A stretch of 39,258 nucleotides of DNA, from IMG/VR virus record IMGVR_UViG_3300032007_000195, one strand, 5' to 3'. Made by a program: the position numbers and the translations under genes. The DNA is from a virus. The notes below the pieces were generated by a model. That model was not told the DNA's origin and did not search any database. It worked only from the letters and a program-made list of their open reading frames with translations. Position 1 is the first letter of the stretch, and the number at the start of each line of letters is the position of its first letter. Below are positions 1 through 39,258 of this stretch, piece by piece.

Positions 1-127
1 CGAGTGCTTGCGGCGATAGTTGAACACCTTGCGTCCCCACTTCGTCTTGCAATACGGGTCTCGCTTGTCGGCCTTTTTCATCTTGCGGGGCATCTTGCCG
101 ATGGGTCGCTCAATCTTTACGTTCACC
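1..127. repeat. Terminal direct repeat, copy 1; identical to 39132-39258 (circular-contig closure overlap)
   Basis: Compared base by base: all 127 nt are identical. The repeat lies inside a minus-strand ORF that stays open across the junction. Confidence 0.95.
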
Positions 128-342
128 AACTTCGGCCCTCGCATCATGTCCTTCAGCGGGTCGAGGATGTCGCCCTCCGTCACCAGAGCGTTGCAACTGA
201 TGCCCCACGACTTGTTGAAATCTTCATGCTTCGGCTCTTCGGCTTTCTCTACCGTGCCGAGGTACGTCAGCGTTCCGATTCGGGATGTGCCTATCACCTG
301 ACCGCCGACCATGATTTTTAAATTCTCTCCCTTAATCTTCAT
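1..342 (-). CDS. Hypothetical protein, 5' part. ATG at 342; the ORF crosses the circular junction and ends at 39006 (about 155 aa in total)
   Basis: The reverse complement of 1-342 reads MKIKGENLKIMVGGQVIGTS... without stops. It is in frame with track ORF 39006..39257 through the 127-nt repeat. Confidence 0.6.
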   Translation of the reverse strand, partial: MKIKGENLKIMVGGQVIGTSRIGTLTYLGTVEKAEEPKHEDFNKSWGISCNALVTEGDILDPLKDMMRGPKLVNVKIERPIGKMPRKMKKADKRDPYCKTKWGRKVFNYRRKHS

Positions 343-380
343 GGTTCTATGTTTTATATATGATACTTTTTGTGTCAATG

Positions 381-410
381 AAAAATCCCAGGTGAGGAGA
401 GGAACCTGGG
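381..410 (-). terminator. Intrinsic terminator (minus strand)
   Basis: Minus strand reads CCCAGGT-(10-nt loop)-ACCTGGG followed by ATTTTT. Confidence 0.55.
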
Positions 411-705
411 ATTGCAGTCTTTCCTGCTGTCGAGATACCACTTGTCTCCCTAAACGTGAGATAAATAATCTTATGTAAAAATCAATAGCATTCGCAATTA
501 TTCAGAAGTCACCACATTCCTGATTGATAGCCGTTGCTCCGATAAGCATTACGCCTACGGGGATTCTCGCCCCGCTCCGAGGTGCCTTTACACCCCGCAA
601 ATAGAATGTTAAACTAAAAATAATTACTCAGTAAAATACATTATATCTCTCCTCGATGGCCCAAAGGACCACCCGCTATTTGCACCGCTGTGCTCAAAAT
701 TTAAA

Positions 706-867
706 TTAAAGTCCATAGCGACGCTTTTGCATCTCTAATCGTTCTTCGTAGGTCATATCACTGGTGATAGCCGTGCGCCTTAAGATTTCGCACCGCTCTT
801 CAAAGCTGCGGTTCGGGTTGAACTCAAAGCGACCCTCTGCGCACTCCTGCTCAAATGTCTTTGCCAT
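706..867 (-). CDS. Small hypothetical protein (53 aa, below the ORF-track cutoff)
   Basis: Hand translation gives MAKTFEQECAEGRFEFNPNRSFEERCEILRRTAITSDMTYEERLEMQKRRYGL*. The ORF sits just downstream of a terminator on the same strand as its neighbours. Confidence 0.35.
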   Translation of the reverse strand: MAKTFEQECAEGRFEFNPNRSFEERCEILRRTAITSDMTYEERLEMQKRRYGL

Positions 868-880
868 AATTCGTTCAATT

Positions 881-910
881 CGTGTTCAAAAGAAAAGAGA
901 GCCGACATAC
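881..910 (-). terminator. Intrinsic terminator after the 924-1220 gene
   Basis: Minus strand reads GAGGGCTGAC-GTAT-GTCGGCTCTC followed by TTTTCT. A near-identical hairpin is reused at 38555-38585. Confidence 0.6.
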
Positions 911-923
911 GTCAGCCCTCTAA

Positions 924-1220
924 TTATGCTTTTTTGTATTGATTCAGAATGTAATTGAATGCATAGTCTGCGTTGGGGTCGCTTCTTGCGTATAAATTTC
1001 CAATGGCAATAAGTGAGGCGTGTATGATGTCATCCGGCACCTTGCCATATTCTTTGATGATAACAGAGAGGTCTTTCCCTATCTTCTTGCTTACGGTCTC
1101 CTCTGCCTTGATTATAAGAGCTTGAATATCGCCGTCTATCTTCCGTTGCTCAGCAGGGTCCTCTCTATAGAAGTCTATGCGAAGATGCTTCTTCACCATA
1201 TCTATTGTTACACAACTCAT
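924..1220 (-). CDS. Head-tail connector / DNA-packaging adaptor, gp6-like (paralogue 1)
   Basis: 98 aa. The N-terminus VTIDMVKKHLRIDFYREDPAE...IQALIIKAEE matches the typical gp6-like pattern (xxLeeaKaHLRiD..dDd..I..li.aA). Confidence 0.55.
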   Translation of the reverse strand: MSCVTIDMVKKHLRIDFYREDPAEQRKIDGDIQALIIKAEETVSKKIGKDLSVIIKEYGKVPDDIIHASLIAIGNLYARSDPNADYAFNYILNQYKKA

Positions 1221-1225
1221 TCTCT

Positions 1226-1678
1226 CTAAAAATTGGGTACTCCTATGTATCTCCAGTAAAGGTTGTCGGTGACGCGAATCTTAGCTGAATGGTCATATGG
1301 ACCAACCATGCCGTCTGATGTGGTGGCGAAATATCGCTTCTCCTCTTCTATGCGGAAGTAACACATCTGCATCTTGAATTCGCCGCTATCGTCTTTAATG
1401 GCGACAAGGATAAATCCCTCGTGCGTTGGCAATCCTTCGCAAGCCTTTTGCCACGGGTAACCCTTTAGCTCTGATGAGAATTCCTCGTCGTTCTCGTGGC
1501 GGTTGCCCACCTGCTTGGCAGTGAATGTCTGGCCGTCCACCTCGATGGTGGCTTCGCACGAATCCCATCCTGCTGTATAATCCTTGGCTATCGCATCAAT
1601 ATATTCCTGGAAGTCACTGTTGTCCTTGTCCGTTGTATTCTCTTCGTAAGTTGCAACGATTGTTAGTTTCTCTTTCAT
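1226..1678 (-). CDS. Hypothetical protein (150 aa)
   Basis: Long ORF tightly packed between TerL and the connector gene. No motif recognised. Confidence 0.65.
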   Translation of the reverse strand: MKEKLTIVATYEENTTDKDNSDFQEYIDAIAKDYTAGWDSCEATIEVDGQTFTAKQVGNRHENDEEFSSELKGYPWQKACEGLPTHEGFILVAIKDDSGEFKMQMCYFRIEEEKRYFATTSDGMVGPYDHSAKIRVTDNLYWRYIGVPNF

Positions 1679-1691
1679 GTTTGTAGTCGTA

Positions 1692-1716
1692 ATTATGAAT
1701 TATGAATTATGAATTG
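1692..1716 (-). repeat. Heptamer tandem repeat (minus strand TCATAAT x3) spanning the TerL stop codon
   Basis: Plus strand reads attatga x3. On the minus strand TAA recurs every 7 nt, which puts stops in all three frames. Confidence 0.8.
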
Positions 1717-3683
1717 ATTTTAACTTCTGCTGCGTCGTACAGAATCAGCGCACTAAGCAGCATCTGAACATTGTCTACCTTGCCGTTGGCATCGCGCTTC
1801 ACGGGTTTGAGATTCTCCATACCGTCGTTCGATTCCTGGAGCATCACATTGCCAAACTGCCAGGGCCAGAGGGGGTTCTGGCTGAAGTGAATCATGGGGT
1901 CTGGTATCTGATGCCCCATTCCGTCGTCTCGGCTGCGTCTGACCATATAGTCGAACTCCTTAACGGCAGGAGAATAGTTGCCGAACTTCTGGCTGACCGG
2001 CACTATCATCTGCTTGGGATCGAGCCCGATGTCGAACACCCATTGGCTGAGGGCATTTATTACCATCTTGGCATTGAATGGATCGTAACCGAAGCCAAAG
2101 AACTCCACATCCTTGCCGTCCAGCTCGATGATTCTGTTTACCGGCCACGATGGGTCGAAGGTCTGACCAGGCACTATGTGCAGCCATCCGTCTGCCGCCC
2201 ACTTCAGCAAGAGCTCGCGTAGGGGGCTCTCGTTGACCGCCTTCTCTGACATGTACGAATCCATGTCGGCAAAGAATTCTCCCGTCCGTGGGTTGTAGGC
2301 CAGATAGCTTACTCCGTTCAGGTCGTCCCCCTTGCTGAAGTCGAAGCCTGCCCATACCATCCAACCGTAGCCGCGTGAGCAGTCGTCGATGCGGCGTCCA
2401 ATCTGCAAGGGCCGGATGTCGTCTGGCGTTAGCCAACCCTTCACGGTGTTGGATGAGTAGACGTTGAACAGCTTGCTGAACAACTCGCCTCGCGTCATCT
2501 TGCCGTTGTACATATCGCTGATGCTGTCATCGTAGAACTGATGCTGGCAGGTGATGCCCAGCATGGGGTTTATCTTGCGGCGGATGTCCTTGGATGTCAG
2601 CAGCAGCTCCTCGTCGTACTTCTCCCAATCGTCGGGTTCGAGCAACAGACAGAGCTGGCGATCTTGGCTCAATGTCGGTGTCTCTTCGCCGGAGTCGAAC
2701 TTAAGTTCCAGTAGAAGGTTCTGATGCAAGCCTGCCAACATGTCGATGAATGGCCCCGATGTTATGGTGCCTGCCGTTGTGGTGCCAAAGGTTAGTCCCT
2801 CGCGGCGGGGTCCCATACTGGAGCGCATCACGTTAACGAGGTTCATCATGTCGCTCTTTCCGTTGGTGTATGGGCTGCTCCCGAGCTCATCCCAGTTGAC
2901 CAGCTCGGCAAATGGGCCATCCTTTGTCTTGCCGCCTGCCGTCAGAGGCATTATCATGGCATTGCGAACTTGGTGGAACTTAGGCTTCCATTGGATGGAC
3001 TTCGATGTCATGTCGAATCGCTGCTTAGTATCGGCATCCTTCAGCATGAATCGTGTACGGCCATAAAGTATGCGACTCTGGAATTCGGCATTGGCACAAC
3101 AGTATATCTCCGAGTTGTAGTCGCCCATCAGGAAGAATACTACCTGAATGAAGGCGGACATTCCCGTCTTGTCAGTCTTTCTTGGCGTGTACAATACGAA
3201 GTAGTTGCACAGCCTGCGAAAGTCCTCTACCATGCCATCCTCTCGCTCGCGTTCTGTCAGCAAAAGCTCTGACTTGTCGATTGCCTGAACTCCGGTGTCG
3301 AACCAAGTATGGAAGCCAAAGACAGAGGCAAGCACGAACACCTGGAATGGTTGCCACCTGTAGACGTGAGCGGTGTCTGTGCCTGGGCACTTGATGCCGC
3401 CACGGACATGGTGCCAACGCCCCCTCTCGTCCTGCTGCCATTCTCCTTCGCGTAGCTTGATAATCTGCTGCACTCGCCGTTCGTTGAACTCGTATGTTCT
3501 GAGCAGCCGTAAGAACTTTACGGCACAAAGAATCTCGTAGCCGTTGTGCAGCTCGGGGTTGTACATTAATCCGATATAGTAATCATACAGACGCTTGTCG
3601 ATTGCATCCAGGGCTTGCATGGCCATCTCGTCCAATCTTCTGATTAATATGCCGTGCGCCTGCTTTTTCTCCTCTTGTGTCAT
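1707..3683 (-). CDS. terL: Terminase large subunit
   Basis: 658 aa. P-loop-like YTPRKTDKTGMSAF. Size and overall layout are typical of Terminase_1-type TerL, and the gene is preceded by a small terminase and an HNH gene. Confidence 0.88.
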   Translation of the reverse strand: MTQEEKKQAHGILIRRLDEMAMQALDAIDKRLYDYYIGLMYNPELHNGYEILCAVKFLRLLRTYEFNERRVQQIIKLREGEWQQDERGRWHHVRGGIKCPGTDTAHVYRWQPFQVFVLASVFGFHTWFDTGVQAIDKSELLLTEREREDGMVEDFRRLCNYFVLYTPRKTDKTGMSAFIQVVFFLMGDYNSEIYCCANAEFQSRILYGRTRFMLKDADTKQRFDMTSKSIQWKPKFHQVRNAMIMPLTAGGKTKDGPFAELVNWDELGSSPYTNGKSDMMNLVNVMRSSMGPRREGLTFGTTTAGTITSGPFIDMLAGLHQNLLLELKFDSGEETPTLSQDRQLCLLLEPDDWEKYDEELLLTSKDIRRKINPMLGITCQHQFYDDSISDMYNGKMTRGELFSKLFNVYSSNTVKGWLTPDDIRPLQIGRRIDDCSRGYGWMVWAGFDFSKGDDLNGVSYLAYNPRTGEFFADMDSYMSEKAVNESPLRELLLKWAADGWLHIVPGQTFDPSWPVNRIIELDGKDVEFFGFGYDPFNAKMVINALSQWVFDIGLDPKQMIVPVSQKFGNYSPAVKEFDYMVRRSRDDGMGHQIPDPMIHFSQNPLWPWQFGNVMLQESNDGMENLKPVKRDANGKVDNVQMLLSALILYDAAEVKINS

Positions 3684-3689
3684 AGTCTC

Positions 3690-4055
3690 TTATTTCTGTG
3701 ATAACATCGAAAGTACAGGATCGTCTTCGTCTATATCGTTGCCTGTGGCAGTAGCGGATTTGCCCTTGTTGGTAAGCCCAAGGGCCTCGAACTGTCGGAT
3801 GAGGGTGTTCTGCATCTTGTCGTACTTGTCGAGCAAGGGGTGAACATCAATCTTCTGCTGTCCCATCGAGCCGGTCATGGAGTTGGTGATATTCTCCTTC
3901 TCCAGCTGGCTCTGCATCTTGTCGAGGATAATCATGTTCATTGCCGTGGCCCTTAGCATTGGCATTAGCCAAGGGTCGAAGCCTGCTGATGTCTTCTGTT
4001 GTATCAGTTCCTTCAGCTCCTCGATGTAGTCTTGTGTTGTTTTATCTTTTCCCAT
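3690..4055 (-). CDS. terS: Terminase small subunit (P27-family-like)
   Basis: 121 aa, immediately upstream of TerL. Helical and charged with an acidic C-terminus. The call rests on size and position. Confidence 0.55.
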   Translation of the reverse strand: MGKDKTTQDYIEELKELIQQKTSAGFDPWLMPMLRATAMNMIILDKMQSQLEKENITNSMTGSMGQQKIDVHPLLDKYDKMQNTLIRQFEALGLTNKGKSATATGNDIDEDDPVLSMLSQK

Positions 4056-4056
4056 G

Positions 4057-4401
4057 TTATCTATGGAATTTAATCGTTAATTGTAGGGTGCATTCATAGG
4101 GTATTCGGCACTCGTTGTAGGTCTGAACACCCACCCCGAGCTGACGGTTGGGTAACTGCATCCATGCCTCCCAACGGTTGTCGCAAGGTCGGTGCCAGGG
4201 GTGATTAACGTCTCTGCTGGATGCCCTCACGCGGGCTCCTCGCTGGGTCAAAGCCTCCATAGTGCCGATGCAGACGTGCGTTTCCTTGCTGTTCTTTGGC
4301 CGGACAACCGACTTGGGTACCAGACCCAGAAGCGGACATTCTGCACAACAATCTGGCTGAATCGGAGGTAGCTTGATTAGTACAATATTGCGTCGTGGCA
4401 T
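4057..4401 (-). CDS. Hypothetical Cys-rich protein (114 aa)
   Basis: ORF abuts TerS. Contains CCAEC...C...C motifs. No family recognised. Confidence 0.5.
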   Translation of the reverse strand: MPRRNIVLIKLPPIQPDCCAECPLLGLVPKSVVRPKNSKETHVCIGTMEALTQRGARVRASSRDVNHPWHRPCDNRWEAWMQLPNRQLGVGVQTYNECRIPYECTLQLTIKFHR

Positions 4402-4593
4402 TTATTTTTCTTTTAAGTGGTAATTTGTGTTCTCTGAATTGCCCTTTTTTAGAGGTGGTGGCATTGTTCCAACATTGGCTATTATGTAGTGTGGGAAAAA
4501 ACGCTATCTCTAAAAATCCCTCTCTCGATAGAGGGAAGGGGCAGTGGATTTCGGATTCTTTTCCTTTTGCCAATAAACGAGGCCCCGAGGGTT

Positions 4594-4923
4594 TTATCCA
4601 TGTCTGTCTATCCACCTTTGCAGCCGCTCGTCTTCCCGCTGCTTGTGCGCTTCCTTTGTATGGCTTAGGGCCTCGCGGTGCACTTTGGCGTGGCAACTTA
4701 TACAAAGGCTTTGCAAGTTGTGGGGATTGAAACAGAGTTGCTCCATCTCATAGAGTGTTCGGGCGGATTCGCAAGGCTCTTTGTGGTGAATATCAATGGC
4801 ACTGGTCACATAACCTTCTGCCTGGCATAGCTCGCACAATGGGTTCTGTTCCAGCTTCCATGCTCTCAGTTCCTTCCATCGCTTGCTGTTCAGCAGCTTC
4901 TGGTATCGTTTATCTCTGCTCAT
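4594..4923 (-). CDS. HNH endonuclease (packaging-associated)
   Basis: CELCQAEG...IDIHHKEP...NLQSLCISCHAKVH is a classic HNH/zinc-finger signature. The gene lies upstream of the terminase genes, as in HK97-like cos phages. Confidence 0.88.
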   Translation of the reverse strand: MSRDKRYQKLLNSKRWKELRAWKLEQNPLCELCQAEGYVTSAIDIHHKEPCESARTLYEMEQLCFNPHNLQSLCISCHAKVHREALSHTKEAHKQREDERLQRWIDRHG

Positions 4924-4938
4924 GGTGGTGTAACTTTA

Positions 4939-4969
4939 ATTCTTCACTCTTCATTCTTCATTCTTCATT
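4939..4969 (-). repeat. 31-nt element, copy A (attcttcactcttcattcttcattcttcatt); exact copy at 36657-36687
   Basis: Identical 31-mers read directly from the sequence. The minus strand is (A)ATGAAGA x3 then GTGAAGA, so TGA recurs with period 7. The upstream gene stops in the first TGA. Confidence 0.9.
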
Positions 4970-5609
4970 TCGATTCGCGCTGTGAATCGAACATGTCAGG
5001 TGTCTTCTTCATCTTCCTTCGGTACTGGGTATCGCCTGGCTTCTGGCCGAAGTCGCCACGATCATTGTCCTCGAAGTCTTCCAACAGTTGCCGCTTCTGC
5101 TCTTCCTCCTCCAGCTCTCCCACCACATCCAGCAGTAGTTCGAAGATGCTGCTGCATTGCCGACATGCTGCAATGAATCGCATTCGCATGTATAGCTGAG
5201 GGAATGTCAGGTTGAGGAATCGTTCCAATATCTGCTGGACGTTGAAGTTCTGCTTCCATTGCCCAAAGAACGGGCGTTCGACGTGCATTACCACCACACC
5301 CTTTTTGCCTTCCTTGTCGTTCAGGTAGTAGGTTGCCTCTGCCACCTCGGGCTTGGCATTGGGGTCGGCAAGGTTGAAGTTGTCCTCCCATCCTACCATA
5401 CCCTCGAACACGCCTACCACCTTCTCGCTCTCGGGAGTCAGGTTGTGTTTGTCGTCCATGTGTTTTACCATGCTGGCGCATGTGTTCTGAATCATCTGGT
5501 AGGTGTTGATGCCTCGCTTGTTCAGCAACCGCATCAGCCTGCCATAACACCAGGTGCTAATCTTACCGGCGACACTAACGTAGGTGCCTTCTTCTGTCTG
5601 CTTCTTCAT
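4965..5609 (-). CDS. Hypothetical protein (214 aa), acidic C-terminal region
   Basis: Long ORF in the early/replication block. No motif recognised. Confidence 0.65.
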   Translation of the reverse strand: MKKQTEEGTYVSVAGKISTWCYGRLMRLLNKRGINTYQMIQNTCASMVKHMDDKHNLTPESEKVVGVFEGMVGWEDNFNLADPNAKPEVAEATYYLNDKEGKKGVVVMHVERPFFGQWKQNFNVQQILERFLNLTFPQLYMRMRFIAACRQCSSIFELLLDVVGELEEEEQKRQLLEDFEDNDRGDFGQKPGDTQYRRKMKKTPDMFDSQRESK

Positions 5610-5628
5610 AGCTTGCTTCTTATAACGG

Positions 5629-5796
5629 TTAATCGAATCCTTGTAGCAAATCCATCTGTGGAATCTTCGTTCGCTTCTGCTCTTCTGTCCGGACAGAATG
5701 CAATATCCACTTGCCCTGACTGTCCTTCTCCCACTCTACCTCGCCGCGTCTGTGCATCATCAGTAGAGCTTTCTCAATTACTTTCAGTTTATCCAT
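5629..5796 (-). CDS. Small hypothetical protein (55 aa, below the ORF-track cutoff)
   Basis: Hand translation gives MDKLKVIEKALLMMHRRGEVEWEKDSQGKWILHSVRTEEQKRTKIPQMDLLQGFD*. It fills the gap between the primase gene and the next gene. Confidence 0.4.
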   Translation of the reverse strand: MDKLKVIEKALLMMHRRGEVEWEKDSQGKWILHSVRTEEQKRTKIPQMDLLQGFD

Positions 5797-5801
5797 ATTC
5801 T

Positions 5802-6908
5802 TTATTTGTTTGTTTTAGAATCGTTAATTATCCGCAGCACCACGTCCGCGATGTCTGCCTTCTCTCCGTCCTGTGGTTGCCACCATTCCTTTACTGCCTG
5901 GGTGTTCAGCATCAGCCCCGAGTAGTTTATCTCCGTGGCTTTCTTCAGCCACCTGTTAATGCCGTCCCTGTCTGGGAAGAGTTGAATCTTGCGGCCTTGG
6001 TCAATAAGTGGCTGCAACCGCTCGCGCTTAAGGTTCTGCATACCGCAGCATGCCATCCATACTTGCGAGGCATTGTTGCCGTAGGCTATCGCCATAATGA
6101 CTGCCGTCTTCTCGCTCTCCACGATATTGACCGTTGCCGTTGGGTAGGCGTTCAGCAGGTGTTGCCCGAACAGGCAGTAGCTGGCCGCTTCCTTCTTTTC
6201 GTCAAAGTGGTTGTGGCCTTTTGCGTCTCTCATCATAGCGTGCAACCACGTCTGACTATAATGACTTTCTTTATCTCTATGTCCATCCTGGCGGTACTTC
6301 ATCATGTGAAAGTTATGAAGGACGTTCTGCTCATCCACCATCGGCCATATAGTAAATTCGTTCTTATAACCGTACTTTTCTATACATACATGCCCTACGT
6401 GGTATTCGTTCAGGGCTTTCCACATATTCTTGCGCTGGCAGTCGTCCCAAGGTTGGGATTGCAGCCAATTCACAAAGTTGTCATTGCTCAGGTTCTTGTA
6501 GTCCTTGTAGTACCTTATCCATGCGGTAGGCCACGTCCTCTTTGGCAGGTTGTCTTCAATGGTATTCATGTCTCTTGGTTTAGCGGGTTTTATCTTCTTG
6601 AATTTCTCGCGGTTATAGTCTTCATTGATGGTGATGCCGTACTTTGTTGCCAGATAGCGCAATGCATCAGGGTACGACAGATGCTCGTAGTTCATCAGGA
6701 AGTCAATAGGACCTCCTCCAGCATCGCAACTGAAGCACTTATAACAATTCCTTGCAGGATGTACTACAAAGCTGCCCAGTTTATGGTCATCATGAAAAGG
6801 GCAAAGGCACTGGTAGTTGACTCCTTTCTTCTTCAGCGTCAGGAAGTCGCTTACGACATCCACGATGCCCGCCGCGTCCTTTATCTTCTGTTCCGTAAGT
6901 TTATCCAT
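5802..6908 (-). CDS. DNA primase (CHC2 zinc finger plus Toprim)
   Basis: CLCPFHDDHKLGSFVVHPARNCYKCFSCDAGG is a CHC2 zinc finger. IVESEKTA and FPDRDG are Toprim acidic motifs. I placed the start at MDKLTEQK (6908), because the track's upstream extension reads through a GC-rich noncoding region. Confidence 0.85.
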   Translation of the reverse strand: MDKLTEQKIKDAAGIVDVVSDFLTLKKKGVNYQCLCPFHDDHKLGSFVVHPARNCYKCFSCDAGGGPIDFLMNYEHLSYPDALRYLATKYGITINEDYNREKFKKIKPAKPRDMNTIEDNLPKRTWPTAWIRYYKDYKNLSNDNFVNWLQSQPWDDCQRKNMWKALNEYHVGHVCIEKYGYKNEFTIWPMVDEQNVLHNFHMMKYRQDGHRDKESHYSQTWLHAMMRDAKGHNHFDEKKEAASYCLFGQHLLNAYPTATVNIVESEKTAVIMAIAYGNNASQVWMACCGMQNLKRERLQPLIDQGRKIQLFPDRDGINRWLKKATEINYSGLMLNTQAVKEWWQPQDGEKADIADVVLRIINDSKTNK

Positions 6909-7097
6909 GTCTTCGATATATAATATCCATGTAAAGCCGAGCGCGTGTGCGCGTGGCGCGTGTGTGGGATGCTTGCCCCTTAAACCTGCCCGCCGCCCTT
7001 GCGGGCGTGGTTTATGGTGCATGCAGCGCACCACGAGTTCAACCTTGGTTTAACTCCCCCTACACCTTTAGGTGTAGAGGAAGGTTGGTTTAACTCA
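6909..7097. promoter_or_regulatory. Structured GC-rich intergenic region between the helicase-like and primase genes (candidate origin or regulatory region)
   Basis: 12-nt direct repeat ttggtttaactc at 7045-7056 and 7085-7096, flanking a hairpin at 7057-7080. GNRA-type hairpin cgccc-ttgc-gggcg at 6994-7007. GCGCGTG occurs three times at 6941, 6949 and 6956. Confidence 0.35.
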
Positions 7098-8252
7098 TCA
7101 GAATGGAAGAACATCTGCAAGCTGTAGGGCGTAATGTCCGCCAATCTTGGTTGTTGATTCTTCCAACATTCTCTCTTCTATTGCGAAGTCGAGGTCGGCT
7201 TGCTGACGGCCATCGTTGCGTTGACCACCAATGGCTCCGAATACCTTCTGTTTGATGTCCTTGCGACTCATTGGCCAGTTGTACATCGTGTAAGCCTCTG
7301 CCAACCACTTGTTGATGTCTTCCTTGCTGTCATGCTCAGGCTTCTGTCGCTTGCTGTCTCCGGCATTGGCAACAATCTTTGGAATACCGAGCTTGCCGGC
7401 ATCGTCTGTGACTTCAAACTTCCAATCGTCGAGGTCTTTGTCGCGGGCGTCTTGCTGCTTAACGGTGAAGGTGACAATACCGTTCTTTTTCTCCTTGATA
7501 CTGATAAGCGTATCTGACACCTTGTTGCCGAGCTCTGTACCAATCCAACCTCTCATCTTTGCTTCGTCTGAATCCTGAGTGCGACCTGGATTCTGATGAA
7601 GAGCCAACCAGATGCACATATTCTTCTCTTCGGCAAGGCTTGCCAACTCGTCCAGAATCTGTGTTCCTGATTCCTCGTCGTTGATACTTGCCAGCAGATC
7701 GCGCAAGCCATCAATGAATACGATGTCGGGGTTGAGTGATTCGATTGCTAACTTGATTAGCTGGTAGCGTTGGCGGTATGGTCGGACATCGGTGTCTTTT
7801 GGCATATTCTTAAGCCATAGGACGTGAAATTGGTCGTTAGGCATAGGTTGCTTCAAGTCCCATCCGCAAAGCCAGTGAACACGCCTTAAAACCTTGGCAG
7901 AGGATAGCTTTTCCATCTCGGTGTCTACATACAGGACCTTTGGCTTGTGCCCAAGGTATTCTATGGTACGAGGAGGAACATGAAGACCTCCAAGATATTC
8001 TTGCGTTCGCTCAATACCATCGCCGAGGATTGCCGCCATAAGCTGCGTAAAGACGAATGATTTACCATTCTTCTTTTGTCCGCTAATGGCTCCCAGACCA
8101 CCGACCTTGCCAAAAGGTACTCCGTTGTATTCGAGCATACAATAAGGTTCTGGGTAATCTTCGCGTGGGTCCAACAGATAAGGCCGCAGTTGGTCGAAAG
8201 CCAACTGTTCAGGCGTTTTTATCTGTGGCAAATTGTTATTCTCTCCACTCAT
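7098..8252 (-). CDS. RecA-fold replicative ATPase (AAA_25 / DnaB-RepA-like helicase)
   Basis: Walker A GQKKNGKS, Walker B IVFIDGLRD. Adjacent to the primase gene. Confidence 0.7.
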   Translation of the reverse strand: MSGENNNLPQIKTPEQLAFDQLRPYLLDPREDYPEPYCMLEYNGVPFGKVGGLGAISGQKKNGKSFVFTQLMAAILGDGIERTQEYLGGLHVPPRTIEYLGHKPKVLYVDTEMEKLSSAKVLRRVHWLCGWDLKQPMPNDQFHVLWLKNMPKDTDVRPYRQRYQLIKLAIESLNPDIVFIDGLRDLLASINDEESGTQILDELASLAEEKNMCIWLALHQNPGRTQDSDEAKMRGWIGTELGNKVSDTLISIKEKKNGIVTFTVKQQDARDKDLDDWKFEVTDDAGKLGIPKIVANAGDSKRQKPEHDSKEDINKWLAEAYTMYNWPMSRKDIKQKVFGAIGGQRNDGRQQADLDFAIEERMLEESTTKIGGHYALQLADVLPF

Positions 8253-8544
8253 AGTCGCGTGCTAATATTATATCCTTTAGTTCTTGTTTACGCTTCTTAA
8301 TATCCTCTTCCAGCATCCGCATCTTAATCTTGTGGCCGAACTTCTTGCTGTTCTCGTATGCCACACGCAGAGCCTTTATTTCGTTGATGCCCTTGCGGAT
8401 ATTCTCACGCCAACGTCGCTCATCGGCAAGCATCTGGTCGGCATATCGTTCGCCGTCCCAACTGGTGTTGCCTTGGTAGGCTCCATTGGTGGAGGTTGGC
8501 ATCTTCAGCTCGTCGTCATCATCCCATAAGTCTATATTGAACAT
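8236..8544 (-). CDS. Hypothetical protein (102 aa)
   Basis: The ORF overlaps the start of the ATPase gene by 17 nt, an operon-like arrangement. Confidence 0.55.
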   Translation of the reverse strand: MFNIDLWDDDDELKMPTSTNGAYQGNTSWDGERYADQMLADERRWRENIRKGINEIKALRVAYENSKKFGHKIKMRMLEEDIKKRKQELKDIILARDYEWRE

Positions 8545-8570
8545 ATATTTGTGTTTTAGTTGTAGTCGTT

Positions 8571-8602
8571 AAAAAAGACGGCGATCTTCACAGACAGCCG
8601 CC
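8571..8602 (-). terminator. Intrinsic terminator closing the 9165-8571 noncoding locus
   Basis: Minus strand reads GGCGGC-(14-nt loop)-GCCGTC followed by TTTTTT. Confidence 0.5.
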
Positions 8603-9165
8603 ATGTTTAAAATATCATACATACTTCGTGTAATATGCTTGCCTACCGCTGTAGGCTCCGATAAAAAACCTAATGAAAAAGTAATTAAATGGTGTATTCA
8701 TGCACTCTGCGTTTCTGCGGGCTTGTGACCGCCATTTGGCCGCATTACATCCGCCACTATGGTATTGTCCACGGTGGCGGTATATATAATCCTACATACC
8801 CGCCCTTCGCCCTGTCTCATGGTTTCCCAACTAAGGACTACTTTCGGGTATCATGCTTGGTGTATCAATATGTCAAAGGTCGATTAAGTAGCAGTGAGCA
8901 GGAGAGGCGCCCAATCTCTCTTCATTAACGTAAGGGCTGTACGACATGCTATCTTGGTGGGATGTGCAGGATTCGAACCTGCGGCGACCTCTTATCTGAG
9001 GTTGGATAATCGTATTATCCATTACTATTTACGAGCGTATTTCTACGACGGCTTTCATCCTCTCAGCCAACATCCCGGATGCTGCTCGGAAGTCCAAGTC
9101 TTACCTACTTGTCCGAAGGCTTTCGCCTCTTATCAGTATTTCGCAGCAGTTTAGTTTAGTTTAGT
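8603..9165 (-). ncRNA. Candidate large structured noncoding RNA locus (contains the tRNA-like element)
   Basis: 563 nt with no credible ORF on either strand, bounded by the SSB-like stop and a terminator. Nested helices: 9080-9085 pairs with 9143-9148 and encloses GAGGC-GAAA-GCCTT and TCGGA(CAAGT-loop-ACTTG)TCCGA. Confidence 0.35.
8955..9076 (-). tRNA. Non-canonical tRNA-like element (122 nt) with acceptor stem, class-II-like D arm, T arm and encoded CCA, but no standard anticodon arm
   Basis: The 5' GGGATGT pairs with the 3' ACATCCC, followed by A-CCA. T arm GCAGG-TTCGAAT-CCTGC. D arm GCT-GAGAGGATGAA-AGC. The interior holds three hairpins: CGTA-GAAA-TACG, TGGATAAT-ACG-ATTATCCA and ACCTC-AGATAA-GAGGT. 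Confidence 0.4.
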
Positions 9166-9168
9166 TTA
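9149..9168 (-). repeat. Pentamer tandem repeat (minus strand TAAAC x4) starting at the SSB-like stop codon
   Basis: Plus strand reads gttta x4. TAA recurs every 5 nt, which puts stops in all three frames. Confidence 0.85.
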
Positions 9169-9552
9169 GAAGGGTAAGTCGGACCCGTCGTTATTGGACG
9201 GTGCAGGGGCCTCTGTATTAGGTTGCTCTGCTGGCTTATTAGCAGCCTCTGCTGCTTCTGCCTGCTTTGCCTTCTCCTCTGCATAGTCGGCGATTCTGTA
9301 TGCGTAGAATCTGTTATACCAACGTCCGTTGTACTCGGTAGCATCCACATCGAATTCTATCCTCACCGTCTTGCCTACCAGGGCATCGAACTGTGCAATC
9401 CTGCCAATGTTACCATCGCGGACATCTACCACCATCTTCTTAGGATACATACCTACTGTTTCCAGCAGGAACTGCGCTGCCTTCCAGTGTCCGTTCTGGC
9501 TATCGCCTTCGCGCTCTTCCGTTTTCTTTAATAAAATTCCTACAAAATCCAT
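9166..9552 (-). CDS. DUF3127-type OB-fold protein with an SSB-like acidic C-terminal tip
   Basis: The core ...WKAAQFLLET...YPKKMVVDV...VRIEFDVDATEYNGRWYNRFYAYRI matches my recollection of DUF3127. An Ala/Glu/Pro linker ends in DGSDLPF, similar to the DDDIPF tail of SSB. Confidence 0.6.
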   Translation of the reverse strand: MDFVGILLKKTEEREGDSQNGHWKAAQFLLETVGMYPKKMVVDVRDGNIGRIAQFDALVGKTVRIEFDVDATEYNGRWYNRFYAYRIADYAEEKAKQAEAAEAANKPAEQPNTEAPAPSNNDGSDLPF

Positions 9553-9553
9553 A

Positions 9554-9733
9554 TTAATATTCCTGTACTCGGTTAATATATTGGCGAAGCATAAAGTAAC
9601 TCATGATGGCAGACATAACAGCGTATACACCAAGGTCAATGCGGTCGCATCCAGTTACAAGGTATACCATAATGCAAGCAAAGGCTATAATGCCAAACAT
9701 GGCAACAAAAAATAAATCAATGAGTCGTGTCAT
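9554..9733 (-). CDS. Small membrane protein (59 aa, two hydrophobic segments; below the ORF-track cutoff)
   Basis: Hand translation gives MTRLIDLFFVAMFGIIAFACIMVYLVTGCDRIDLGVYAVMSAIMSYFMLRQYINRVQEY*. The stop lies 1 nt from the next ATG (TAATATG). Confidence 0.45.
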   Translation of the reverse strand: MTRLIDLFFVAMFGIIAFACIMVYLVTGCDRIDLGVYAVMSAIMSYFMLRQYINRVQEY

Positions 9734-9754
9734 AATGTTGTTATTTTGGGGTTA

Positions 9755-10069
9755 TTAGTTTCTTGAACTTTGTCTATATTGGCATTCGCCTGTTGTGAAG
9801 TCCAGCTTGCCTTCCAGGATCATCTGGTTAATACGGTGCTTGGGGAATGCCGGATTTGTCTCTTTGATGGTACCGTCCTTGTCTTTATATCTTACAGAGC
9901 TCTGAGGCAATAGGTGCTTGTGAGTCTTTAGCCACGACTTTGGAATCATCTGGAATACCCTGCACAACTCCTTGGCACTTATCCATTCTTCGTTGTACAT
10001 CAGGTAAGCCTCCCTTGCCGCTTCGTTCACCACCTGCGAGATTTCTTGTTTTAGTTTTTTATCTATCAT
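9755..10069 (-). CDS. First early-operon gene; putative HTH DNA-binding protein (excisionase/Cro-like)
   Basis: 104 aa. EWISAKELCRVFQMIPKSWLKTH resembles AlpA/Xis-type HTH motifs. The gene is divergent from the repressor gene. Confidence 0.45.
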   Translation of the reverse strand: MIDKKLKQEISQVVNEAAREAYLMYNEEWISAKELCRVFQMIPKSWLKTHKHLLPQSSVRYKDKDGTIKETNPAFPKHRINQMILEGKLDFTTGECQYRQSSRN

Positions 10070-10131
10070 CGTTTTTAGGATGGAATATTAAAATTCCTTA
10101 ATGTTTGTTTATGTTTTAGCTCTAATTGGGC

Positions 10132-10194
10132 AAATAGCCGTATTTTTGCAGTCGTTGTTAGTTGTTAAGGCTCCGCTGAGTCTGACGGCTATTT
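10132..10194. promoter_or_regulatory. Perfect 10-bp inverted repeat (aaatagccgt ... acggctattt) in the leader of the early operon
   Basis: The arms are at 10132-10141 and 10185-10194. They lie between the -7 box and the first early ATG. This is either an operator pair or a leader hairpin. Confidence 0.4.
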
Positions 10195-10229
10195 ATATGC
10201 CCGATTAGGATTTTCGTTGTTTCCAGTGG

Positions 10230-10237
10230 CAAAGATA
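10230..10237 (-). promoter_or_regulatory. Bacteroidetes-type -7 promoter box (TATCTTTG) for the leftward early operon
   Basis: The minus strand reads TATCTTTG, which matches TAnnTTTG. It lies in the divergent repressor/early intergenic region. Confidence 0.4.
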
Positions 10238-10315
10238 AAACAAATATATTTTATTGTCCAAATATTATTATTTTATTTAATATATATTAACATATAGGTA
10301 TTGTATTGATACAAT

Positions 10316-10810
10316 ATGAATATTAGAAAAAAGACACTAAATGAAGTGTACGAGCATCTGCACAATCATTGTGGATTGCACACAAAATCCGACTTCGCAG
10401 ATATTCTGGAGGTAAAAAGGGCAGGCTTGTATTCTGCCATGAATGGTAATGAGGCATATTTGACAGACAGCCTATTCAGGAAAATATGTACTAAGTACCA
10501 AGGCATGTTTGATATAAACTATCTGCTTACAGGTAAAGGAAAACTGCTTCTCGAACAAGCTGACAAAGTAAAGCAACCAGCGAGGAAGGCAAATGATACG
10601 GAGCAAAAGACGCTGCTTTCCGGCATAGAAAACCTTCTGGATATTTCCTCGAAGCAAATAAAGGAGAATGATGAACTCAGACGAAAGCTCCAGTCATCCA
10701 TTGATGATCTGAACAACCTCATCGCCGAGCTAAAATCCCTCCGCAAAGTAACCAGATACGATGACGGCATCCTCATGGTAGCCGAACAAGACGAAGAAAT
10801 GAAAAAGTAA
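10316..10810 (+). CDS. CI-like phage repressor (N-terminal HTH, coiled-coil C-terminal half)
   Basis: ...SDFADILEVKRAGLYSAMNG...INYLLTGKG resembles the CI-repressor HTH domain ending in LLTGxG. The gene is on the plus strand, divergent from the early genes and next to int. Confidence 0.7.
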   Translation: MNIRKKTLNEVYEHLHNHCGLHTKSDFADILEVKRAGLYSAMNGNEAYLTDSLFRKICTKYQGMFDINYLLTGKGKLLLEQADKVKQPARKANDTEQKTLLSGIENLLDISSKQIKENDELRRKLQSSIDDLNNLIAELKSLRKVTRYDDGILMVAEQDEEMKK

Positions 10811-11041
10811 AATAAACGAGTGTATTAACTGCTAAAATCGCCAAATGTTTCCCCACTTTCACACTCTCCCCCTGATTCTCAACAACTTACACCTCCCATT
10901 CGAGCCCCATCCGAATCACAACAAAAATGATGGGAACACCGTATTTATCGGGGGTTTGCGAGGTTTCGGAAAAATAGGGGTAAAACAAAAGGCGGACGAT
11001 TTTGGTCGATTTTGGTCGATTTTGGCTAAATGTTTCCCCAC

Positions 11042-11073
11042 TGTTTACCCACTGCAATCTGGGTGGGTAAACA
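11042..11073. promoter_or_regulatory. Perfect 11-bp inverted repeat TGTTTACCCAC-(10 nt)-GTGGGTAAACA directly upstream of int (candidate attP core or int operator)
   Basis: Read directly from the sequence. Nearby repeats: AAATGTTTCCCCACT at 10843 and 11028, and gattttggtc repeated about 2.7 times at 10999-11028. Confidence 0.35.
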
Positions 11074-11089
11074 CAAATCAAAAAATCCT

Positions 11090-12250
11090 ATGATTACAAC
11101 AGCAATTGTATTTGACCACAGAGGTAGGACAAAGAGAGGTGCAGAAGGACCCCTGGAAGTCCGGCTGACCATTGACCGTAAACCATACTATATTAATACA
11201 GGTGTGCGTGTGTACGCGAGGCAATGGGCCTTCGATAAGGTTGTAAACCATCCATGCGCTGACTCACTGAATGAGCGTCTGGCTATTATCCTTGATTCGG
11301 TGATGAGAGACATTAACTTCGCCCTGAAGCATCATACGGAGATAGATATTGTCAGACTTAAGCGTCATGCTTGGGGTTGCGCTCAGTCGGCCAACTTCAT
11401 TGAATGGATGCAGGAGGAGATTAAGATTCTGCGAGTGCGCGACATCAGGCACTATAATAGTGCACTTCGCAAGATCATAGAGTATGGCGGTATGCAAGAT
11501 TGGTCAGACGTAACACCAGAGAACATATACAAGTTGGATGCTTGGCTGCGCAAGCTACCAGGGCGCACGAATGGCAAAATATCTTCTGGCGGTGTATATA
11601 ACTACCACAAGTGTATTAAGGCGTTGCTGAGGCGCGCAGAGCGCACAGGATTGCTTGCAGCGAATCCGTATAACAAGCTCAATGGGGAATTTCAGAGAGG
11701 GGAGCAGGAGAACACCGAATACCTCACAGAAGATGAGATGAAGGCCATTATGGATTTTGCCCCCACCCCTGGCACTTGGTTGGCTAAGGCGCGCGACCTT
11801 TTTATCTTTCAAATGTGGACGGGCATGTCGTATGCAGATGCGCAGGCTTTCGACATCAAGGCCTATAAGAAAATTAATAATAAATGGCTTATCGTCAACT
11901 CTCGAATCAAGACAGGGCAACCGTTCGTCAATCAGTTGCTGCCGCCTGCGGTGGAGGTCTTGGAGCGGTATGAGATGTCGGTGCCTAAGATCAGCAACCA
12001 GGTGTACAACCGAGAGCTGAAGATTGTGGGTGCTGCGTGCGGATTGAACATCAAGCTGCACACGCATCTGGCAAGACATACATTCGCCACCTACATGCTG
12101 CGCAATGGCGTTCGTATGGAGAATGTGTCAAAGATGCTCGGGCATGCGTCCATTAAGCAGACGCAACGGTATGCGAAGGTTCTCGCTGAGAGCGTTCAAG
12201 AAGATTTTGATATGATAGATGCAAAGCTGAAAAGCAAAACAAAGCCCTGA
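11090..12250 (+). CDS. int: Tyrosine integrase (site-specific recombinase)
   Basis: The C-terminal HLARHTFATYML...LGHASIKQTQRYAKV carries the R..H..R..Y catalytic signature. The N-terminal MITTAIVFDHRGRTK...LEVRLTIDRKPYYINTG is typical of Bacteroidetes phage/ICE integrases. I placed the start at 11090. Confidence 0.9.
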   Translation: MITTAIVFDHRGRTKRGAEGPLEVRLTIDRKPYYINTGVRVYARQWAFDKVVNHPCADSLNERLAIILDSVMRDINFALKHHTEIDIVRLKRHAWGCAQSANFIEWMQEEIKILRVRDIRHYNSALRKIIEYGGMQDWSDVTPENIYKLDAWLRKLPGRTNGKISSGGVYNYHKCIKALLRRAERTGLLAANPYNKLNGEFQRGEQENTEYLTEDEMKAIMDFAPTPGTWLAKARDLFIFQMWTGMSYADAQAFDIKAYKKINNKWLIVNSRIKTGQPFVNQLLPPAVEVLERYEMSVPKISNQVYNRELKIVGAACGLNIKLHTHLARHTFATYMLRNGVRMENVSKMLGHASIKQTQRYAKVLAESVQEDFDMIDAKLKSKTKP

Positions 12251-12292
12251 AGTATGCCAATGGCAGGGACAACAGGGCGTTAGAATAGGTAG

Positions 12293-12622
12293 TTAAGGTT
12301 GTTGCTTTCCTTCGAGATATTCCTTGTAGGCATCCATATCTCCTTGCATCTGTTCAATCTCCTCGTCTGATATATCCACCTTCTCGATGTCGCTATCCAC
12401 GTAGCTGTCGAAGTATAGTGGCCATATCTCATGAGGCAGTTTGCTGTCTTTATTCTCGCGCATGGAGAAGAGAGAATGGTATGCCTGCAATCGTTGGAGT
12501 TGGTACTGAAGGATGTTCCTACGTCTATATCCTCGAACTATCAATAGGAGCTCGCAATAGCTCATAAGGTAGAGGGTCTCCTTCCTGTCTCTCCCGATCT
12601 CGCCCACAACGAGCTGGAACAA
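12293..12622 (-). CDS. Tail assembly chaperone, T segment (probably made only as a G-T fusion by -1 frameshifting)
   Basis: No ATG near its 5' end; the track start is TTG. Its frame is the -1 frame of the upstream G gene and is open back to the slippery heptamer at 12640-12646. Confidence 0.55.
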   Translation of the reverse strand: MFQLVVGEIGRDRKETLYLMSYCELLLIVRGYRRRNILQYQLQRLQAYHSLFSMRENKDSKLPHEIWPLYFDSYVDSDIEKVDISDEEIEQMQGDMDAYKEYLEGKQQP

Positions 12623-12633
12623 GTCGTGGGCGT

Positions 12634-13035
12634 TTATGCGTTTTTTTCTTTCTTGGATTTTTTCTTCGTCTCAGGCTGTACAACTGATGGAATATTATAC
12701 CACTTCAGGCGTAGCTCTGTGACGGCGGCGATTAGGTTGTGCAGATCCTCTCTCGGGGTATCATAAAGAAGTTCTTTTGCTTCGATAGGGCTCTTCTCAT
12801 CGTTCTTTTTATAAGCCGCTACAATGGCAGCGAATGCCAATTCCGCATAGTCTTCTGTTGTTGCCTCCGGCACTCCGAACTTGGTCGGATTCCCCTCCTC
12901 GTCGCGTTCCAGGATGGAAGGGTTGAACACCTCAATACTTTTGCCTGAAAGAATCTCGAAGCCCTGTTCGGCTGCAAGGCAATAGCGTACATGTACATCC
13001 TTGCCGTTAATCTTTACAATTTTTTCGTCTATCAT
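12634..13035 (-). CDS. Tail assembly chaperone, G-like
   Basis: 133 aa from MIDEKIVKINGKDVHVRY. Lys-rich C-terminus. The gene follows tube-like genes and ends with a slippery heptamer. The start is set after the terminator at 13049-13084. Confidence 0.55.
   Translation of the reverse strand: MIDEKIVKINGKDVHVRYCLAAEQGFEILSGKSIEVFNPSILERDEEGNPTKFGVPEATTEDYAELAFAAIVAAYKKNDEKSPIEAKELLYDTPREDLHNLIAAVTELRLKWYNIPSVVQPETKKKSKKEKNA
12640..12646 (-). promoter_or_regulatory. Programmed -1 ribosomal frameshift slippery site A_AAA_AAC
   Basis: The G frame reads GAA AAA AAC GCA TAA. After a -1 slip the reading continues CGC ATA AAC GCC CAC GAC TTG TTC CAG..., which is the 12293-12622 ORF. Confidence 0.55.
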
Positions 13036-13048
13036 AGTTTTGCGGGTT

Positions 13049-13084
13049 AAAAAATGAAGCCTGCCCGACTGTTGCATCGGGCAG
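13049..13084 (-). terminator. Intrinsic terminator or attenuator between the tube-like gene and the chaperone gene
   Basis: Minus strand reads CTGCCCGA-(8-nt loop)-TCGGGCAG, then GCTTCA TTTTTT. Confidence 0.5.
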
Positions 13085-13098
13085 ACCATGTGTGGTTA

Positions 13099-13545
13099 TT
13101 AACTACCGACGGTATATTCTCCGTATCCGTTAGCTTGGCAAGTGAAGTTGGCCTTCTCCTTGTTCACGCCAATCAGTGTTAGGTTAGAGAGCTTACACTT
13201 TCCTGTTGCTACGCTGTATATCTTCGTGCGATTGTTATCGCCCGTCACAGCGGCCAATTCCCAGTCAATGGGGGTGTCGGTCAGATTAGCTTCGAGGTCT
13301 TTGACCGTTATAGCCGCCTCTGTATCTGGAGATACAAGGTAGCCAATAAGACCTCCGATCTGGAAGTTGTAGGCAATAGATACAGGGGAGTTTTCGTCCC
13401 AAAGGCCGTCTGCATCGTCCTTAGTAGACGAATTGTCCATCTGCACCTGAACATCCATTTTGAAATCTACAGCCATAGCAATAGGCTGTAATACGTTCGA
13501 CTTCTTGAAGAATAGTCGAAGAAATTGTCCTTTTTCGAATGCCAT
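13099..13545 (-). CDS. Tail-tube-like protein (paralogue B)
   Basis: 148 aa. The pattern ...SSTKDDADGLWDE...W...G...G.a.l..l......a.f...G.G... resembles TP901-1/lambda-V-type tube proteins. This is a by-eye call. Confidence 0.4.
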   Translation of the reverse strand: MAFEKGQFLRLFFKKSNVLQPIAMAVDFKMDVQVQMDNSSTKDDADGLWDENSPVSIAYNFQIGGLIGYLVSPDTEAAITVKDLEANLTDTPIDWELAAVTGDNNRTKIYSVATGKCKLSNLTLIGVNKEKANFTCQANGYGEYTVGS

Positions 13546-13557
13546 AGTCGTAGATTG

Positions 13558-13971
13558 TTAGGCAAGAGCTCCAGTGCCGGTGTATGTCCTGCTTACCTGG
13601 ATGTCCTGTCGGTTGTTAGCTGTTATTGACAGCTGAGAGAGATAAGCCTGACCGCTCATTGCCCAGTCTTCGTTCTGGGCGACGCCGTTATTGGCGCCCG
13701 CAGTGCGGTCAAAACCTACCGTCTTAGCTGACATACTCTTAATGGAGGTAAGAAGTGCGCGGAGAGCTGTGTACACGCCGTTCTTGTCGTCGACTTGAAC
13801 CTGCCAGTTCTTGCTCTGCACATTCTCTTCGGTGAAGCTGCCTGTAGTGTCTTTTGTCGAGCCATCTTCCATAGCCTGGTTAATGGTCACCTGACAGCTC
13901 ACGGCTCCGTCTATTTTGGCCGCATCCTCGAATACGCGGAACTGCTGGCCCATAAGTTTTGTCTGTGCCAT
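13558..13971 (-). CDS. Tail-tube-like protein (paralogue A)
   Basis: 137 aa. It shows the same pattern (GSTKDTTGSFTE...W...; ends TYTGTGALA). This is a by-eye call. Confidence 0.4.
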   Translation of the reverse strand: MAQTKLMGQQFRVFEDAAKIDGAVSCQVTINQAMEDGSTKDTTGSFTEENVQSKNWQVQVDDKNGVYTALRALLTSIKSMSAKTVGFDRTAGANNGVAQNEDWAMSGQAYLSQLSITANNRQDIQVSRTYTGTGALA

Positions 13972-13974
13972 ACG

Positions 13975-14205
13975 CTAATTCTTGATTAGGTTGTACGTCT
14001 GTGAAAATCTACCTCTGCTGTGCATCACACAACTTCTCTCCCATTGAGTGTTAGCGGGAATCTCTGCAACAAGGTCGGCTGACAGCTTGTATACCTCTTC
14101 GCGGCTGTCCGCTTCGATGGTAGTAGTACCAGTCTCCAGCAACTCATTCAACTTGTCGGATGGTGCTGCCTCTTGCTGTGAGGTGTTAGTCTTCTTCTGG
14201 CTCAT
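13975..14205 (-). CDS. Hypothetical protein (76 aa)
   Basis: ORF packed between structural genes. Confidence 0.5.
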   Translation of the reverse strand: MSQKKTNTSQQEAAPSDKLNELLETGTTTIEADSREEVYKLSADLVAEIPANTQWERSCVMHSRGRFSQTYNLIKN

Positions 14206-14668
14206 TTTCTTTGTTGTTGAGTGAATAGCACATATAGCGTAGAGTCTGAAGGTAGCCTGGAATCATGTCTTCGAACAGAATAGCCTCTGCTGAGAAGTCG
14301 TAATCCACAACGGCGGTTGAGTTGTTACGGAAGTAATCGAGGATTGTATTCCTAACCTTCTGTGTCAACTCGTGTAACTGTGTTGGTGTCTTCGCTACCA
14401 CCTGCACACCGATGTTCACCTTGTCGTACTCGCTCTCGTATCGCTCATCTTTCGAGCCTTGGTCATTCTCCAAGCCGTCGAAGTATACGATGCAATAAGG
14501 GAGTGGCACGTTGAACAGCTCTTCATCCGGAACTGGTACCGCTGTGTTGTACAACCTTGGCGGTTGGCCGTCGGTTGTTTGGGTAGCCTCGATATATCCG
14601 AGGTCTTCCATCAGCTCGTCGTTCGTCTGAAGGGCAGTGATAAAGATGCTATCTGTGGCAAGACTCAT
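14186..14668 (-). CDS. Putative tail-completion / neck protein (DUF3168-like)
   Basis: 160 aa. ...LYNTAVPVPDEELFNVPLPYCIVYFDG...NIGVQVVAKT fits the DUF3168-like pattern. The gene lies downstream of the capsid gene. Confidence 0.4.
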   Translation of the reverse strand: MSLATDSIFITALQTNDELMEDLGYIEATQTTDGQPPRLYNTAVPVPDEELFNVPLPYCIVYFDGLENDQGSKDERYESEYDKVNIGVQVVAKTPTQLHELTQKVRNTILDYFRNNSTAVVDYDFSAEAILFEDMIPGYLQTLRYMCYSLNNKENEPEED

Positions 14669-14786
14669 TGCTATACGTTTTTGTTTGTTTTTACTTATCT
14701 CTTCCCGCGGTGCCGCCTGCTCAGGTATTATCCCTCGCAGACGGCCAAACTATGATAGATAGCACGCGGTAAGAAGATGCAGAGTG

Positions 14787-15995
14787 TTAGGCGTTCGTGG
14801 GCTCGGGTTCAACAACCTCGTACAGGGCGAATGCCTGAGTCACATTGTTGGCACCGTTGATCTTCTTAGACAGGTCGGTCATAGACCAAGCTGTGTTCAG
14901 AGTAACCTGAGTCACATTCTTCTTGGCACCTGTGTAGATGTCTACAACCATACGAACGTCGCCATGCTGCTGCAATGCGAACCATTCGAAGTAGCCGAAG
15001 CCTATATACTTCTTAGCGGTGGGCACGAGCTGATTAGCAGAGTTCAGTGTGGTGTTCAGATAGTGGGTTACGACGTAAGGATAACCAGCGCACTTGCCGT
15101 CCTGTACAACGAAACCTGCTGCTGCACCAGCAACCAGAGGAGTAGACTTCAGCTCAGCCTCTGTCTCGCGGTCCATGACGATTACTACGTCGCCCTCGAA
15201 GAAGCCCTTATCGCTGAACTTAGCAACTGCCTTCAGGATGTTCTTGAAGGAGTCTGCGCCCAGGTTGATGTCGCCAGCCTTTGACAGGTTGCTGAAGGGG
15301 CCTTTGTTGCCATTCCAGTTGGCCTGGGAATAAATCTTCTTTGCCAGATAGATACGCAGAGCCAAGGCGAACTTAGCCTGAACGAATGCCATCAGGTCGA
15401 AGGCTGCGTTGTCGATGGCCATGTTGCTAACTGGAACGGTCAAGCCGACCTTACGCTGTTGCGGAGAGATGCTTCCGAAGTCCAGAACCTGGTCGTTCAG
15501 AGCCTCTACCTCATCAGGCTCTTCCATCTCTACGTCGTTCAGAGATACTGGCCATACCTCGTTACCGGTAACACCAGTCACAATGCGCAAGCTGGCGGGC
15601 AAACCCAAGCCCTCGTGCAAGGTAGGAATCATCTCATGAATACTGAGCTGAATAGCACCTGATGCGGTGATATTGCTGGTTGAGCCAAGAGATGCAGGGA
15701 AAAGGGTAATCTCGCGGTCAGCGTGGCCCTGGCGTACCTGCTTGAAATACTCACGGAGCTGCTCACCCTTGCTTACCTGCTCGCGGTGCTTTGCCAGCTC
15801 CTCGGCGGTCATCTGGTTGGTGATCTCGCGCATGTTCAACTCAGCTTCGCGGCTGAGGTTGTCCCATTCGCGCTTCTCCTCGTCGTTGAAGTCACGCTTC
15901 TCACGAACTGCTACTTCGTTCAACTCGGACAGTCTGTCCTGAATCTCACGGTTGCGAACTTGAAGTTCGTCTTTCGTCTTTTTTGGCATAATCAA
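14787..15995 (-). CDS. Major capsid protein, HK97 fold, with an N-terminal coiled-coil delta domain
   Basis: 402 aa. The charged helical N-terminus (about 100 aa) and the body are typical of HK97-like MCPs. The gene follows portal and protease genes. Confidence 0.85.
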   Translation of the reverse strand: MIMPKKTKDELQVRNREIQDRLSELNEVAVREKRDFNDEEKREWDNLSREAELNMREITNQMTAEELAKHREQVSKGEQLREYFKQVRQGHADREITLFPASLGSTSNITASGAIQLSIHEMIPTLHEGLGLPASLRIVTGVTGNEVWPVSLNDVEMEEPDEVEALNDQVLDFGSISPQQRKVGLTVPVSNMAIDNAAFDLMAFVQAKFALALRIYLAKKIYSQANWNGNKGPFSNLSKAGDINLGADSFKNILKAVAKFSDKGFFEGDVVIVMDRETEAELKSTPLVAGAAAGFVVQDGKCAGYPYVVTHYLNTTLNSANQLVPTAKKYIGFGYFEWFALQQHGDVRMVVDIYTGAKKNVTQVTLNTAWSMTDLSKKINGANNVTQAFALYEVVEPEPTNA

Positions 15996-16014
15996 AAAAA
16001 TTATTAGTTAAACA

Positions 16015-16701
16015 TTAAAACTTGTATTTCATTCTCATGAGCTGGAGCTCGCGGTGGCGTGCGGCCTGTGCTTCCAGCATCTTCTCCTCTTCCTCGCGCT
16101 TGTGTTTTTCGGCATCATCTGCCTCACGTTTGCCTTCCGGCGTCAGCTTGTCCATCTCGCGGGCATTGACACTTGTCTGCTTGTATGCAGGGTCCATGCC
16201 AATGGTAATGGCTGACAAGAACTCGAAGCTCTTGTGTCGGATAATTACCTCATCCTTACCGTCTGCTGCCTTCGTACGCTCTACCTCGTAGTCCTTAGGA
16301 TAGAATTCGAACGAGCAACCCGAGTAATCGCCACGGCGCACCATCTCCAGGCAGCGGTCGCCAATGTCGCACTTGGGGGCCTCAAATTCGAATGTTACAC
16401 CCTGCTCGTCTACTGCCATACGCAATGAGCCTACGCCCTTATTGCATCGAGCCAATGTCAGTTCCCGCTCATGCAGCATGTTCATCTTCACATCTTGCGT
16501 GTTGAGGAATTCCATTGTGACAGCTTCAGGCAGAATCACTTCACGGAATCTCTCACCCCAATCATCGATAACCTCCGACTCAGCATTGAACACGATGGCT
16601 CTGCCGGTGATTGTGCGAGAGTCGCCCTCCTGACTGCCCGACGCTTCTCTAATGGCCAACTTGCAGTCAATGGTTCTGATTTCTCTTTTCTTTGCATCCA
16701 T
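16015..16701 (-). CDS. Prohead maturation protease (HK97/S78-like) with a coiled-coil C-terminus
   Basis: 228 aa. ...GRAIVFNAESEVI...ERFREVILPEAV...MLHERE...GDYSGCSFEF. The gene lies between portal and MCP. Confidence 0.75.
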   Translation of the reverse strand: MDAKKREIRTIDCKLAIREASGSQEGDSRTITGRAIVFNAESEVIDDWGERFREVILPEAVTMEFLNTQDVKMNMLHERELTLARCNKGVGSLRMAVDEQGVTFEFEAPKCDIGDRCLEMVRRGDYSGCSFEFYPKDYEVERTKAADGKDEVIIRHKSFEFLSAITIGMDPAYKQTSVNAREMDKLTPEGKREADDAEKHKREEEEKMLEAQAARHRELQLMRMKYKF

Positions 16702-16731
16702 ATCTCTCTTTTGAATTGGTTCTGTAAATCG

Positions 16732-18045
16732 TTATTTCTTAGGTTCTGGGTTTACCGTTGTAGGTCTGCCGCCAGAGTTTGACTCTTTTAATTTGGGGCT
16801 ACCTACCACACCAAGATTCATGCTCACATAGTGGTCGTCTCCGTCCTTGATATTGGGCAGATCGTACTGGCTGCGAATCTCGTTCACACTCCAACCGCTC
16901 TCCAAGTGCAGCTTGTCTATCTCTGCCTGGCCCTTCGCGTCGAGACGCTTCAATGCGAGCTCACAGACATGGATTCTCCTCTTTCCGAAATCCAATGGGG
17001 CAAGGAGCTTGCTGTTCAACTCGTCTTCATGTTCACGGATGCGGGGTTGAATAGTTCGCAGCAAGAATTCCTGCGTGGCATGCTCCGGCATTCGGTAATT
17101 GCCGCCACCGTCGCCAACAATGGCTATAATCTTGGGAACTCCCATCAGTCTGCATATTGCCTCGTCGCTATATCCTCTCTGTTCCAGGAGCTGGAGCTGC
17201 TGGGCAGTCTGGCTGATGATCTTCGCATCAGCCACATTGTCGAGGATAGCCACATCGTTGTTAATCCAGTCCTGCGCGAACTTATTACCAGCGTCTCTTA
17301 GTTCCTGTTGGTCGACACGGCCGCGAGTGCCAAATGTGGGGCTCTTCTGTTCTTGAACGAGAATCTTATGCTTACCGCCTTTTGCCATATCCTGGAGAGC
17401 CTGTTCGTCGCCAGTTGCAGCTATGGTTAAAGTCTTAAAGGCGTAGTCGATGGTTGGAATACCTTTGTACATTCCGTCATCCATGAACACATTTTTGAAA
17501 TGCAGAACATCCTCTGGTTGCGCAATCATATTGAAGCGAGGGCCATAGTTGGTATTGTACACCAAGTTGTAGGTATTATTCAGCTCGTTGTATCCGCCAC
17601 CTGTACACAGCCACAGGTTCTTAGGGTAGCCGTCGGCACCACGTTCGATGTACACATAGGCATTGCCGTAGTATATCTTATGCCACTCGATCTGTTCCTG
17701 CATCTGGCTTGCCGTCATGATAGGATTAGGGCGCACCTGCAACATGTAGTTCAGGATGCCGTTCTTGCCGTACCTGTCCTCAATGAAGTTGCCACCCTCT
17801 CCGTTCATTCGCTGATATTGCACAACCATCTGCCCCATCGTTTGCATGATCAGAGTCACACAGCGTGTCCAAGTTGGGATGAGAAGAGAGCTGCGACCAT
17901 AAGGCTTCACGATGTTGGCATCATAGTCGCCACCCTTCGGTGCGTGGTTGCTGGGGTCGTTGGGGTCCGTTGTCTTGGGAACTCCAGGCACAGTAACCTC
18001 TCGCTTGCCAAAGGCATGAACAATATTTGCAAAGAAATTATCCAT
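16732..18045 (-). CDS. Portal protein (HK97-family-like)
   Basis: 437 aa. Size and position are typical, upstream of protease and MCP. Confidence 0.8.
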   Translation of the reverse strand: MDNFFANIVHAFGKREVTVPGVPKTTDPNDPSNHAPKGGDYDANIVKPYGRSSLLIPTWTRCVTLIMQTMGQMVVQYQRMNGEGGNFIEDRYGKNGILNYMLQVRPNPIMTASQMQEQIEWHKIYYGNAYVYIERGADGYPKNLWLCTGGGYNELNNTYNLVYNTNYGPRFNMIAQPEDVLHFKNVFMDDGMYKGIPTIDYAFKTLTIAATGDEQALQDMAKGGKHKILVQEQKSPTFGTRGRVDQQELRDAGNKFAQDWINNDVAILDNVADAKIISQTAQQLQLLEQRGYSDEAICRLMGVPKIIAIVGDGGGNYRMPEHATQEFLLRTIQPRIREHEDELNSKLLAPLDFGKRRIHVCELALKRLDAKGQAEIDKLHLESGWSVNEIRSQYDLPNIKDGDDHYVSMNLGVVGSPKLKESNSGGRPTTVNPEPKK

Positions 18046-18087
18046 AGTTATTTCCGTTTTCTAATCCGTTAATTCGCCGGTATGGGT

Positions 18088-19518
18088 TTACCGCTCACTG
18101 GTAATGGTTACCGGAACCTGTTCGGCATCGGGGAACTGCCAGTCTATCCATGCACTGATAATGCGCTCTCCCAGCTCCCCGCCGATGCGGTATTGGTATT
18201 CCGGAGTCCACACGGGGTCTTCGCCGACGTGGTACTTCTTAGGGTCTGCTGCGATGCGTCCTTCAATGTCCTTGCCAACTTTCTTTACCTGACGCTTCAG
18301 TAAGTCGGATATGAGCTTCATCATCTCGCGGAACTTGTCACTTGGCATCACGAACATGGAGTAAGGGTGCAGCGTGTGACTTTCGAGGGCCTGATGCCAT
18401 GCCTTGCTGAATTCCTTGTGGTGGGTATCGATGATGTCTGTCAGAATGTCGAGGTCTTCCACATTGCTGAAGCTGTCGTATTGGTCGCGCATTGTCATGT
18501 CGCCAAGCTGTAGGTTCTGACTGACCATTACCTTGCCGTCCAACTCTGGCACATTATCCATCCAGTGGAAATATTTACGCCAACCGCAGAAGCCTATTGT
18601 CTTGTGGAGAGTCTTCTTTGCTGCGATGCGTTGGTAGGTTAGAATCTCTGAGTAGAATAGTCCCTTCAATCCGTCTGGTGCCATATCGCCATCAGTCTTT
18701 CGAGCATCCACTATCTCGTACACCTTATTGTGTACAGGGCAGTCGAAGTCCTTGTGTGCACAGATATAGATTTTAGCATCCTTATTCTCGGGTGTATACC
18801 ACAAGTCCTTCCGCTCTTCCAACCAAGCCTTCTGATTTTCCACGTCGTCCTTGCGCCATGAGCCACCGACATAGTGGTCGAAGTAGCTGAAGAGGTCTGG
18901 GTATAGCTTGGCATGGAGCGCAGGCTTTGTCTTGATGATGTCATCCAGGAGGCAGGCACCTGCGTCCCAATAATTATGTTCGGTGTCGTTGATGTCGGGG
19001 TATAGATTCCAGCATCGCTCGGGATCGAAGTAGCGAGCTCCGTTGGCCACCAACAATGGAACATTCATATAACAGAGGAACGGGTAAAGCCGGTCATGTT
19101 CCTGGCGACGACCTCTGAACCATTCGCCGCGACCAGTTGCGGCGTATTTCTCATCCCAGAGGAAGTCTATGTTCTTGCGAATCAAGACATCACTTTCCAT
19201 CAGGATGAAACCTTCGGGTATCAACTCCCACAACTTCTGTACGGTCAGGATGTGCTTGAAGCTGCCGTCGTTGCTGGCGATTCCCAACTGTATGTTGCGG
19301 TTGGGGTACTTAGCCAGCTCCGCCTCGAAGTCTATAATCTTGCCTTTGGTGTTGTCGATAACACGCACGCCATCCATCTTCACCTTGAATGGCCGCTTGG
19401 TGCTATTATCGAACACTACAATATCGTAGTTCACCTTCGTATGCTTGCGCAAGCTCTTGATTCCCGCCTCTGTCAGTTCGGGCGTGTTAAAATGCACGAT
19501 TGCTACCGTTTTCTTCAT
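18088..19518 (-). CDS. Two-domain glycosyltransferase fusion: N-terminal GT2-like (GT-A) plus C-terminal DUF4422-like
   Basis: N-terminus VAIVHFNTPELTEAGIKSLRKH...DIVVFDNS is the GT2 signature. The C-terminal half KIYICAHKDFD...LFYSEILTYQRI...GFCGWRKYF resembles DUF4422. Confidence 0.6.
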   Translation of the reverse strand: MKKTVAIVHFNTPELTEAGIKSLRKHTKVNYDIVVFDNSTKRPFKVKMDGVRVIDNTKGKIIDFEAELAKYPNRNIQLGIASNDGSFKHILTVQKLWELIPEGFILMESDVLIRKNIDFLWDEKYAATGRGEWFRGRRQEHDRLYPFLCYMNVPLLVANGARYFDPERCWNLYPDINDTEHNYWDAGACLLDDIIKTKPALHAKLYPDLFSYFDHYVGGSWRKDDVENQKAWLEERKDLWYTPENKDAKIYICAHKDFDCPVHNKVYEIVDARKTDGDMAPDGLKGLFYSEILTYQRIAAKKTLHKTIGFCGWRKYFHWMDNVPELDGKVMVSQNLQLGDMTMRDQYDSFSNVEDLDILTDIIDTHHKEFSKAWHQALESHTLHPYSMFVMPSDKFREMMKLISDLLKRQVKKVGKDIEGRIAADPKKYHVGEDPVWTPEYQYRIGGELGERIISAWIDWQFPDAEQVPVTITSER

Positions 19519-19524
19519 AGTTTG

Positions 19525-19911
19525 TTATTTTTTTTTAAATTCGTTCTTGTCGTCGTTGATAAGGAGCTGCATATTGAACTGCAAGGTATTGGCCTGCTTA
19601 TCCGGATGGAAGGTCTCGGGCATGATCTGATATGTCTGGCCCCGAAACACGATGCGGCTTCGAATATTAATCTGATTCGTCCAATTCATACGAACAAGCT
19701 CCACTCCGTAGGCATCAACAGCTCCGGCATTAAGAGCCGTCTTTCCTCTTGCCCATCCAACGTCAGCCCACAGGCTTGTTGTCTCTTCCCACTCAGCCCC
19801 AGAGCTGTCCACTCCATACTTACCGATCTTCGCCGCCTTGCGGTTCAGAACGATAATTCTGTATTTTCTCATTCCTGCTGAAAATCCCATAATTCTCTCT
19901 TTCTTAATCAC
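19525..19911 (-). CDS. Head-tail adaptor / head-closure protein (SPP1 gp16 / Phage_H_T_join-like)
   Basis: ...RIIVLNRK...WEETTSLWADV...VRMNWTNQINIRSRIVFRGQTYQI fits the typical pattern. The true start may be the internal ATG at 19890. Confidence 0.55.
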   Translation of the reverse strand: MIKKERIMGFSAGMRKYRIIVLNRKAAKIGKYGVDSSGAEWEETTSLWADVGWARGKTALNAGAVDAYGVELVRMNWTNQINIRSRIVFRGQTYQIMPETFHPDKQANTLQFNMQLLINDDKNEFKKK

Positions 19912-20174
19912 TTAAAGCAGAGTTATGGGTTTACCGAAAAAAAAATTCTGGAAGTTGGAGCCACGGCGATGGCGGCCTTTGAGTTTAGTGGCGAATCAAT
20001 ACAATTATGCTGGCCTTAAAGTGGAATACACAGGCAGTATGACACTGGGTCTGAATACGACATGGGATGACGCATTCCAGGGAACGCGGTAAGGCTATTA
20101 GATATGGAATAATACCAAACTATTAAGAAGTATTAGGATTTCGGCCAAAAGTATTATGCAACTATTATTAACAC

Positions 20175-20199
20175 AAAAAAGGGGAGGCGGCGACCTCCC
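20175..20199 (-). terminator. Intrinsic terminator ending the fibre/DGR transcription unit
   Basis: Minus strand reads GGGAGG-TCGCCG-CCTCCC, then C TTTTTT. Confidence 0.6.
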
Positions 20200-20342
20200 A
20201 TCTTTCCTTCTTCTTACTTACATCAAAAACTTACACCCCTTTCAGTCCCCAAAATTACAAAATTTGCAAGACAAATCGGCTGAATGTTAGAACTATTTAA
20301 CAACAATCATTTGATTTTATGATTCTTTAATAAATGTGGGCG

Positions 20343-20606
20343 TTATACACCATCTTCGAACGAAGGTTTAGTGTCTTCTTTTGGCTCAATGGCTTCGAGG
20401 CGGGCGATTTCTGTCTGTGCAGCGTTGATGTCGTCGCGCCATTGCTGACGATCTGCTATCTTGTCGGCATACTCCTCCTTGGTGGCTGCACCCTCTGCTA
20501 TCTTGGCAGCGATATAGTCGGTACTTGATAGCCTTGCCTCTCTGTCGAGGATAATTGTCTGCTGAGCATTGATGAGCTCAATGATTTCTGACTTTTTCAT
20601 TTCCAT
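20343..20606 (-). CDS. Hypothetical coiled-coil protein (87 aa), weakly like a tail-fibre-assembly protein
   Basis: The start overlaps the RT stop (ATGGAAATGA). ...STDYIAAKIAEG...EYADKIADRQQWRDDIN resembles tail fibre assembly / XkdW-type motifs. The similarity is weak. Confidence 0.5.
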   Translation of the reverse strand: MEMKKSEIIELINAQQTIILDREARLSSTDYIAAKIAEGAATKEEYADKIADRQQWRDDINAAQTEIARLEAIEPKEDTKPSFEDGV

Positions 20607-21832
20607 TTCAGTTTTAATTTGTACTTCTTGTTTAATCTCTGGCGAAGTCCGTACTGAGGTTTACTGACTATACACTGACGGCGTTGGTCCCAATCCAACC
20701 ACTGCCACCACTCCTCGCCGATGGTGGCTTTCAGTTGCATAATGCGCTTGTAGGATGTGCGGTTCTTCAGTAGTCCTGTGTATGAGTTGACGGTTGAAAT
20801 AAAACGGTCGAGCTCTCTGTATTTCTCGACCTCGGCAAGTTGGTTGTATTCGTGTATTCTGGCGATACATCGAGACCATGTGGCATCATTCAATATAATG
20901 CTCCACGGGTGTATATGACTGCCCAGAAATTCAAGGCCCTTCCAATGTTGCTGACAATAAAATTTCCTATCGTTCATCTTTACGCCCTTTGCAGCCAGTC
21001 TCCTGCGCAGTTCGGGCAGTAGACTGAGGGCGTAGGCTTTCAGTTGGTCTGATACCACCATTGTCCCGTCATCCATAAATACCGTGGTGCGGATTCCACA
21101 CTCGTTATTCAGCCACGCCACCTCGTCGTTGATATACAATCCCATTCCTGTCTGTGATGTCATGCGGCCGATAGGCACTCCTATGCCGTCTGGCTTATTC
21201 AAGATTGATTTCTCCGGCTTTATATGCCGCTCCCATAGGTATTTCGGTGTGCGTCTTTCGTAATGCTTTGCAGGACAGCAATGGATAGTGACCATTGACA
21301 ACCACTTTAGAAACGACGGCATCCACTCGCCGTACTGCGCGGCTATTTCGTCCTGATAATTGTCAATAACGCGGTCGAATTCATACTCCATGTAGGTGCA
21401 GTCAGCATTCGGAAAGAATCCCGCTAAGTCCCACTTGATTATCCATGCCGTCTGCGTGTAACCTTGCGAAACCTCGAATATATCTTCTATCACCTGATTT
21501 ATTGCCGCTTGCGAGCCCATACCTTCGCGGTTGTTGAATGTACGAGGGTGCAGTGTCCGCTCGATATACGGCTTCAATGTGTCGCATAATAAATGGTCGG
21601 CTAACCGACCAGCGAACTCTGTTGCGAATATCTCGCGCCATTTAGGTATGGAAGTAAGGAAGGTGTAGTTGTGGAGTATGCGGAATGTTCTTTCCGTGAG
21701 CTCGTACATCATACGAACAAGCAGCGGTGGCCAATTTACTTCAAAGGCCATTGAGTCGCGCCCGTAACGCTTGTTTCTCCTGGTGGAGAACATCAGGTCG
21801 AGCAACATCGAAAAGAACGATACATCAGTCAT
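20597..21832 (-). CDS. DGR reverse transcriptase
   Basis: IKWDLAGFFPN (motif with catalytic D), GVPIGRMTSQ (the DGR hallmark IGxxxSQ) and VFMDDGTMV (YxDD box). The gene lies directly 3' of the TR. I placed the start at MTDVSFF (21832), because the track's extension overlaps the TR. Confidence 0.88.
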   Translation of the reverse strand: MTDVSFFSMLLDLMFSTRRNKRYGRDSMAFEVNWPPLLVRMMYELTERTFRILHNYTFLTSIPKWREIFATEFAGRLADHLLCDTLKPYIERTLHPRTFNNREGMGSQAAINQVIEDIFEVSQGYTQTAWIIKWDLAGFFPNADCTYMEYEFDRVIDNYQDEIAAQYGEWMPSFLKWLSMVTIHCCPAKHYERRTPKYLWERHIKPEKSILNKPDGIGVPIGRMTSQTGMGLYINDEVAWLNNECGIRTTVFMDDGTMVVSDQLKAYALSLLPELRRRLAAKGVKMNDRKFYCQQHWKGLEFLGSHIHPWSIILNDATWSRCIARIHEYNQLAEVEKYRELDRFISTVNSYTGLLKNRTSYKRIMQLKATIGEEWWQWLDWDQRRQCIVSKPQYGLRQRLNKKYKLKLKWK

Positions 21833-21863
21833 AGATAAAAGCGCAATACAGCGAATACAGGTA

Positions 21864-21988
21864 AAATCGCGACCGCCTGACAACGATTCGCGTTATTGAC
21901 GTTGTTGTTGTTGAGTTTGCCGTTGTTGCCGTTGAAGATCCAAGCGTTGTTGACGTTGTACCTCTGGGCAAACCACCGGTTCGTACTG
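21864..21988 (-). repeat. DGR template repeat (TR)
   Basis: About 125 nt, homologous to 22565-22688 and 37874-37998. On the minus strand it is rich in AAC codons (...AACAACAACAACGTCAATAAC...). All differences from both VRs are at TR adenines. Confidence 0.9.
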
Positions 21989-22067
21989 GTCGGAGCCGCA
22001 TCTTGTGCTGCTATACATGATAGCCGGACTCCCTTTTACCCTATTCATATCTGACAGCCACCTCTTG

Positions 22068-22484
22068 TCATTGCTGACCGACCTGCGGCTGCTCCTGACG
22101 TTTAAGCGACCGTGCCACATTTCTCCACTTCCTGACACCTTCCTCTATTCTTTCTAACTGCATAGCGATACTCAGTTTATCCTTATCTGTCAGGAGCCCT
22201 TGTACAATACAAAGCTCGAAGTTTGCCAACAATATACCGAACTCACCAAACATTTCGCGGATGCGCTCCTGTCGTACTTCCTGGCACTCCTTGGCGATGG
22301 CAAAGTGGCGTATGATGTTCTGCACCGCCCGCTTCATCTCTACCGGCGCACCTTCGATACGATCTATCTTTGGCATCCGCTGAATGGCTGGGTGCAGGAT
22401 ATAAAGCAGGTTCTTTGCGTCGGCCAGAATCGAGTCTTTGTCGTTGTGCGCCTTATGCCCGCGTGGTTTCTTGTGTTCGTTCAT
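22068..22484 (-). CDS. avd: DGR accessory variability determinant (Avd-like four-helix-bundle protein)
   Basis: 138 aa, basic and helical. ...RMPKIDRIEGAPVEMKRAVQNIIRHFAIA resembles the fPK.eRy.L motif of Avd / 23S-IVS proteins. The gene sits between the target and the TR. Confidence 0.7.
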   Translation of the reverse strand: MNEHKKPRGHKAHNDKDSILADAKNLLYILHPAIQRMPKIDRIEGAPVEMKRAVQNIIRHFAIAKECQEVRQERIREMFGEFGILLANFELCIVQGLLTDKDKLSIAMQLERIEEGVRKWRNVARSLKRQEQPQVGQQ

Positions 22485-22506
22485 TATTTACTTGAAGTAC
22501 AAGGGC

Positions 22507-22535
22507 CTCACGTCACGCTTTTGCGATGACGTGAG
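22507..22535 (-). promoter_or_regulatory. Hairpin/cruciform about 30 nt 3' of VR1 (DGR target-recognition element)
   Basis: Minus strand reads CTCACGTCA-T-CGC-AAAA-GCG-TGACGTGAG: a 9-bp stem, a 1-nt bulge, a 3-bp stem and a tetraloop. Confidence 0.6.
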
Positions 22536-22550
22536 AGCCTATATTAAGAG

Positions 22551-23870
22551 TTAATCAATTTTCAAAAGCGCGACCGCCTGACAACGAAGCGCGTAATAGA
22601 CGTAGCTGGCGTAGAGTTTGCCGTTGAGGCCGTTGAAGAACCAAGCGTTGTAGACGTTGTACCTCTGGGCAAACCACCGGTACGTACTATTGTTAATTGC
22701 GGTAGTTCCCATCTTGGTGACTGATGGCGCGAGAGTGTCGATGCAATCGTCTTTCATCAGCTCAGTGCCCTCCAATACGCCTGGCAAATGGAAATCGCCC
22801 GCATTCAGTCCCACAACACCATACGAGCGGTTGTAGCCGTAGTTTAGTGCAGGGAATTTGGCCTTTGTGCCGCCGTCCTTGGTCGGAGCCGTCTTGTTTG
22901 CATACAGCCTACCAAGCTCTGCACCGTCTGGCAGCGAGAAGCAGCCATACTTCTGCGGACATACGACCATGTAGCACTTCTCCAGATACTCCTCGTAGGT
23001 CTTGTAGGCGGAGCGAAGGTCGGCACAATACTCTGATGTCTCGAATGCAGACGGACGCACTGGTTCGCTGTTACCGGCCTGCGGTCCTACTGGCTCGTTG
23101 GCTGACGGCACACGAGCGTTATTGGTTGCCCACGCTTTTGTGCGATCAATGTTCATCACGCCCCAATAGTTAGTGTAGAAGCCACGCTCTCCGCGCCAGT
23201 AGGCAGAGTTCTCTGGCATGGTGCCCCAAGTGATGTGCGCGATGGTACATCCAGTCGCGCTGACGTTGTAGAAACGATAGTCTACGCAGGTGTCACACTG
23301 AATGATGATTTGCGTGCCGCCACTTTCCACCTTGTTGCCCTCGGCATCTGCCAGGTAAGCCCACCATGCCTTAGTATCTCCAACCTCTGCTGCCTTTGCT
23401 TCCACGGCAGCGGAAATCTCGGCAGCACTCGTCGCGTCGATGGTGGCAGATGTCAGCGTCACGTCCACGGTGGTGTCAACGGAATAGTCTGGACTCATGC
23501 GCAGTTTAATAGCCAGCGTGGCGCTACTGATGGCAGTGATGGCATACTGGCATACGTCGAGATATTTCAGGTCGGCTGTGTTCTTGTCAATCACGCCCAC
23601 CTGACGACCTTTACGCAGATAGACGTATCCAACATGCACCCATGCGCTGGGGATGATAGCTTTTTGAATCCATGAGCCGCCCTTAACGTAGGCGACTTCG
23701 TTAGACTCGTTCAGGAACACCAGGTCGCCAACTGCGGGGCTTGTCGTGATGACGTTAACACCGTCAACTATAATCTCGCGTGTAGTCTCTATCAGGGATA
23801 CCTGACTCTCTATGGTTGGCTTAACTGCTGCATCGTATGCAGTCTTGTTAGCATAAGATTTTATTGCCAT
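22551..23870 (-). CDS. DGR target protein 1: tail-fibre-module protein with a C-terminal lectin-like (DUF1566/CLec-type) variable domain
   Basis: 439 aa. The C-terminus ...STYRWFAQRYNVYNAWFFNGLNGKLYASYVYYALRCQAVALLKID is encoded by VR1. The gene follows the tail fibre gene. Confidence 0.85.
   Translation of the reverse strand: MAIKSYANKTAYDAAVKPTIESQVSLIETTREIIVDGVNVITTSPAVGDLVFLNESNEVAYVKGGSWIQKAIIPSAWVHVGYVYLRKGRQVGVIDKNTADLKYLDVCQYAITAISSATLAIKLRMSPDYSVDTTVDVTLTSATIDATSAAEISAAVEAKAAEVGDTKAWWAYLADAEGNKVESGGTQIIIQCDTCVDYRFYNVSATGCTIAHITWGTMPENSAYWRGERGFYTNYWGVMNIDRTKAWATNNARVPSANEPVGPQAGNSEPVRPSAFETSEYCADLRSAYKTYEEYLEKCYMVVCPQKYGCFSLPDGAELGRLYANKTAPTKDGGTKAKFPALNYGYNRSYGVVGLNAGDFHLPGVLEGTELMKDDCIDTLAPSVTKMGTTAINNSTYRWFAQRYNVYNAWFFNGLNGKLYASYVYYALRCQAVALLKID
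22565..22688 (-). repeat. DGR variable repeat 1 (VR1)
   Basis: Hand alignment to the TR at an offset of 701 nt shows about 15 mismatches, all at TR plus-strand T (coding-strand A). Confidence 0.88.
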
Positions 23871-23890
23871 AATTTTCTCCTTTCCTATTG

Positions 23891-25729
23891 TTAGTTAATC
23901 AAAACCCAATCGCTCACGGAATTTGTCACGCTGAATGCGGTGTATTCCTTCTTATTGGTGGTGTCGAGATACTTCTGGCCGATGAATGCCGGCACGTTAG
24001 GTGCTGATGGTGCACCGGCACCGTAAACAATCATCGGGTAGTTCTGCACTTTGGGTATGTCTTCCGAATTAATGCAGACGGCGCGAGTCTCGCCCAGATT
24101 GTCCAACTGCGCCTTCAGGCCCTCTATCTCACCGAGGAGCTGTGCGAAGGCCTGAGCGATAACGGCCTGACCAGGAGCACCGATGAAGTTGGTGGCAATA
24201 TTCTTGAAGATACCAAGGCCAACCACCAGAGCTACACCGCCACTCACCGTAGCCGTGTAACCGCTGACCACAACGGTCATGGCCGTTGGACAGAGATAGA
24301 CGTAATAGCCGGTGCTTGGCATTGCGGCCACAGCCTGCTTCATTAGAGGCTCGTAGTAGCTCTCTGTCACATCGCGTGTGGCAGGCAGTGTGGCGTAGGT
24401 CTGACCACCCATTACCCAACCTGTGAGGACAGGAGTATCGCCGCTCTCATCGTACTGAGCAGTGTAGATCAGCGCGGGGTTGTAGTCGGCAGTAGCCGTT
24501 GCGGGCAGCTCTGGGTAGTCCTGGCGATAGGTGTAGGCGTAGGTGATCACCTTGTCGTAAGTCCTTGTAACGATGCGGGCAAAGAGGCTCACGTCGGCAG
24601 GAACTGCGCTCGCACTCGGCACTAACAGGATGTCGCCTGCGTTCAGGTTTACCTCCTCGCTGATACCGTAGCCGCTCGCGCTGACCTCCTGACCGTTCAC
24701 GTTGACATACTTTCCCGCCGTTGCCTGCTGAAGGGTGATGCTGCGCGTATTGTTGTACTTGCCAAGGCCCTGTTCCAAGAATTGCACCCTGCCATTCGTG
24801 GCGGAGAACTTTTCGTCCACCTCTGTCTTGTTGTAGTAGCTCGCAAGAGCGGCGGTGATGTCTGCCTGAATAGCTGCCTCCATCTGAGAGGTGGTGCTGT
24901 AATCGCTGAGAGCGGAGCTGATGGCTGTTGCAATCAGTTCTACCAATCCCTGAGAGGTGGGCAGCGCGTCCAACTTAGCCTTAAGAGCCGTGGTGAAGTC
25001 CTCGGTAGAGAGCTGCTTGCCCGTTACCTTGTTTACCTTCTCGCTGAGCATCTGATTGATGGCCGTGGCGTTGTAGTAATTGGTAAGGGCAGCGGTGATG
25101 GCATTCTGGATGGCGATGGCGGTGGCATCCGTGGTGCTATAAGGGGCGAGTGCGGTGGTGATAGCCGACTGCACCTGCGAACTGGTAACAAAGCCTGCCA
25201 CTGCTGCGGTAATTAGTGCCTGAACCTGACTTTGGTTTAATTTTGTACCCAATGCTTCATTGAGAGCAAGGTCAGCAGTCTCGCGTGCCAGACGCTCTGC
25301 GGCGATGTCGGCAGCCATACCTGCCGAAGCATTAATAGCAGCCTGCACGCTCGCGTTGAGGTCGGCAAGTGGAATGCCGGTACCTGGCTTCTGGTATGCC
25401 GTGCCAGCGGCATCCAAAAGGTTCTGTACTGCCGTGGCAAGGTCAGTCTTGGGTATTCCGGTACCTGGCTTCTGGTATGCCGTGCCAGCGGCATCCAAAA
25501 GGTTCTGTACTGCCGTGGCAAGGTCAGTCTTGGGTATTCCGGTACCTGGCTTCTGGTATGCCGTCAAAGCCTTCTCAATGGCTGATTGCAAAGCCGATGT
25601 GAGGTCGGAATCAGGAATACCACCATCTGGTTTAGTGTACTTCAGCAGCACCTCCGCTGCCAAATCGGGCACTTGGTTCAAGATATTCTGAACCTCTGCG
25701 CCAGTCTGTGTTAGTCTATAATCTGCCAT
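23891..25729 (-). CDS. Tail fibre protein
   Basis: 612 aa. Ala/Thr/Gln-rich repeats (YQKPGTGIPKTDLATAVQNLLDAAGTA, VTGKQLSTEDFTTALKAKLDAL) and a C-terminal GAGAPS...FIGQKYLDTTNKKEY motif are typical of phage fibres. Confidence 0.75.
   Translation of the reverse strand: MADYRLTQTGAEVQNILNQVPDLAAEVLLKYTKPDGGIPDSDLTSALQSAIEKALTAYQKPGTGIPKTDLATAVQNLLDAAGTAYQKPGTGIPKTDLATAVQNLLDAAGTAYQKPGTGIPLADLNASVQAAINASAGMAADIAAERLARETADLALNEALGTKLNQSQVQALITAAVAGFVTSSQVQSAITTALAPYSTTDATAIAIQNAITAALTNYYNATAINQMLSEKVNKVTGKQLSTEDFTTALKAKLDALPTSQGLVELIATAISSALSDYSTTSQMEAAIQADITAALASYYNKTEVDEKFSATNGRVQFLEQGLGKYNNTRSITLQQATAGKYVNVNGQEVSASGYGISEEVNLNAGDILLVPSASAVPADVSLFARIVTRTYDKVITYAYTYRQDYPELPATATADYNPALIYTAQYDESGDTPVLTGWVMGGQTYATLPATRDVTESYYEPLMKQAVAAMPSTGYYVYLCPTAMTVVVSGYTATVSGGVALVVGLGIFKNIATNFIGAPGQAVIAQAFAQLLGEIEGLKAQLDNLGETRAVCINSEDIPKVQNYPMIVYGAGAPSAPNVPAFIGQKYLDTTNKKEYTAFSVTNSVSDWVLIN
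25377..25564 (-). repeat. In-frame 81-bp tandem repeat (2 perfect units plus 26 nt) inside the tail fibre gene
   Basis: Units 25377-25457 and 25458-25538 are identical base for base. Each encodes the 27-aa unit YQKPGTGIPKTDLATAVQNLLDAAGTA. Confidence 0.95.
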
Positions 25730-25742
25730 AATCTATGATATA

Positions 25743-26267
25743 TTATTCGTTATTATTTTCTATATTGTTGAGCGCATCCTGTAATTCGGCAGCAGCATCG
25801 CTACGCACATATAAGTAGTAGTCGTCGCCAGTAGCCAACGGGTGACCGTCGCAATCACATAGACGCTTGTATTCGGACGCAATGCCGCTATCGTCTGTAA
25901 ATTCATAGCTCACCTTACTGTCTGCCTTCTTACACGGACAAGCGAATAGCTTTGTGCAGGCAGTGTTGGCCACAAAACAAAGCGGCTGTTCATCTACCTT
26001 TGTACGCTCGCCATCCGGACAGTCTGTATCGGGCAGTATCCATACACAGCGAGCAGCCACAAGTCCAACCATTCCGTCGGTGTTGAAAACGAAGAGCCAT
26101 TTCCCTTGCGACGTCTGGCTCATTTGCTCTTTTTTAATCTCCAGAACTTTACTACCGAAACAATAGAGGAGTTCGACCTTGAAGTCAATCTCGCTCATGT
26201 CAACGTCGGCAATGGCTACGAAGCACTTAGCCTCTGTTCCCTGATGTAATATTGTTATCTCTGCCAT
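25743..26267 (-). CDS. Hypothetical Cys-rich protein (174 aa)
   Basis: ORF packed between the connector paralogue and the fibre gene. Confidence 0.6.
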   Translation of the reverse strand: MAEITILHQGTEAKCFVAIADVDMSEIDFKVELLYCFGSKVLEIKKEQMSQTSQGKWLFVFNTDGMVGLVAARCVWILPDTDCPDGERTKVDEQPLCFVANTACTKLFACPCKKADSKVSYEFTDDSGIASEYKRLCDCDGHPLATGDDYYLYVRSDAAAELQDALNNIENNNE

Positions 26268-26269
26268 AT

Positions 26270-26593
26270 CTATTCAATCGTTCTTGGGGTTAGTTTCATA
26301 TATCGCTTGATGAGGAAGTCGAAGCCGTATTCTACTGTATGTAATTGCTGCACACTTATTGCTGAGCGATTGTTGTAGCTTGCTTCTACAAGTAGGAGTG
26401 ATGCTTCAATTATTGCAGCAGGCACAGGCTTGTCCGTCGTCCCGAATTTCTCTACAATCTCCTCATACGTTCGGTTGGTGATGTTCAGAACCATCTCCTC
26501 TGCCGCTTCGCCGTAGAGTTCAAGTATAGCGTCCTCGCAGTCATAGTCGATGCGGGAGTGCTGCTTAATGTAGTCTATTGTTAGCCATCTCAT
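26270..26593 (-). CDS. Head-tail connector, gp6-like (paralogue 2)
   Basis: LTIDYIKQHSRIDYDCEDAILELYGEAAEE... shows the same N-terminal pattern as the 924-1220 product. Confidence 0.55.
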   Translation of the reverse strand: MRWLTIDYIKQHSRIDYDCEDAILELYGEAAEEMVLNITNRTYEEIVEKFGTTDKPVPAAIIEASLLLVEASYNNRSAISVQQLHTVEYGFDFLIKRYMKLTPRTIE

Positions 26594-26654
26594 ATTATGT
26601 TATTTTTGTTTCGTACATATCGAACAAAACATTTGCGGGGGTTTACCAGATTAT

Positions 26655-26690
26655 AAAAAAAAGGGCCCGCGTCTCTCGACGAAGGCCCTT
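26655..26690 (-). terminator. Intrinsic terminator after the Ig-tagged tube gene
   Basis: Minus strand reads AAGGGCC..CGTC-GAGA-GACG..GGCCCTT followed by TTTTTT. Confidence 0.6.
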
Positions 26691-26736
26691 TGATAAAAAA
26701 CATTTGATGAAAAACATTAATACCATGAAAAATATA

Positions 26737-27369
26737 CTACTGAGATACCGTGACGTTGCATGTCGCATAGATACCGCTACCGTCGGCTGCTTGGCAGGTG
26801 ATAACACAAGCGCCTGGCGATATGCCGCGAATGGTCCCATCCTTTACCTGTGCAACAGCTCCGTTACTGGTCGCCCAGATGAGCTTCTTGATAGTAGCGG
26901 TGGCCGGTGTAATGGTGGCCGTTATTAAGCCGGTGGCATTCACCCTGACAGATACTGTTGCAGCCGACAAGGTGATAGCCGTTATTGGCGTTGGCGGGGC
27001 AAGAGGGCCATTGCCTCTGAAGGATATACTGCCCTTGCTCAGGCTTGCACGCTCTGCCTTAATGTCTGCCTGTGTGCACAGGGCTCTTCCTATCAGCTTG
27101 GGGACAACAGATGTACGACCTCCATAGATTCCGATATTGTAGAAGTTACCGGCTATGAGCAGGTGGCTGATGTCGTCAAAGTCGCCGACAAGAAAATCGG
27201 TACTGAACGACCATCTTTTGCGTCCAGATAGGATTTCCTCCCAGTCGGCTGTATTGGGCGAGCTGATGTCAACGGCTGCTGCCTCTGTGTGTATGCTGTC
27301 AGCTTTCGTGCAAGCGAATGGCGCCGCGTTACCGTCCAAGCTTATAAAAATATTGTTACCGTTCTGCAT
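26737..27369 (-). CDS. Major tail (tube) protein with a C-terminal Ig-like (Big_2) domain
   Basis: The N-terminal half has the tube-like pattern (...DISSPNTADWEEILSGRKRWSFSTDF...SFRGNGPL). The C-terminus ITAITLSAATVSVRVNATGLITATITPATATIKKLIWATSNGAVAQVKDGTIRGISPGACVITC is Big_2-like. Confidence 0.6.
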   Translation of the reverse strand: MQNGNNIFISLDGNAAPFACTKADSIHTEAAAVDISSPNTADWEEILSGRKRWSFSTDFLVGDFDDISHLLIAGNFYNIGIYGGRTSVVPKLIGRALCTQADIKAERASLSKGSISFRGNGPLAPPTPITAITLSAATVSVRVNATGLITATITPATATIKKLIWATSNGAVAQVKDGTIRGISPGACVITCQAADGSGIYATCNVTVSQ

Positions 27370-27370
27370 A

Positions 27371-29626
27371 TTAATTGTTAATTAGGGTTAGCTTCATAGT
27401 TCCTTCTCTCCAGTTGTGGCTGACATTCTGCATGTGGTACTTAACATTCTCATCCTTTAGGATAATTGTTGATGGAAGTTCTGCTTCCTGATCGTCAAGC
27501 ACCTCGATGGTATTCTGCACAGATACATCTCGGTAGAACTGAGTCATACGTTCAAGCAGTCTTGCTTCCGGCTGCATGATAGATGTCTGTTGCGACTCGT
27601 TAAGGAATGTCATCGTTGTTAGCAGAGAGAAGTCGCTGTTATAGAGTTGGCCAAGGCCGTAGACATTGTTAGCCCCACTCGCCATCTTAAGGTTTACGCC
27701 AAGGTTATTACGGAACCTTGTACTTGCTACGCCCTTGAATTCGTGCGATGCCTTATTCTTGGGTGCCAACTTGCTGTCGGTATTATAGATGCTGACAGAC
27801 AGCTCGTTCAATACGCCATTGTTAAGCAGCATCAGATGATCTTCGTTTGAGGTAACGCTTGCATAGATGTGCAACTTCAATCGGCCACAAAGTCCTGCTC
27901 CGGCGTTAGTGCCGTTCGTTACATAGATGCAGAAGCCTTTAGAGCCTTGGTGATTGTCGAACAATATACCCTGAGGGTTGAAGCCTGCACCGGCGAATGT
28001 GTTCTGCGGGTCAACGATTGAGCCGTCCTCGCGGAATGTCAGAGGGAACTTCTTGAATGTACTGCTCCATACGCCATTCTCATAGTCCCACCATAGGTCG
28101 CCTATCTTCAATGCGGCCAATACCATTCTATTCTCCAAGTCAGGCTTAAAATAATATGATTCGTCAGACCTCTGTGCTCGCGTTGCTGGCGGTGCTGTAT
28201 TAGCATCTTCGAATAATGTGTCATTCTCTCCGGCGCTTGGCCAATCAGGGTCGGGGTTGTATGATATAGATGCTGAGGCATTGATACAGATAACTGAGTT
28301 CAACGGTATGCACACATCCTCTAAGGTCTTGGCAAAGAATGTTAATGGTGCATCGTATGCGGTTGGCACTACTGCCATATAGTTGCAGATGCCCTTCTTG
28401 AAGTTGAACTCGGTAGCCGTACGGAATGCTTTGTTGTCCCATCCGTCATAGCGGCAGATGACAAAGTTAGCTATCAGGGAGGAGGTGGCAATCACCCTAT
28501 TCTCATAGACTTGGTAATTGTCAAAGAACTGCTGACTTGTGTTCTGCTGTCCGTCTTGTTGGCCTAATCTGCGAAGAGCATAGAGATACTCGTTGCTGAT
28601 GTGTATTATCTGATCGGGGTTGGCGGCAACTGGCCAATAAGACATCTCGGCGTGTTCGTAGTCAGGATCAAGCACTACTTCCTTGTCGTTCACGTTCGAT
28701 TCGATAGTGACGTTCTTATAGCCAAGCCGTCTGCATTCCGTGTGGTTAGTGCTGGCGTAGCTTAGGTCCTCGAAGTTGATGCTGACCGGAGTCTCATCCT
28801 GCATCTCACTATTGGTCGTATTGTTCAGGTTGGCGAATGGGAACTTGGTGAAGGGGTCGCGTTGATTGCGAGCAACGATGTACAGGTTCATCCCTCGGCT
28901 GTACAACGACCATCCCCAGAACTTGCACACCTCTTCAAGGATGCTACCCCATGAGATAGACTCGTCGCGCCAAGTGGCGTTGAAGGCATCAATATTGCCT
29001 GCTGCTGGGTTGGAGTGTGTAGGATTGTTGTTGCCGATGAAGTTCAAGAGCGATACCTTTGTCAACAGATCGTTGCGCTTGTAGACGTTGTTCTGCTTGT
29101 AGACATAGTCCCAAGCTATACCTGCGCTGTTCAATGCCTTGTGCAGTATCTGTCCAATGGTGGCTACGGTACCGAAGTTGTTCTGATTGTTGCTGAATTC
29201 AACGGGAACTTCGTACAGAGTACCCAATGGGCAGATCAGCTTAAACTCTCGGATGCTTACCTTCTCGAACATCTTGCTTGTCAGGGAGTCAGGGCGTATG
29301 TAGCCAATCCAACGGAGGGTATCTGTCGTGCCTTCCTTCCACAGCCTTACCATCAGGCCGAAGGTGTTGTCCGGTAACATGTCTGTATAGTCGAAGGGAT
29401 TGCCGTCCATATCCTTGCCGGTGTCGGCGATGCGGAGGCTTCCTGTCTGCTTGCGAATGGGGGTGAAGCTGTCCTCGTTGTTATCCTCAATCGTCTCGAA
29501 TGGGTTCGATGCCCCACGAAGGTGAACTATCTCGTCGTTATAGTTGTCTTCGAGAATCTCCACCCTGTAGCTGTCATTCGTATGCAGGGCCACGAAGTTA
29601 ATCTGCCAGTGTATTCCGTATGCCAT
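27371..29626 (-). CDS. Large distal tail / baseplate-hub protein (751 aa)
   Basis: The gene lies immediately downstream of the tape measure (stop and start are adjacent). The call rests on size and position. Confidence 0.5.
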   Translation of the reverse strand: MAYGIHWQINFVALHTNDSYRVEILEDNYNDEIVHLRGASNPFETIEDNNEDSFTPIRKQTGSLRIADTGKDMDGNPFDYTDMLPDNTFGLMVRLWKEGTTDTLRWIGYIRPDSLTSKMFEKVSIREFKLICPLGTLYEVPVEFSNNQNNFGTVATIGQILHKALNSAGIAWDYVYKQNNVYKRNDLLTKVSLLNFIGNNNPTHSNPAAGNIDAFNATWRDESISWGSILEEVCKFWGWSLYSRGMNLYIVARNQRDPFTKFPFANLNNTTNSEMQDETPVSINFEDLSYASTNHTECRRLGYKNVTIESNVNDKEVVLDPDYEHAEMSYWPVAANPDQIIHISNEYLYALRRLGQQDGQQNTSQQFFDNYQVYENRVIATSSLIANFVICRYDGWDNKAFRTATEFNFKKGICNYMAVVPTAYDAPLTFFAKTLEDVCIPLNSVICINASASISYNPDPDWPSAGENDTLFEDANTAPPATRAQRSDESYYFKPDLENRMVLAALKIGDLWWDYENGVWSSTFKKFPLTFREDGSIVDPQNTFAGAGFNPQGILFDNHQGSKGFCIYVTNGTNAGAGLCGRLKLHIYASVTSNEDHLMLLNNGVLNELSVSIYNTDSKLAPKNKASHEFKGVASTRFRNNLGVNLKMASGANNVYGLGQLYNSDFSLLTTMTFLNESQQTSIMQPEARLLERMTQFYRDVSVQNTIEVLDDQEAELPSTIILKDENVKYHMQNVSHNWREGTMKLTLINN

Positions 29627-29627
29627 A

Positions 29628-32495
29628 TTATCCGATGCCTAAGTATTCTCCGATTGTCATGCCTTTTGCCTGAGCTCCGTTGGCCAGAACAAGGCGTATC
29701 TGATCGCTTTCGATAGTTGCTTCTGTGCGCTGCATCTGTCCGGCTGACATCATCTGGCCAATACCTGCTGCCAGGTTGTTCTGCTGAGCCAACGACATGA
29801 TGAGCTCGCCACTCGATGCGGCAATTAAGGTTCTGTCTGCGTGGTCGTTGCCTGGCACTATCATACCGTTGGCTGCATGGGGTACTATTCCGCCGTCGGC
29901 GAAGAATCCACCGAAGATGCTACTGAACAGTCCGCCAACCAACCCAAGGATGCCGCCACCCTTGCCGAATGCGCCAGATGTTGCAGACAGCGATTGTATT
30001 GTCTGCAAGATAGTGGTGACAAGGTTCATGCTCGATATTACCTTCTGGAACCCTTCGGGTACCTCGATACCCATGTCCTGAAGGCAGCGTGTCATAGTGT
30101 GAACATTGTTGATAAGCTGACTCATGCTGTCCTTCTGGCCAGTCGTCTTTACACCCTCGCTCTTGCCGTTCACATTCACTTGGCCAGTGTTCACGTCTAT
30201 TGTTATGGGGTTTCCCACAATAGCTTCGATCTGCTTGCGCACCTCTTCCCACTTCTCTGGCCGGATGTAGTCGCCAGGGTTCTCGCCGAATATCTTATTG
30301 AAGAGTGACTGAGGGTCGAATTGTGCAATGTCTATGCCGTTCTTAATGGCTACCTGCATCAAGTTCACCAGCATCTGGGCATCTGAAAGCTGAGCGGTCA
30401 GATTCTTGTAGAGGGTGCTACCAAGATCAGCGTTCGCCAGTTGGTCGTTCAACCTGGCAATGAGTGCCGCCATATTATTCTGTGTATATGAGAACACCTC
30501 CTTTATATCGGGAGCCTGTACGGTCAGCGACTTGGGCGATAGTGTTATGCCCTCTATATTGTTAAGGGCGTCTAATGCCTCTTGTGTGTTAGCTGTTACC
30601 GTAAGGGTTTTCTCGTCGAAAGTAACACCTTCTATCTCCCTAAGGCTATCAAGCGCCGATTCCGTTCGGGCCTCCACATCGAATGCCATTGTCGGTATGG
30701 ACGGCACCTCTACTTGCGGCGTCTTAATGATAGGCCCTACAGTAGGCTGCAATCGCTGAACCTCCGACTGCTGTGCAGAATACTGCTTATAGGCGGCGGT
30801 GTATGCCTTATAGTCGTTAGATTTTAATGCTTCCGCCATCTTTGCTTCGGCATCCGACAGCTTTTTCTGTGCCGATGCCAATTCGCGCGCAGCCTCTTGC
30901 GCTGCCTTCTGATCGGCAACGAGGGAGGTAATGCTGCCACCAAGGGCTTTCACCTTATCGGCTACCTTCTGTTGCTCTGCTTTTAGCTCGGGAGTATCGT
31001 ATATCTGGCGGGCATCACCTATGGCTTTCCATAGCGATTCTTCGGCTTGCAACTCCTTTTTCTTGGCATCTACTCCCGAGAGGGTGCCAGCCTTCACTTC
31101 CAATGCTGCCTGTTCCAATGCCTGGTTATAGTTAGCCATTGCCTGCTCATACTTTTGCTGCGCCTTCTCGGGGGTGGTGAGTTTCGGAGTGGTGTTGCCA
31201 TAAGGATTGTAACCTTCTACGCGATTTATCTGGCGGTAGGATTTGGCAAGCATAGAGTAGTATTCTTGCTCTTTGGCCGTGCGATTCTTGATGTTGTTAA
31301 GAATGGTCTGATAGAGCTCACCGTCATCCTTGAAGATGCTCCATCCCTTGTATTGCTGATATGGATTTGGATTGTTGAGATATTGCCTCTGCTCCTCCGA
31401 CATCATATTGTAATGTCCTGCTTTGGCAAGGTCAATGGCGGTTCGGCGATTAATTTCCCACTCCTGATATTTCTTGCCGAGGTCTACGTTCTGCTCGAAT
31501 GTGCCTATCGTTTCGGTGCCGGCAAGGAACTTTTGCTTGCTCATGCCGAGGCGGAGCGATTGATTGTTGAAAAGTTTGTCTATTGCATCAGTGCCGGCAT
31601 TGACCTCGTTCTTGGTCAGTCCTGCCAACTCACTGATAATGTTCTCTACCTGATTGGCTACTCGTTCCTTCTGCTCCTTTGTCAGCTTGTCGCCATCCTT
31701 CAGTCCTGGTGTTGCCGTTCTGCCGTCTATCGGGGCTATATATCGGCCAGTGCGCAGCATGGTCTCCAGGCGCTGCAACTCGGATTGACGCTTGGCAACT
31801 TGCGGGGTCTGTACGTTCTGGGTTGTCTGGAGGCGGTCGATGGCGTTGTAGGCATCCATTGCAGCCTTCGTGATCTGACCGATGCGGTCGAGGAATCCGC
31901 CCACGTCGCTTGTGTTAAGGGAAGTGAGGAATGCCTCGTAGGTACTTTGGGCGGAGTAGACCGTCCTATTCCAATCGTCGAGGTTCTGTTCGCTGGCAAA
32001 GAACGCATCCTTCGCTACGCCCAATGCTCCCTTTATTCCGGCAATGGCGGCACCCCAGCCTGCCAGTTTGGTAATGCTGGTCCCGAAGATATTGTTCAGG
32101 GCTCCGAGGCCGTCGCCTGTCTGCTTGGTGCTTTCAGTCATACCGTACAGCTCATTCTTCGTTGCAGTAATGCGCTGCTGTAGCTGCTCCAGGCTGGATG
32201 CCATAGCCTTGCCGTAGTCGGTCTGCTTCTGCTCGTTGGTCAGGTTGTTATAAGCCTTGGCCACGTTGTTGTAAGCATTAACAAGGTCGCGGAGCTTGTC
32301 CTTCAGGTTGGTGGCTCCACTCTCTACCTGTCCGAGCGATTTAGCTACCTCGACATCCTTCTGCGAGAACTTGCCGAATTCATTGCCTGCCAGGACGAGC
32401 TGTTCTGTCAGTTTGGCGAGGCCCTGCGACGCGTCGCGGAGGGCGGAGTCGTATTGGGTAGTTTCGAGCTTAAATCTGGTAATTACGTCTGCCAT
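29628..32495 (-). CDS. Tail tape measure protein
   Basis: 955 aa and largely coiled coil, with Gly-rich hydrophobic segments (GGILGLVGGLFSSIFGGFFADGGIV) near the C-terminus. Confidence 0.8.
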   Translation of the reverse strand: MADVITRFKLETTQYDSALRDASQGLAKLTEQLVLAGNEFGKFSQKDVEVAKSLGQVESGATNLKDKLRDLVNAYNNVAKAYNNLTNEQKQTDYGKAMASSLEQLQQRITATKNELYGMTESTKQTGDGLGALNNIFGTSITKLAGWGAAIAGIKGALGVAKDAFFASEQNLDDWNRTVYSAQSTYEAFLTSLNTSDVGGFLDRIGQITKAAMDAYNAIDRLQTTQNVQTPQVAKRQSELQRLETMLRTGRYIAPIDGRTATPGLKDGDKLTKEQKERVANQVENIISELAGLTKNEVNAGTDAIDKLFNNQSLRLGMSKQKFLAGTETIGTFEQNVDLGKKYQEWEINRRTAIDLAKAGHYNMMSEEQRQYLNNPNPYQQYKGWSIFKDDGELYQTILNNIKNRTAKEQEYYSMLAKSYRQINRVEGYNPYGNTTPKLTTPEKAQQKYEQAMANYNQALEQAALEVKAGTLSGVDAKKKELQAEESLWKAIGDARQIYDTPELKAEQQKVADKVKALGGSITSLVADQKAAQEAARELASAQKKLSDAEAKMAEALKSNDYKAYTAAYKQYSAQQSEVQRLQPTVGPIIKTPQVEVPSIPTMAFDVEARTESALDSLREIEGVTFDEKTLTVTANTQEALDALNNIEGITLSPKSLTVQAPDIKEVFSYTQNNMAALIARLNDQLANADLGSTLYKNLTAQLSDAQMLVNLMQVAIKNGIDIAQFDPQSLFNKIFGENPGDYIRPEKWEEVRKQIEAIVGNPITIDVNTGQVNVNGKSEGVKTTGQKDSMSQLINNVHTMTRCLQDMGIEVPEGFQKVISSMNLVTTILQTIQSLSATSGAFGKGGGILGLVGGLFSSIFGGFFADGGIVPHAANGMIVPGNDHADRTLIAASSGELIMSLAQQNNLAAGIGQMMSAGQMQRTEATIESDQIRLVLANGAQAKGMTIGEYLGIG

Positions 32496-32503
32496 ATCTT
32501 AAC

Positions 32504-33121
32504 TTAGTACATTATTCCTTGAACAATTTTATCTATCAGTATATCGAGGTTCTGTGCTGCCTTCTCCAGCTCTGCCTGAGATTTACCGGCGAACCAGTTG
32601 CGGGCAGTGATGCTGCCACGGTTGCCGCCAATACTCTTTGTCTTTATTACACTGGTGCTTCCCGTCCTGAGGTTATGACCTCCCATCTGATGAACGACGC
32701 GATCTGTCGTGCCTTGATTCAGGAAGCGAAGTACGAAGCCACGGTCAGCACCTTGGTAGCTCATAAGGGCAGTTGTCCTTGCGCTCCGTTGTACGCGGTT
32801 GCCGCCAACACGCGAAGGATGGCGAGGAGGCTCATACAGGCTGGATTTGCCTGCGTTACGGCGTTGCAGAATATTTATCTGGCCACCGAAGATGCGGCGA
32901 TATACTGCCATGCGGACAGCCTTGTATGCCTGGCGGGGATCGCTTTGCATACCAAGTCCTGTCTTGGCATCCTGCGACACAGAACGTCGGGCAACGGACA
33001 ATACTTGCTTAATAACCTCATTAATGCGCTTCCGCATCAATGGGTTCTTGGTGGAGAGCTCGCCTAATTGCTTGATTCGCTCATCCAACCCCTTAATCTC
33101 TATAGTTCCGTTGTCTGCCAT
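32504..33121 (-). CDS. Hypothetical virion-associated protein (about 205 aa)
   Basis: ORF immediately upstream of the tape measure. I placed the start at ATG 33121 (MADNGTIE). The track start at 33127 is TTG and lies inside a terminator T-run. Confidence 0.55.
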   Translation of the reverse strand: MADNGTIEIKGLDERIKQLGELSTKNPLMRKRINEVIKQVLSVARRSVSQDAKTGLGMQSDPRQAYKAVRMAVYRRIFGGQINILQRRNAGKSSLYEPPRHPSRVGGNRVQRSARTTALMSYQGADRGFVLRFLNQGTTDRVVHQMGGHNLRTGSTSVIKTKSIGGNRGSITARNWFAGKSQAELEKAAQNLDILIDKIVQGIMY

Positions 33122-33125
33122 ATAC

Positions 33126-33161
33126 AAAAAACGCCCGATATGCTGTTACACACATCGGGCG
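33126..33161 (-). terminator. Strong hairpin plus T-run ending about 4 nt before the ATG at 33121
   Basis: Minus strand reads CGCCCGAT-(14-nt loop)-ATCGGGCG followed by TTTTTT. Confidence 0.6.
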
Positions 33162-33177
33162 TTTTGGTGGCTAAGGT

Positions 33178-33327
33178 TTACTGTATTTCCTCTTCTCTTT
33201 CAATTTCGTCAATATAATCGTCAAGTTGGTCAAAGAAATGCTCATTGTCTATCGATGTATTAAGCATCACCATCAGACGGTCGTGAACTTCCTTTAGCAC
33301 TTGCTTGCGTATATTTTTTTCATCCAT
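33178..33327 (-). CDS. Small acidic hypothetical protein (49 aa, below the ORF-track cutoff)
   Basis: Hand translation gives MDEKNIRKQVLKEVHDRLMVMLNTSIDNEHFFDQLDDYIDEIEREEEIQ*. Confidence 0.35.
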   Translation of the reverse strand: MDEKNIRKQVLKEVHDRLMVMLNTSIDNEHFFDQLDDYIDEIEREEEIQ

Positions 33328-33329
33328 AA

Positions 33330-33515
33330 TTAAATCTCCTTTGGTAATTGTTTCAATTCGTCGAATTTGATGTAATACTCGCCAGGATCAACATGATACT
33401 CCAATGTAATTCTATCACCACTTACTGGATAATGGCGAAGAACCAATATATCCTTCAACGGTGATCTGCTATTGATAGCCTTATTTGCCTTGTGCCATTT
33501 AATCTCGTTAGCCAT
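33330..33515 (-). CDS. Hypothetical protein (61 aa)
   Basis: Track ORF, tightly packed after the XRE gene. Confidence 0.45.
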   Translation of the reverse strand: MANEIKWHKANKAINSRSPLKDILVLRHYPVSGDRITLEYHVDPGEYYIKFDELKQLPKEI

Positions 33516-33521
33516 AATGTA

Positions 33522-33743
33522 TTATTTAATCACAAAATCCACTTCTCTGCCTATTGCTTTGGCGATGGCGGCAAGGGTATCTATTCCCACGTTATACTTT
33601 CCTGCCTCTATGCGGCTGATGTGTGGGGCATCCAGTCCTGCCCTCTCTGCCAGCTCTGCCAATGTTATCTTTGCCTCTGTCCGTAGGGCCTTTATCCTTT
33701 GCCCAATGCGAAGCCTCTCCTGTTGTTTCTGTTCGTCTGTCAT
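33522..33743 (-). CDS. XRE-family HTH transcriptional regulator (73 aa)
   Basis: IGQRIKALRTEAKITLAELAERAGLDAPHISRIEAGKYNVGIDTLAAIAKAIG is a canonical HTH_3 (Cro/CI) motif. Confidence 0.85.
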   Translation of the reverse strand: MTDEQKQQERLRIGQRIKALRTEAKITLAELAERAGLDAPHISRIEAGKYNVGIDTLAAIAKAIGREVDFVIK

Positions 33744-33792
33744 ATTATTTAGCTTATTTAGTGGGAGGGTTGCCCCTCCCGTTTGTTGTTGT

Positions 33793-34308
33793 TTAGATTC
33801 TGCTCCATCCTTCGTCTGTGATGAAGTAACCGTACTCGTGAGCCATGTTGCGGTTGTGGCATTCGATGATTCCTTCTATCTCCAGCCAGGCAATAGCCTT
33901 GCAAAACTCTCTGTACTGAAGTTCCAAACCCTGATTGCGGATGATCATGTCGGTGGTGTGAGCACCCTGAATGATTGCGTTTATAACCTTCTGGGCGATT
34001 GACTTGTCGACTGATTTGCTCTTCAGGGTTATTTCTTCCCATCCGTAGCTGTCGCAGTAGAAGTACTTTCCGTCTATCATAACCACGTCCGATGTGCTAA
34101 GTGAGCGACCCTTGTACTCTGATGGGCGACGGCCAACATTGAAAGCCGTGTAAATGTCGTCGAGGTCTGCATCATCCTCAATCTCGCCTGTGAATACTTC
34201 GTTGTAGTCTTCCTTCGTTGGCATGATGTTGTTTTCTGTCACGAAATCGAGACTCATGAATGTTGCTTTGTTCTCTGCTGGAAGCTGGAAAATTGTGAAA
34301 GTCTTCAT
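33793..34308 (-). CDS. YodL-like N-terminal domain protein with a putative winged-helix C-terminus
   Basis: FTIFQLPAEN...YNEVFTGEI...LDDIYTAFNVGRRPSEYKGRSLSTSDVVMI matches my recollection of the YodL-like pattern. This is a by-eye call. Confidence 0.4.
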   Translation of the reverse strand: MKTFTIFQLPAENKATFMSLDFVTENNIMPTKEDYNEVFTGEIEDDADLDDIYTAFNVGRRPSEYKGRSLSTSDVVMIDGKYFYCDSYGWEEITLKSKSVDKSIAQKVINAIIQGAHTTDMIIRNQGLELQYREFCKAIAWLEIEGIIECHNRNMAHEYGYFITDEGWSRI

Positions 34309-34367
34309 AATCTTGTGCCGCTTATCCGTTGCCGCCGGTTCTTGTTGTTTTGTTTAATTTTTCTACT

Positions 34368-34375
34368 GCAAAGAT
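34368..34375 (-). promoter_or_regulatory. Bacteroidetes-type -7 promoter box (TATCTTTG) for the 34308-33178 unit
   Basis: The minus strand reads TATCTTTG, about 60 nt upstream of the ATG at 34308. Confidence 0.45.
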
Positions 34376-34382
34376 ACGGCAT

Positions 34383-34398
34383 TTTGTAATATGGTACA
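34383..34398. promoter_or_regulatory. Palindrome TTGTA-ATATGG-TACAA just upstream of the -7 box (candidate operator); related TTGTTACAA at 34424-34432 and TTTTGTAAT x2
   Basis: Read directly from the sequence. It overlaps the expected -33 region of the promoter. Confidence 0.3.
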
Positions 34399-34543
34399 AC
34401 TTTTGGGGCAATTATTTTGCATCTTGTTACAATATTTGGCCGTTTTGTAATCACTGAAATAGCAAAATCGCATAAAAAACCGCATTTCTACTATGGTTAG
34501 CTTCTCCCCTCGCCTACGGGAGAGGGGCAGGGGGTGAGGCTGT

Positions 34544-34570
34544 AAAAAAAAGGGCTCGCCGCTGCGAGCC
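34544..34570 (-). terminator. Intrinsic terminator ending the lysis operon
   Basis: Minus strand reads GGCTCG-CAGCGG-CGAGCC, then C TTTTTTTT. Confidence 0.65.
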
Positions 34571-34693
34571 AATAAATTAACTAATGCTTTAACCTTCTAA
34601 TGAATGATTAGCCCACACCATCGCGGCGGAGGCTAATCCAGTGACAAAGTAACAAAGTAAATATATTCAAGATATGTCTATATTAAGGATATT

Positions 34694-34828
34694 CTATGAT
34701 AGATATACTGCCCACAGCATGAGGAATATCAGCAGCAGGATGAGCAACTGCCAGATGCAGCCGTGAGGGTCCTCGTCTTGTGGCTTTTGCCGGTTGAGGT
34801 ATTCGTCGAAACTGGGATTGTAGTACAT
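34694..34828 (-). CDS. Small tail-anchored membrane protein (44 aa) following the endolysin gene
   Basis: Hand translation gives MYYNPSFDEYLNRQKPQDEDPHGCIWQLLILLLIFLMLWAVYLS*. The start lies 2 nt after the endolysin stop. Confidence 0.4.
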   Translation of the reverse strand: MYYNPSFDEYLNRQKPQDEDPHGCIWQLLILLLIFLMLWAVYLS

Positions 34829-34830
34829 GG

Positions 34831-35499
34831 CTATATATTGATGTATTCTGGTATGCAGTCATAGCAAGGACAGCTCTTAATTCGTTCCCACGGCTCGATG
34901 CAACCGTTTCCGTTCAGATCGGGAGAGAAGTCCCGATGTCCCTTTATCCTGGCCGTCGGGTATGCTGCCCTGAGCATCTTAAGCAGGCTGACGAGCGATG
35001 CCTTCTGGTTGGGTGTTCGGGTGTCGGCAGGGTTGCCCTTGGCATCTAAGCCACCAACATAGCAGACGCCTATGCTGTGGGCATTATGTCCGCTTACGTG
35101 AGCCCCGATGAGGTCAACATCGCGCCCCTTCTCTATCCTTCCATCCAGGCGAATCAGATAGTGATACCCAATGTCTGACCACCCAAGGGCCTTGTGCATC
35201 CTGCGCACGTCTGCCACCGTCAGGTCCTTGCCGTATTCGCTGGCAGTGCAATGGATGACAATATCTGTTATCTGGCGTCGTGACTTCTTTATGCTGAATT
35301 TTGCGGCAAGCAGCTTTGCGATGGTGGCGGGGCCAACAATGCCGTCGTCTGCCAATCCGTTCTCGCGCTGGAAGGATTTGACCGCTTCCTCTGTGATGGG
35401 GCCAAATATTCCGTCGGGGATAACGCCCAATCCTGCATTGCGCAGGGCCTCCTGGATGCGCTGCACCATTATGCCGGATGAACCTCTTTTGTATGTCAT
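34831..35499 (-). CDS. Endolysin: PG_binding_1 domain plus N-acetylmuramoyl-L-alanine amidase (Amidase_2/PGRP)
   Basis: VQRIQEALRNAGL...DGIFGPITEEAVKSFQRENGLADDGIVGPAT is the peptidoglycan-binding repeat. IVIHCTASEYG...GYHYLIRLDGRIEKGR...GAHVSGHN is the amidase_2 signature. Confidence 0.9.
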   Translation of the reverse strand: MTYKRGSSGIMVQRIQEALRNAGLGVIPDGIFGPITEEAVKSFQRENGLADDGIVGPATIAKLLAAKFSIKKSRRQITDIVIHCTASEYGKDLTVADVRRMHKALGWSDIGYHYLIRLDGRIEKGRDVDLIGAHVSGHNAHSIGVCYVGGLDAKGNPADTRTPNQKASLVSLLKMLRAAYPTARIKGHRDFSPDLNGNGCIEPWERIKSCPCYDCIPEYINI

Positions 35500-35502
35500 G
35501 CT

Positions 35503-35757
35503 TTAGTCGTTGTTAACTTCTATATTCGTATTGCCGTGGCTGATCTTCAGGTCGTAGCCTAACTCAATGACTCTGTATCCTAATGCCAGAGCTGCGAACC
35601 CCATCAGTTCGCCTACGCATGTAATGACTGACCCGTCTATTACTCCATGCGGCGGGGTGAAGAATCCTCCTATAATCAGTCCTATACTCACTATCAGACA
35701 CACGCCGAATACAATCTTGCAGGCCCTGCACACTCTCGTTTTTTTAACGTCGCACAT
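35503..35757 (-). CDS. Putative holin (84 aa, two transmembrane segments)
   Basis: Hydrophobic segments IVFGVCLIVSIGLIIGGFF and VITCVGELMGFAALALGY. The gene is immediately upstream of the endolysin gene. Confidence 0.55.
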   Translation of the reverse strand: MCDVKKTRVCRACKIVFGVCLIVSIGLIIGGFFTPPHGVIDGSVITCVGELMGFAALALGYRVIELGYDLKISHGNTNIEVNND

Positions 35758-35766
35758 TTTGTTTTA

Positions 35767-35794
35767 TTGAACATTGAATATTGAACATTGAGCA
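35767..35794. repeat. Heptamer tandem repeat ttgaaca/ttgaata/ttgaaca/ttgagca just upstream of the holin start
   Basis: Read directly from the sequence. TGA recurs with period 7 on the plus strand, and ATG with period 7 on the minus strand. Confidence 0.8.
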
Positions 35795-35872
35795 TTCTTG
35801 CTTGCTCTTCATTCATCAACAGCAATCAGGCATAAGGTTTACTGTTAGAGGTTAGGGGTTAGCGGTAGGGGC

Positions 35873-35906
35873 AAAAAAAAAGCCCCGAACCTCGCGGCTC
35901 AGGGCT
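35873..35906 (-). terminator. Strong intrinsic terminator inside the lysis region
   Basis: Minus strand reads AGCCCTGAGCC-GCGA-GGTTCGGGGCT followed by TTTTTTTTT. Confidence 0.7.
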
Positions 35907-36054
35907 TCACATGAAACAAACATTCCAAAAATCTCCCTATGAAATCACAAACGGGAAGAGGGGGTTCCCGTGTACGGTGCTGCTTGGCTTATCCCCGATT
36001 GGGCCTTCCCTCTCCCTTATTATGCAAAAGATGCTGATTGGTATGGTGAGCTGC

Positions 36055-36228
36055 TTATTCTGGCTTGGTGAACAGTGTACAGATTTCAATGATAGCAGTA
36101 CCTGCCACCACGATGGCCGAGTTAATCTCTGTGGCGTGTTCTGTGCAGGTGGCGGTAACGATTGCCACTGCTGCTGTCTGTAAGGCTCCTACGATGCCGG
36201 ATACCAGGGCGAATACTTTCTTGCTCAT
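36055..36228 (-). CDS. Small hydrophobic protein (57 aa), holin/antiholin-like (below the ORF-track cutoff)
   Basis: Hand translation gives MSKKVFALVSGIVGALQTAAVAIVTATCTEHATEINSAIVVAGTAIIEICTLFTKPE*. The ORF follows the u-spanin gene. Confidence 0.45.
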   Translation of the reverse strand: MSKKVFALVSGIVGALQTAAVAIVTATCTEHATEINSAIVVAGTAIIEICTLFTKPE

Positions 36229-36233
36229 TTTTT

Positions 36234-36665
36234 TTATGGTTTTAGTTTAACATATAACTTCATAGCTCCGTAGATTGCGGCAATGCCTAATATTGCCATC
36301 ATGATGTTGCCCAGGTTGAGCCGTAGTTTCTGCCACCAGGTGAGGGGTTTATCTATATACTCGGGTACAGGGTAAGGCTTCGGGATGGTGTCTGTCTTGC
36401 TGATATAGGTTGTATCATGCACCAGCTTCTCCTTGTACTTCGTATGCCATTTCTCCACAAGGACGGTATCGCCATTATCGTGTATATACGTCGAGTCGTG
36501 CAGCCATACCGAATCCTTCTGTAGCTTTGTCTGTATCAGCGTGTCGGTGTGGTATTCCGGCACCGTAACATACTTCGTGGTCGTGCAGCCGGTGAGCAAC
36601 CAGACAAGGATAGTTGCATAAGCTACCAGATAAAATACAATATTCTTACTATTCATATTCTTCAC
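36234..36665 (-). CDS. Unimolecular spanin candidate (N-terminal lipoprotein signal plus C-terminal transmembrane anchor)
   Basis: Lipobox LLTGC after a hydrophobic signal (IVFYLVAYATILVW). The C-terminal transmembrane segment is NIMMAILGIAAIYGAMKLYV. The architecture matches phage T1 gp11. Confidence 0.55.
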   Translation of the reverse strand: MKNMNSKNIVFYLVAYATILVWLLTGCTTTKYVTVPEYHTDTLIQTKLQKDSVWLHDSTYIHDNGDTVLVEKWHTKYKEKLVHDTTYISKTDTIPKPYPVPEYIDKPLTWWQKLRLNLGNIMMAILGIAAIYGAMKLYVKLKP

Positions 36666-36687
36666 TCTTCATTCTTCATTCTTCATT
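36657..36687 (-). repeat. 31-nt element, copy B; exact copy of 4939-4969
   Basis: The 31-mers are identical. This copy ends at the ATG of the u-spanin gene and contains the stop of the 36676-36822 ORF. Confidence 0.9.
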
Positions 36688-36822
36688 CTGCTTAGGGTTT
36701 ACCCTTCCCCACTCCGCGAAGTGCTGAGCCAACAGCAGGCTCCCACATTCGGGGTTGTGCTGGAACTCGTCGCTTTCCACGAATCTCTTCCATTCCTCAA
36801 TGACTGCTTTCTCTGCTTTCAT
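36676..36822 (-). CDS. Micro-ORF (48 aa)
   Basis: MKAEKAVIEEWKRFVESDEFQHNPECGSLLLAQHFAEWGRVNPKQNEE*. The start abuts the previous stop (TAAATG). Confidence 0.35.
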   Translation of the reverse strand: MKAEKAVIEEWKRFVESDEFQHNPECGSLLLAQHFAEWGRVNPKQNEE

Positions 36823-36963
36823 TTATCTCTCTCCTTTCTCGTCGAGGCATCCGTTTTCGCCAATGAGGAGAGCACACCCCTGGCAGTGTGCACTCTCCTT
36901 AATCTCGTAGGTGATGCCGACCAACTTGAACTTCTCACCAACCTTGTGTTCATTGTATGTCAT
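36823..36963 (-). CDS. Micro-ORF (46 aa, CxxC...C)
   Basis: MTYNEHKVGEKFKLVGITYEIKESAHCQGCALLIGENGCLDEKGER*. Confidence 0.35.
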   Translation of the reverse strand: MTYNEHKVGEKFKLVGITYEIKESAHCQGCALLIGENGCLDEKGER

Positions 36964-37031
36964 GATGCCTTTGCCAGTTTTTTGCGTTTGATGGCATTGT
37001 GTTTATTCTTACCAGATCGTGCCAGATACAT

Positions 37032-37145
37032 TCAGTATTCTTCTGCTTTCACGCCATAAGGAACATACTTGCCGAATACTCTGTCACCTTCTTCCCATCT
37101 GCACTTGATGAGGTTTGATTTTCTGTTCACACTTAAGATTCTCAT
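37032..37145 (-). CDS. Micro-ORF (37 aa)
   Basis: MRILSVNRKSNLIKCRWEEGDRVFGKYVPYGVKAEEY*. It is followed by a 23-codon ORF coupled through TGAATG and ATGA overlaps. Confidence 0.25.
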   Translation of the reverse strand: MRILSVNRKSNLIKCRWEEGDRVFGKYVPYGVKAEEY

Positions 37146-37218
37146 AATTGATGATTTTTGATTGTTAATAAGTATTGTTGAGTAATTGTTAAGTAATCTT
37201 TGTACATTTCTTTGGCGG

Positions 37219-37743
37219 TTAGCCCTGCGCAGTACTCTCTAACTTGATTCGCTCTTCGAGAACTTCCACATACTCAATCATCAGGCTGTACTGACTTTCC
37301 ATGAGCACCTTCTTGCGGTCTGGCAGACCTTTGAAGATGGGTGTTGAGAAGAACATGTTGAGCTTCTCGATCTTGTCTTTCAACTCCTCGCACTCGTTTA
37401 CCATTCGGCCAACGTATGAGTCTGCGCCCTGAGTTAGTCGCCAATCGTCGGCCATGATGTCCTCCCATGTTGGGATGTAATACGTGGCGCGAGCTGGTGT
37501 CTTTTCGTCGTCCTTGAACTCGATGATTAGTACCTGGTGGTGGTACTCAATCTCGCCAGAGCCGACGGTGCTAATCTTTGGCTTCACGATGTCCTGTACT
37601 GAGGTCATCTTCGGCACGATGTCCTTAGCGATACGCTGAGGAATCTGCATCATGATTTCCTTATCTCCGTTTACGTCCCATGCCATGCGCTGGGCAGTGC
37701 CTCCATTCTTTAGGCACTCAATGACTTCTGCAAATTTTGCCAT
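37219..37743 (-). CDS. DUF2829 (Tad2-like) domain protein with a C-terminal helical extension
   Basis: FAEVIECLKNGGTAQRMAWDVNGDKEIMMQIP ... ATYYIPTWEDIMADDWRL matches the DUF2829 pattern (f.eAl.alk.Gk...R..W......i.lq ... w.ps..Dl.a.DW.i). This is a by-eye call. Confidence 0.55.
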   Translation of the reverse strand: MAKFAEVIECLKNGGTAQRMAWDVNGDKEIMMQIPQRIAKDIVPKMTSVQDIVKPKISTVGSGEIEYHHQVLIIEFKDDEKTPARATYYIPTWEDIMADDWRLTQGADSYVGRMVNECEELKDKIEKLNMFFSTPIFKGLPDRKKVLMESQYSLMIEYVEVLEERIKLESTAQG

Positions 37744-37799
37744 AGTTACTTTTGATTTTGATTGTTAAAATTAAACAGCCCCGCTGGTAGCAGGCTATG

Positions 37800-37830
37800 G
37801 CAGCGGGTAGCTTCGCAGCATACCCGCTGC
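37800..37830 (-). promoter_or_regulatory. Hairpin/cruciform about 43 nt 3' of VR2, with the same architecture as the VR1 hairpin
   Basis: Minus strand reads GCAGCGGGTA-T-GCT-GCGA-AGC-TACCCGCTGC: a 10-bp stem, a 1-nt bulge, a 3-bp stem and a tetraloop. Confidence 0.6.
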
Positions 37831-37859
37831 AAGGTTTAATACGCTACGCTTCGCTTCGC

Positions 37860-38513
37860 TTATTCGGGATTCCAAAGCGCGACCGCCTGACAACGATACG
37901 CGCTATTGACGTAGTAGTAGTAGAGCCTGCCGCTGTAGCCGCTGAAGAGCCAAGCGCTGCCGACGCTGTACCTCTGGGCAAACCACCGGTACGCACTGAA
38001 ATCAATTTTCTTAGCACCGGCAAGGCTAAGTGCCATGTTTAGGTTTTTCCTATGGCAATACATAGCCAAGAATACAGGGATGGTAGGCAGATAGTGGCCT
38101 TCCTTCAGCTCGAATGCGAGACCAAGTTGCTTTAGGTACTCTGTCTCACCCTTGAAGTCCCAATTTAGCAGGGCGTCCACCTCGTTGAGGCAATGCTCAT
38201 CCTCGGGGTATTCATCCTCCTTCAGAAGGCGTTGTTCGCCGTAGTCATGATCGAGTGGCACACCGAATGTATGACCATCGTATGCTATGCCTATCATAGC
38301 CACGTCATCCATAAGGTTCTCCCCGTCAAATTCCTCGTAACTGCCATCCTTGTGTACAACGTACACACCATTCTCGATTGGCATAACACCAACAATGGTT
38401 GTCTTGATACCATCCTGAGGCTTCAAATTCCTGCGTGCAAAGTCCAAAGCCTCTTGCGCCTTGCTTCCGAATCTCTCGTAAACGGAAAGCAACTCTTCCA
38501 TATTCATTTCCAT
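37860..38513 (-). CDS. DGR target protein 2: small stand-alone lectin-like (DUF1566/CLec-type) protein
   Basis: 217 aa. ...GHYLPTIPVFLAMYCHRKNLN...FSAYRWFAQRYSVGSAWLFSGYSGRLYYYYVNSAYRCQAVALWNPE. The last roughly 40 aa are encoded by VR2. Confidence 0.85.
   Translation of the reverse strand: MEMNMEELLSVYERFGSKAQEALDFARRNLKPQDGIKTTIVGVMPIENGVYVVHKDGSYEEFDGENLMDDVAMIGIAYDGHTFGVPLDHDYGEQRLLKEDEYPEDEHCLNEVDALLNWDFKGETEYLKQLGLAFELKEGHYLPTIPVFLAMYCHRKNLNMALSLAGAKKIDFSAYRWFAQRYSVGSAWLFSGYSGRLYYYYVNSAYRCQAVALWNPE
37874..37998 (-). repeat. DGR variable repeat 2 (VR2), remote from the TR
   Basis: Hand alignment to the TR at an offset of 16010 nt shows about 19 mismatches, all at TR plus-strand T (coding-strand A). 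Confidence 0.88.
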
Positions 38514-38554
38514 ATTTACTTTTGTTTAATTCTACAATTCTCAAATTCTTGATA

Positions 38555-38585
38555 AAGATAAGAGAGCCGACATACATCAGCCCTG
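38555..38585 (-). terminator. Terminator-like hairpin after the 38590-38991 gene (sequence relative of the 881-910 hairpin)
   Basis: Minus strand reads AGGGCTGAT-GTAT-GTCGGCTCT followed by C TTATCTTTAT. The T-run is weaker. Confidence 0.45.
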
Positions 38586-38589
38586 CTTG

Positions 38590-38991
38590 TCATATTTCAG
38601 TCATTCTGTACTTTTTGTGCCAATTAATTATTGCCCGGATGTTCCCCATTTGTCCCGCCTTGCCGCTTACATTCGTACCACCAATATATTCGCCGGTGGG
38701 GGAATAAACGGATATGCGAGGATGTTCGCCCGTCAAATCAGAAATGGCATGGTAGCCGGATTCGTCACGATAGGCAAGCAAGTGAAAAAGGTCCGTCTCG
38801 GGGAAGCTGACAGGATAAATCATTGTAGCCTCCTCCACACAGCTATATGGCATCGGCGGTTTAAAGGTCTCCAGCACACCTATATGAGGCGAGAACCCGC
38901 ACTGGCAATGCCATACGGGTTCATGCCGAGATGCCAGCGTCGGAGTGAAGACCCAATGCCGGCAAAACTTACAATCAGGTTTCATGTTCAA
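38590..38991 (-). CDS. Hypothetical protein (133 aa), Cys/His-rich N-terminus
   Basis: Track ORF. Contains CKFCRHW...HCQC. No family recognised. Confidence 0.6.
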   Translation of the reverse strand: MNMKPDCKFCRHWVFTPTLASRHEPVWHCQCGFSPHIGVLETFKPPMPYSCVEEATMIYPVSFPETDLFHLLAYRDESGYHAISDLTGEHPRISVYSPTGEYIGGTNVSGKAGQMGNIRAIINWHKKYRMTEI

Positions 38992-39005
38992 TGCTTAGAA
39001 TAATG

Positions 39006-39258
39006 TTAGTTGGGCCTGCTCTGCCTTGATGCGTCGCACGGCACTGGCTTCTCCATCGCTTTCGTAATGGTCGCCATCAGCGTCTCTTGGTCTTGCTTCG
39101 TGATGACTATCTCCGCATCGTTGATGATGGCCGAGTGCTTGCGGCGATAGTTGAACACCTTGCGTCCCCACTTCGTCTTGCAATACGGGTCTCGCTTGTC
39201 GGCCTTTTTCATCTTGCGGGGCATCTTGCCGATGGGTCGCTCAATCTTTACGTTCACC
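39006..39258 (-). CDS. 3' part of the junction-spanning hypothetical gene (see 1-342)
   Basis: The track ORF is open to the window edge. Its apparent start codon is an edge artefact; the real ATG is at 342 in the duplicated copy. Confidence 0.6.
   Translation of the reverse strand, partial: VNVKIERPIGKMPRKMKKADKRDPYCKTKWGRKVFNYRRKHSAIINDAEIVITKQDQETLMATITKAMEKPVPCDASRQSRPN
39132..39258. repeat. Terminal direct repeat, copy 2; identical to 1-127
   Basis: Same comparison as copy 1. Confidence 0.95.

Follow-up and report, generated by a model that had tools for sequence, protein, structure and literature searches.

The type-P1 twister ribozyme (Rfam RF03160) was reportedly described by Roth et al. 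in 2014, and what bacterial twisters do biologically has been a standing question ever since they were first found. The RAGATH motifs, RNAs that occur in the vicinity of twisters and hammerheads, are said to come from a 2015 study by Weinberg et al. Maturation of noncoding RNAs through a linked tRNA or tRNA-like fold is known from the tRNA-miRNA units of murine gammaherpesvirus 68 and from MALAT1 and mascRNA, and among phage RNAs the C4 RNAs of P1 and P7 and the CI RNA of P4 are matured by RNase P. RAGATH-18 is the guide RNA of IS607 TnpB (PMC11061315), and theta ribozymes, which are minimal HDV-like ribozymes, adjoin gut-phage tRNAs, where they have been proposed to trim the tRNA 3' trailer (PMC10879173). 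In mitochondrial polycistronic transcripts tRNAs serve as punctuation (PMC3790967), and there are engineered cassettes in which a guide RNA follows a tRNA or is enclosed by two ribozymes (for example, 10.1101/2021.01.08.425823).

Here we describe a locus in which a degenerate tRNA, a structured RNA that we call X_A, and a twister ribozyme follow one another in a temperate Bacteroidales phage of the cattle rumen. The stretch analyzed, referred to as the window, is 39,258 nt long (IMG/VR record IMGVR_UViG_3300032007_000195). The noncoding locus takes up ~600 nt of its minus strand, reading from 9165 to 8571 within the early (replication) operon, and consists, together with the gene before it, of the following features:

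9166 to 9552, minus strand: gene for a DUF3127 SSB-like protein ending in ...DLPF (Pfam PF11325, E = 1.5e-17)
9077 to 9165, minus strand: leader hairpin domain
8955 to 9076, minus strand: degenerate tRNA (tRNA-like element), 122 nt
8747 to 8954, minus strand: X_A structured RNA, ~208 nt after predicted processing
8699 to 8751, minus strand: type-P1 twister ribozyme, predicted cut U8747/A8746
8603 to 8698, minus strand: AU-rich tail
8571 to 8602, minus strand: intrinsic terminator

We lean, if only by a little, towards the reading that this cassette matures by means of its tRNA-like handle and its twister and so releases X_A as a stable noncoding RNA from the early operon transcript. RNase P and RNase Z would act on the tRNA-like element as their handle, and the twister would set the 3' end.

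The first-pass annotation of this DNA had described a transcribed, structured, noncoding RNA locus, and this is correct. It had also seen no credible ORF; mechanical ORFs of 22-86 aa are present, none of them conserved. One antisense frame is open in four of nine relatives and broken in the window, L182, and L002, and in relatives the sense ORFs run into frameshifts or stop codons, breaks that rule out a conserved small ORF on either strand. A 7-codon in-frame AUG...UAG mini-ORF within helices P4-P5 of X_A is accounted for by the fixed helix lengths. The minus strand can be identified as the transcribed one from the covariation in X_A, independent compensatory variants, and G-U pairs. One bovine metatranscriptome contig spans 10205 to 8866 and thereby joins the upstream genes, the leader, the tRNA-like element, and part of X_A: the cassette is co-transcribed with the operon, shares an early promoter near 10.2 kb with the upstream genes, and is expressed early. 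Metatranscriptome coverage of the phage is uneven and the integrase has none, so the signal is as expected for RNA; the contig breaks at 8866 and 8694/8695, coming from assembled contigs of one low-depth metatranscriptome, are not interpretable as the predicted cuts. The locus contains no iterons, other notable repeats, or origin-of-replication features and has no similarity to known phages and plasmids. An attP remnant is improbable, given that the integrase is 2 kb distant and on the far side of the repressor gene.

The search for relatives of X_A began with exact-pattern scans, which covered viral contigs, genomes, and metagenomes, and went on to nhmmer and a covariance model on ~155 fetched loci. 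The family has nine distinct members, every one of them from a rumen-type phage contig or a Bacteroidales prophage; no others were found among the ~155 loci, and the family is small and narrow. The order of DUF3127 gene, 5' element, X_A, 3' element, and next gene is the same in all nine distinct loci, the DUF3127 SSB-like gene being the gene directly upstream of X_A in every member. Between this gene and the next one the gap is 540-715 nt with the cassette versus 2-350 nt without it, so the cassette is an accessory insertion, and we infer that the role of X_A is likewise accessory, rather than in core replication. The distance from the tRNA discriminator base to the first conserved X_A base is 2-9 nt in seven of the nine loci, across a conserved C-A-rich linker, and conservation at the 3' side ends at a hairpin 0-9 nt before twister P1 or the 5' end of a 3' tRNA, again in seven of nine; in L240 and L004 a spacer of ~40 or ~170 nt follows this hairpin. 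The flanking elements are interchangeable across relatives. At the 3' side, the window, L182, L002, and L254 have a twister, and L318, L268, L369, L240, and L004 have a tRNA or tRNA-like element. One metagenome contig keeps the leader and X_A and has 149 other bases in place of 8932-9107, which include the tRNA-like element. The L001 locus keeps the leader, twister, and tail of the window and has a tRNA-Phe and a different middle RNA (X_B), which has a fold z-score of -0.8 and for which no relatives were found.

This modularity bears on the headline of the first-pass annotation, in which the whole 600 nt would form a single large ornate RNA of the GOLLD or ROOL kind enclosing a tRNA. The locus does resemble these RNAs in being long and noncoding, with many hairpins and a tRNA-like neighbor, and GOLLD and ROOL are likewise found in prophages and often adjacent to tRNAs. 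However, they are single RNAs of 500-800 nt with Rfam models of their own, and in Rfam 15 neither of them, nor tmRNA, matches the locus at E <= 10; the only Rfam signals at E <= 0.05 in 39 kb are those for tRNA (37.8 bits) and twister (52 bits). The modules recombine independently, a self-cleaving ribozyme inside the locus, together with the sites of tRNA processing, would sever the transcript, and the whole-fold z-score is only -2.6 (20 shuffles). The absence of an Rfam match, the independent swapping of modules, and the self-cleaving module leave the one-large-RNA reading unsupported, and we consider it extremely improbable; the locus is a composite of separable RNA modules with a conserved core of 208 nt.

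The tRNA-like element was largely described correctly from the outset. It has a 7-bp acceptor stem (GGGATGT/ACATCCC), discriminator A8958, an encoded CCA (8957-8955), a T arm with its T-loop (GCAGG-TTCGAAT-CCTGC), and a D arm of 3-4 bp of the long-variable-arm (class II) type. Sequence and MFE fold agree on the three hairpins first noted (z = -4.2; 0/200 shuffles as good); for the one given as an 8-bp stem capped by ACG, a 5-bp stem closing the 7-nt loop AU-ACG-AU is an equally good drawing. The anticodon region is enlarged by ~30 nt, made up of a GAAA hairpin and AAAUAGUAAU, and the variable arm is long. Using Infernal, the Rfam tRNA model (RF00005) reaches 37.8 bits, above its gathering score of 29 (E = 5e-6 locally, 1.4e-4 for the whole window), which is far above chance, with a match that requires long insertions, one of 37 nt. 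A canonical anticodon arm, with a 5-bp stem, a 7-nt loop containing U33, and the usual spacing from the D arm, is absent. ARAGORN in default mode finds neither a tRNA nor a tmRNA in the window; in intron mode only, it forces a 'Tyr(AUA)' that assumes a 24-nt intron and has G33. With no standard call and no identifiable anticodon in default mode, the element is, as first proposed, not an ordinary tRNA. Nor does it belong to a tmRNA, for which there is no Rfam match: a permuted tmRNA called by ARAGORN only at an 80% threshold is spurious, as its 5' acceptor strand pairs with ACAUCCC at 3/7 positions and its 'tag' falls within the twister core.

Could the 122-nt element nevertheless be a working decoding tRNA with extra arms (Arg-ACG or a spliced 'Tyr-AUA'), unrelated to the rest of the locus? 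It has kept an intact acceptor stem, D arm, T arm, discriminator, and CCA, GGAUA-AUACGAU-UAUCC can be drawn as an anticodon arm around ACG with U33 and A37, the intron mode of ARAGORN does yield a call, and canonical tRNAs stand at the same position in L254, as tRNA-Ser(GCU), and in L001. Against this, ~30 extra bases separate the D arm from the putative anticodon arm, which to our knowledge no tRNA accommodates, ARAGORN is silent by default, and the intron-mode call depends on a G at position 33 and on a 24-nt intron for which we know of no bacterial splicing route. The homologous elements of L318 and L268, aberrant tRNAs with the same AAAUAGUAAU insert as in the window, receive differing and unnatural anticodons (inconsistent ARAGORN calls of Ile-AAU and Tyr-AUA), and the minimal element of L182 consists of an acceptor stem and T arm and has no anticodon arm. 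A decoding function therefore seems very unlikely.

Phage tRNAs that counteract tRNA-cleaving defenses exist, and by this precedent the tRNA-like element, perhaps with X_A, might be a decoy or sponge for host defenses that target tRNAs, such as anticodon nucleases or tRNA-cleaving effectors; that the cassette is accessory and expressed early would fit such a role. However, the anticodon arm, the usual target of these nucleases, is the very part that is not conserved, and no defense or counter-defense gene is linked to the cassette. The replacement of the element in relatives by canonical tRNAs, by other sequences such as the 80-nt tRNA-like element of L002, or by a non-tRNA 'Y element' (L240, at 6087-6186, and L369) is a poor fit to a decoy as well, and we hold this explanation to be quite doubtful. 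The comparative data favor the processing handle, which the first-pass annotation had raised as a secondary idea. A tRNA or tRNA-like fold directly abuts a conserved non-tRNA RNA in seven of the nine loci, and what the degenerate tRNA has retained, the acceptor stem, T arm, and D arm, would be just what processing enzymes need.

The remaining ~350 nt had been set down as further noncoding sequence. Noncoding it is, but it contains both the best-conserved structured RNA of the locus and a ribozyme, neither of which had been recognized. The ribozyme, at 8699-8751, matches the twister model RF03160 with 52 bits (E = 2e-10 in the local scan, 6e-9 for the whole window), short of the gathering score of 67.2 because the optional P3 hairpin is absent. 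P1, P2, and P4 occur in the family order with 11 stem pairs; across five loci the fold is 98.8% paired (0/500 shuffles as good), and compensatory changes affect three pairs of P1, one of P2, and one of P4. The T1 and T2 pseudoknots were placed by what we take to be the published fold: T2 covaries, being CAC/GUG in most loci and CCC/GGG in L182, and T1 (GC/GC) is invariant and hence uninformative. Each of the core segments UAA, GCC, GGUC.CAAGCCCG, AAA, and GAG.G occurs here, as does the U-A cleavage step; the one deviation in the window is a G for a usually conserved U at the P4-P2 junction. Self-cleavage of the twister is predicted at U8747/A8746; the cut would give X_A a terminal 2',3'-cyclic phosphate, and the downstream RNA would start with a 5'-OH. 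The same CAC-variant core occurs in >110 viral contigs, and of 119 phage sites of this variant only six have a tRNA within 900 nt upstream, so the cassette is specific to the X_A-carrying group.

X_A itself, between the two flanking elements, is a previously undescribed structured RNA family, with the following parts:

8947-8951 with 8889-8893, minus strand: helix P1
8941-8943 with 8929-8931, minus strand: helix P2
8916-8920 with 8902-8906, minus strand: helix P3
8935-8937 with 8909-8911, minus strand: loop-loop pseudoknot
8845-8851 with 8796-8802, minus strand: helix P4
AGUA/GAA: internal loop, sarcin-ricin-like
8834-8838 with 8809-8813, minus strand: helix P5
8827-8829 with 8820-8822, minus strand: helix P6, with a GAAA cap
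8774-8780 with 8751-8757, minus strand: 3' hairpin P7

The 5' end is bound up in P1, and this helix can lengthen to 7 bp from G2. The covariation check on related loci that the first-pass annotation had proposed strongly supports a conserved fold: of 31 pairs, 99.3% of cells are paired and 16 show double changes, 0/500 shuffles are as good, and slid controls are 24-50% paired. Further compensatory variants occur at P3, P5, and P6 in other metagenomes. Alignments A1 and A2 contain the invariant blocks AGAYAGCAUGUCGUA, CACUGCU, UUGAC, GCAUGA, CGAAAGUA, UAGU, UGAG, and GAAGGGCG, and the window copy has P1-P6, the loop-loop pseudoknot, and these blocks; its score of 191.7 bits with the X_A covariance model is expected by construction. 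The MFE z-score of X_A is unremarkable (-0.97). No Rfam 15 family matches X_A at E <= 10, and GOLLD, ROOL, tmRNA, group I intron, HDV-like, hammerhead, hatchet, pistol, T-box, 6S, and Y RNA models find nothing in the locus at E <= 10 or in seven relatives at E <= 1. A weak similarity to DUF2693-RNA (13.9 bits, E = 8.4) was rejected, being confined to the P5-P6 hairpin, and looking for antisense targets of the conserved CUGCUCACUGCU block gave nothing above chance. The long invariant unpaired stretches, the loop-loop pseudoknot, and the sarcin-ricin-like loop suggest that X_A acts in trans, in all likelihood through binding to a protein or another RNA.

Invariant unpaired stretches and a pseudoknot are also what one sees in ligand-binding RNAs, and X_A lies in an operon directly before a ribozyme and a terminator, a position suited to a cis-acting, riboswitch-like aptamer or attenuator that would control either the twister or how far transcription passes the terminator and enters the helicase and primase genes. 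But a tRNA or tRNA-like element takes the place of the twister in five of the nine loci, and several loci lack a terminator and continue at once with the next gene. The expression platform is not conserved, and we think a cis-acting sensor unlikely. Little more can be said for X_A as a catalyst, for example, a new self-cleaver that removes the 3' trailer from the upstream tRNA or sets its own 5' end. Such activity would suit the start of X_A only 2-9 nt past the discriminator base, the involvement of its 5' end in P1, and the lack of any other known 5'-end determinant in L240 and L369, and theta ribozymes beside gut-phage tRNAs offer a precedent (PMC10879173). However, X_A matches no Rfam ribozyme family, its topology, as we read the helices, differs from the nested double pseudoknot of HDV-like ribozymes, and at 208 nt it is far above the size of any small self-cleaver, which makes catalysis about as unlikely as sensing.

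Maturation by handle and twister, the reading we prefer, would proceed as follows. Host RNase P would cut at the 5' side of the tRNA-like element and free the DUF3127 mRNA with a protective hairpin domain, the leader, as its 3' end. This leader opens with (ACUAA)n repeats at 9148-9165 and continues with a Y-shaped hairpin domain (9080-9148), in which folding bears out the helix first noted between 9143-9148 and 9080-9085 and the second GAAA tetraloop, in a GGC-GAAA-GCC hairpin. The leader is common to L001 (nhmmer E = 1.4e-13), with one compensatory pair (UCGGA/UCCGA to GCGGA/UCCGC), and other relatives have unrelated stable hairpins at this position, or none. A hammerhead candidate in the leader was dismissed on reading its sequence, as CUGAUAAG has an A at the place of the catalytic G8 and stem II is not followed by GAAA. 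RNase Z or host 3' trimming would cut at the 3' side of the tRNA-like element and generate the 5' end of X_A at ~8954-8957. Encoded CCA blocks RNase Z in several bacteria, and because the tRNA-like element has one, this end is not exactly fixed. Self-cleavage of the twister at U8747/A8746, four bases past the terminal hairpin, would give the 3' end; the cargo so produced would be a compact, pseudoknotted X_A of ~208 nt with a 2',3'-cyclic phosphate end. The tail, with a hairpin at 8641-8656 (GCCUAC-AGCG-GUAGGC) that is kept with the rest of the tail in L001 (nhmmer E = 2.2e-12), would remain joined to the ribozyme once the twister cuts, and the terminator would then halt most transcription. 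A minus-strand terminator had been proposed at 8571-8602 and is real: it folds as GGCGGC-U-GUCU-GUGA-AGAU-C-GCCGUC followed by U6, with a 6+4-bp stem and GUGA loop, and is kept in L001 with a compensatory change (GUCU/AGAU to GCCU/AGGU). A consensus terminator scanner makes no call there. L182 and L002 have analogous terminators 3' of their twisters. The next gene starts at 8544, 27 nt past the terminator; helicase and primase genes lie downstream. Precise 5' excision may not be universal, because L240 and L369 have no known processing element before X_A, and some of the flanking canonical tRNAs may simply be tRNA genes.

X_A adds an uncatalogued and well-supported RNA family to the rumen Bacteroidales phages, which have almost no characterized noncoding RNAs, and it would give a bacterial twister a concrete, testable job in the 3'-end formation of a conserved RNA. 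The locus also suggests that degenerate tRNAs can be processing signals in phages, as in mitochondria and one herpesvirus, and that tRNAs, tRNA-like elements, and ribozymes are interchangeable as processing elements. Since tRNA finders miss or misassign such elements, phage 'tRNA' annotations with unnatural anticodons merit a re-check. A bolder reading, to which we assign a rather low probability, is that X_A is a new functional class of RNA (a ribozyme acting on the adjoining tRNA or its own 5' end, or an RNA that is part of, or a decoy for, a protein complex that rumen phages use for host manipulation), that the Y element is a new processing ribozyme, and that together they constitute a natural system for excising RNA in which tRNA, ribozyme, and cargo modules combine in plug-and-play fashion.

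Compared with the systems described so far, we rate X_A as a new family and its maturation scheme as a known scheme, newly varied. The ribozyme has the same core, P1, P2, P4, T1, T2, and U-A cleavage site as the type-P1 twisters, differing in the absent optional P3, in its score (52 versus 67.2 bits), and in the G for a conserved U; most bacterial copies have no known role, whereas here the twister is proposed to set where a conserved RNA ends on its 3' side. As in the known tRNA-linked noncoding RNA units, a tRNA or tRNA-like fold abuts another RNA and host tRNA enzymes would define an end, and the tRNA-like parts of the herpesvirus units likewise lack decoding features. Here, however, the setting is a DNA phage of Bacteroidales and the cargo is a 208-nt pseudoknotted RNA rather than a hairpin or antisense RNA; the other end would be made by a ribozyme or a second tRNA, the handles are freely swapped, and the cuts are predicted ones. 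Theta ribozymes share with this locus the gut Bacteroidota phages, a self-cleaver beside a tRNA, and independence of that cleavage from host nucleases, but they lie directly 3' of a functional (suppressor) tRNA, which is the product, whereas here the twister follows a degenerate tRNA at a distance of 208 nt, and the product is apparently the RNA between them. The RAGATH motifs, too, are conserved structured RNAs that adjoin twisters in phage-like DNA, RAGATH-18 being a functional neighbor of this kind; since X_A is unmatched in Rfam at E <= 10, the RAGATH motifs held in Rfam 15 are excluded, and none of the 10 window proteins scanned against Pfam gave a TnpB-like match. The logic of the locus is also that of the engineered cassettes, in which an RNA is flanked by a tRNA, a self-cleaving ribozyme, or both for precise excision; those are man-made, and the phage locus would be their natural counterpart.

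The noncoding locus downstream of the DUF3127 SSB-like gene is a cassette built around a conserved structured RNA of about 208 nt, X_A, which represents a new RNA family. All cassette features lie on the minus strand, as do the early operon, which encodes an AAA_25 ATPase and a DnaG-type primase, and the large terminase gene. The window, which also carries an integrase and a repressor-like gene, is a temperate phage or prophage; the locus is present in public runs from bovine gut, manure and related metagenomes, and a comparison of the window with 50,697 deposited phage genomes and 72,556 plasmids turned up no counterpart.

Features of the window
11030-12250, integrase
9166-9552 (-), DUF3127 SSB-like protein gene (Pfam E = 1.5e-17)
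9077-9165 (-), leader
8955-9076 (-), 122-nt tRNA-like element
8747-8954 (-), X_A
8699-8751 (-), type-P1 twister ribozyme (sensitive Rfam scan, 52 bits, E = 2e-10)
8603-8698 (-), tail
8571-8602 (-), terminator

Relatives were sought by searching IMG/VR with the DUF3127 protein, then viral, genome and metagenome collections with DNA patterns, and then with nhmmer. This yielded nine distinct X_A loci, including the window and a prophage in a rumen Bacteroidales MAG (L318). In all nine the order is DUF3127 gene, 5' element, X_A, 3' element, next gene, and the identity of the flanking elements varies.

Elements flanking X_A in the nine loci (5' element; 3' element)
Window: 122-nt tRNA-like; twister
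L182: minimal element, acceptor stem and T arm only; twister
L002: 80-nt tRNA-like, 39.4 bits, without an ARAGORN call; twister
L254: canonical tRNA-Ser(GCU); twister
L318 and L268: aberrant tRNAs with the window's AAAUAGUAAU insert (ARAGORN: Ile-AAU and Tyr-AUA); tRNA or tRNA-like
L369 and L240: non-tRNA Y element; tRNA (in L369 a canonical tRNA-Ser)
L004: Y element within a tRNA-like frame of about 250 nt; tRNA-like

The tRNA 3' of X_A in L240 (6432-6507, +) has an 8-nt anticodon loop and is output by ARAGORN as 'tRNA-??? (acca)'; it either reads quadruplet codons or is one more tRNA in decay. The gap to the next gene is 2-350 nt in more distant, cassette-free DUF3127 loci and 540-715 nt where the cassette is present, so the cassette is an accessory insertion.

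X_A is a structured RNA. Its alignment (nine sequences, about 180-210 nt) has a mean column identity of 74% with long invariant blocks, and a model of seven helices, including a loop-loop pseudoknot, leaves 99.3% of 279 cells paired, with changes on both sides in 16 of 31 pairs; none of 500 shuffles was as good, and slid controls were 24-50% paired. Independent compensatory changes affecting P3 (37-51), P5 (119-144, with two distinct pair types) and P6 (126-135) were seen in contigs of four further metagenomes, and G-U pairs identify the minus strand as the RNA strand. P4 and P5 are separated by an AGUA/GAA internal loop that, to our reading, looks like a sarcin-ricin (bulged-G) motif. X_A has no match in Rfam 15, and its covariance model found no additional members in the approximately 155 loci searched. 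The absence of credible coding sequence, noted in the first-pass annotation, holds when the window is compared with its relatives, which share no conserved ORF on either strand. A 79-aa frame antisense to X_A (8689-8928, +) is open in four of nine relatives; in those nearest to the window it is broken, and most copies have no start codon. It probably arises as a side effect of sequence conservation.

On its 3' side X_A adjoins a new member of the twister family, which was absent from the first-pass annotation. At E <= 0.05, the twister and the tRNA hit are the sole Rfam signals across the window, and the twister scores below the gathering score of 67.2 because the optional P3 hairpin is absent. 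Its fold is 98.8% paired over five loci (0 of 500 shuffles match), with compensatory changes in P1, P2, P4 and the pseudoknot T2 (CAC/GUG versus CCC/GGG), and cleavage is predicted between U8747 and A8746. The exact core GCGGTCACAAGCCCGC, which carries the CAC form of T2, occurs in more than 110 IMG/VR contigs (viral contigs L047-L160), with an ARAGORN tRNA within 900 nt upstream at just 6 of 119 sites; this variant is common in phages, mostly in contexts other than tRNA-linked ones.

The 5' tRNA-like element is a decayed tRNA. It was accurately described from sequence as having a 7-bp acceptor stem, class II type D arm, textbook T arm, discriminator A and CCA, and three hairpins rather than a single anticodon arm between the D and T arms; the MFE fold agrees (z = -4.2). 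Only by accommodating a 37-nt insertion does the Rfam tRNA model reach 37.8 bits (gathering score, 29), and ARAGORN in default mode calls neither a tRNA nor a tmRNA. We rejected a tRNA-Tyr(AUA), which intron mode forces by positing an intron of 24 nt and placing G at position 33, and a permuted tmRNA, returned only at a relaxed threshold with unpaired acceptor strands and the tag inside the ribozyme. The leader helices and the terminator are likewise real, the latter retained with a compensatory change in the related locus L001. Two short segments shared by leader and tRNA-like element (9038-9056/9106-9124, GAAAGCC.UCG.A; 8988-8996/9126-9134, GAUAAGAGG) hint that the leader originated as a partial copy of the tRNA-like element, although the matches could be chance. 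Tandem ACUAA/ACUAAA repeats directly after the DUF3127 stop codon (9148-9167, -), found in the same place in several relatives including L002 and L182, could be a nuclease or protein-binding site.

Cassette modules are exchanged among loci, as seen in L001 and in a metagenome contig from run X6. L001 shares the window's leader, twister, tail and terminator and differs in a canonical tRNA-Phe and a 288-nt middle segment, X_B (L001:3491-3778, +), between the leader/tRNA position and the twister; the contig keeps the leader and X_A and has 149 unrelated bases in place of 8932-9107, joining 8931 to 9108. A search found no relatives of X_B, whose fold has a z-score of -0.8; the segment could be either an alternative cargo or a cargo in decay. 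The Y element, of about 100 nt (L240:6087-6186, +; L369:3790-3887, -; L004:3331-3424, +), stands in for the 5' tRNA-like element ahead of X_A. Its fold is a three-way junction preceded by a D-arm-like hairpin; the loops AAAGGGAAAG, GUA and ACA.CGG.AC are invariant, and four pairs show compensatory changes across the three sequences. The Y element matches no Rfam family and may be a novel ribozyme, aptamer or processing element.

The simplest reading of the flanking elements is that they are processing signals. They are interchangeable across loci, a self-cleaving ribozyme alternating with a tRNA on the 3' side, and X_A conservation starts and stops within a few bases of them in seven of nine loci (L240 and L004 have a spacer before the 3' element). 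All tRNA-type elements have in common an acceptor stem, a T arm and usually a D arm, the features that RNase P and RNase Z recognise, and nothing else; the anticodon region can degenerate or grow without constraint. We therefore lean, with modest confidence, towards a model in which the flanking elements would cut X_A out of the early operon transcript, parting it from the neighbouring mRNAs, and the leader hairpins would then guard the 3' end thereby created on the upstream mRNA. In one bovine metatranscriptome run, a contig from 10205 to 8866 spans early genes, leader and tRNA-like element and stops inside X_A, and further contigs cover 8498-8694; as these are assembled contigs, their ends are not readable as processing sites. 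The patchy coverage of the phage, with none over the integrase, speaks for an RNA origin and against DNA contamination. Depth is highest over 1-667 (28.7), and contigs of metatranscriptome runs X3 and X24 link position 371 to 5483 via CTACT, which may reflect a related genome without about 5 kb, or a rearrangement. X_A would, as our best guess, act in trans by binding protein or RNA; live alternatives are that it serves as a cis sensor, a new ribozyme or a defence decoy.

Excision of X_A by its flanking elements would follow the same logic as herpesvirus tRNA-miRNA units and MALAT1-mascRNA. Mitochondrial tRNA punctuation shares it too (PMC3790967), and the theta-ribozyme-tRNA pairs of gut phages also combine a tRNA with a ribozyme (PMC10879173). 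A literature search found no paper describing the combination in the X_A cassette, which, with its freely swapped handles, is a new arrangement of a known maturation scheme.

Follow-up and report, generated by a model that had tools for sequence, protein, structure and literature searches.

The 39,258-nt window (the whole stretch of DNA that was analysed) is a circular phage genome of 39 kb that almost certainly carries a complete diversity-generating retroelement (DGR) of a temperate phage of ruminant-gut Bacteroidales, in which two genes are diversified by one element. Judged from its sequence, the DGR is apparently working and rewrites the tips of two phage proteins, and the DGR reading is supported on all testable elements, least firmly on the Avd-like gene. 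The element is a clean example of a well-known system and represents no new kind. Non-adjacent second targets within one prophage and short DUF1566-like targets have both already been described. The features of the element are as follows:

22551..23870, minus strand: target gene 1, 439 aa, adjoining the cassette
22568..22688, minus strand: variable region VR1, codons ~395-435 of target 1
22505..22538, minus strand: GC-rich hairpin, ~30 nt downstream of VR1
22068..22484, minus strand: Avd-like accessory gene, 138 aa
21868..21987, minus strand: core of the template repeat (TR), non-coding, with 38 adenines
20597..21832, minus strand: reverse transcriptase (RT) gene, 411 aa
21775..21790, minus strand: small RNA hairpin in the 5' end of the RT gene, 6 bp with a 4-nt loop
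37860..38513, minus strand: target gene 2, 217 aa (215 if started at the second Met)
37878..37997, minus strand: variable region VR2, at the C-terminal end of target 2
37800..37830, minus strand: GC-rich hairpin, ~47 nt downstream of VR2

On the minus strand, target 1 (23870 to 22551) is followed by the Avd-like gene (22484 to 22068), the TR (21987 to 21868), and the RT gene (21832 to 20597). This is the target-avd-TR-RT order of the prototype DGR of Bordetella phage BPP-1 (mtd-avd-TR-brt), as had been claimed in an earlier note on this DNA. The span of 20597-23870 given there for the whole element is too short, as it leaves out the second target gene at 37860-38513, which is part of the system. 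The cassette had also been described as fused to the tail-fibre module. This holds in the sense that target 1 comes directly after a 612-aa ORF matching PHROG tail proteins, and in no further sense. Head-completion and portal genes are next.

DGRs are characterised by a pair of repeats, TR and VR, that differ almost only at TR adenines. A repeat search returned a single family, with three copies of 125 nt (21863-21987, 22564-22688, and 37873-37997), in which the second and third copies are 88% and 84% identical to the first. All three repeats of about 125 nt reported earlier thus exist, with coordinates that were off by one base. Mismatches were tabulated base by base on the minus (coding) strand. 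Over 125 nt, there are 15 differences between VR1 and the TR, every one at a TR adenine, and 20 between VR2 and the TR, of which 19 are at TR adenines and one is a T>G at 21863, a position beyond the end of homology. The hypergeometric chance that 15 or 19 mismatches would all fall on the 39 adenines among 125 bases is 3e-9 and 5e-12, respectively. At position 21867, the TR has A, both VRs of this genome and nearly all related VRs have C, and one related VR (L011) has T; this position is a fixed end of homology and not a site of mutagenesis. Consequently, the mutagenised core was defined as the 120 nt at 21868-21987, with 38 adenines and 82 non-A positions, leaving out columns 21867 and 21863. 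Within this core, the differences from the TR lie at adenines in 14/14 cases for VR1 and 18/18 for VR2, with none at the 82 non-A positions. The computational alignment proposed in the earlier note, tabulated by TR base, is therefore adenine-only in the core (32/32), while the counts of about 15 and 19 given there are reduced by one each, the extra mismatch being the fixed homology boundary. Between the two VRs there are 22 differences, 21 in TR-A columns, in line with the strong divergence claimed before.

The homology limits of VR2 are the same as those of VR1, and in each ORF the VR is C-terminal, with 4-5 codons left between it and the stop codon. The TR and both VRs share a GC-rich end, GGCGGTCGCG; the next base is C in the two VRs and A in the TR. 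Among the relatives, this base is A in every TR and C in the VR of all but one. A GC-rich 3' end of the IMH type, in which the VR is unlike the TR, and a hairpin or cruciform downstream of the VR are known features of DGRs. The BPP-1 element is alike in that its VR forms the last ~40 codons of the target, with adenine-specific substitutions and a TR designed around AAC codons, and in that a GC-rich hairpin with a 4-nt loop comes after a GC-rich end of homology.

The same mismatch table effectively refutes the reading of the repeats as ordinary paralogous copies of a C-terminal domain, shaped by normal mutation and selection, beside an RT from an unrelated system (retron, group II intron, or abortive-infection). 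This reading deserves next to no credence, as ordinary divergence would not confine 32/32 substitutions to one base, nor 358/377 in relatives, and the middle copy is non-coding. The latter count comes from 19 related TR/VR pairs, in which 358 mismatches occur at A and 19 elsewhere, most of these 19 in columns at the two ends of the 125-nt alignment.

The TR of a DGR acts as an invariant non-coding donor, with information passing from TR to VR. Here the non-coding TR occupies part of the gap that separates the avd stop (22068) from the RT start (21832). Its codons in the VR frame include 12 AAC, 2 AAT, and 1 AAA, a count that bears out its reported richness in AAC (Asn). Because TR adenines occupy the first two positions of 14 AAY codons, homing would re-randomise ~14-18 residues without stop codons, and the AAY codons alone would allow about 15^14 = 3e16 peptides. 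A 15-nt block just upstream of the TR (21988-22002) is conserved in relatives, and no hairpin like those after the VRs is found downstream of the TR.

RTs of the DGR clade are recognised by motif 4, [I/L/V]GxxxSQ, together with a catalytic xxDD. Both motifs previously read in this RT, IGxxxSQ (GVPIGRMTSQ) and FMDD, are present, the former as IGRMTSQ at residues 221-227 (PIGRMTSQ) and the latter at residues 252-255. The protein matches the profiles Pfam RVT_1 (E = 1e-9) and phrog_1423 (E = 1.5e-30). Its only match in the PDB is 8ub7 (E = 8e-12, aligned from residue 7, with PIGxxTSQ aligned), the brt product of BPP-1, which is thus the sole relative with a solved structure. On its motifs and this sole PDB match, the RT is classed as DGR type. 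RVT_1 is a generic RT domain, and there is a weak NCBIfam match to the group II intron RT/maturase family (TIGR04416 group_II_RT_mat, 30.9 bits), which the paralog reading could invoke. However, this score is tenfold below the cut-off of 300 bits, and no group II intron or retron RT in the PDB, the classes named in advance as a possible refutation, reaches E<=10 against the RT, compared with 8e-12 for BPP-1 bRT. RTs of these classes come with an associated RNA, and neither intron RNA domains nor msr/msd repeats were noticed here on inspection. On these NCBIfam and PDB comparisons, an assignment to the group II intron, retron, or defence type was rejected. The relationship to BPP-1 is nevertheless very distant; in a tblastn search, BPP-1 gave no match at 1e-5 or better. 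The closest RTs from phages that have been cultured or deposited belong to phages F1/F2/F4 of Bacteroides uniformis (PMC8143477) and to further phages of gut Bacteroidales, hankyphage (PMC6199706) among them. These are likewise tailed Bacteroidales phages with a DGR, although their RT identity to the present RT is only 25-27%.

The RT start at ATG 21832 is conserved in all relatives, and in one of them (L048) the Met downstream of it is replaced by Ile. Counted to this ATG, the TR-to-RT distance is 35 nt. The earlier estimate of about 30 nt therefore stands for this start and not for TTG 21883, which opens the longest ORF. BPP-1, in contrast, has a 144-nt non-coding spacer at this point, so any spacer-RNA function here must overlap the RT coding region. 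The hairpin at 21775..21790 falls in the part of the element that in BPP-1 forms the non-coding spacer RNA. In a fold alignment of 13 relatives, 3/6 of its pairs are kept through double changes, some of which alter the amino acid (TCC..GGA to GAC..GTC), and the hairpin may have a function at the RNA level.

DGR cassettes encode an accessory protein, either Avd or an HRDC-domain protein. The 138-aa product of the gene preceding the TR matches phrog_3206, "Avd protein of DGR", over residues 6-136 (E = 1.1e-5), and the position and size of the gene fit an accessory role. Its match to NCBIfam NF033474 DivGenRetAVD lies at E = 0.046, with 14 bits against a cut-off of 80. That profile is matched by 6/9 members of the Avd-like family, with a best E of 3.3e-5, also under the curated cut-off. 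No Pfam match was obtained, and hhalign against BPP-1 Avd gave a probability of 3%, which is not significant. The earlier Avd-like label thus keeps its full-length PHROG match and falls short on the NCBIfam and BPP-1 comparisons, leaving the Avd assignment weak at this level.

The hairpin after VR1 consists of 9 bp, a 1-nt bulge, 3 bp, and a 4-nt loop, with 2 outer pairs, and its DNA fold has an energy of -18.5 kcal/mol (z = -5.5). Its 14 pairs are 100% paired in 21 distinct relatives, with compensatory double changes at 5 pairs, while slid controls are 24-62% paired. The terminator scan did not call it, because no T-run follows. The VR2 hairpin has the same architecture and a different sequence (10 bp, a 1-nt bulge, 3 bp, and the loop GCGA). 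By eye, GC-rich inverted repeats after the VR are also present at other T2-type loci (L026, L029, and L031). Homing in BPP-1 requires GC stems of 7-10 bp with 4-nt loops (PMC3240598), and the VR1 hairpin fits this requirement with its GC stem and 4-nt loop. On the model of BPP-1, the hairpins would guide homing; they could instead be RNA stability or termination elements. Their loops, AAAA and GCGA, depart from the GRNA consensus of BPP-1-like elements (PMC3240598). The VR2 hairpin starts ~47 nt past the homology end, outside the 4-34 bp range found for phage DGRs (PMC3240598).

This spacing, together with the ~16 kb separating target 2 from the cassette, would suit a situation in which only VR1 works as a target and VR2 is a leftover copy that no longer accepts cDNA, the distance to its hairpin being one possible cause. 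Such a situation is very improbable. VR2 carries 18 A-site differences and no non-A difference, and it differs from VR1 at 21 TR-A columns; it must therefore have received its own mutagenised cDNA from the present TR, or from a TR identical at non-A sites. Furthermore, its GC-rich end and hairpin architecture are those of VR1, T2 homologues are hypervariable exactly at the VR codons, and the T2-type VR of a relative with just 62% RT identity agrees with the TR of that relative at every non-A site.

The relatives also bear on whether the element has remained active. Among 18 related contigs, 145 of the 148 non-A substitutions that are specific to a lineage's TR also appear in the cognate VR, and repeated TR-to-VR transfer must consequently have taken place after the lineages diverged. 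As read from these alignments, this shows that homing continued after the lineage split. On a second two-target contig (L051 + L031), a single TR matches VRs of both the T1 and the T2 type; the mismatches number 17 and 16, respectively, and every one is at an A. In the relatives, hypervariability is confined to VR codons. As a proxy for VR heterogeneity within a population, by which current homing would be recognised, clusters of T1 relatives that are >90% identical were compared, and their VR codons show 5-8 residue types, versus mostly 2 (max 5) at variable columns elsewhere. Ongoing diversification is thereby supported indirectly, through the relatives.

The departure of both hairpin loops from the consensus, given that loop sequence matters in BPP-1 (PMC3240598), and the presence of FMDD in place of the more usual YxDD could be taken as signs of a real DGR that is now a fossil, its RT or RNA no longer working and its VRs frozen since past homing. 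This is improbable, as FMDD retains both catalytic aspartates, and the RT, avd, and both target ORFs are intact. A fossil would gather non-A differences, yet none separates the TR from either VR over 82 positions each, and relatives with RTs 80-94% identical keep the TR/VR agreement at non-A sites (145/148). The lineage data, in which TR changes are copied to the VRs and the target-side hairpin is kept by compensation, are unusually clean evidence of continued homing.

In the proposed mechanism, which follows the BPP-1 model, the avd-TR-RT region would be transcribed, and the RT and the Avd-like protein would copy the TR RNA into cDNA. Copying would be faithful at G, C, and U, with random bases inserted opposite adenines. 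The cDNA would then take the place of the 120-nt homologous segment at the 3' end of one or the other target, the choice of target being set by the shared GC-rich homology end (GGCGGTCGCG, then C in VRs and A in the TR) and the GC-rich hairpin downstream of each VR.

Compared with BPP-1, the present element has two targets instead of one, a target domain of the DUF1566/Lcl_C type instead of the Mtd type, and a host among the Bacteroidales instead of Bordetella. For DGRs carried by phages, "many examples" are on record in which one target is adjacent and another, non-adjacent target belongs to the same prophage (Wu et al. 2018, PMC5758913), and the layout described there, with one target in the cassette and a second within the same ~40-kb phage genome, is exactly that found here. 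By their own account, large metagenome surveys fail to capture non-adjacent targets (PMC8144416), and for this reason the two-target case is a reminder of the gap in such surveys. A search with the genome returned no nucleotide similarity to GenBank phages, and no description of the lineage or of the T2 protein family was found in the literature covered, by a search that was not specific to the T2 family. The element therefore adds a well-resolved, complete two-target DGR from an uncultured temperate phage lineage of ruminant-gut Bacteroidales, of use in rumen virome annotation. Knowledge of how DGRs work is unchanged by it, and only its short second target could open up anything new.

In DGR targets, the VR lies at the 3' end of an ORF and encodes part of a domain with the C-type-lectin fold. 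Target 1, with 567 homologues, has a structure model of low confidence (pLDDT 44), and its residues 218-438 align with target 2 at an hhalign probability of 98.5%. The diversified domains of the two targets are, by this alignment, homologous, and target 2 is essentially the diversified lectin-like domain of target 1 on a short N-terminal helix. The target 2 model (pLDDT 75) gives its best fold matches to 4eps (Bacteroides fimbrial protein), 8q4e (Legionella Lcl C-terminal domain), and C-type lectins, with probabilities of 0.96 and 0.90, but with a Foldseek E of about 0.03 and a TM of 0.25-0.45, which is weak. Consequently, the target domains are predicted to be C-type-lectin-like, that of target 2 by weak fold matches of its model and that of target 1 by alignment to target 2. 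Because it adjoins the tail-protein gene, target 1 is most likely a receptor-binding protein, a probable assignment made solely from gene position, and host-range changes would therefore result from its diversification.

Target 2 has 28 homologues, and its family, which comprises 141 clusters at 50% identity and occupies variable genomic positions, has no Pfam or PHROG match. Distant members touch Pfam Lcl_C at E = 2e-4 to 5e-4. Category "d" (CLec2) targets, of the DUF1566/Lcl_C type to which Legionella LdtA belongs, show a similar VR sequence pattern, and about half of them are short, domain-only proteins (PMC5758913). Target 2 is also short and domain-only, and its model matches 8q4e and 4eps. 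In contrast to that category, neither target reaches any Pfam threshold, and LdtA has a lipoprotein signal whereas target 2 does not. It is unlikely that target 2 is not a virion receptor-binding protein but a DGR-diversified soluble binder with a role within the infected cell or away from the tail, such as anti-defence or host takeover; if it were, phage hypermutation would be used for something other than adsorption. The 217-aa protein is encoded away from the tail module and has no evident signal peptide or, by eye, N-terminal hydrophobic segment. In this genome, Tad2-like and crAss001_48 domains are encoded by an ORF next to it. The T2 gene of one relative is surrounded by small ORFs and adjoins a CI-like repressor region, and that of other relatives immediately follows the large terminase gene.

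The elements considered here are listed below. The minus strand is the coding strand for nearly all genes of the window.

25729 to 23891, minus strand: 612-aa ORF matching PHROG tail-protein families
23870 to 22551, minus strand: target 1, 439 aa, whose last ~40 codons are the variable region VR1
22538 to 22505, minus strand: hairpin after VR1, from DNA folding
22484 to 22068, minus strand: Avd-like ORF, 138 aa, from a PHROG match
21987 to 21868, minus strand: template repeat (TR), from repeat comparison
From ATG 21832, minus strand: reverse transcriptase (RT), 411 aa (MTDVSFF...), next after the TR; start chosen by conservation and alignment with bRT, the RT of Bordetella phage BPP-1
38513 to 37860, minus strand: target 2, 217 aa, ~16 kb from the cassette, with VR2 as its C-terminal end

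The block ends with an ORF of 87 aa and a strong, terminator-like hairpin that is bidirectional (20182-20199).

A repeat search of the window returned one three-copy family of 125 nt, at 21863-21987, 22564-22688 and 37873-37997. The three copies had been described in an earlier note, whose coordinates (21864-21988, 22565-22688 and 37874-37998) are one base off. The copies were compared on the minus strand, with 60 nt added on each side. Homology begins sharply at AGTACG (21987) and stops after GGCGGTCGCG (21868), which defines a core of 120 nt. Both VRs end in this same GC-rich segment followed by C, where the TR has A. This adenine, at 21867, is replaced by C in nearly all related VRs as well, and by T in one (locus L011); the column marks the constant limit of homology and did not arise by mutagenesis. 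Measured against the TR (the middle copy) across all 125 nt, VR1 differs at 15 positions, all of them TR adenines, and VR2 at 20, comprising 19 adenines and one T>G at the outermost base. Tabulation of the core by base upholds the proposal that mismatches occur only at TR adenines: 14 (VR1) and 18 (VR2) differences fall among 38 adenines, and none at the 82 other positions. The hypergeometric probability that the adenine-site mismatches counted over 125 nt (15 and 19) would all fall on its 39 adenines is 3e-9 for VR1 and 5e-12 for VR2. The TR also proved as rich in AAC as had been claimed, with 12 AAC, 2 AAT and 1 AAA codons in the VR frame.

Related loci provide evidence that information is transferred from TR to VR. 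A scan of IMG/VR yielded 25 loci with RTs 51-94% identical to that of the window. In the 19 loci where a TR could be paired with a VR, 358 mismatches lie at adenines and 19 at other bases, these 19 being mostly located in the columns at either end of the 125-nt repeat. The TRs of related lineages have diverged at non-adenine positions too, and 145 of 148 such lineage-specific changes are also present in the cognate VR. This correspondence requires that, once lineages have split, the TR goes on overwriting the VR. Contig 3300031993_000517 (RT 62% and target 2 35% identical) carries both a target 1-type and a target 2-type VR, which differ from their own TR at 17 and 16 positions, respectively, all adenines. 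Both types also occur on a second contig, 3300021387_000703, so the two-target layout is conserved. In the 90%-identity protein clusters of target 1 relatives (up to 190 members), VR codons show 5-8 residue types among 13-14 sequences; variable columns outside the VR mostly show two. About ten contigs from the scan with a VR-end 16-mer (e.g., L030, L033, L034 and L040) were GC-rich, unrelated chance matches and were ignored. As a separate observation, in locus L019 (VR 9065-9189, TR 9772-9896) the VR has G in place of the lone adenine within the GC-rich 3' segment (CAGGCGG). Mutagenesis therefore reaches within 11 nt of the homology end, which bounds the start of cDNA synthesis.

The RT matches Pfam RVT_1 and phrog_1423 ('Reverse transcriptase', E = 1.5e-30). 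Among 177,635 distinct PDB sequences, the only RT matched at E<=10 is 8ub7 (8e-12), the sole other match being a spurious one to a C-type lectin domain (E = 0.33). In a search of a phage collection, the aligned segment of 8ub7 was 100% identical to brt of BPP-1. The motifs IGxxxSQ and FMDD reported earlier are both present and align with those of bRT, GVPIGRMTSQ opposite GIPIGSLTSQ and FMDD opposite YMDD. The score against the NCBIfam group II intron RT/maturase model is 30.9 bits, at a cut-off of 300, and reflects generic RT similarity only. Among deposited phages, the nearest RTs (25-27% identity) belong to the DGR-carrying Bacteroides uniformis phages F2, F4 and Bacuni_F1; no GenBank phage was matched by megablast with 23 kb of the window.

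The 138-aa ORF is called Avd-like, after the accessory protein of BPP-1, on the basis of its position, its size and weak PHROG and NCBIfam matches. It matches phrog_3206 ('Avd protein of DGR') along its whole length (E = 1.1e-5). Against NCBIfam DivGenRetAVD it scores below the cut-off, and six of nine family members match, the best at E = 3.3e-5. Alignment of the family with BPP-1 Avd by hhalign gave no significant result. Judged from its sequence, the cassette is expected to work like the BPP-1 DGR, to which it corresponds in its defining features; for Avd, the correspondence is tentative.

The start of the RT was placed at ATG 21832 for three reasons. An ATG occupies this position in every relative, with a length-variable stretch before it and no indels from it onward; the next downstream Met is Ile in locus L048; and translation from this ATG aligns with bRT from residue 7. 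Conservation and the alignment with the bRT N-terminus favour this start over both TTG 21883, which lies inside the TR and opens the longest RT ORF, and ATG 21751, which were rejected. The resulting gap between TR and RT is 35 nt, whereas BPP-1 has a non-coding spacer of 144 nt between TR and brt. In BPP-1, the spacer RNA supplies the priming site. With a gap of only 35 nt, any equivalent of this RNA would have to overlap the RT coding region. A 6-bp hairpin is found in the 5' end of the RT gene (21790 to 21775, minus strand), where pairing is kept through compensatory changes, some of them non-synonymous, and the adjacent ~20 nt after it, AACAAGCGTTACGGGCG, are nearly invariant at the nucleotide level. 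Tentatively, the hairpin and this segment could correspond to the spacer RNA of BPP-1, in this case overlapping coding sequence.

Each VR is followed by a GC-rich hairpin of common architecture and different sequence, in which a one-base bulge separates 9-10 bp from a further 3 bp and a 4-nt loop; no comparable hairpin follows the TR. When 21 distinct relatives of the VR1 hairpin were aligned, 100% of cells at its 14 pairs were paired, with double compensatory changes at five pairs, whereas slid controls were only 24-62% paired. Target 2-type loci and more distant relatives carry unrelated GC-rich inverted repeats at the same place. Homing in BPP-1 requires GC-rich stems of 7-10 bp with 4-nt loops of consensus GRNA, located 4-34 bp from the VR (PMC3240598). 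By analogy, the VR hairpins would fit this element, with some differences: the stems are longer, the VR2 hairpin lies ~47 nt from its VR, and the loops are AAAA and GCGA in the window, although GAAA, GACA or GGTA occurs in many relatives. The hairpins were rejected as intrinsic terminators, since neither has a T-run and neither was called by a terminator scan. That they act in RNA instead is conceivable.

Target 2 has 28 close homologues, among which variation falls precisely on VR codons. Neither target matches Pfam or NCBIfam. In a profile-profile comparison, residues 47-216 of target 2 align with residues 218-438 of target 1 at 98.5% probability, so that target 2 amounts essentially to the diversified target 1 domain carrying a short N-terminal extension. 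The homologue alignment gave a target 2 model (pLDDT 75) composed of a helix at the N-terminus, a small beta unit and a helix/strand domain. The structures most similar to it are Bacteroides ovatus 4eps, the C-terminal domain of Legionella Lcl (8q4e) and many C-type lectins, with weak match statistics (probability 0.96 and 0.90, E ~0.03). The AlphaFold model of target 1, based on 20 sequences of 76-89% identity, is unusable (pLDDT 44), probably due to too shallow an alignment. A profile search with the non-VR part of target 2 (window 38019-38513) found 141 clusters at 50% identity among 1.84 billion representatives (P0178-P0317), and nearly all of these proteins have 170-340 aa. The family profile matched nothing at E<=10 among PDB sequences, and none of the homologues scanned had a Pfam hit. 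A sub-threshold Lcl_C (formerly DUF1566) match was seen at the extreme C-terminus of 3 of 10 longer members scanned.

Phage DGRs with one adjacent and one non-adjacent target in the same prophage are reported to be common, and short targets made up solely of a DUF1566-type domain have been reported (Wu et al. 2018, PMC5758913). Because this layout and such targets have already been described, the element belongs to a known kind of DGR. Tens of thousands of DGRs were catalogued by Roux et al. 2021 (PMC8144416), who point out that non-adjacent targets escape their method.

The location of target 2 varies among relatives. It directly follows the large terminase in loci L026 and L029 and lies among small ORFs in L066 and L068, those in L066 adjoining a CI-like repressor region. 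In the window, it is flanked by a terminator-like element on one side and by an ORF bearing both Tad2-like and crAss001_48 domains on the other, and it has no evident signal peptide. The likelier reading is that target 2 serves as a second receptor-binding protein, docking to the virion via its N-terminal helix; a binder that is not part of the virion is an improbable alternative. The ORF directly downstream (37219-37743, minus strand, 174 aa) matches Tad2-like (Thoeris anti-defence 2; E = 3e-7) and crAss001_48 (E = 1.6e-17) domains and is a candidate anti-defence gene. The terminator-like element is 31 nt long, with copies at 889-919 and 38554-38584 that are 94% identical; on the minus strand it forms a hairpin with a T-rich run after it, and so resembles a terminator. 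Since the second copy lies just upstream of the target 2 start, this gene may have its own promoter.

An exact 127-nt direct terminal repeat (1-127 = 39132-39258) indicates that the assembly closes into a circular genome of 39,131 bp. It encodes an integrase, SSB, primase, HNH, small and large terminase, portal, protease, major head protein, tail proteins, holin-like proteins and an amidase endolysin, and this gene set identifies a temperate tailed phage. Homologues of target 1 occur in MAGs of Paludibacteraceae, Prevotella, Alloprevotella and other Bacteroidales from sheep, roe deer and other guts, and a distant copy accompanied by avd and RT lies in a 270-kb Bacteroidales contig. Below the level of order, the host assignment is insecure because the closest matches lie on short binned contigs.

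The modules are arranged in an unusual order: following transcription, the small and large terminase genes (1707-4055) lie ~20 kb from portal, protease and major head genes (14787-18045), with lysis and tail genes in between. Misassembly seems unlikely because siblings of similar length exist (39,266 and 39,434 bp; a comparison of length only). Two ORFs resemble head-tail adaptor Ad1 (924-1220 and 26270-26593). An exact 31-nt repeat of heptamer-like units (AATGAAGAATGAAGAATGAAGAGTGAAGAAT on the minus strand) occurs at two gene junctions, 4939-4969 and 36657-36687, one copy preceding the HNH/small/large terminase block and the other the lipoprotein/holin-like/endolysin block. The repeat spans stop and start codons in differing frames and is hence not coding; late operons may share it as a regulatory site. 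A 476-aa ORF (18088-19518, minus strand) matches the glycosyltransferase-like DUF4422 (E = 5.5e-10) and lies between the portal gene, directly upstream of it, and a head-completion gene, an unusual location for such a gene. Finally, three tandem 81-nt repeats (25371-25613; 98% and 63% identity) within the gene for the 612-aa tail protein encode 27-aa repeats (AYQKPGTGIPKTDLATAVQNLLDAAGT).

Follow-up and report, generated by a model that had tools for sequence, protein, structure and literature searches.

The open reading frame at positions 37860–38513 (minus strand, 217 codons) of the 39,258-nucleotide window, the whole stretch of DNA analysed here, ends in a copy of a repeat that belongs to a DGR located 16 kb away. 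The locus raises the questions of whether one reverse transcriptase (RT) and one template repeat (TR) serve two loci, as the original prediction proposed, and what role a diversified small protein has outside the fibre module. The evidence indicates that the ORF, referred to below as target 2, is very probably a genuine and currently used second target of the single DGR of this phage. The two-target layout is real and active, and has already been published for related phages.

The phage genome is circular, with a length of 39,131 bp, and is that of a temperate siphophage. Its DGR is encoded on the minus strand and contains target 1 with its variable repeat VR1, the accessory variability determinant Avd, TR, and RT, whereas the third copy of the repeat is VR2 in target 2. 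The RT (20597–21832, minus strand, 411 aa from the ATG at 21832) matches Pfam RVT_1 with an E-value of 1.6e-9 and phrog_1423 with an E-value of 7.5e-35. Its translation contains the DGR signature IGRMTSQ and the sequence FMDD, corresponding to the [LIV]GxxxSQ and YxDD-type motifs of DGR-clade RTs, and it is encoded on the same replicon as both targets. The TR (21863–21987, minus strand) has 39 adenines in its 124-nt core and includes 12 AAC and two AAT codons in the reading frame of the VRs. Beside the TR and RT is the gene of a 138-aa protein (22068–22484, minus strand), which matches phrog_3206, "Avd protein of DGR", with an E-value of 1.1e-5, but has no match in Pfam or NCBIfam. The target 1 gene (22551–23870, minus strand, 439 aa) adjoins the cassette, and a tail protein gene (23891–25729) is positioned directly upstream of it. 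The phage probably belongs to the gut or rumen Bacteroidales phages. This assignment is made only through its relatives, because a scan of 185,579 reference genomes confirmed no prophage copy of the phage. The relatives that point to the host are Bacteroides phages, and one RT homologue is labelled Tidjanibacter.

A repeat finder identified three in-register copies of 125 nt: the TR, VR1 (22564–22688, minus strand, 88% identity), and VR2 (37873–37997, minus strand, 84% identity). VR2 forms codons 173–213 of the 217 codons of target 2, so that the repeat is placed at the 3' end of the gene with the AAC-rich TR in frame, as is characteristic of DGR targets. All 19 mismatches between the TR and VR2 in the 124-nt core are at adenines of the TR, as are all 15 mismatches between the TR and VR1. 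The hypergeometric probabilities of such adenine-only patterns arising by chance are 6e-12 for VR2 and 3e-9 for VR1, and the proposal that one RT and TR service two loci is thus borne out. The predicted remoteness of the second locus also stands, whereas the distance, given previously as 15.9 kb, is 16,010 bp when measured from start to start. When the TR without its adenine positions was used as a search pattern over the full window, exactly three copies were retrieved, the TR, VR1, and VR2, and no third VR. Up to 17 codons of VR2 are open to rewriting (12 AAC, two AAT, AAA, ATC, and ACG), and 16 of them are altered in this genome. The scaffold YRWFAQRY..AW.F.G..G.LY..RCQAVAL, which had been noticed in both targets, is indeed common to them, and the common part is limited to the last 57 aa. 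The idea that VR2 arose from VR1 by gene conversion was rejected, since the two repeats differ at most of the variable codons and each VR is adenine-only relative to the TR.

The 3' end of VR2 contains the GC-rich IMH-like element GTTGTCAGGCGGTCGCGC (37877–37894, minus strand). Its first 17 nt, the GC-rich block GTTGTCAGGCGGTCGCG, are the same in the TR, VR1, and VR2, and the block is followed by A in the TR but by C in VR1 and VR2, in line with the IMH versus IMH* difference that was described originally. Among relatives, all 19 TRs have A at this position, whereas 21 of 22 VRs have C and the remaining one has T. Because of this distribution, the difference is, as far as aligned sequences indicate, a fixed one of the IMH*/IMH type and not a product of random adenine mutagenesis. 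Past the GC-rich block the copies diverge, and comparison does not define the end of the putative IMH.

DNA folding predicts a hairpin about 42 nt 3' of VR2 (37800–37830, minus strand), which is a candidate target-recognition hairpin or cruciform of the DGR. It is composed of a 10-bp stem, a 1-nt bulge, a 3-bp stem, and the 4-nt loop GCGA. In eight sequences of relatives, which provide weak covariation support, 92.8% of the cells are paired and two pairs have compensatory changes. A hairpin of the same design (stem, 1-nt bulge, and 3-bp stem), with the 4-nt loop AAAA, is predicted about 25 nt 3' of VR1 (22504–22539, minus strand; −18.5 kcal/mol, z −6.65). The folding identified no counterpart 3' of the TR. 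According to Guo et al. 2011 (PMC3240598), a DGR recipient site needs an IMH and a GC-rich hairpin or cruciform with a 4-nt GRNA loop, 4–34 bp from the VR. The presence of predicted hairpins after both VRs and their absence after the TR agree in part with this rule, although the loops AAAA and GCGA are outside the GRNA consensus and the VR2 hairpin is at about 42 nt instead of 4–34 bp. The VR2 hairpin could alternatively be just part of a terminator. A consensus scan with folding placed a second small hairpin, terminator-like and followed by a T-run, after target 2 (37780–37794, minus strand).

The arrangement of the locus suggests a mechanism, the retrohoming steps of which we infer from the BPP-1 paradigm. 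The TR would be transcribed, and the RT together with Avd would copy the TR RNA into cDNA while misreading adenines. The cDNA would then replace the homologous VR at either of two recipients, VR1 beside the cassette or VR2 16 kb away, which may be marked by the GC-rich IMH-like end and the downstream DNA hairpin. The TR would remain only a donor, because it has neither the VR-type end base nor the hairpin. The codons of VR2 fall in the beta-strands at the C-terminus of what would be a small, soluble C-type-lectin-like protein, and rewriting them would result in a variable, probably ligand-binding surface rich in Tyr, Ser, and Gly.

Whether VR2 is still rewritten can be judged from its relatives. 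Target 2 has 28 homologues with sequence identities of 44–100%, the ORF is intact in all of them, and the remote target is thus conserved in related phages, as the original prediction had asked to be verified. The VR segment is not invariant: across the 28 homologues, no other part of the gene varies nearly as much, and the variability is at adenine-derived codons. Sixteen close homologues share about 92% identity over the N-terminal 170 residues, as compared to about 52% over the segment encoded by the VR. Outside the VR, a dN/dS ratio of 0.12–0.22 indicates purifying selection on the ORF, as compared to a ratio of 0.8–1.3 inside the VR. VR2 equals its own TR at every non-adenine position, whereas at least four such positions differ from the TRs of relatives. 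Same-contig pairs of TR and VR2 were sought by an 18-mer scan of IMG/VR and through the relative L058, while a search for RT homologues yielded no contig in common with those of the target 2 homologues. In L058, the TR and the remote VR are 10.1 kb apart on one contig, and 15 of 15 mismatches are at adenines. VR2 keeps to its own TR at non-adenine positions in several lineages; that of the relative L006 has no non-adenine and 16 adenine mismatches to the L011-type TR. The contig IMGVR_3300021387_000703 contains VR1 and VR2 at a distance of 16.7 kb, and both have adenine-only differences from the TR of a contig from the same sample within the TR-homologous core. In the remote target gene of the Bacteroides phage isolates Bacuni F1 and F2, 16 sites differ; all are inside the VR, and 15 are at TR adenines. 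These differences between assemblies suggest that VR2 diversifies in populations.

It is conceivable, but very improbable, that VR2 is a fossil, left behind by an earlier duplication or retrohoming event and no longer rewritten, with the ORF decaying or kept for other reasons. In favour of this reading, the hairpin of VR2 is farther from the VR end than that of VR1. However, a relic would have to match its own TR at every non-adenine base although TRs differ among relatives, and to belong to a family in which variation is concentrated by far in the VR, at adenine-derived codons, and the ORF is everywhere intact and constrained outside the VR. Both the hairpin and the IMH-like end show conservation, and the homologous remote VR differs by 15 adenine-site changes between laboratory isolates of Bacuni. 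A target in current use is the reading favoured by these observations.

The AlphaFold2 model of target 2 has a pLDDT of 94.7 and predicts an N-terminal helix (residues 5–29), a flexible linker (residues 30–47, approximately), and a C-type-lectin-like domain (residues 48–217), with the VR-encoded strands at residues 176–213. The homologues start at M1, M3, or M5. The best Foldseek match of the model is BACOVA_04982 (PDB 4EPS), with a probability of 1.00, an E-value of 1.2e-3, a TM-score of 0.53, and a sequence identity of 12%. It is followed by 8Q4E, the C-terminal domain of Lcl, and by many C-type-lectin-like proteins, including those of snakes. The best match in BFVD is a DUF1566 protein (E-value 2.5e-8). 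A sequence search of the PDB with a shallow alignment yielded no match, whereas the family profile from a deeper alignment matched 4EPS (1.3e-6) and 8Q4E (3.9e-5). The 217-aa protein itself has no match in Pfam, PHROGs, NCBIfam, or PADLOC, and does not reach the gathering score of Lcl_C (PF07603). Lcl_C is matched by 40 of 81 family members at E-values of 0.01 or less, with a best value of 3.2e-8; six such matches, when re-scanned, scored 16–31 bits, which is under the gathering cut-off of 34.9. Target 2 is thus predicted to have a C-type-lectin-like fold similar to that of DUF1566 and Lcl_C, with the VR forming C-terminal strands, which accords with the stand-alone lectin-like ORF expected from the sequence.

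The original prediction noted that the protein lacks an obvious virion-attachment domain, and the search for an N-terminal docking module was negative. Neither the first 47 aa nor residues 48–172 shared a module with other ORFs of the genome when compared to all of them by BLAST. The N-terminus MEMNMEELLSVYERFGSKAQ is acidic and helical, and neither a signal peptide nor a membrane segment is apparent in the protein by inspection. Ten N-terminally extended family members provided only weak coiled-coil or DUF matches when Pfam was searched for an informative fusion partner. DUF3310 is matched by two of 81 family members, at a place in the protein that was not located, and a relaxed Pfam scan did not detect it in the N-terminus of target 2. 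Three known types of variable proteins were rejected as models. A tip adhesin of type V pili resembling BACOVA_04982 does not fit, as no lipoprotein signal is apparent by inspection and the alignment to 4EPS covers only the C-terminal part of that protein. A tail-fibre tip protein resembling Mtd is disfavoured by the model, in which the C-type-lectin-like domain is preceded by nothing more than a single helix and a linker. In tentaclin (Baykov et al. 2023, PMC10743442), the comparison fails because the VR of target 2 is C-terminal and an Ig-like domain is absent from its model.

The closest known system is that of Bacteroides phage Bacuni_F1, for which Hedzet et al. 2021 (PMC8143477) reported a "distant" DGR target, "ORF 43" with VR1. 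The target of Bacuni_F1/F2/F4 (Bacuni_F1_00026) is a full-length homologue of target 2, with a BLASTP identity of 31% over 188 aa (residues 19–199, E-value 2e-24), including the region of the N-terminal helix. It has 224 aa, as compared to 217 aa here, a C-terminal VR, a position outside the tail module, and sequence differences between isolates. As in the phage studied here, one RT and TR are combined with one adjacent and one non-adjacent target; the TR and the remote VR are 12.6 kb apart, and downstream of the VR there is a GC-rich hairpin with a 7-bp stem and a 4-nt loop. The two systems differ in the sequences of the TR and VR and in the C-terminal scaffold, which is ..RVRPVSAF in Bacuni and ..RCQAVAL here. 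The genomes are unrelated at the DNA level, without a megablast match, and the remote target gene of Bacuni adjoins those of DNA polymerase A and a methyltransferase instead of TerL, Tad2-like, and lysis genes. Homology, a length of about 170–260 aa, a C-terminal VR, and a distance of 16 kb from the TR place target 2 with the small remote target of Bacuni in a conserved stand-alone DUF1566/Lcl_C-like family of Bacteroidales phages. A profile search showed that the family includes 306 clusters at 50% identity, mostly of 170–260 aa, with matches that reach the C-terminus.

Other DGRs share parts of this arrangement. Wu et al. 2018 (PMC5758913) found that non-adjacent targets are common in phage DGRs and that the smallest ones among the targets consist of a C-type lectin fold and nothing else. 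The systems in their survey include an adjacent target and another elsewhere in the same phage or prophage, within 50 kb, with only A-to-N differences from the TR, but the survey does not deal with the target 2 family or its gene context. The targets nd12_tgt2 and nd4_tgt2 of small gut myophages (Baykov et al. 2023, PMC10743442) are, according to their description, small C-type-lectin proteins with a VR at the 3' end. An N-terminal alpha-helical motif is optional among relatives of the nd12 group, and the role of this target beside the other one was called unclear. Unlike target 2, the nd12 and nd4 targets are inside the DGR cassette, the helix is DUF3310-like, and the hosts are probably Firmicutes. 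BACOVA_04982, the fimbrial-tip-like DGR variable protein of Bacteroides ovatus, and 8Q4E provide the best structural and profile matches to the domain. However, the chain of 4EPS has 497–510 residues and is matched only at residues 262–502, and target 2 has no such upstream domain and, by inspection, no signal sequence. Mtd of Bordetella phage BPP-1 likewise has a C-terminal VR in a C-type lectin fold and a GC-rich IMH end with TR-specific differences, and a hairpin with a 4-nt loop is located downstream of recipient sites only (PMC3240598). In contrast to target 2, Mtd has 381 aa and is anchored on the tail fibre by its beta-prism and beta-sandwich domains (PMC10743442). The loop of the hairpin here is not GRNA, and BPP-1 has a single, adjacent target.

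The novelty of the layout was overstated in the original prediction, as distant targets (PMC5758913), a homologue in Bacuni_F1 (PMC8143477), and the small C-type-lectin target of nd12 (PMC10743442) had been described. The window provides a clean, fully annotated phage DGR with two targets, one of them at a distance. It would support the view that the IMH-like end and downstream hairpin mark recipient sites wherever they are in the genome. In addition, the remote target is shown to belong to a sizeable family of small stand-alone C-type-lectin-like proteins, kept as a DGR target across phages with diverged TRs. Why it should pay a phage to diversify a second protein that is not a fibre is a recognised question in the field (PMC10743442), and it is experimentally approachable because cultivable Bacuni phages carry a homologue.

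The neighbours of target 2 were annotated largely as predicted: a gene with Tad2-like and crAss001_48/Sequestin matches (37219–37743), an ORF without a family match (38590–38991), and an amidase gene (34831–35499). The description as an accessory neighbourhood holds locally. However, the block is flanked by late genes, with TerL (1707–3683) and a weakly matched gp6-like connector (924–1220) upstream across the circular junction and lysis and tail genes downstream, and because of this flanking the local neighbourhood is not proof of non-late expression. In the group of phages to which the window belongs, target 2 is located in a cargo hotspot with Tad2-like/Sequestin, methyltransferase, Bro-N/ANT, and HU genes. 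The family gene is outside the tail module in all four lineages examined. In L058 and L065 it directly follows a CI-type repressor switch, and in csAssE-Sib it is among early or replication genes. At least one family member, that of csAssE-Sib, is without a sign of a DGR, as the genome contains no second copy of the region that could be a TR-like repeat. The Bacteroidetes promoter TTTG-N17-23-TAnnTTTG was not found upstream of target 2, and its only matches in the genome (10230–10262 and 20146–20177) are not above chance; a scan for sigma-70 promoters was uninformative. The segment 36000–39131 has no megablast match among annotated phages.

We lean towards an auxiliary binder and not an integral subunit of the tail fibre. 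Among its possible roles, a virion-borne or released protein is the leading candidate, at somewhat less than an even chance, an intracellular one is rated below it, and other roles account for the rest. As an auxiliary receptor-binding or adhesion protein of the virion, such as a decoration protein or an adaptor that can detach from the tip, target 2 may use its N-terminal helix for docking and, beside target 1, broaden or adjust adsorption. This tentative reading, which falls a little short of even probability, is consistent with the VR scaffold and C-type-lectin fold seen in tail-associated DGR targets, with the prevalence of tail proteins among viral DGR targets (PMC8144416), and with an architecture in which a confidently predicted N-terminal helix is joined to the binding domain by a flexible linker. 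The N-terminal parts are swapped or missing among homologues, as in modular receptor-binding proteins, target 2 is located between late genes in this genome, and host binding was favoured by the authors of the Bacuni (PMC8143477) and nd12 (PMC10743442) papers. However, the family gene is never in the tail module in the contexts of Bacuni, L058, L065, and csAssE-Sib, the N-terminus is unlike any other protein of the genome, and a known docking domain was not detected. Furthermore, the remote VRs of Bacuni F1 and F2 differ although the phages have the same host, whereas those of F1 and F4 are identical although the hosts are different.

That remote-VR differences do not follow host range in Bacuni is compatible with a possible, less probable role inside the cell, in which target 2 would share its expression with early or accessory genes and bind variable proteins of the host or competitors in counter-defence or takeover. 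Its apparent lack of a signal peptide or membrane segment, the repeated occurrence of the family gene in early, replication, or accessory regions, and the cargo hotspot point in the same direction. The DUF3310 match in two of 81 family members could also be relevant, since DUF3310 is a domain of SaV, an early lactococcal phage protein that interacts with AbiV (PMC8306868), but the signal is absent from target 2. Cytoplasmic C-type-lectin sensors diversified by DGRs have been proposed in bacteria (PMC10907252), whereas the argument for a phage protein is one of guilt by association and is without phage precedent. PADLOC and NCBIfam do not match target 2, late genes flank it in this genome, and it has no Bacteroidetes-type promoter of its own. 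It is unlikely that the family as a whole is a non-virion cytoplasmic binder, diversified in trans by the DGR and tracking variable intracellular proteins of the host or rival phages. If this were true, the DGR would be hypermutating a factor of counter-defence or takeover. Hints to such a function are the CI-type switches, replication genes, methyltransferases, and Tad2-like gene that are found beside the family gene in four lineages, together with the apparent lack of a signal peptide, the remote-VR changes of Bacuni that do not follow host range, and the few DUF3310 matches in the family.

The DGR cassette of the window is canonical and is encoded on the minus strand. It consists of target 1 (22551-23870, 439 aa), which ends in the variable repeat VR1 (22564-22688, 88% identical to the template repeat); the accessory protein Avd (22068-22484, matching phrog_3206); the template repeat TR (21863-21987); and a reverse transcriptase (RT, 20597-21832) with matches to RVT_1 and phrog_1423 and the DGR signatures IGRMTSQ and FMDD. 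The repeat finder identified exactly three in-register copies of the 125-nt element in the window: TR, VR1, and a remote copy, VR2 (37873-37997, minus strand, 84% identical to the TR), at a distance of 16,010 bp from the TR. VR2 forms codons 173-213 of a 217-aa minus-strand ORF (37860-38513), referred to as target 2. The 124-nt core of the TR contains 39 adenines, and all mismatches of the TR to VR2 (19/19, chance probability 6e-12) and to VR1 (15/15, 3e-9) are positioned at these adenines. The assignment of VR2 as a DGR target copy in the original prediction is thus borne out. A scan of the whole window requiring only the non-adenine TR bases did not find a fourth copy. In the frame shared by both targets, the TR contains the codons AAC (12), AAT (2), AAA (1), ATC (1), and ACG (1), and the 16 codons altered in VR2 relative to the TR were changed mostly to Tyr, Ser, and Gly. 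The similarity between targets 1 and 2 is limited to the last 57 residues, as would be the case for two otherwise unrelated genes whose variable repeats are kept alike by a common TR.

The TR, VR1, and VR2 share the GC-rich block GTTGTCAGGCGGTCGCG; the base that follows it is C in each VR, against A in the TR. In 19 TRs and 22 VRs gathered from relatives, this base is A in every TR and C in all but one VR, which has T, whereas a truly mutagenised adenine nearby is represented in the VRs by C in eight, G in three, T in seven, and A in four. The split therefore represents a fixed difference of the type that distinguishes IMH, the GC-rich 3' end of the VR, from IMH*, its TR variant, as had been proposed from the sequence of the window. 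Each VR is followed 3' on the minus strand by a DNA hairpin, and the two share one design: a ~10-bp stem leads through a 1-nt bulge into a 3-bp stem that is capped by a 4-nt loop. The VR1 hairpin (22504-22539) has a folding energy of -18.5 kcal/mol (z -6.65) and the loop AAAA; the VR2 hairpin (37800-37830) has the loop GCGA and is separated from VR2 by about 42 nt. No comparable hairpin was found at the TR (-3.4 kcal/mol, z -0.74). In relatives, 92.8% of the cells of the VR2 hairpin are paired, compared to 21.6-49.5% in slid controls, and two pairs carry compensatory changes, a weak covariation from eight sequences only. In phage BPP-1, the IMH together with a hairpin/cruciform makes a sequence a recipient, and the hairpins of other phages have GC-rich stems of 7-10 bp, 4-nt GRNA loops, and spacings of 4-34 bp (Guo et al. 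2011, PMC3240598). The loops in the window do not conform to GRNA, and the VR2 spacing exceeds this range; the candidate recipient-site hairpins agree with this rule in form but not in detail. It is very probable that one TR supplies two sites marked by an IMH and a hairpin through trans-acting mutagenic retrohoming, in which the homing steps from the TR into VR1 and VR2 would follow the BPP-1 paradigm. Past the VR2 hairpin, folding and a consensus scan identified another small hairpin, followed by a T-run (37780-37794, minus strand), which looks like a terminator of target 2.

A protein search identified 28 homologues of target 2 with identities of 44-100%. The first ~170 residues are highly conserved, and the last 40 vary at fixed positions within the invariant scaffold RWFA.RY.V..AW.F.G....L....V..A. 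The 16 closest homologues share 92% identity in the N-terminal part and 52% in the segment encoded by the VR; in comparisons of target 2 with four relatives, dN/dS is 0.12-0.22 for the gene outside the VR and 0.8-1.3 for the VR itself. The conservation of the N-terminal part and the low dN/dS outside the VR indicate that the gene is functional and not decaying. The TRs of related phages identified through their RTs (L011-L035) differ at 5-12 non-adenine positions, and the VR1 copies of these phages track their own TR, with 0-3 non-adenine mismatches. Judged from such comparisons, VR2 likewise follows its own TR at non-adenine positions in several lineages. The VR2 of the window has no non-adenine mismatches to the window TR and at least four to any other TR; VR2 of relative L006 differs from the L011-type TR at 16 adenines and no other positions. 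Contig IMGVR_UViG_3300021387_000703 carries a VR1-type and a remote copy 16.7 kb apart; relative to the TR found on another contig from that sample, both copies differ within the TR-homologous core at adenines only. In contig L058, the target protein of which is 58% identical to target 2, the TR just upstream of the RT (443-563) is 10.1 kb from the remote VR (10549-10669), and 15/15 mismatches are at adenines. None of the contrary outcomes named in the original prediction was observed: VR2 varies in homologues, its mismatches are confined to adenines, and the remainder of the gene is constrained. In two full-length relatives (39,266 and 41,399 bp), the 18-nt IMH-like block occurs in no more than two exact copies, and some relatives may lack the remote target.

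The annotated phages matching target 2 by tblastn are the Bacteroides phages Bacuni_F1, F2, and F4. Bacuni_F1_00026 (224 aa) is 31% identical to target 2 over essentially its full length (E 2e-24) and likewise terminates with a VR copy, which is separated from the TR of that phage by 12.6 kb. The remote-target gene differs between F1 and F2 at 16 positions, all in the VR and 15 of them at TR adenines, which indicates rewriting of the remote VR of Bacuni phages within the time span of laboratory culture or enrichment. F1 and F2 have a common host, whereas F4, with a remote-target gene identical to that of F1, grows on another strain and has a different adjacent VR; in these three isolates only, the remote VR thus does not track host range. 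This type of remote target has already been published for the Bacuni phages (Hedzet et al.), and non-adjacent targets were reported in 45/372 DGRs (Wu et al. 2018, PMC5758913). The second, remote target was therefore recognised correctly, but it represents a known architecture, and the first member of its protein family is already in the literature.

The AlphaFold model of target 2 has a pLDDT of 78.5 with a 29-sequence alignment and 94.7 with an 81-sequence family alignment. A helix (aa 5-29) is predicted with confidence and is joined by a linker of low confidence (~aa 30-47) to a single compact alpha/beta domain (aa 48-217), of which the VR forms the last five strands (176-213). The top Foldseek match in the PDB is BACOVA_04982 of Bacteroides ovatus (4EPS; probability 1.00, E 1.2e-3, TM 0.53), followed by the C-terminal domain of Legionella Lcl and many C-type lectin-like proteins; BACOVA_04982 was cited by Hedzet et al. 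(PMC8143477) as a DGR target found in human stool metagenomes. Among viral models, a DUF1566 protein from a crAss-like phage (228 aa) ranks first (E 2.5e-8). An exhaustive profile search yielded 306 clusters at 50% identity, 126 with E<=1e-10, nearly all of 170-260 aa and with the match extending to the C-terminus. The family profile also matches 4EPS (1.3e-6) and 8Q4E (3.9e-5) in sequence. Pfam Lcl_C was matched by 40 of the 81 family members, and all six matches re-scanned individually were under the gathering score; the target 2 protein of the window does not match it. Together, these results identify target 2 as a divergent DUF1566/Lcl_C-like C-lec domain preceded by a helix only. Inspection of the protein did not reveal a signal sequence, and its N-terminus neither resembles other proteins of the window genome nor matches a Pfam family; in homologues it is sometimes absent or exchanged. 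Second targets that are small C-lec proteins, optionally preceded by an N-terminal helix, have been described, and the role of mutagenising two different genes was stated to be unclear (Baykov et al. 2023, PMC10743442).

In the group of the window, the target 2 gene is always positioned between TerL and the amidase, amid highly variable cargo (Tad2-like/Sequestin, Bro-N/ANT, HU, DNA methyltransferases, SNF2-methylase, Band_7, and an acyl-carrier-like protein). In L058 the homologue belongs to a rightward operon beside a CI-like repressor; in relative L065 a single gene separates it from a divergently oriented HTH_3/Peptidase_S24 repressor, and in Bacuni phages it is between DNA polymerase A and a methyltransferase. 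The 151-kb crAss-like phage csAssE-Sib (OR575929, L064 8680-9516) encodes a 278-aa family member, 29% identical and annotated as 'DUF3988 domain-containing protein', among small early and replication genes. The DNA of its C-terminus does not have a second, TR-like copy in that genome, which indicates that this member is not a DGR target and that the family also occurs without DGR diversification. The tail module never holds the remote-target gene among the lineages examined. In the window genome, late genes flank target 2 on both sides, and scans for the Bacteroidetes promoter motif and consensus did not find a promoter of its own; the timing of expression cannot be read from gene position alone. 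There is a nearly even chance that the target 2 protein is an auxiliary binder carried on the virion or released. A somewhat lesser possibility is that it binds its ligand inside the cell, as an early or accessory protein; other roles make up the smaller remainder. Gene position, the Bacuni host-range data, and the match of two of the 81 family members to DUF3310, the domain carried by the early phage protein SaV (PMC8306868), lead to the reading of target 2 as a hypermutating counter-defence or takeover factor, which is improbable.

Bases 1-127 of the window recur exactly at 39132-39258 as a 127-bp terminal repeat. The window is a complete, circularly permuted genome with a unit length of 39,131 bp, in an assembly that is circular or terminally redundant, and one ORF crosses the circular junction (39006 to 441, wrapped coordinates). 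The gene map, built from PHROG and Pfam scans, places almost all genes on the minus strand. It includes a weak match to a gp6-like connector (924-1220), TerL (1707-3683), an early block (9552 down to 5802) that encodes SSB and primase, an integrase (11030-12250, plus strand), the portal, protease, and major capsid protein (18045 down to 14787), a tail protein (23891-25729, minus strand), an Ig-domain major tail protein (26737-27369), large ORFs without annotation between the tail genes and an amidase (34831-35499), and, across the circular junction from TerL and the connector, the run of small genes containing target 2. The module order is unusual (924-1220, 1707-3683, and 16732-18045): TerL and the connector match are ~15-24 kb, by direction round the circle, from the portal, protease, and capsid genes, and the intervening DNA holds the cargo, lysis, and tail genes and the DGR. 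The gene adjoining target 2 (37219-37743, minus strand) encodes a Tad2-like domain (PF11195, anti-Thoeris family) fused to a crAss001_48/'Sequestin' domain (PF21825) and is a candidate anti-defence gene; the same type is present in relative L002 (9304-9834). A YodL-like protein (33793-34308, minus strand; PF14191, E 3.3e-18) has the lysis cassette on one side of its gene and the large ORFs of the tail region on the other. The tail protein gene just upstream of target 1 contains three tandem 81-nt (27-aa) repeats (25371-25613, minus strand; 100%, 98%, and 63% identity) and an extra 45-nt repeat pair at 24830 and 25070; the protein has a repetitive, fibre-like segment that is possibly variable in length. 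The promoter motif TTTG-N17-23-TAnnTTTG has only two full matches in the window, not above chance (0.84 expected), both on the minus strand: one where the early block begins, divergent from the genes on the integrase side (10230-10262), and one past the DGR, ahead of the head genes (20146-20177). Among the relatives, L058 has two long tandem in-frame arrays, one (9445-9710, 18 nt x 10) in the gene that directly precedes the remote-target homologue and the other (17768-18055, 24 nt x 8) in a gene close to where the locus ends. The 52-kb relative L060 has intergenic purine-rich 14-nt repeat arrays of the GAGGGAAGA/GATGTAAGA type (583-729, 1556-1709, and 19611-19674) and a repeated leader motif, AAAACAATTACGACTATG, ahead of many small genes.
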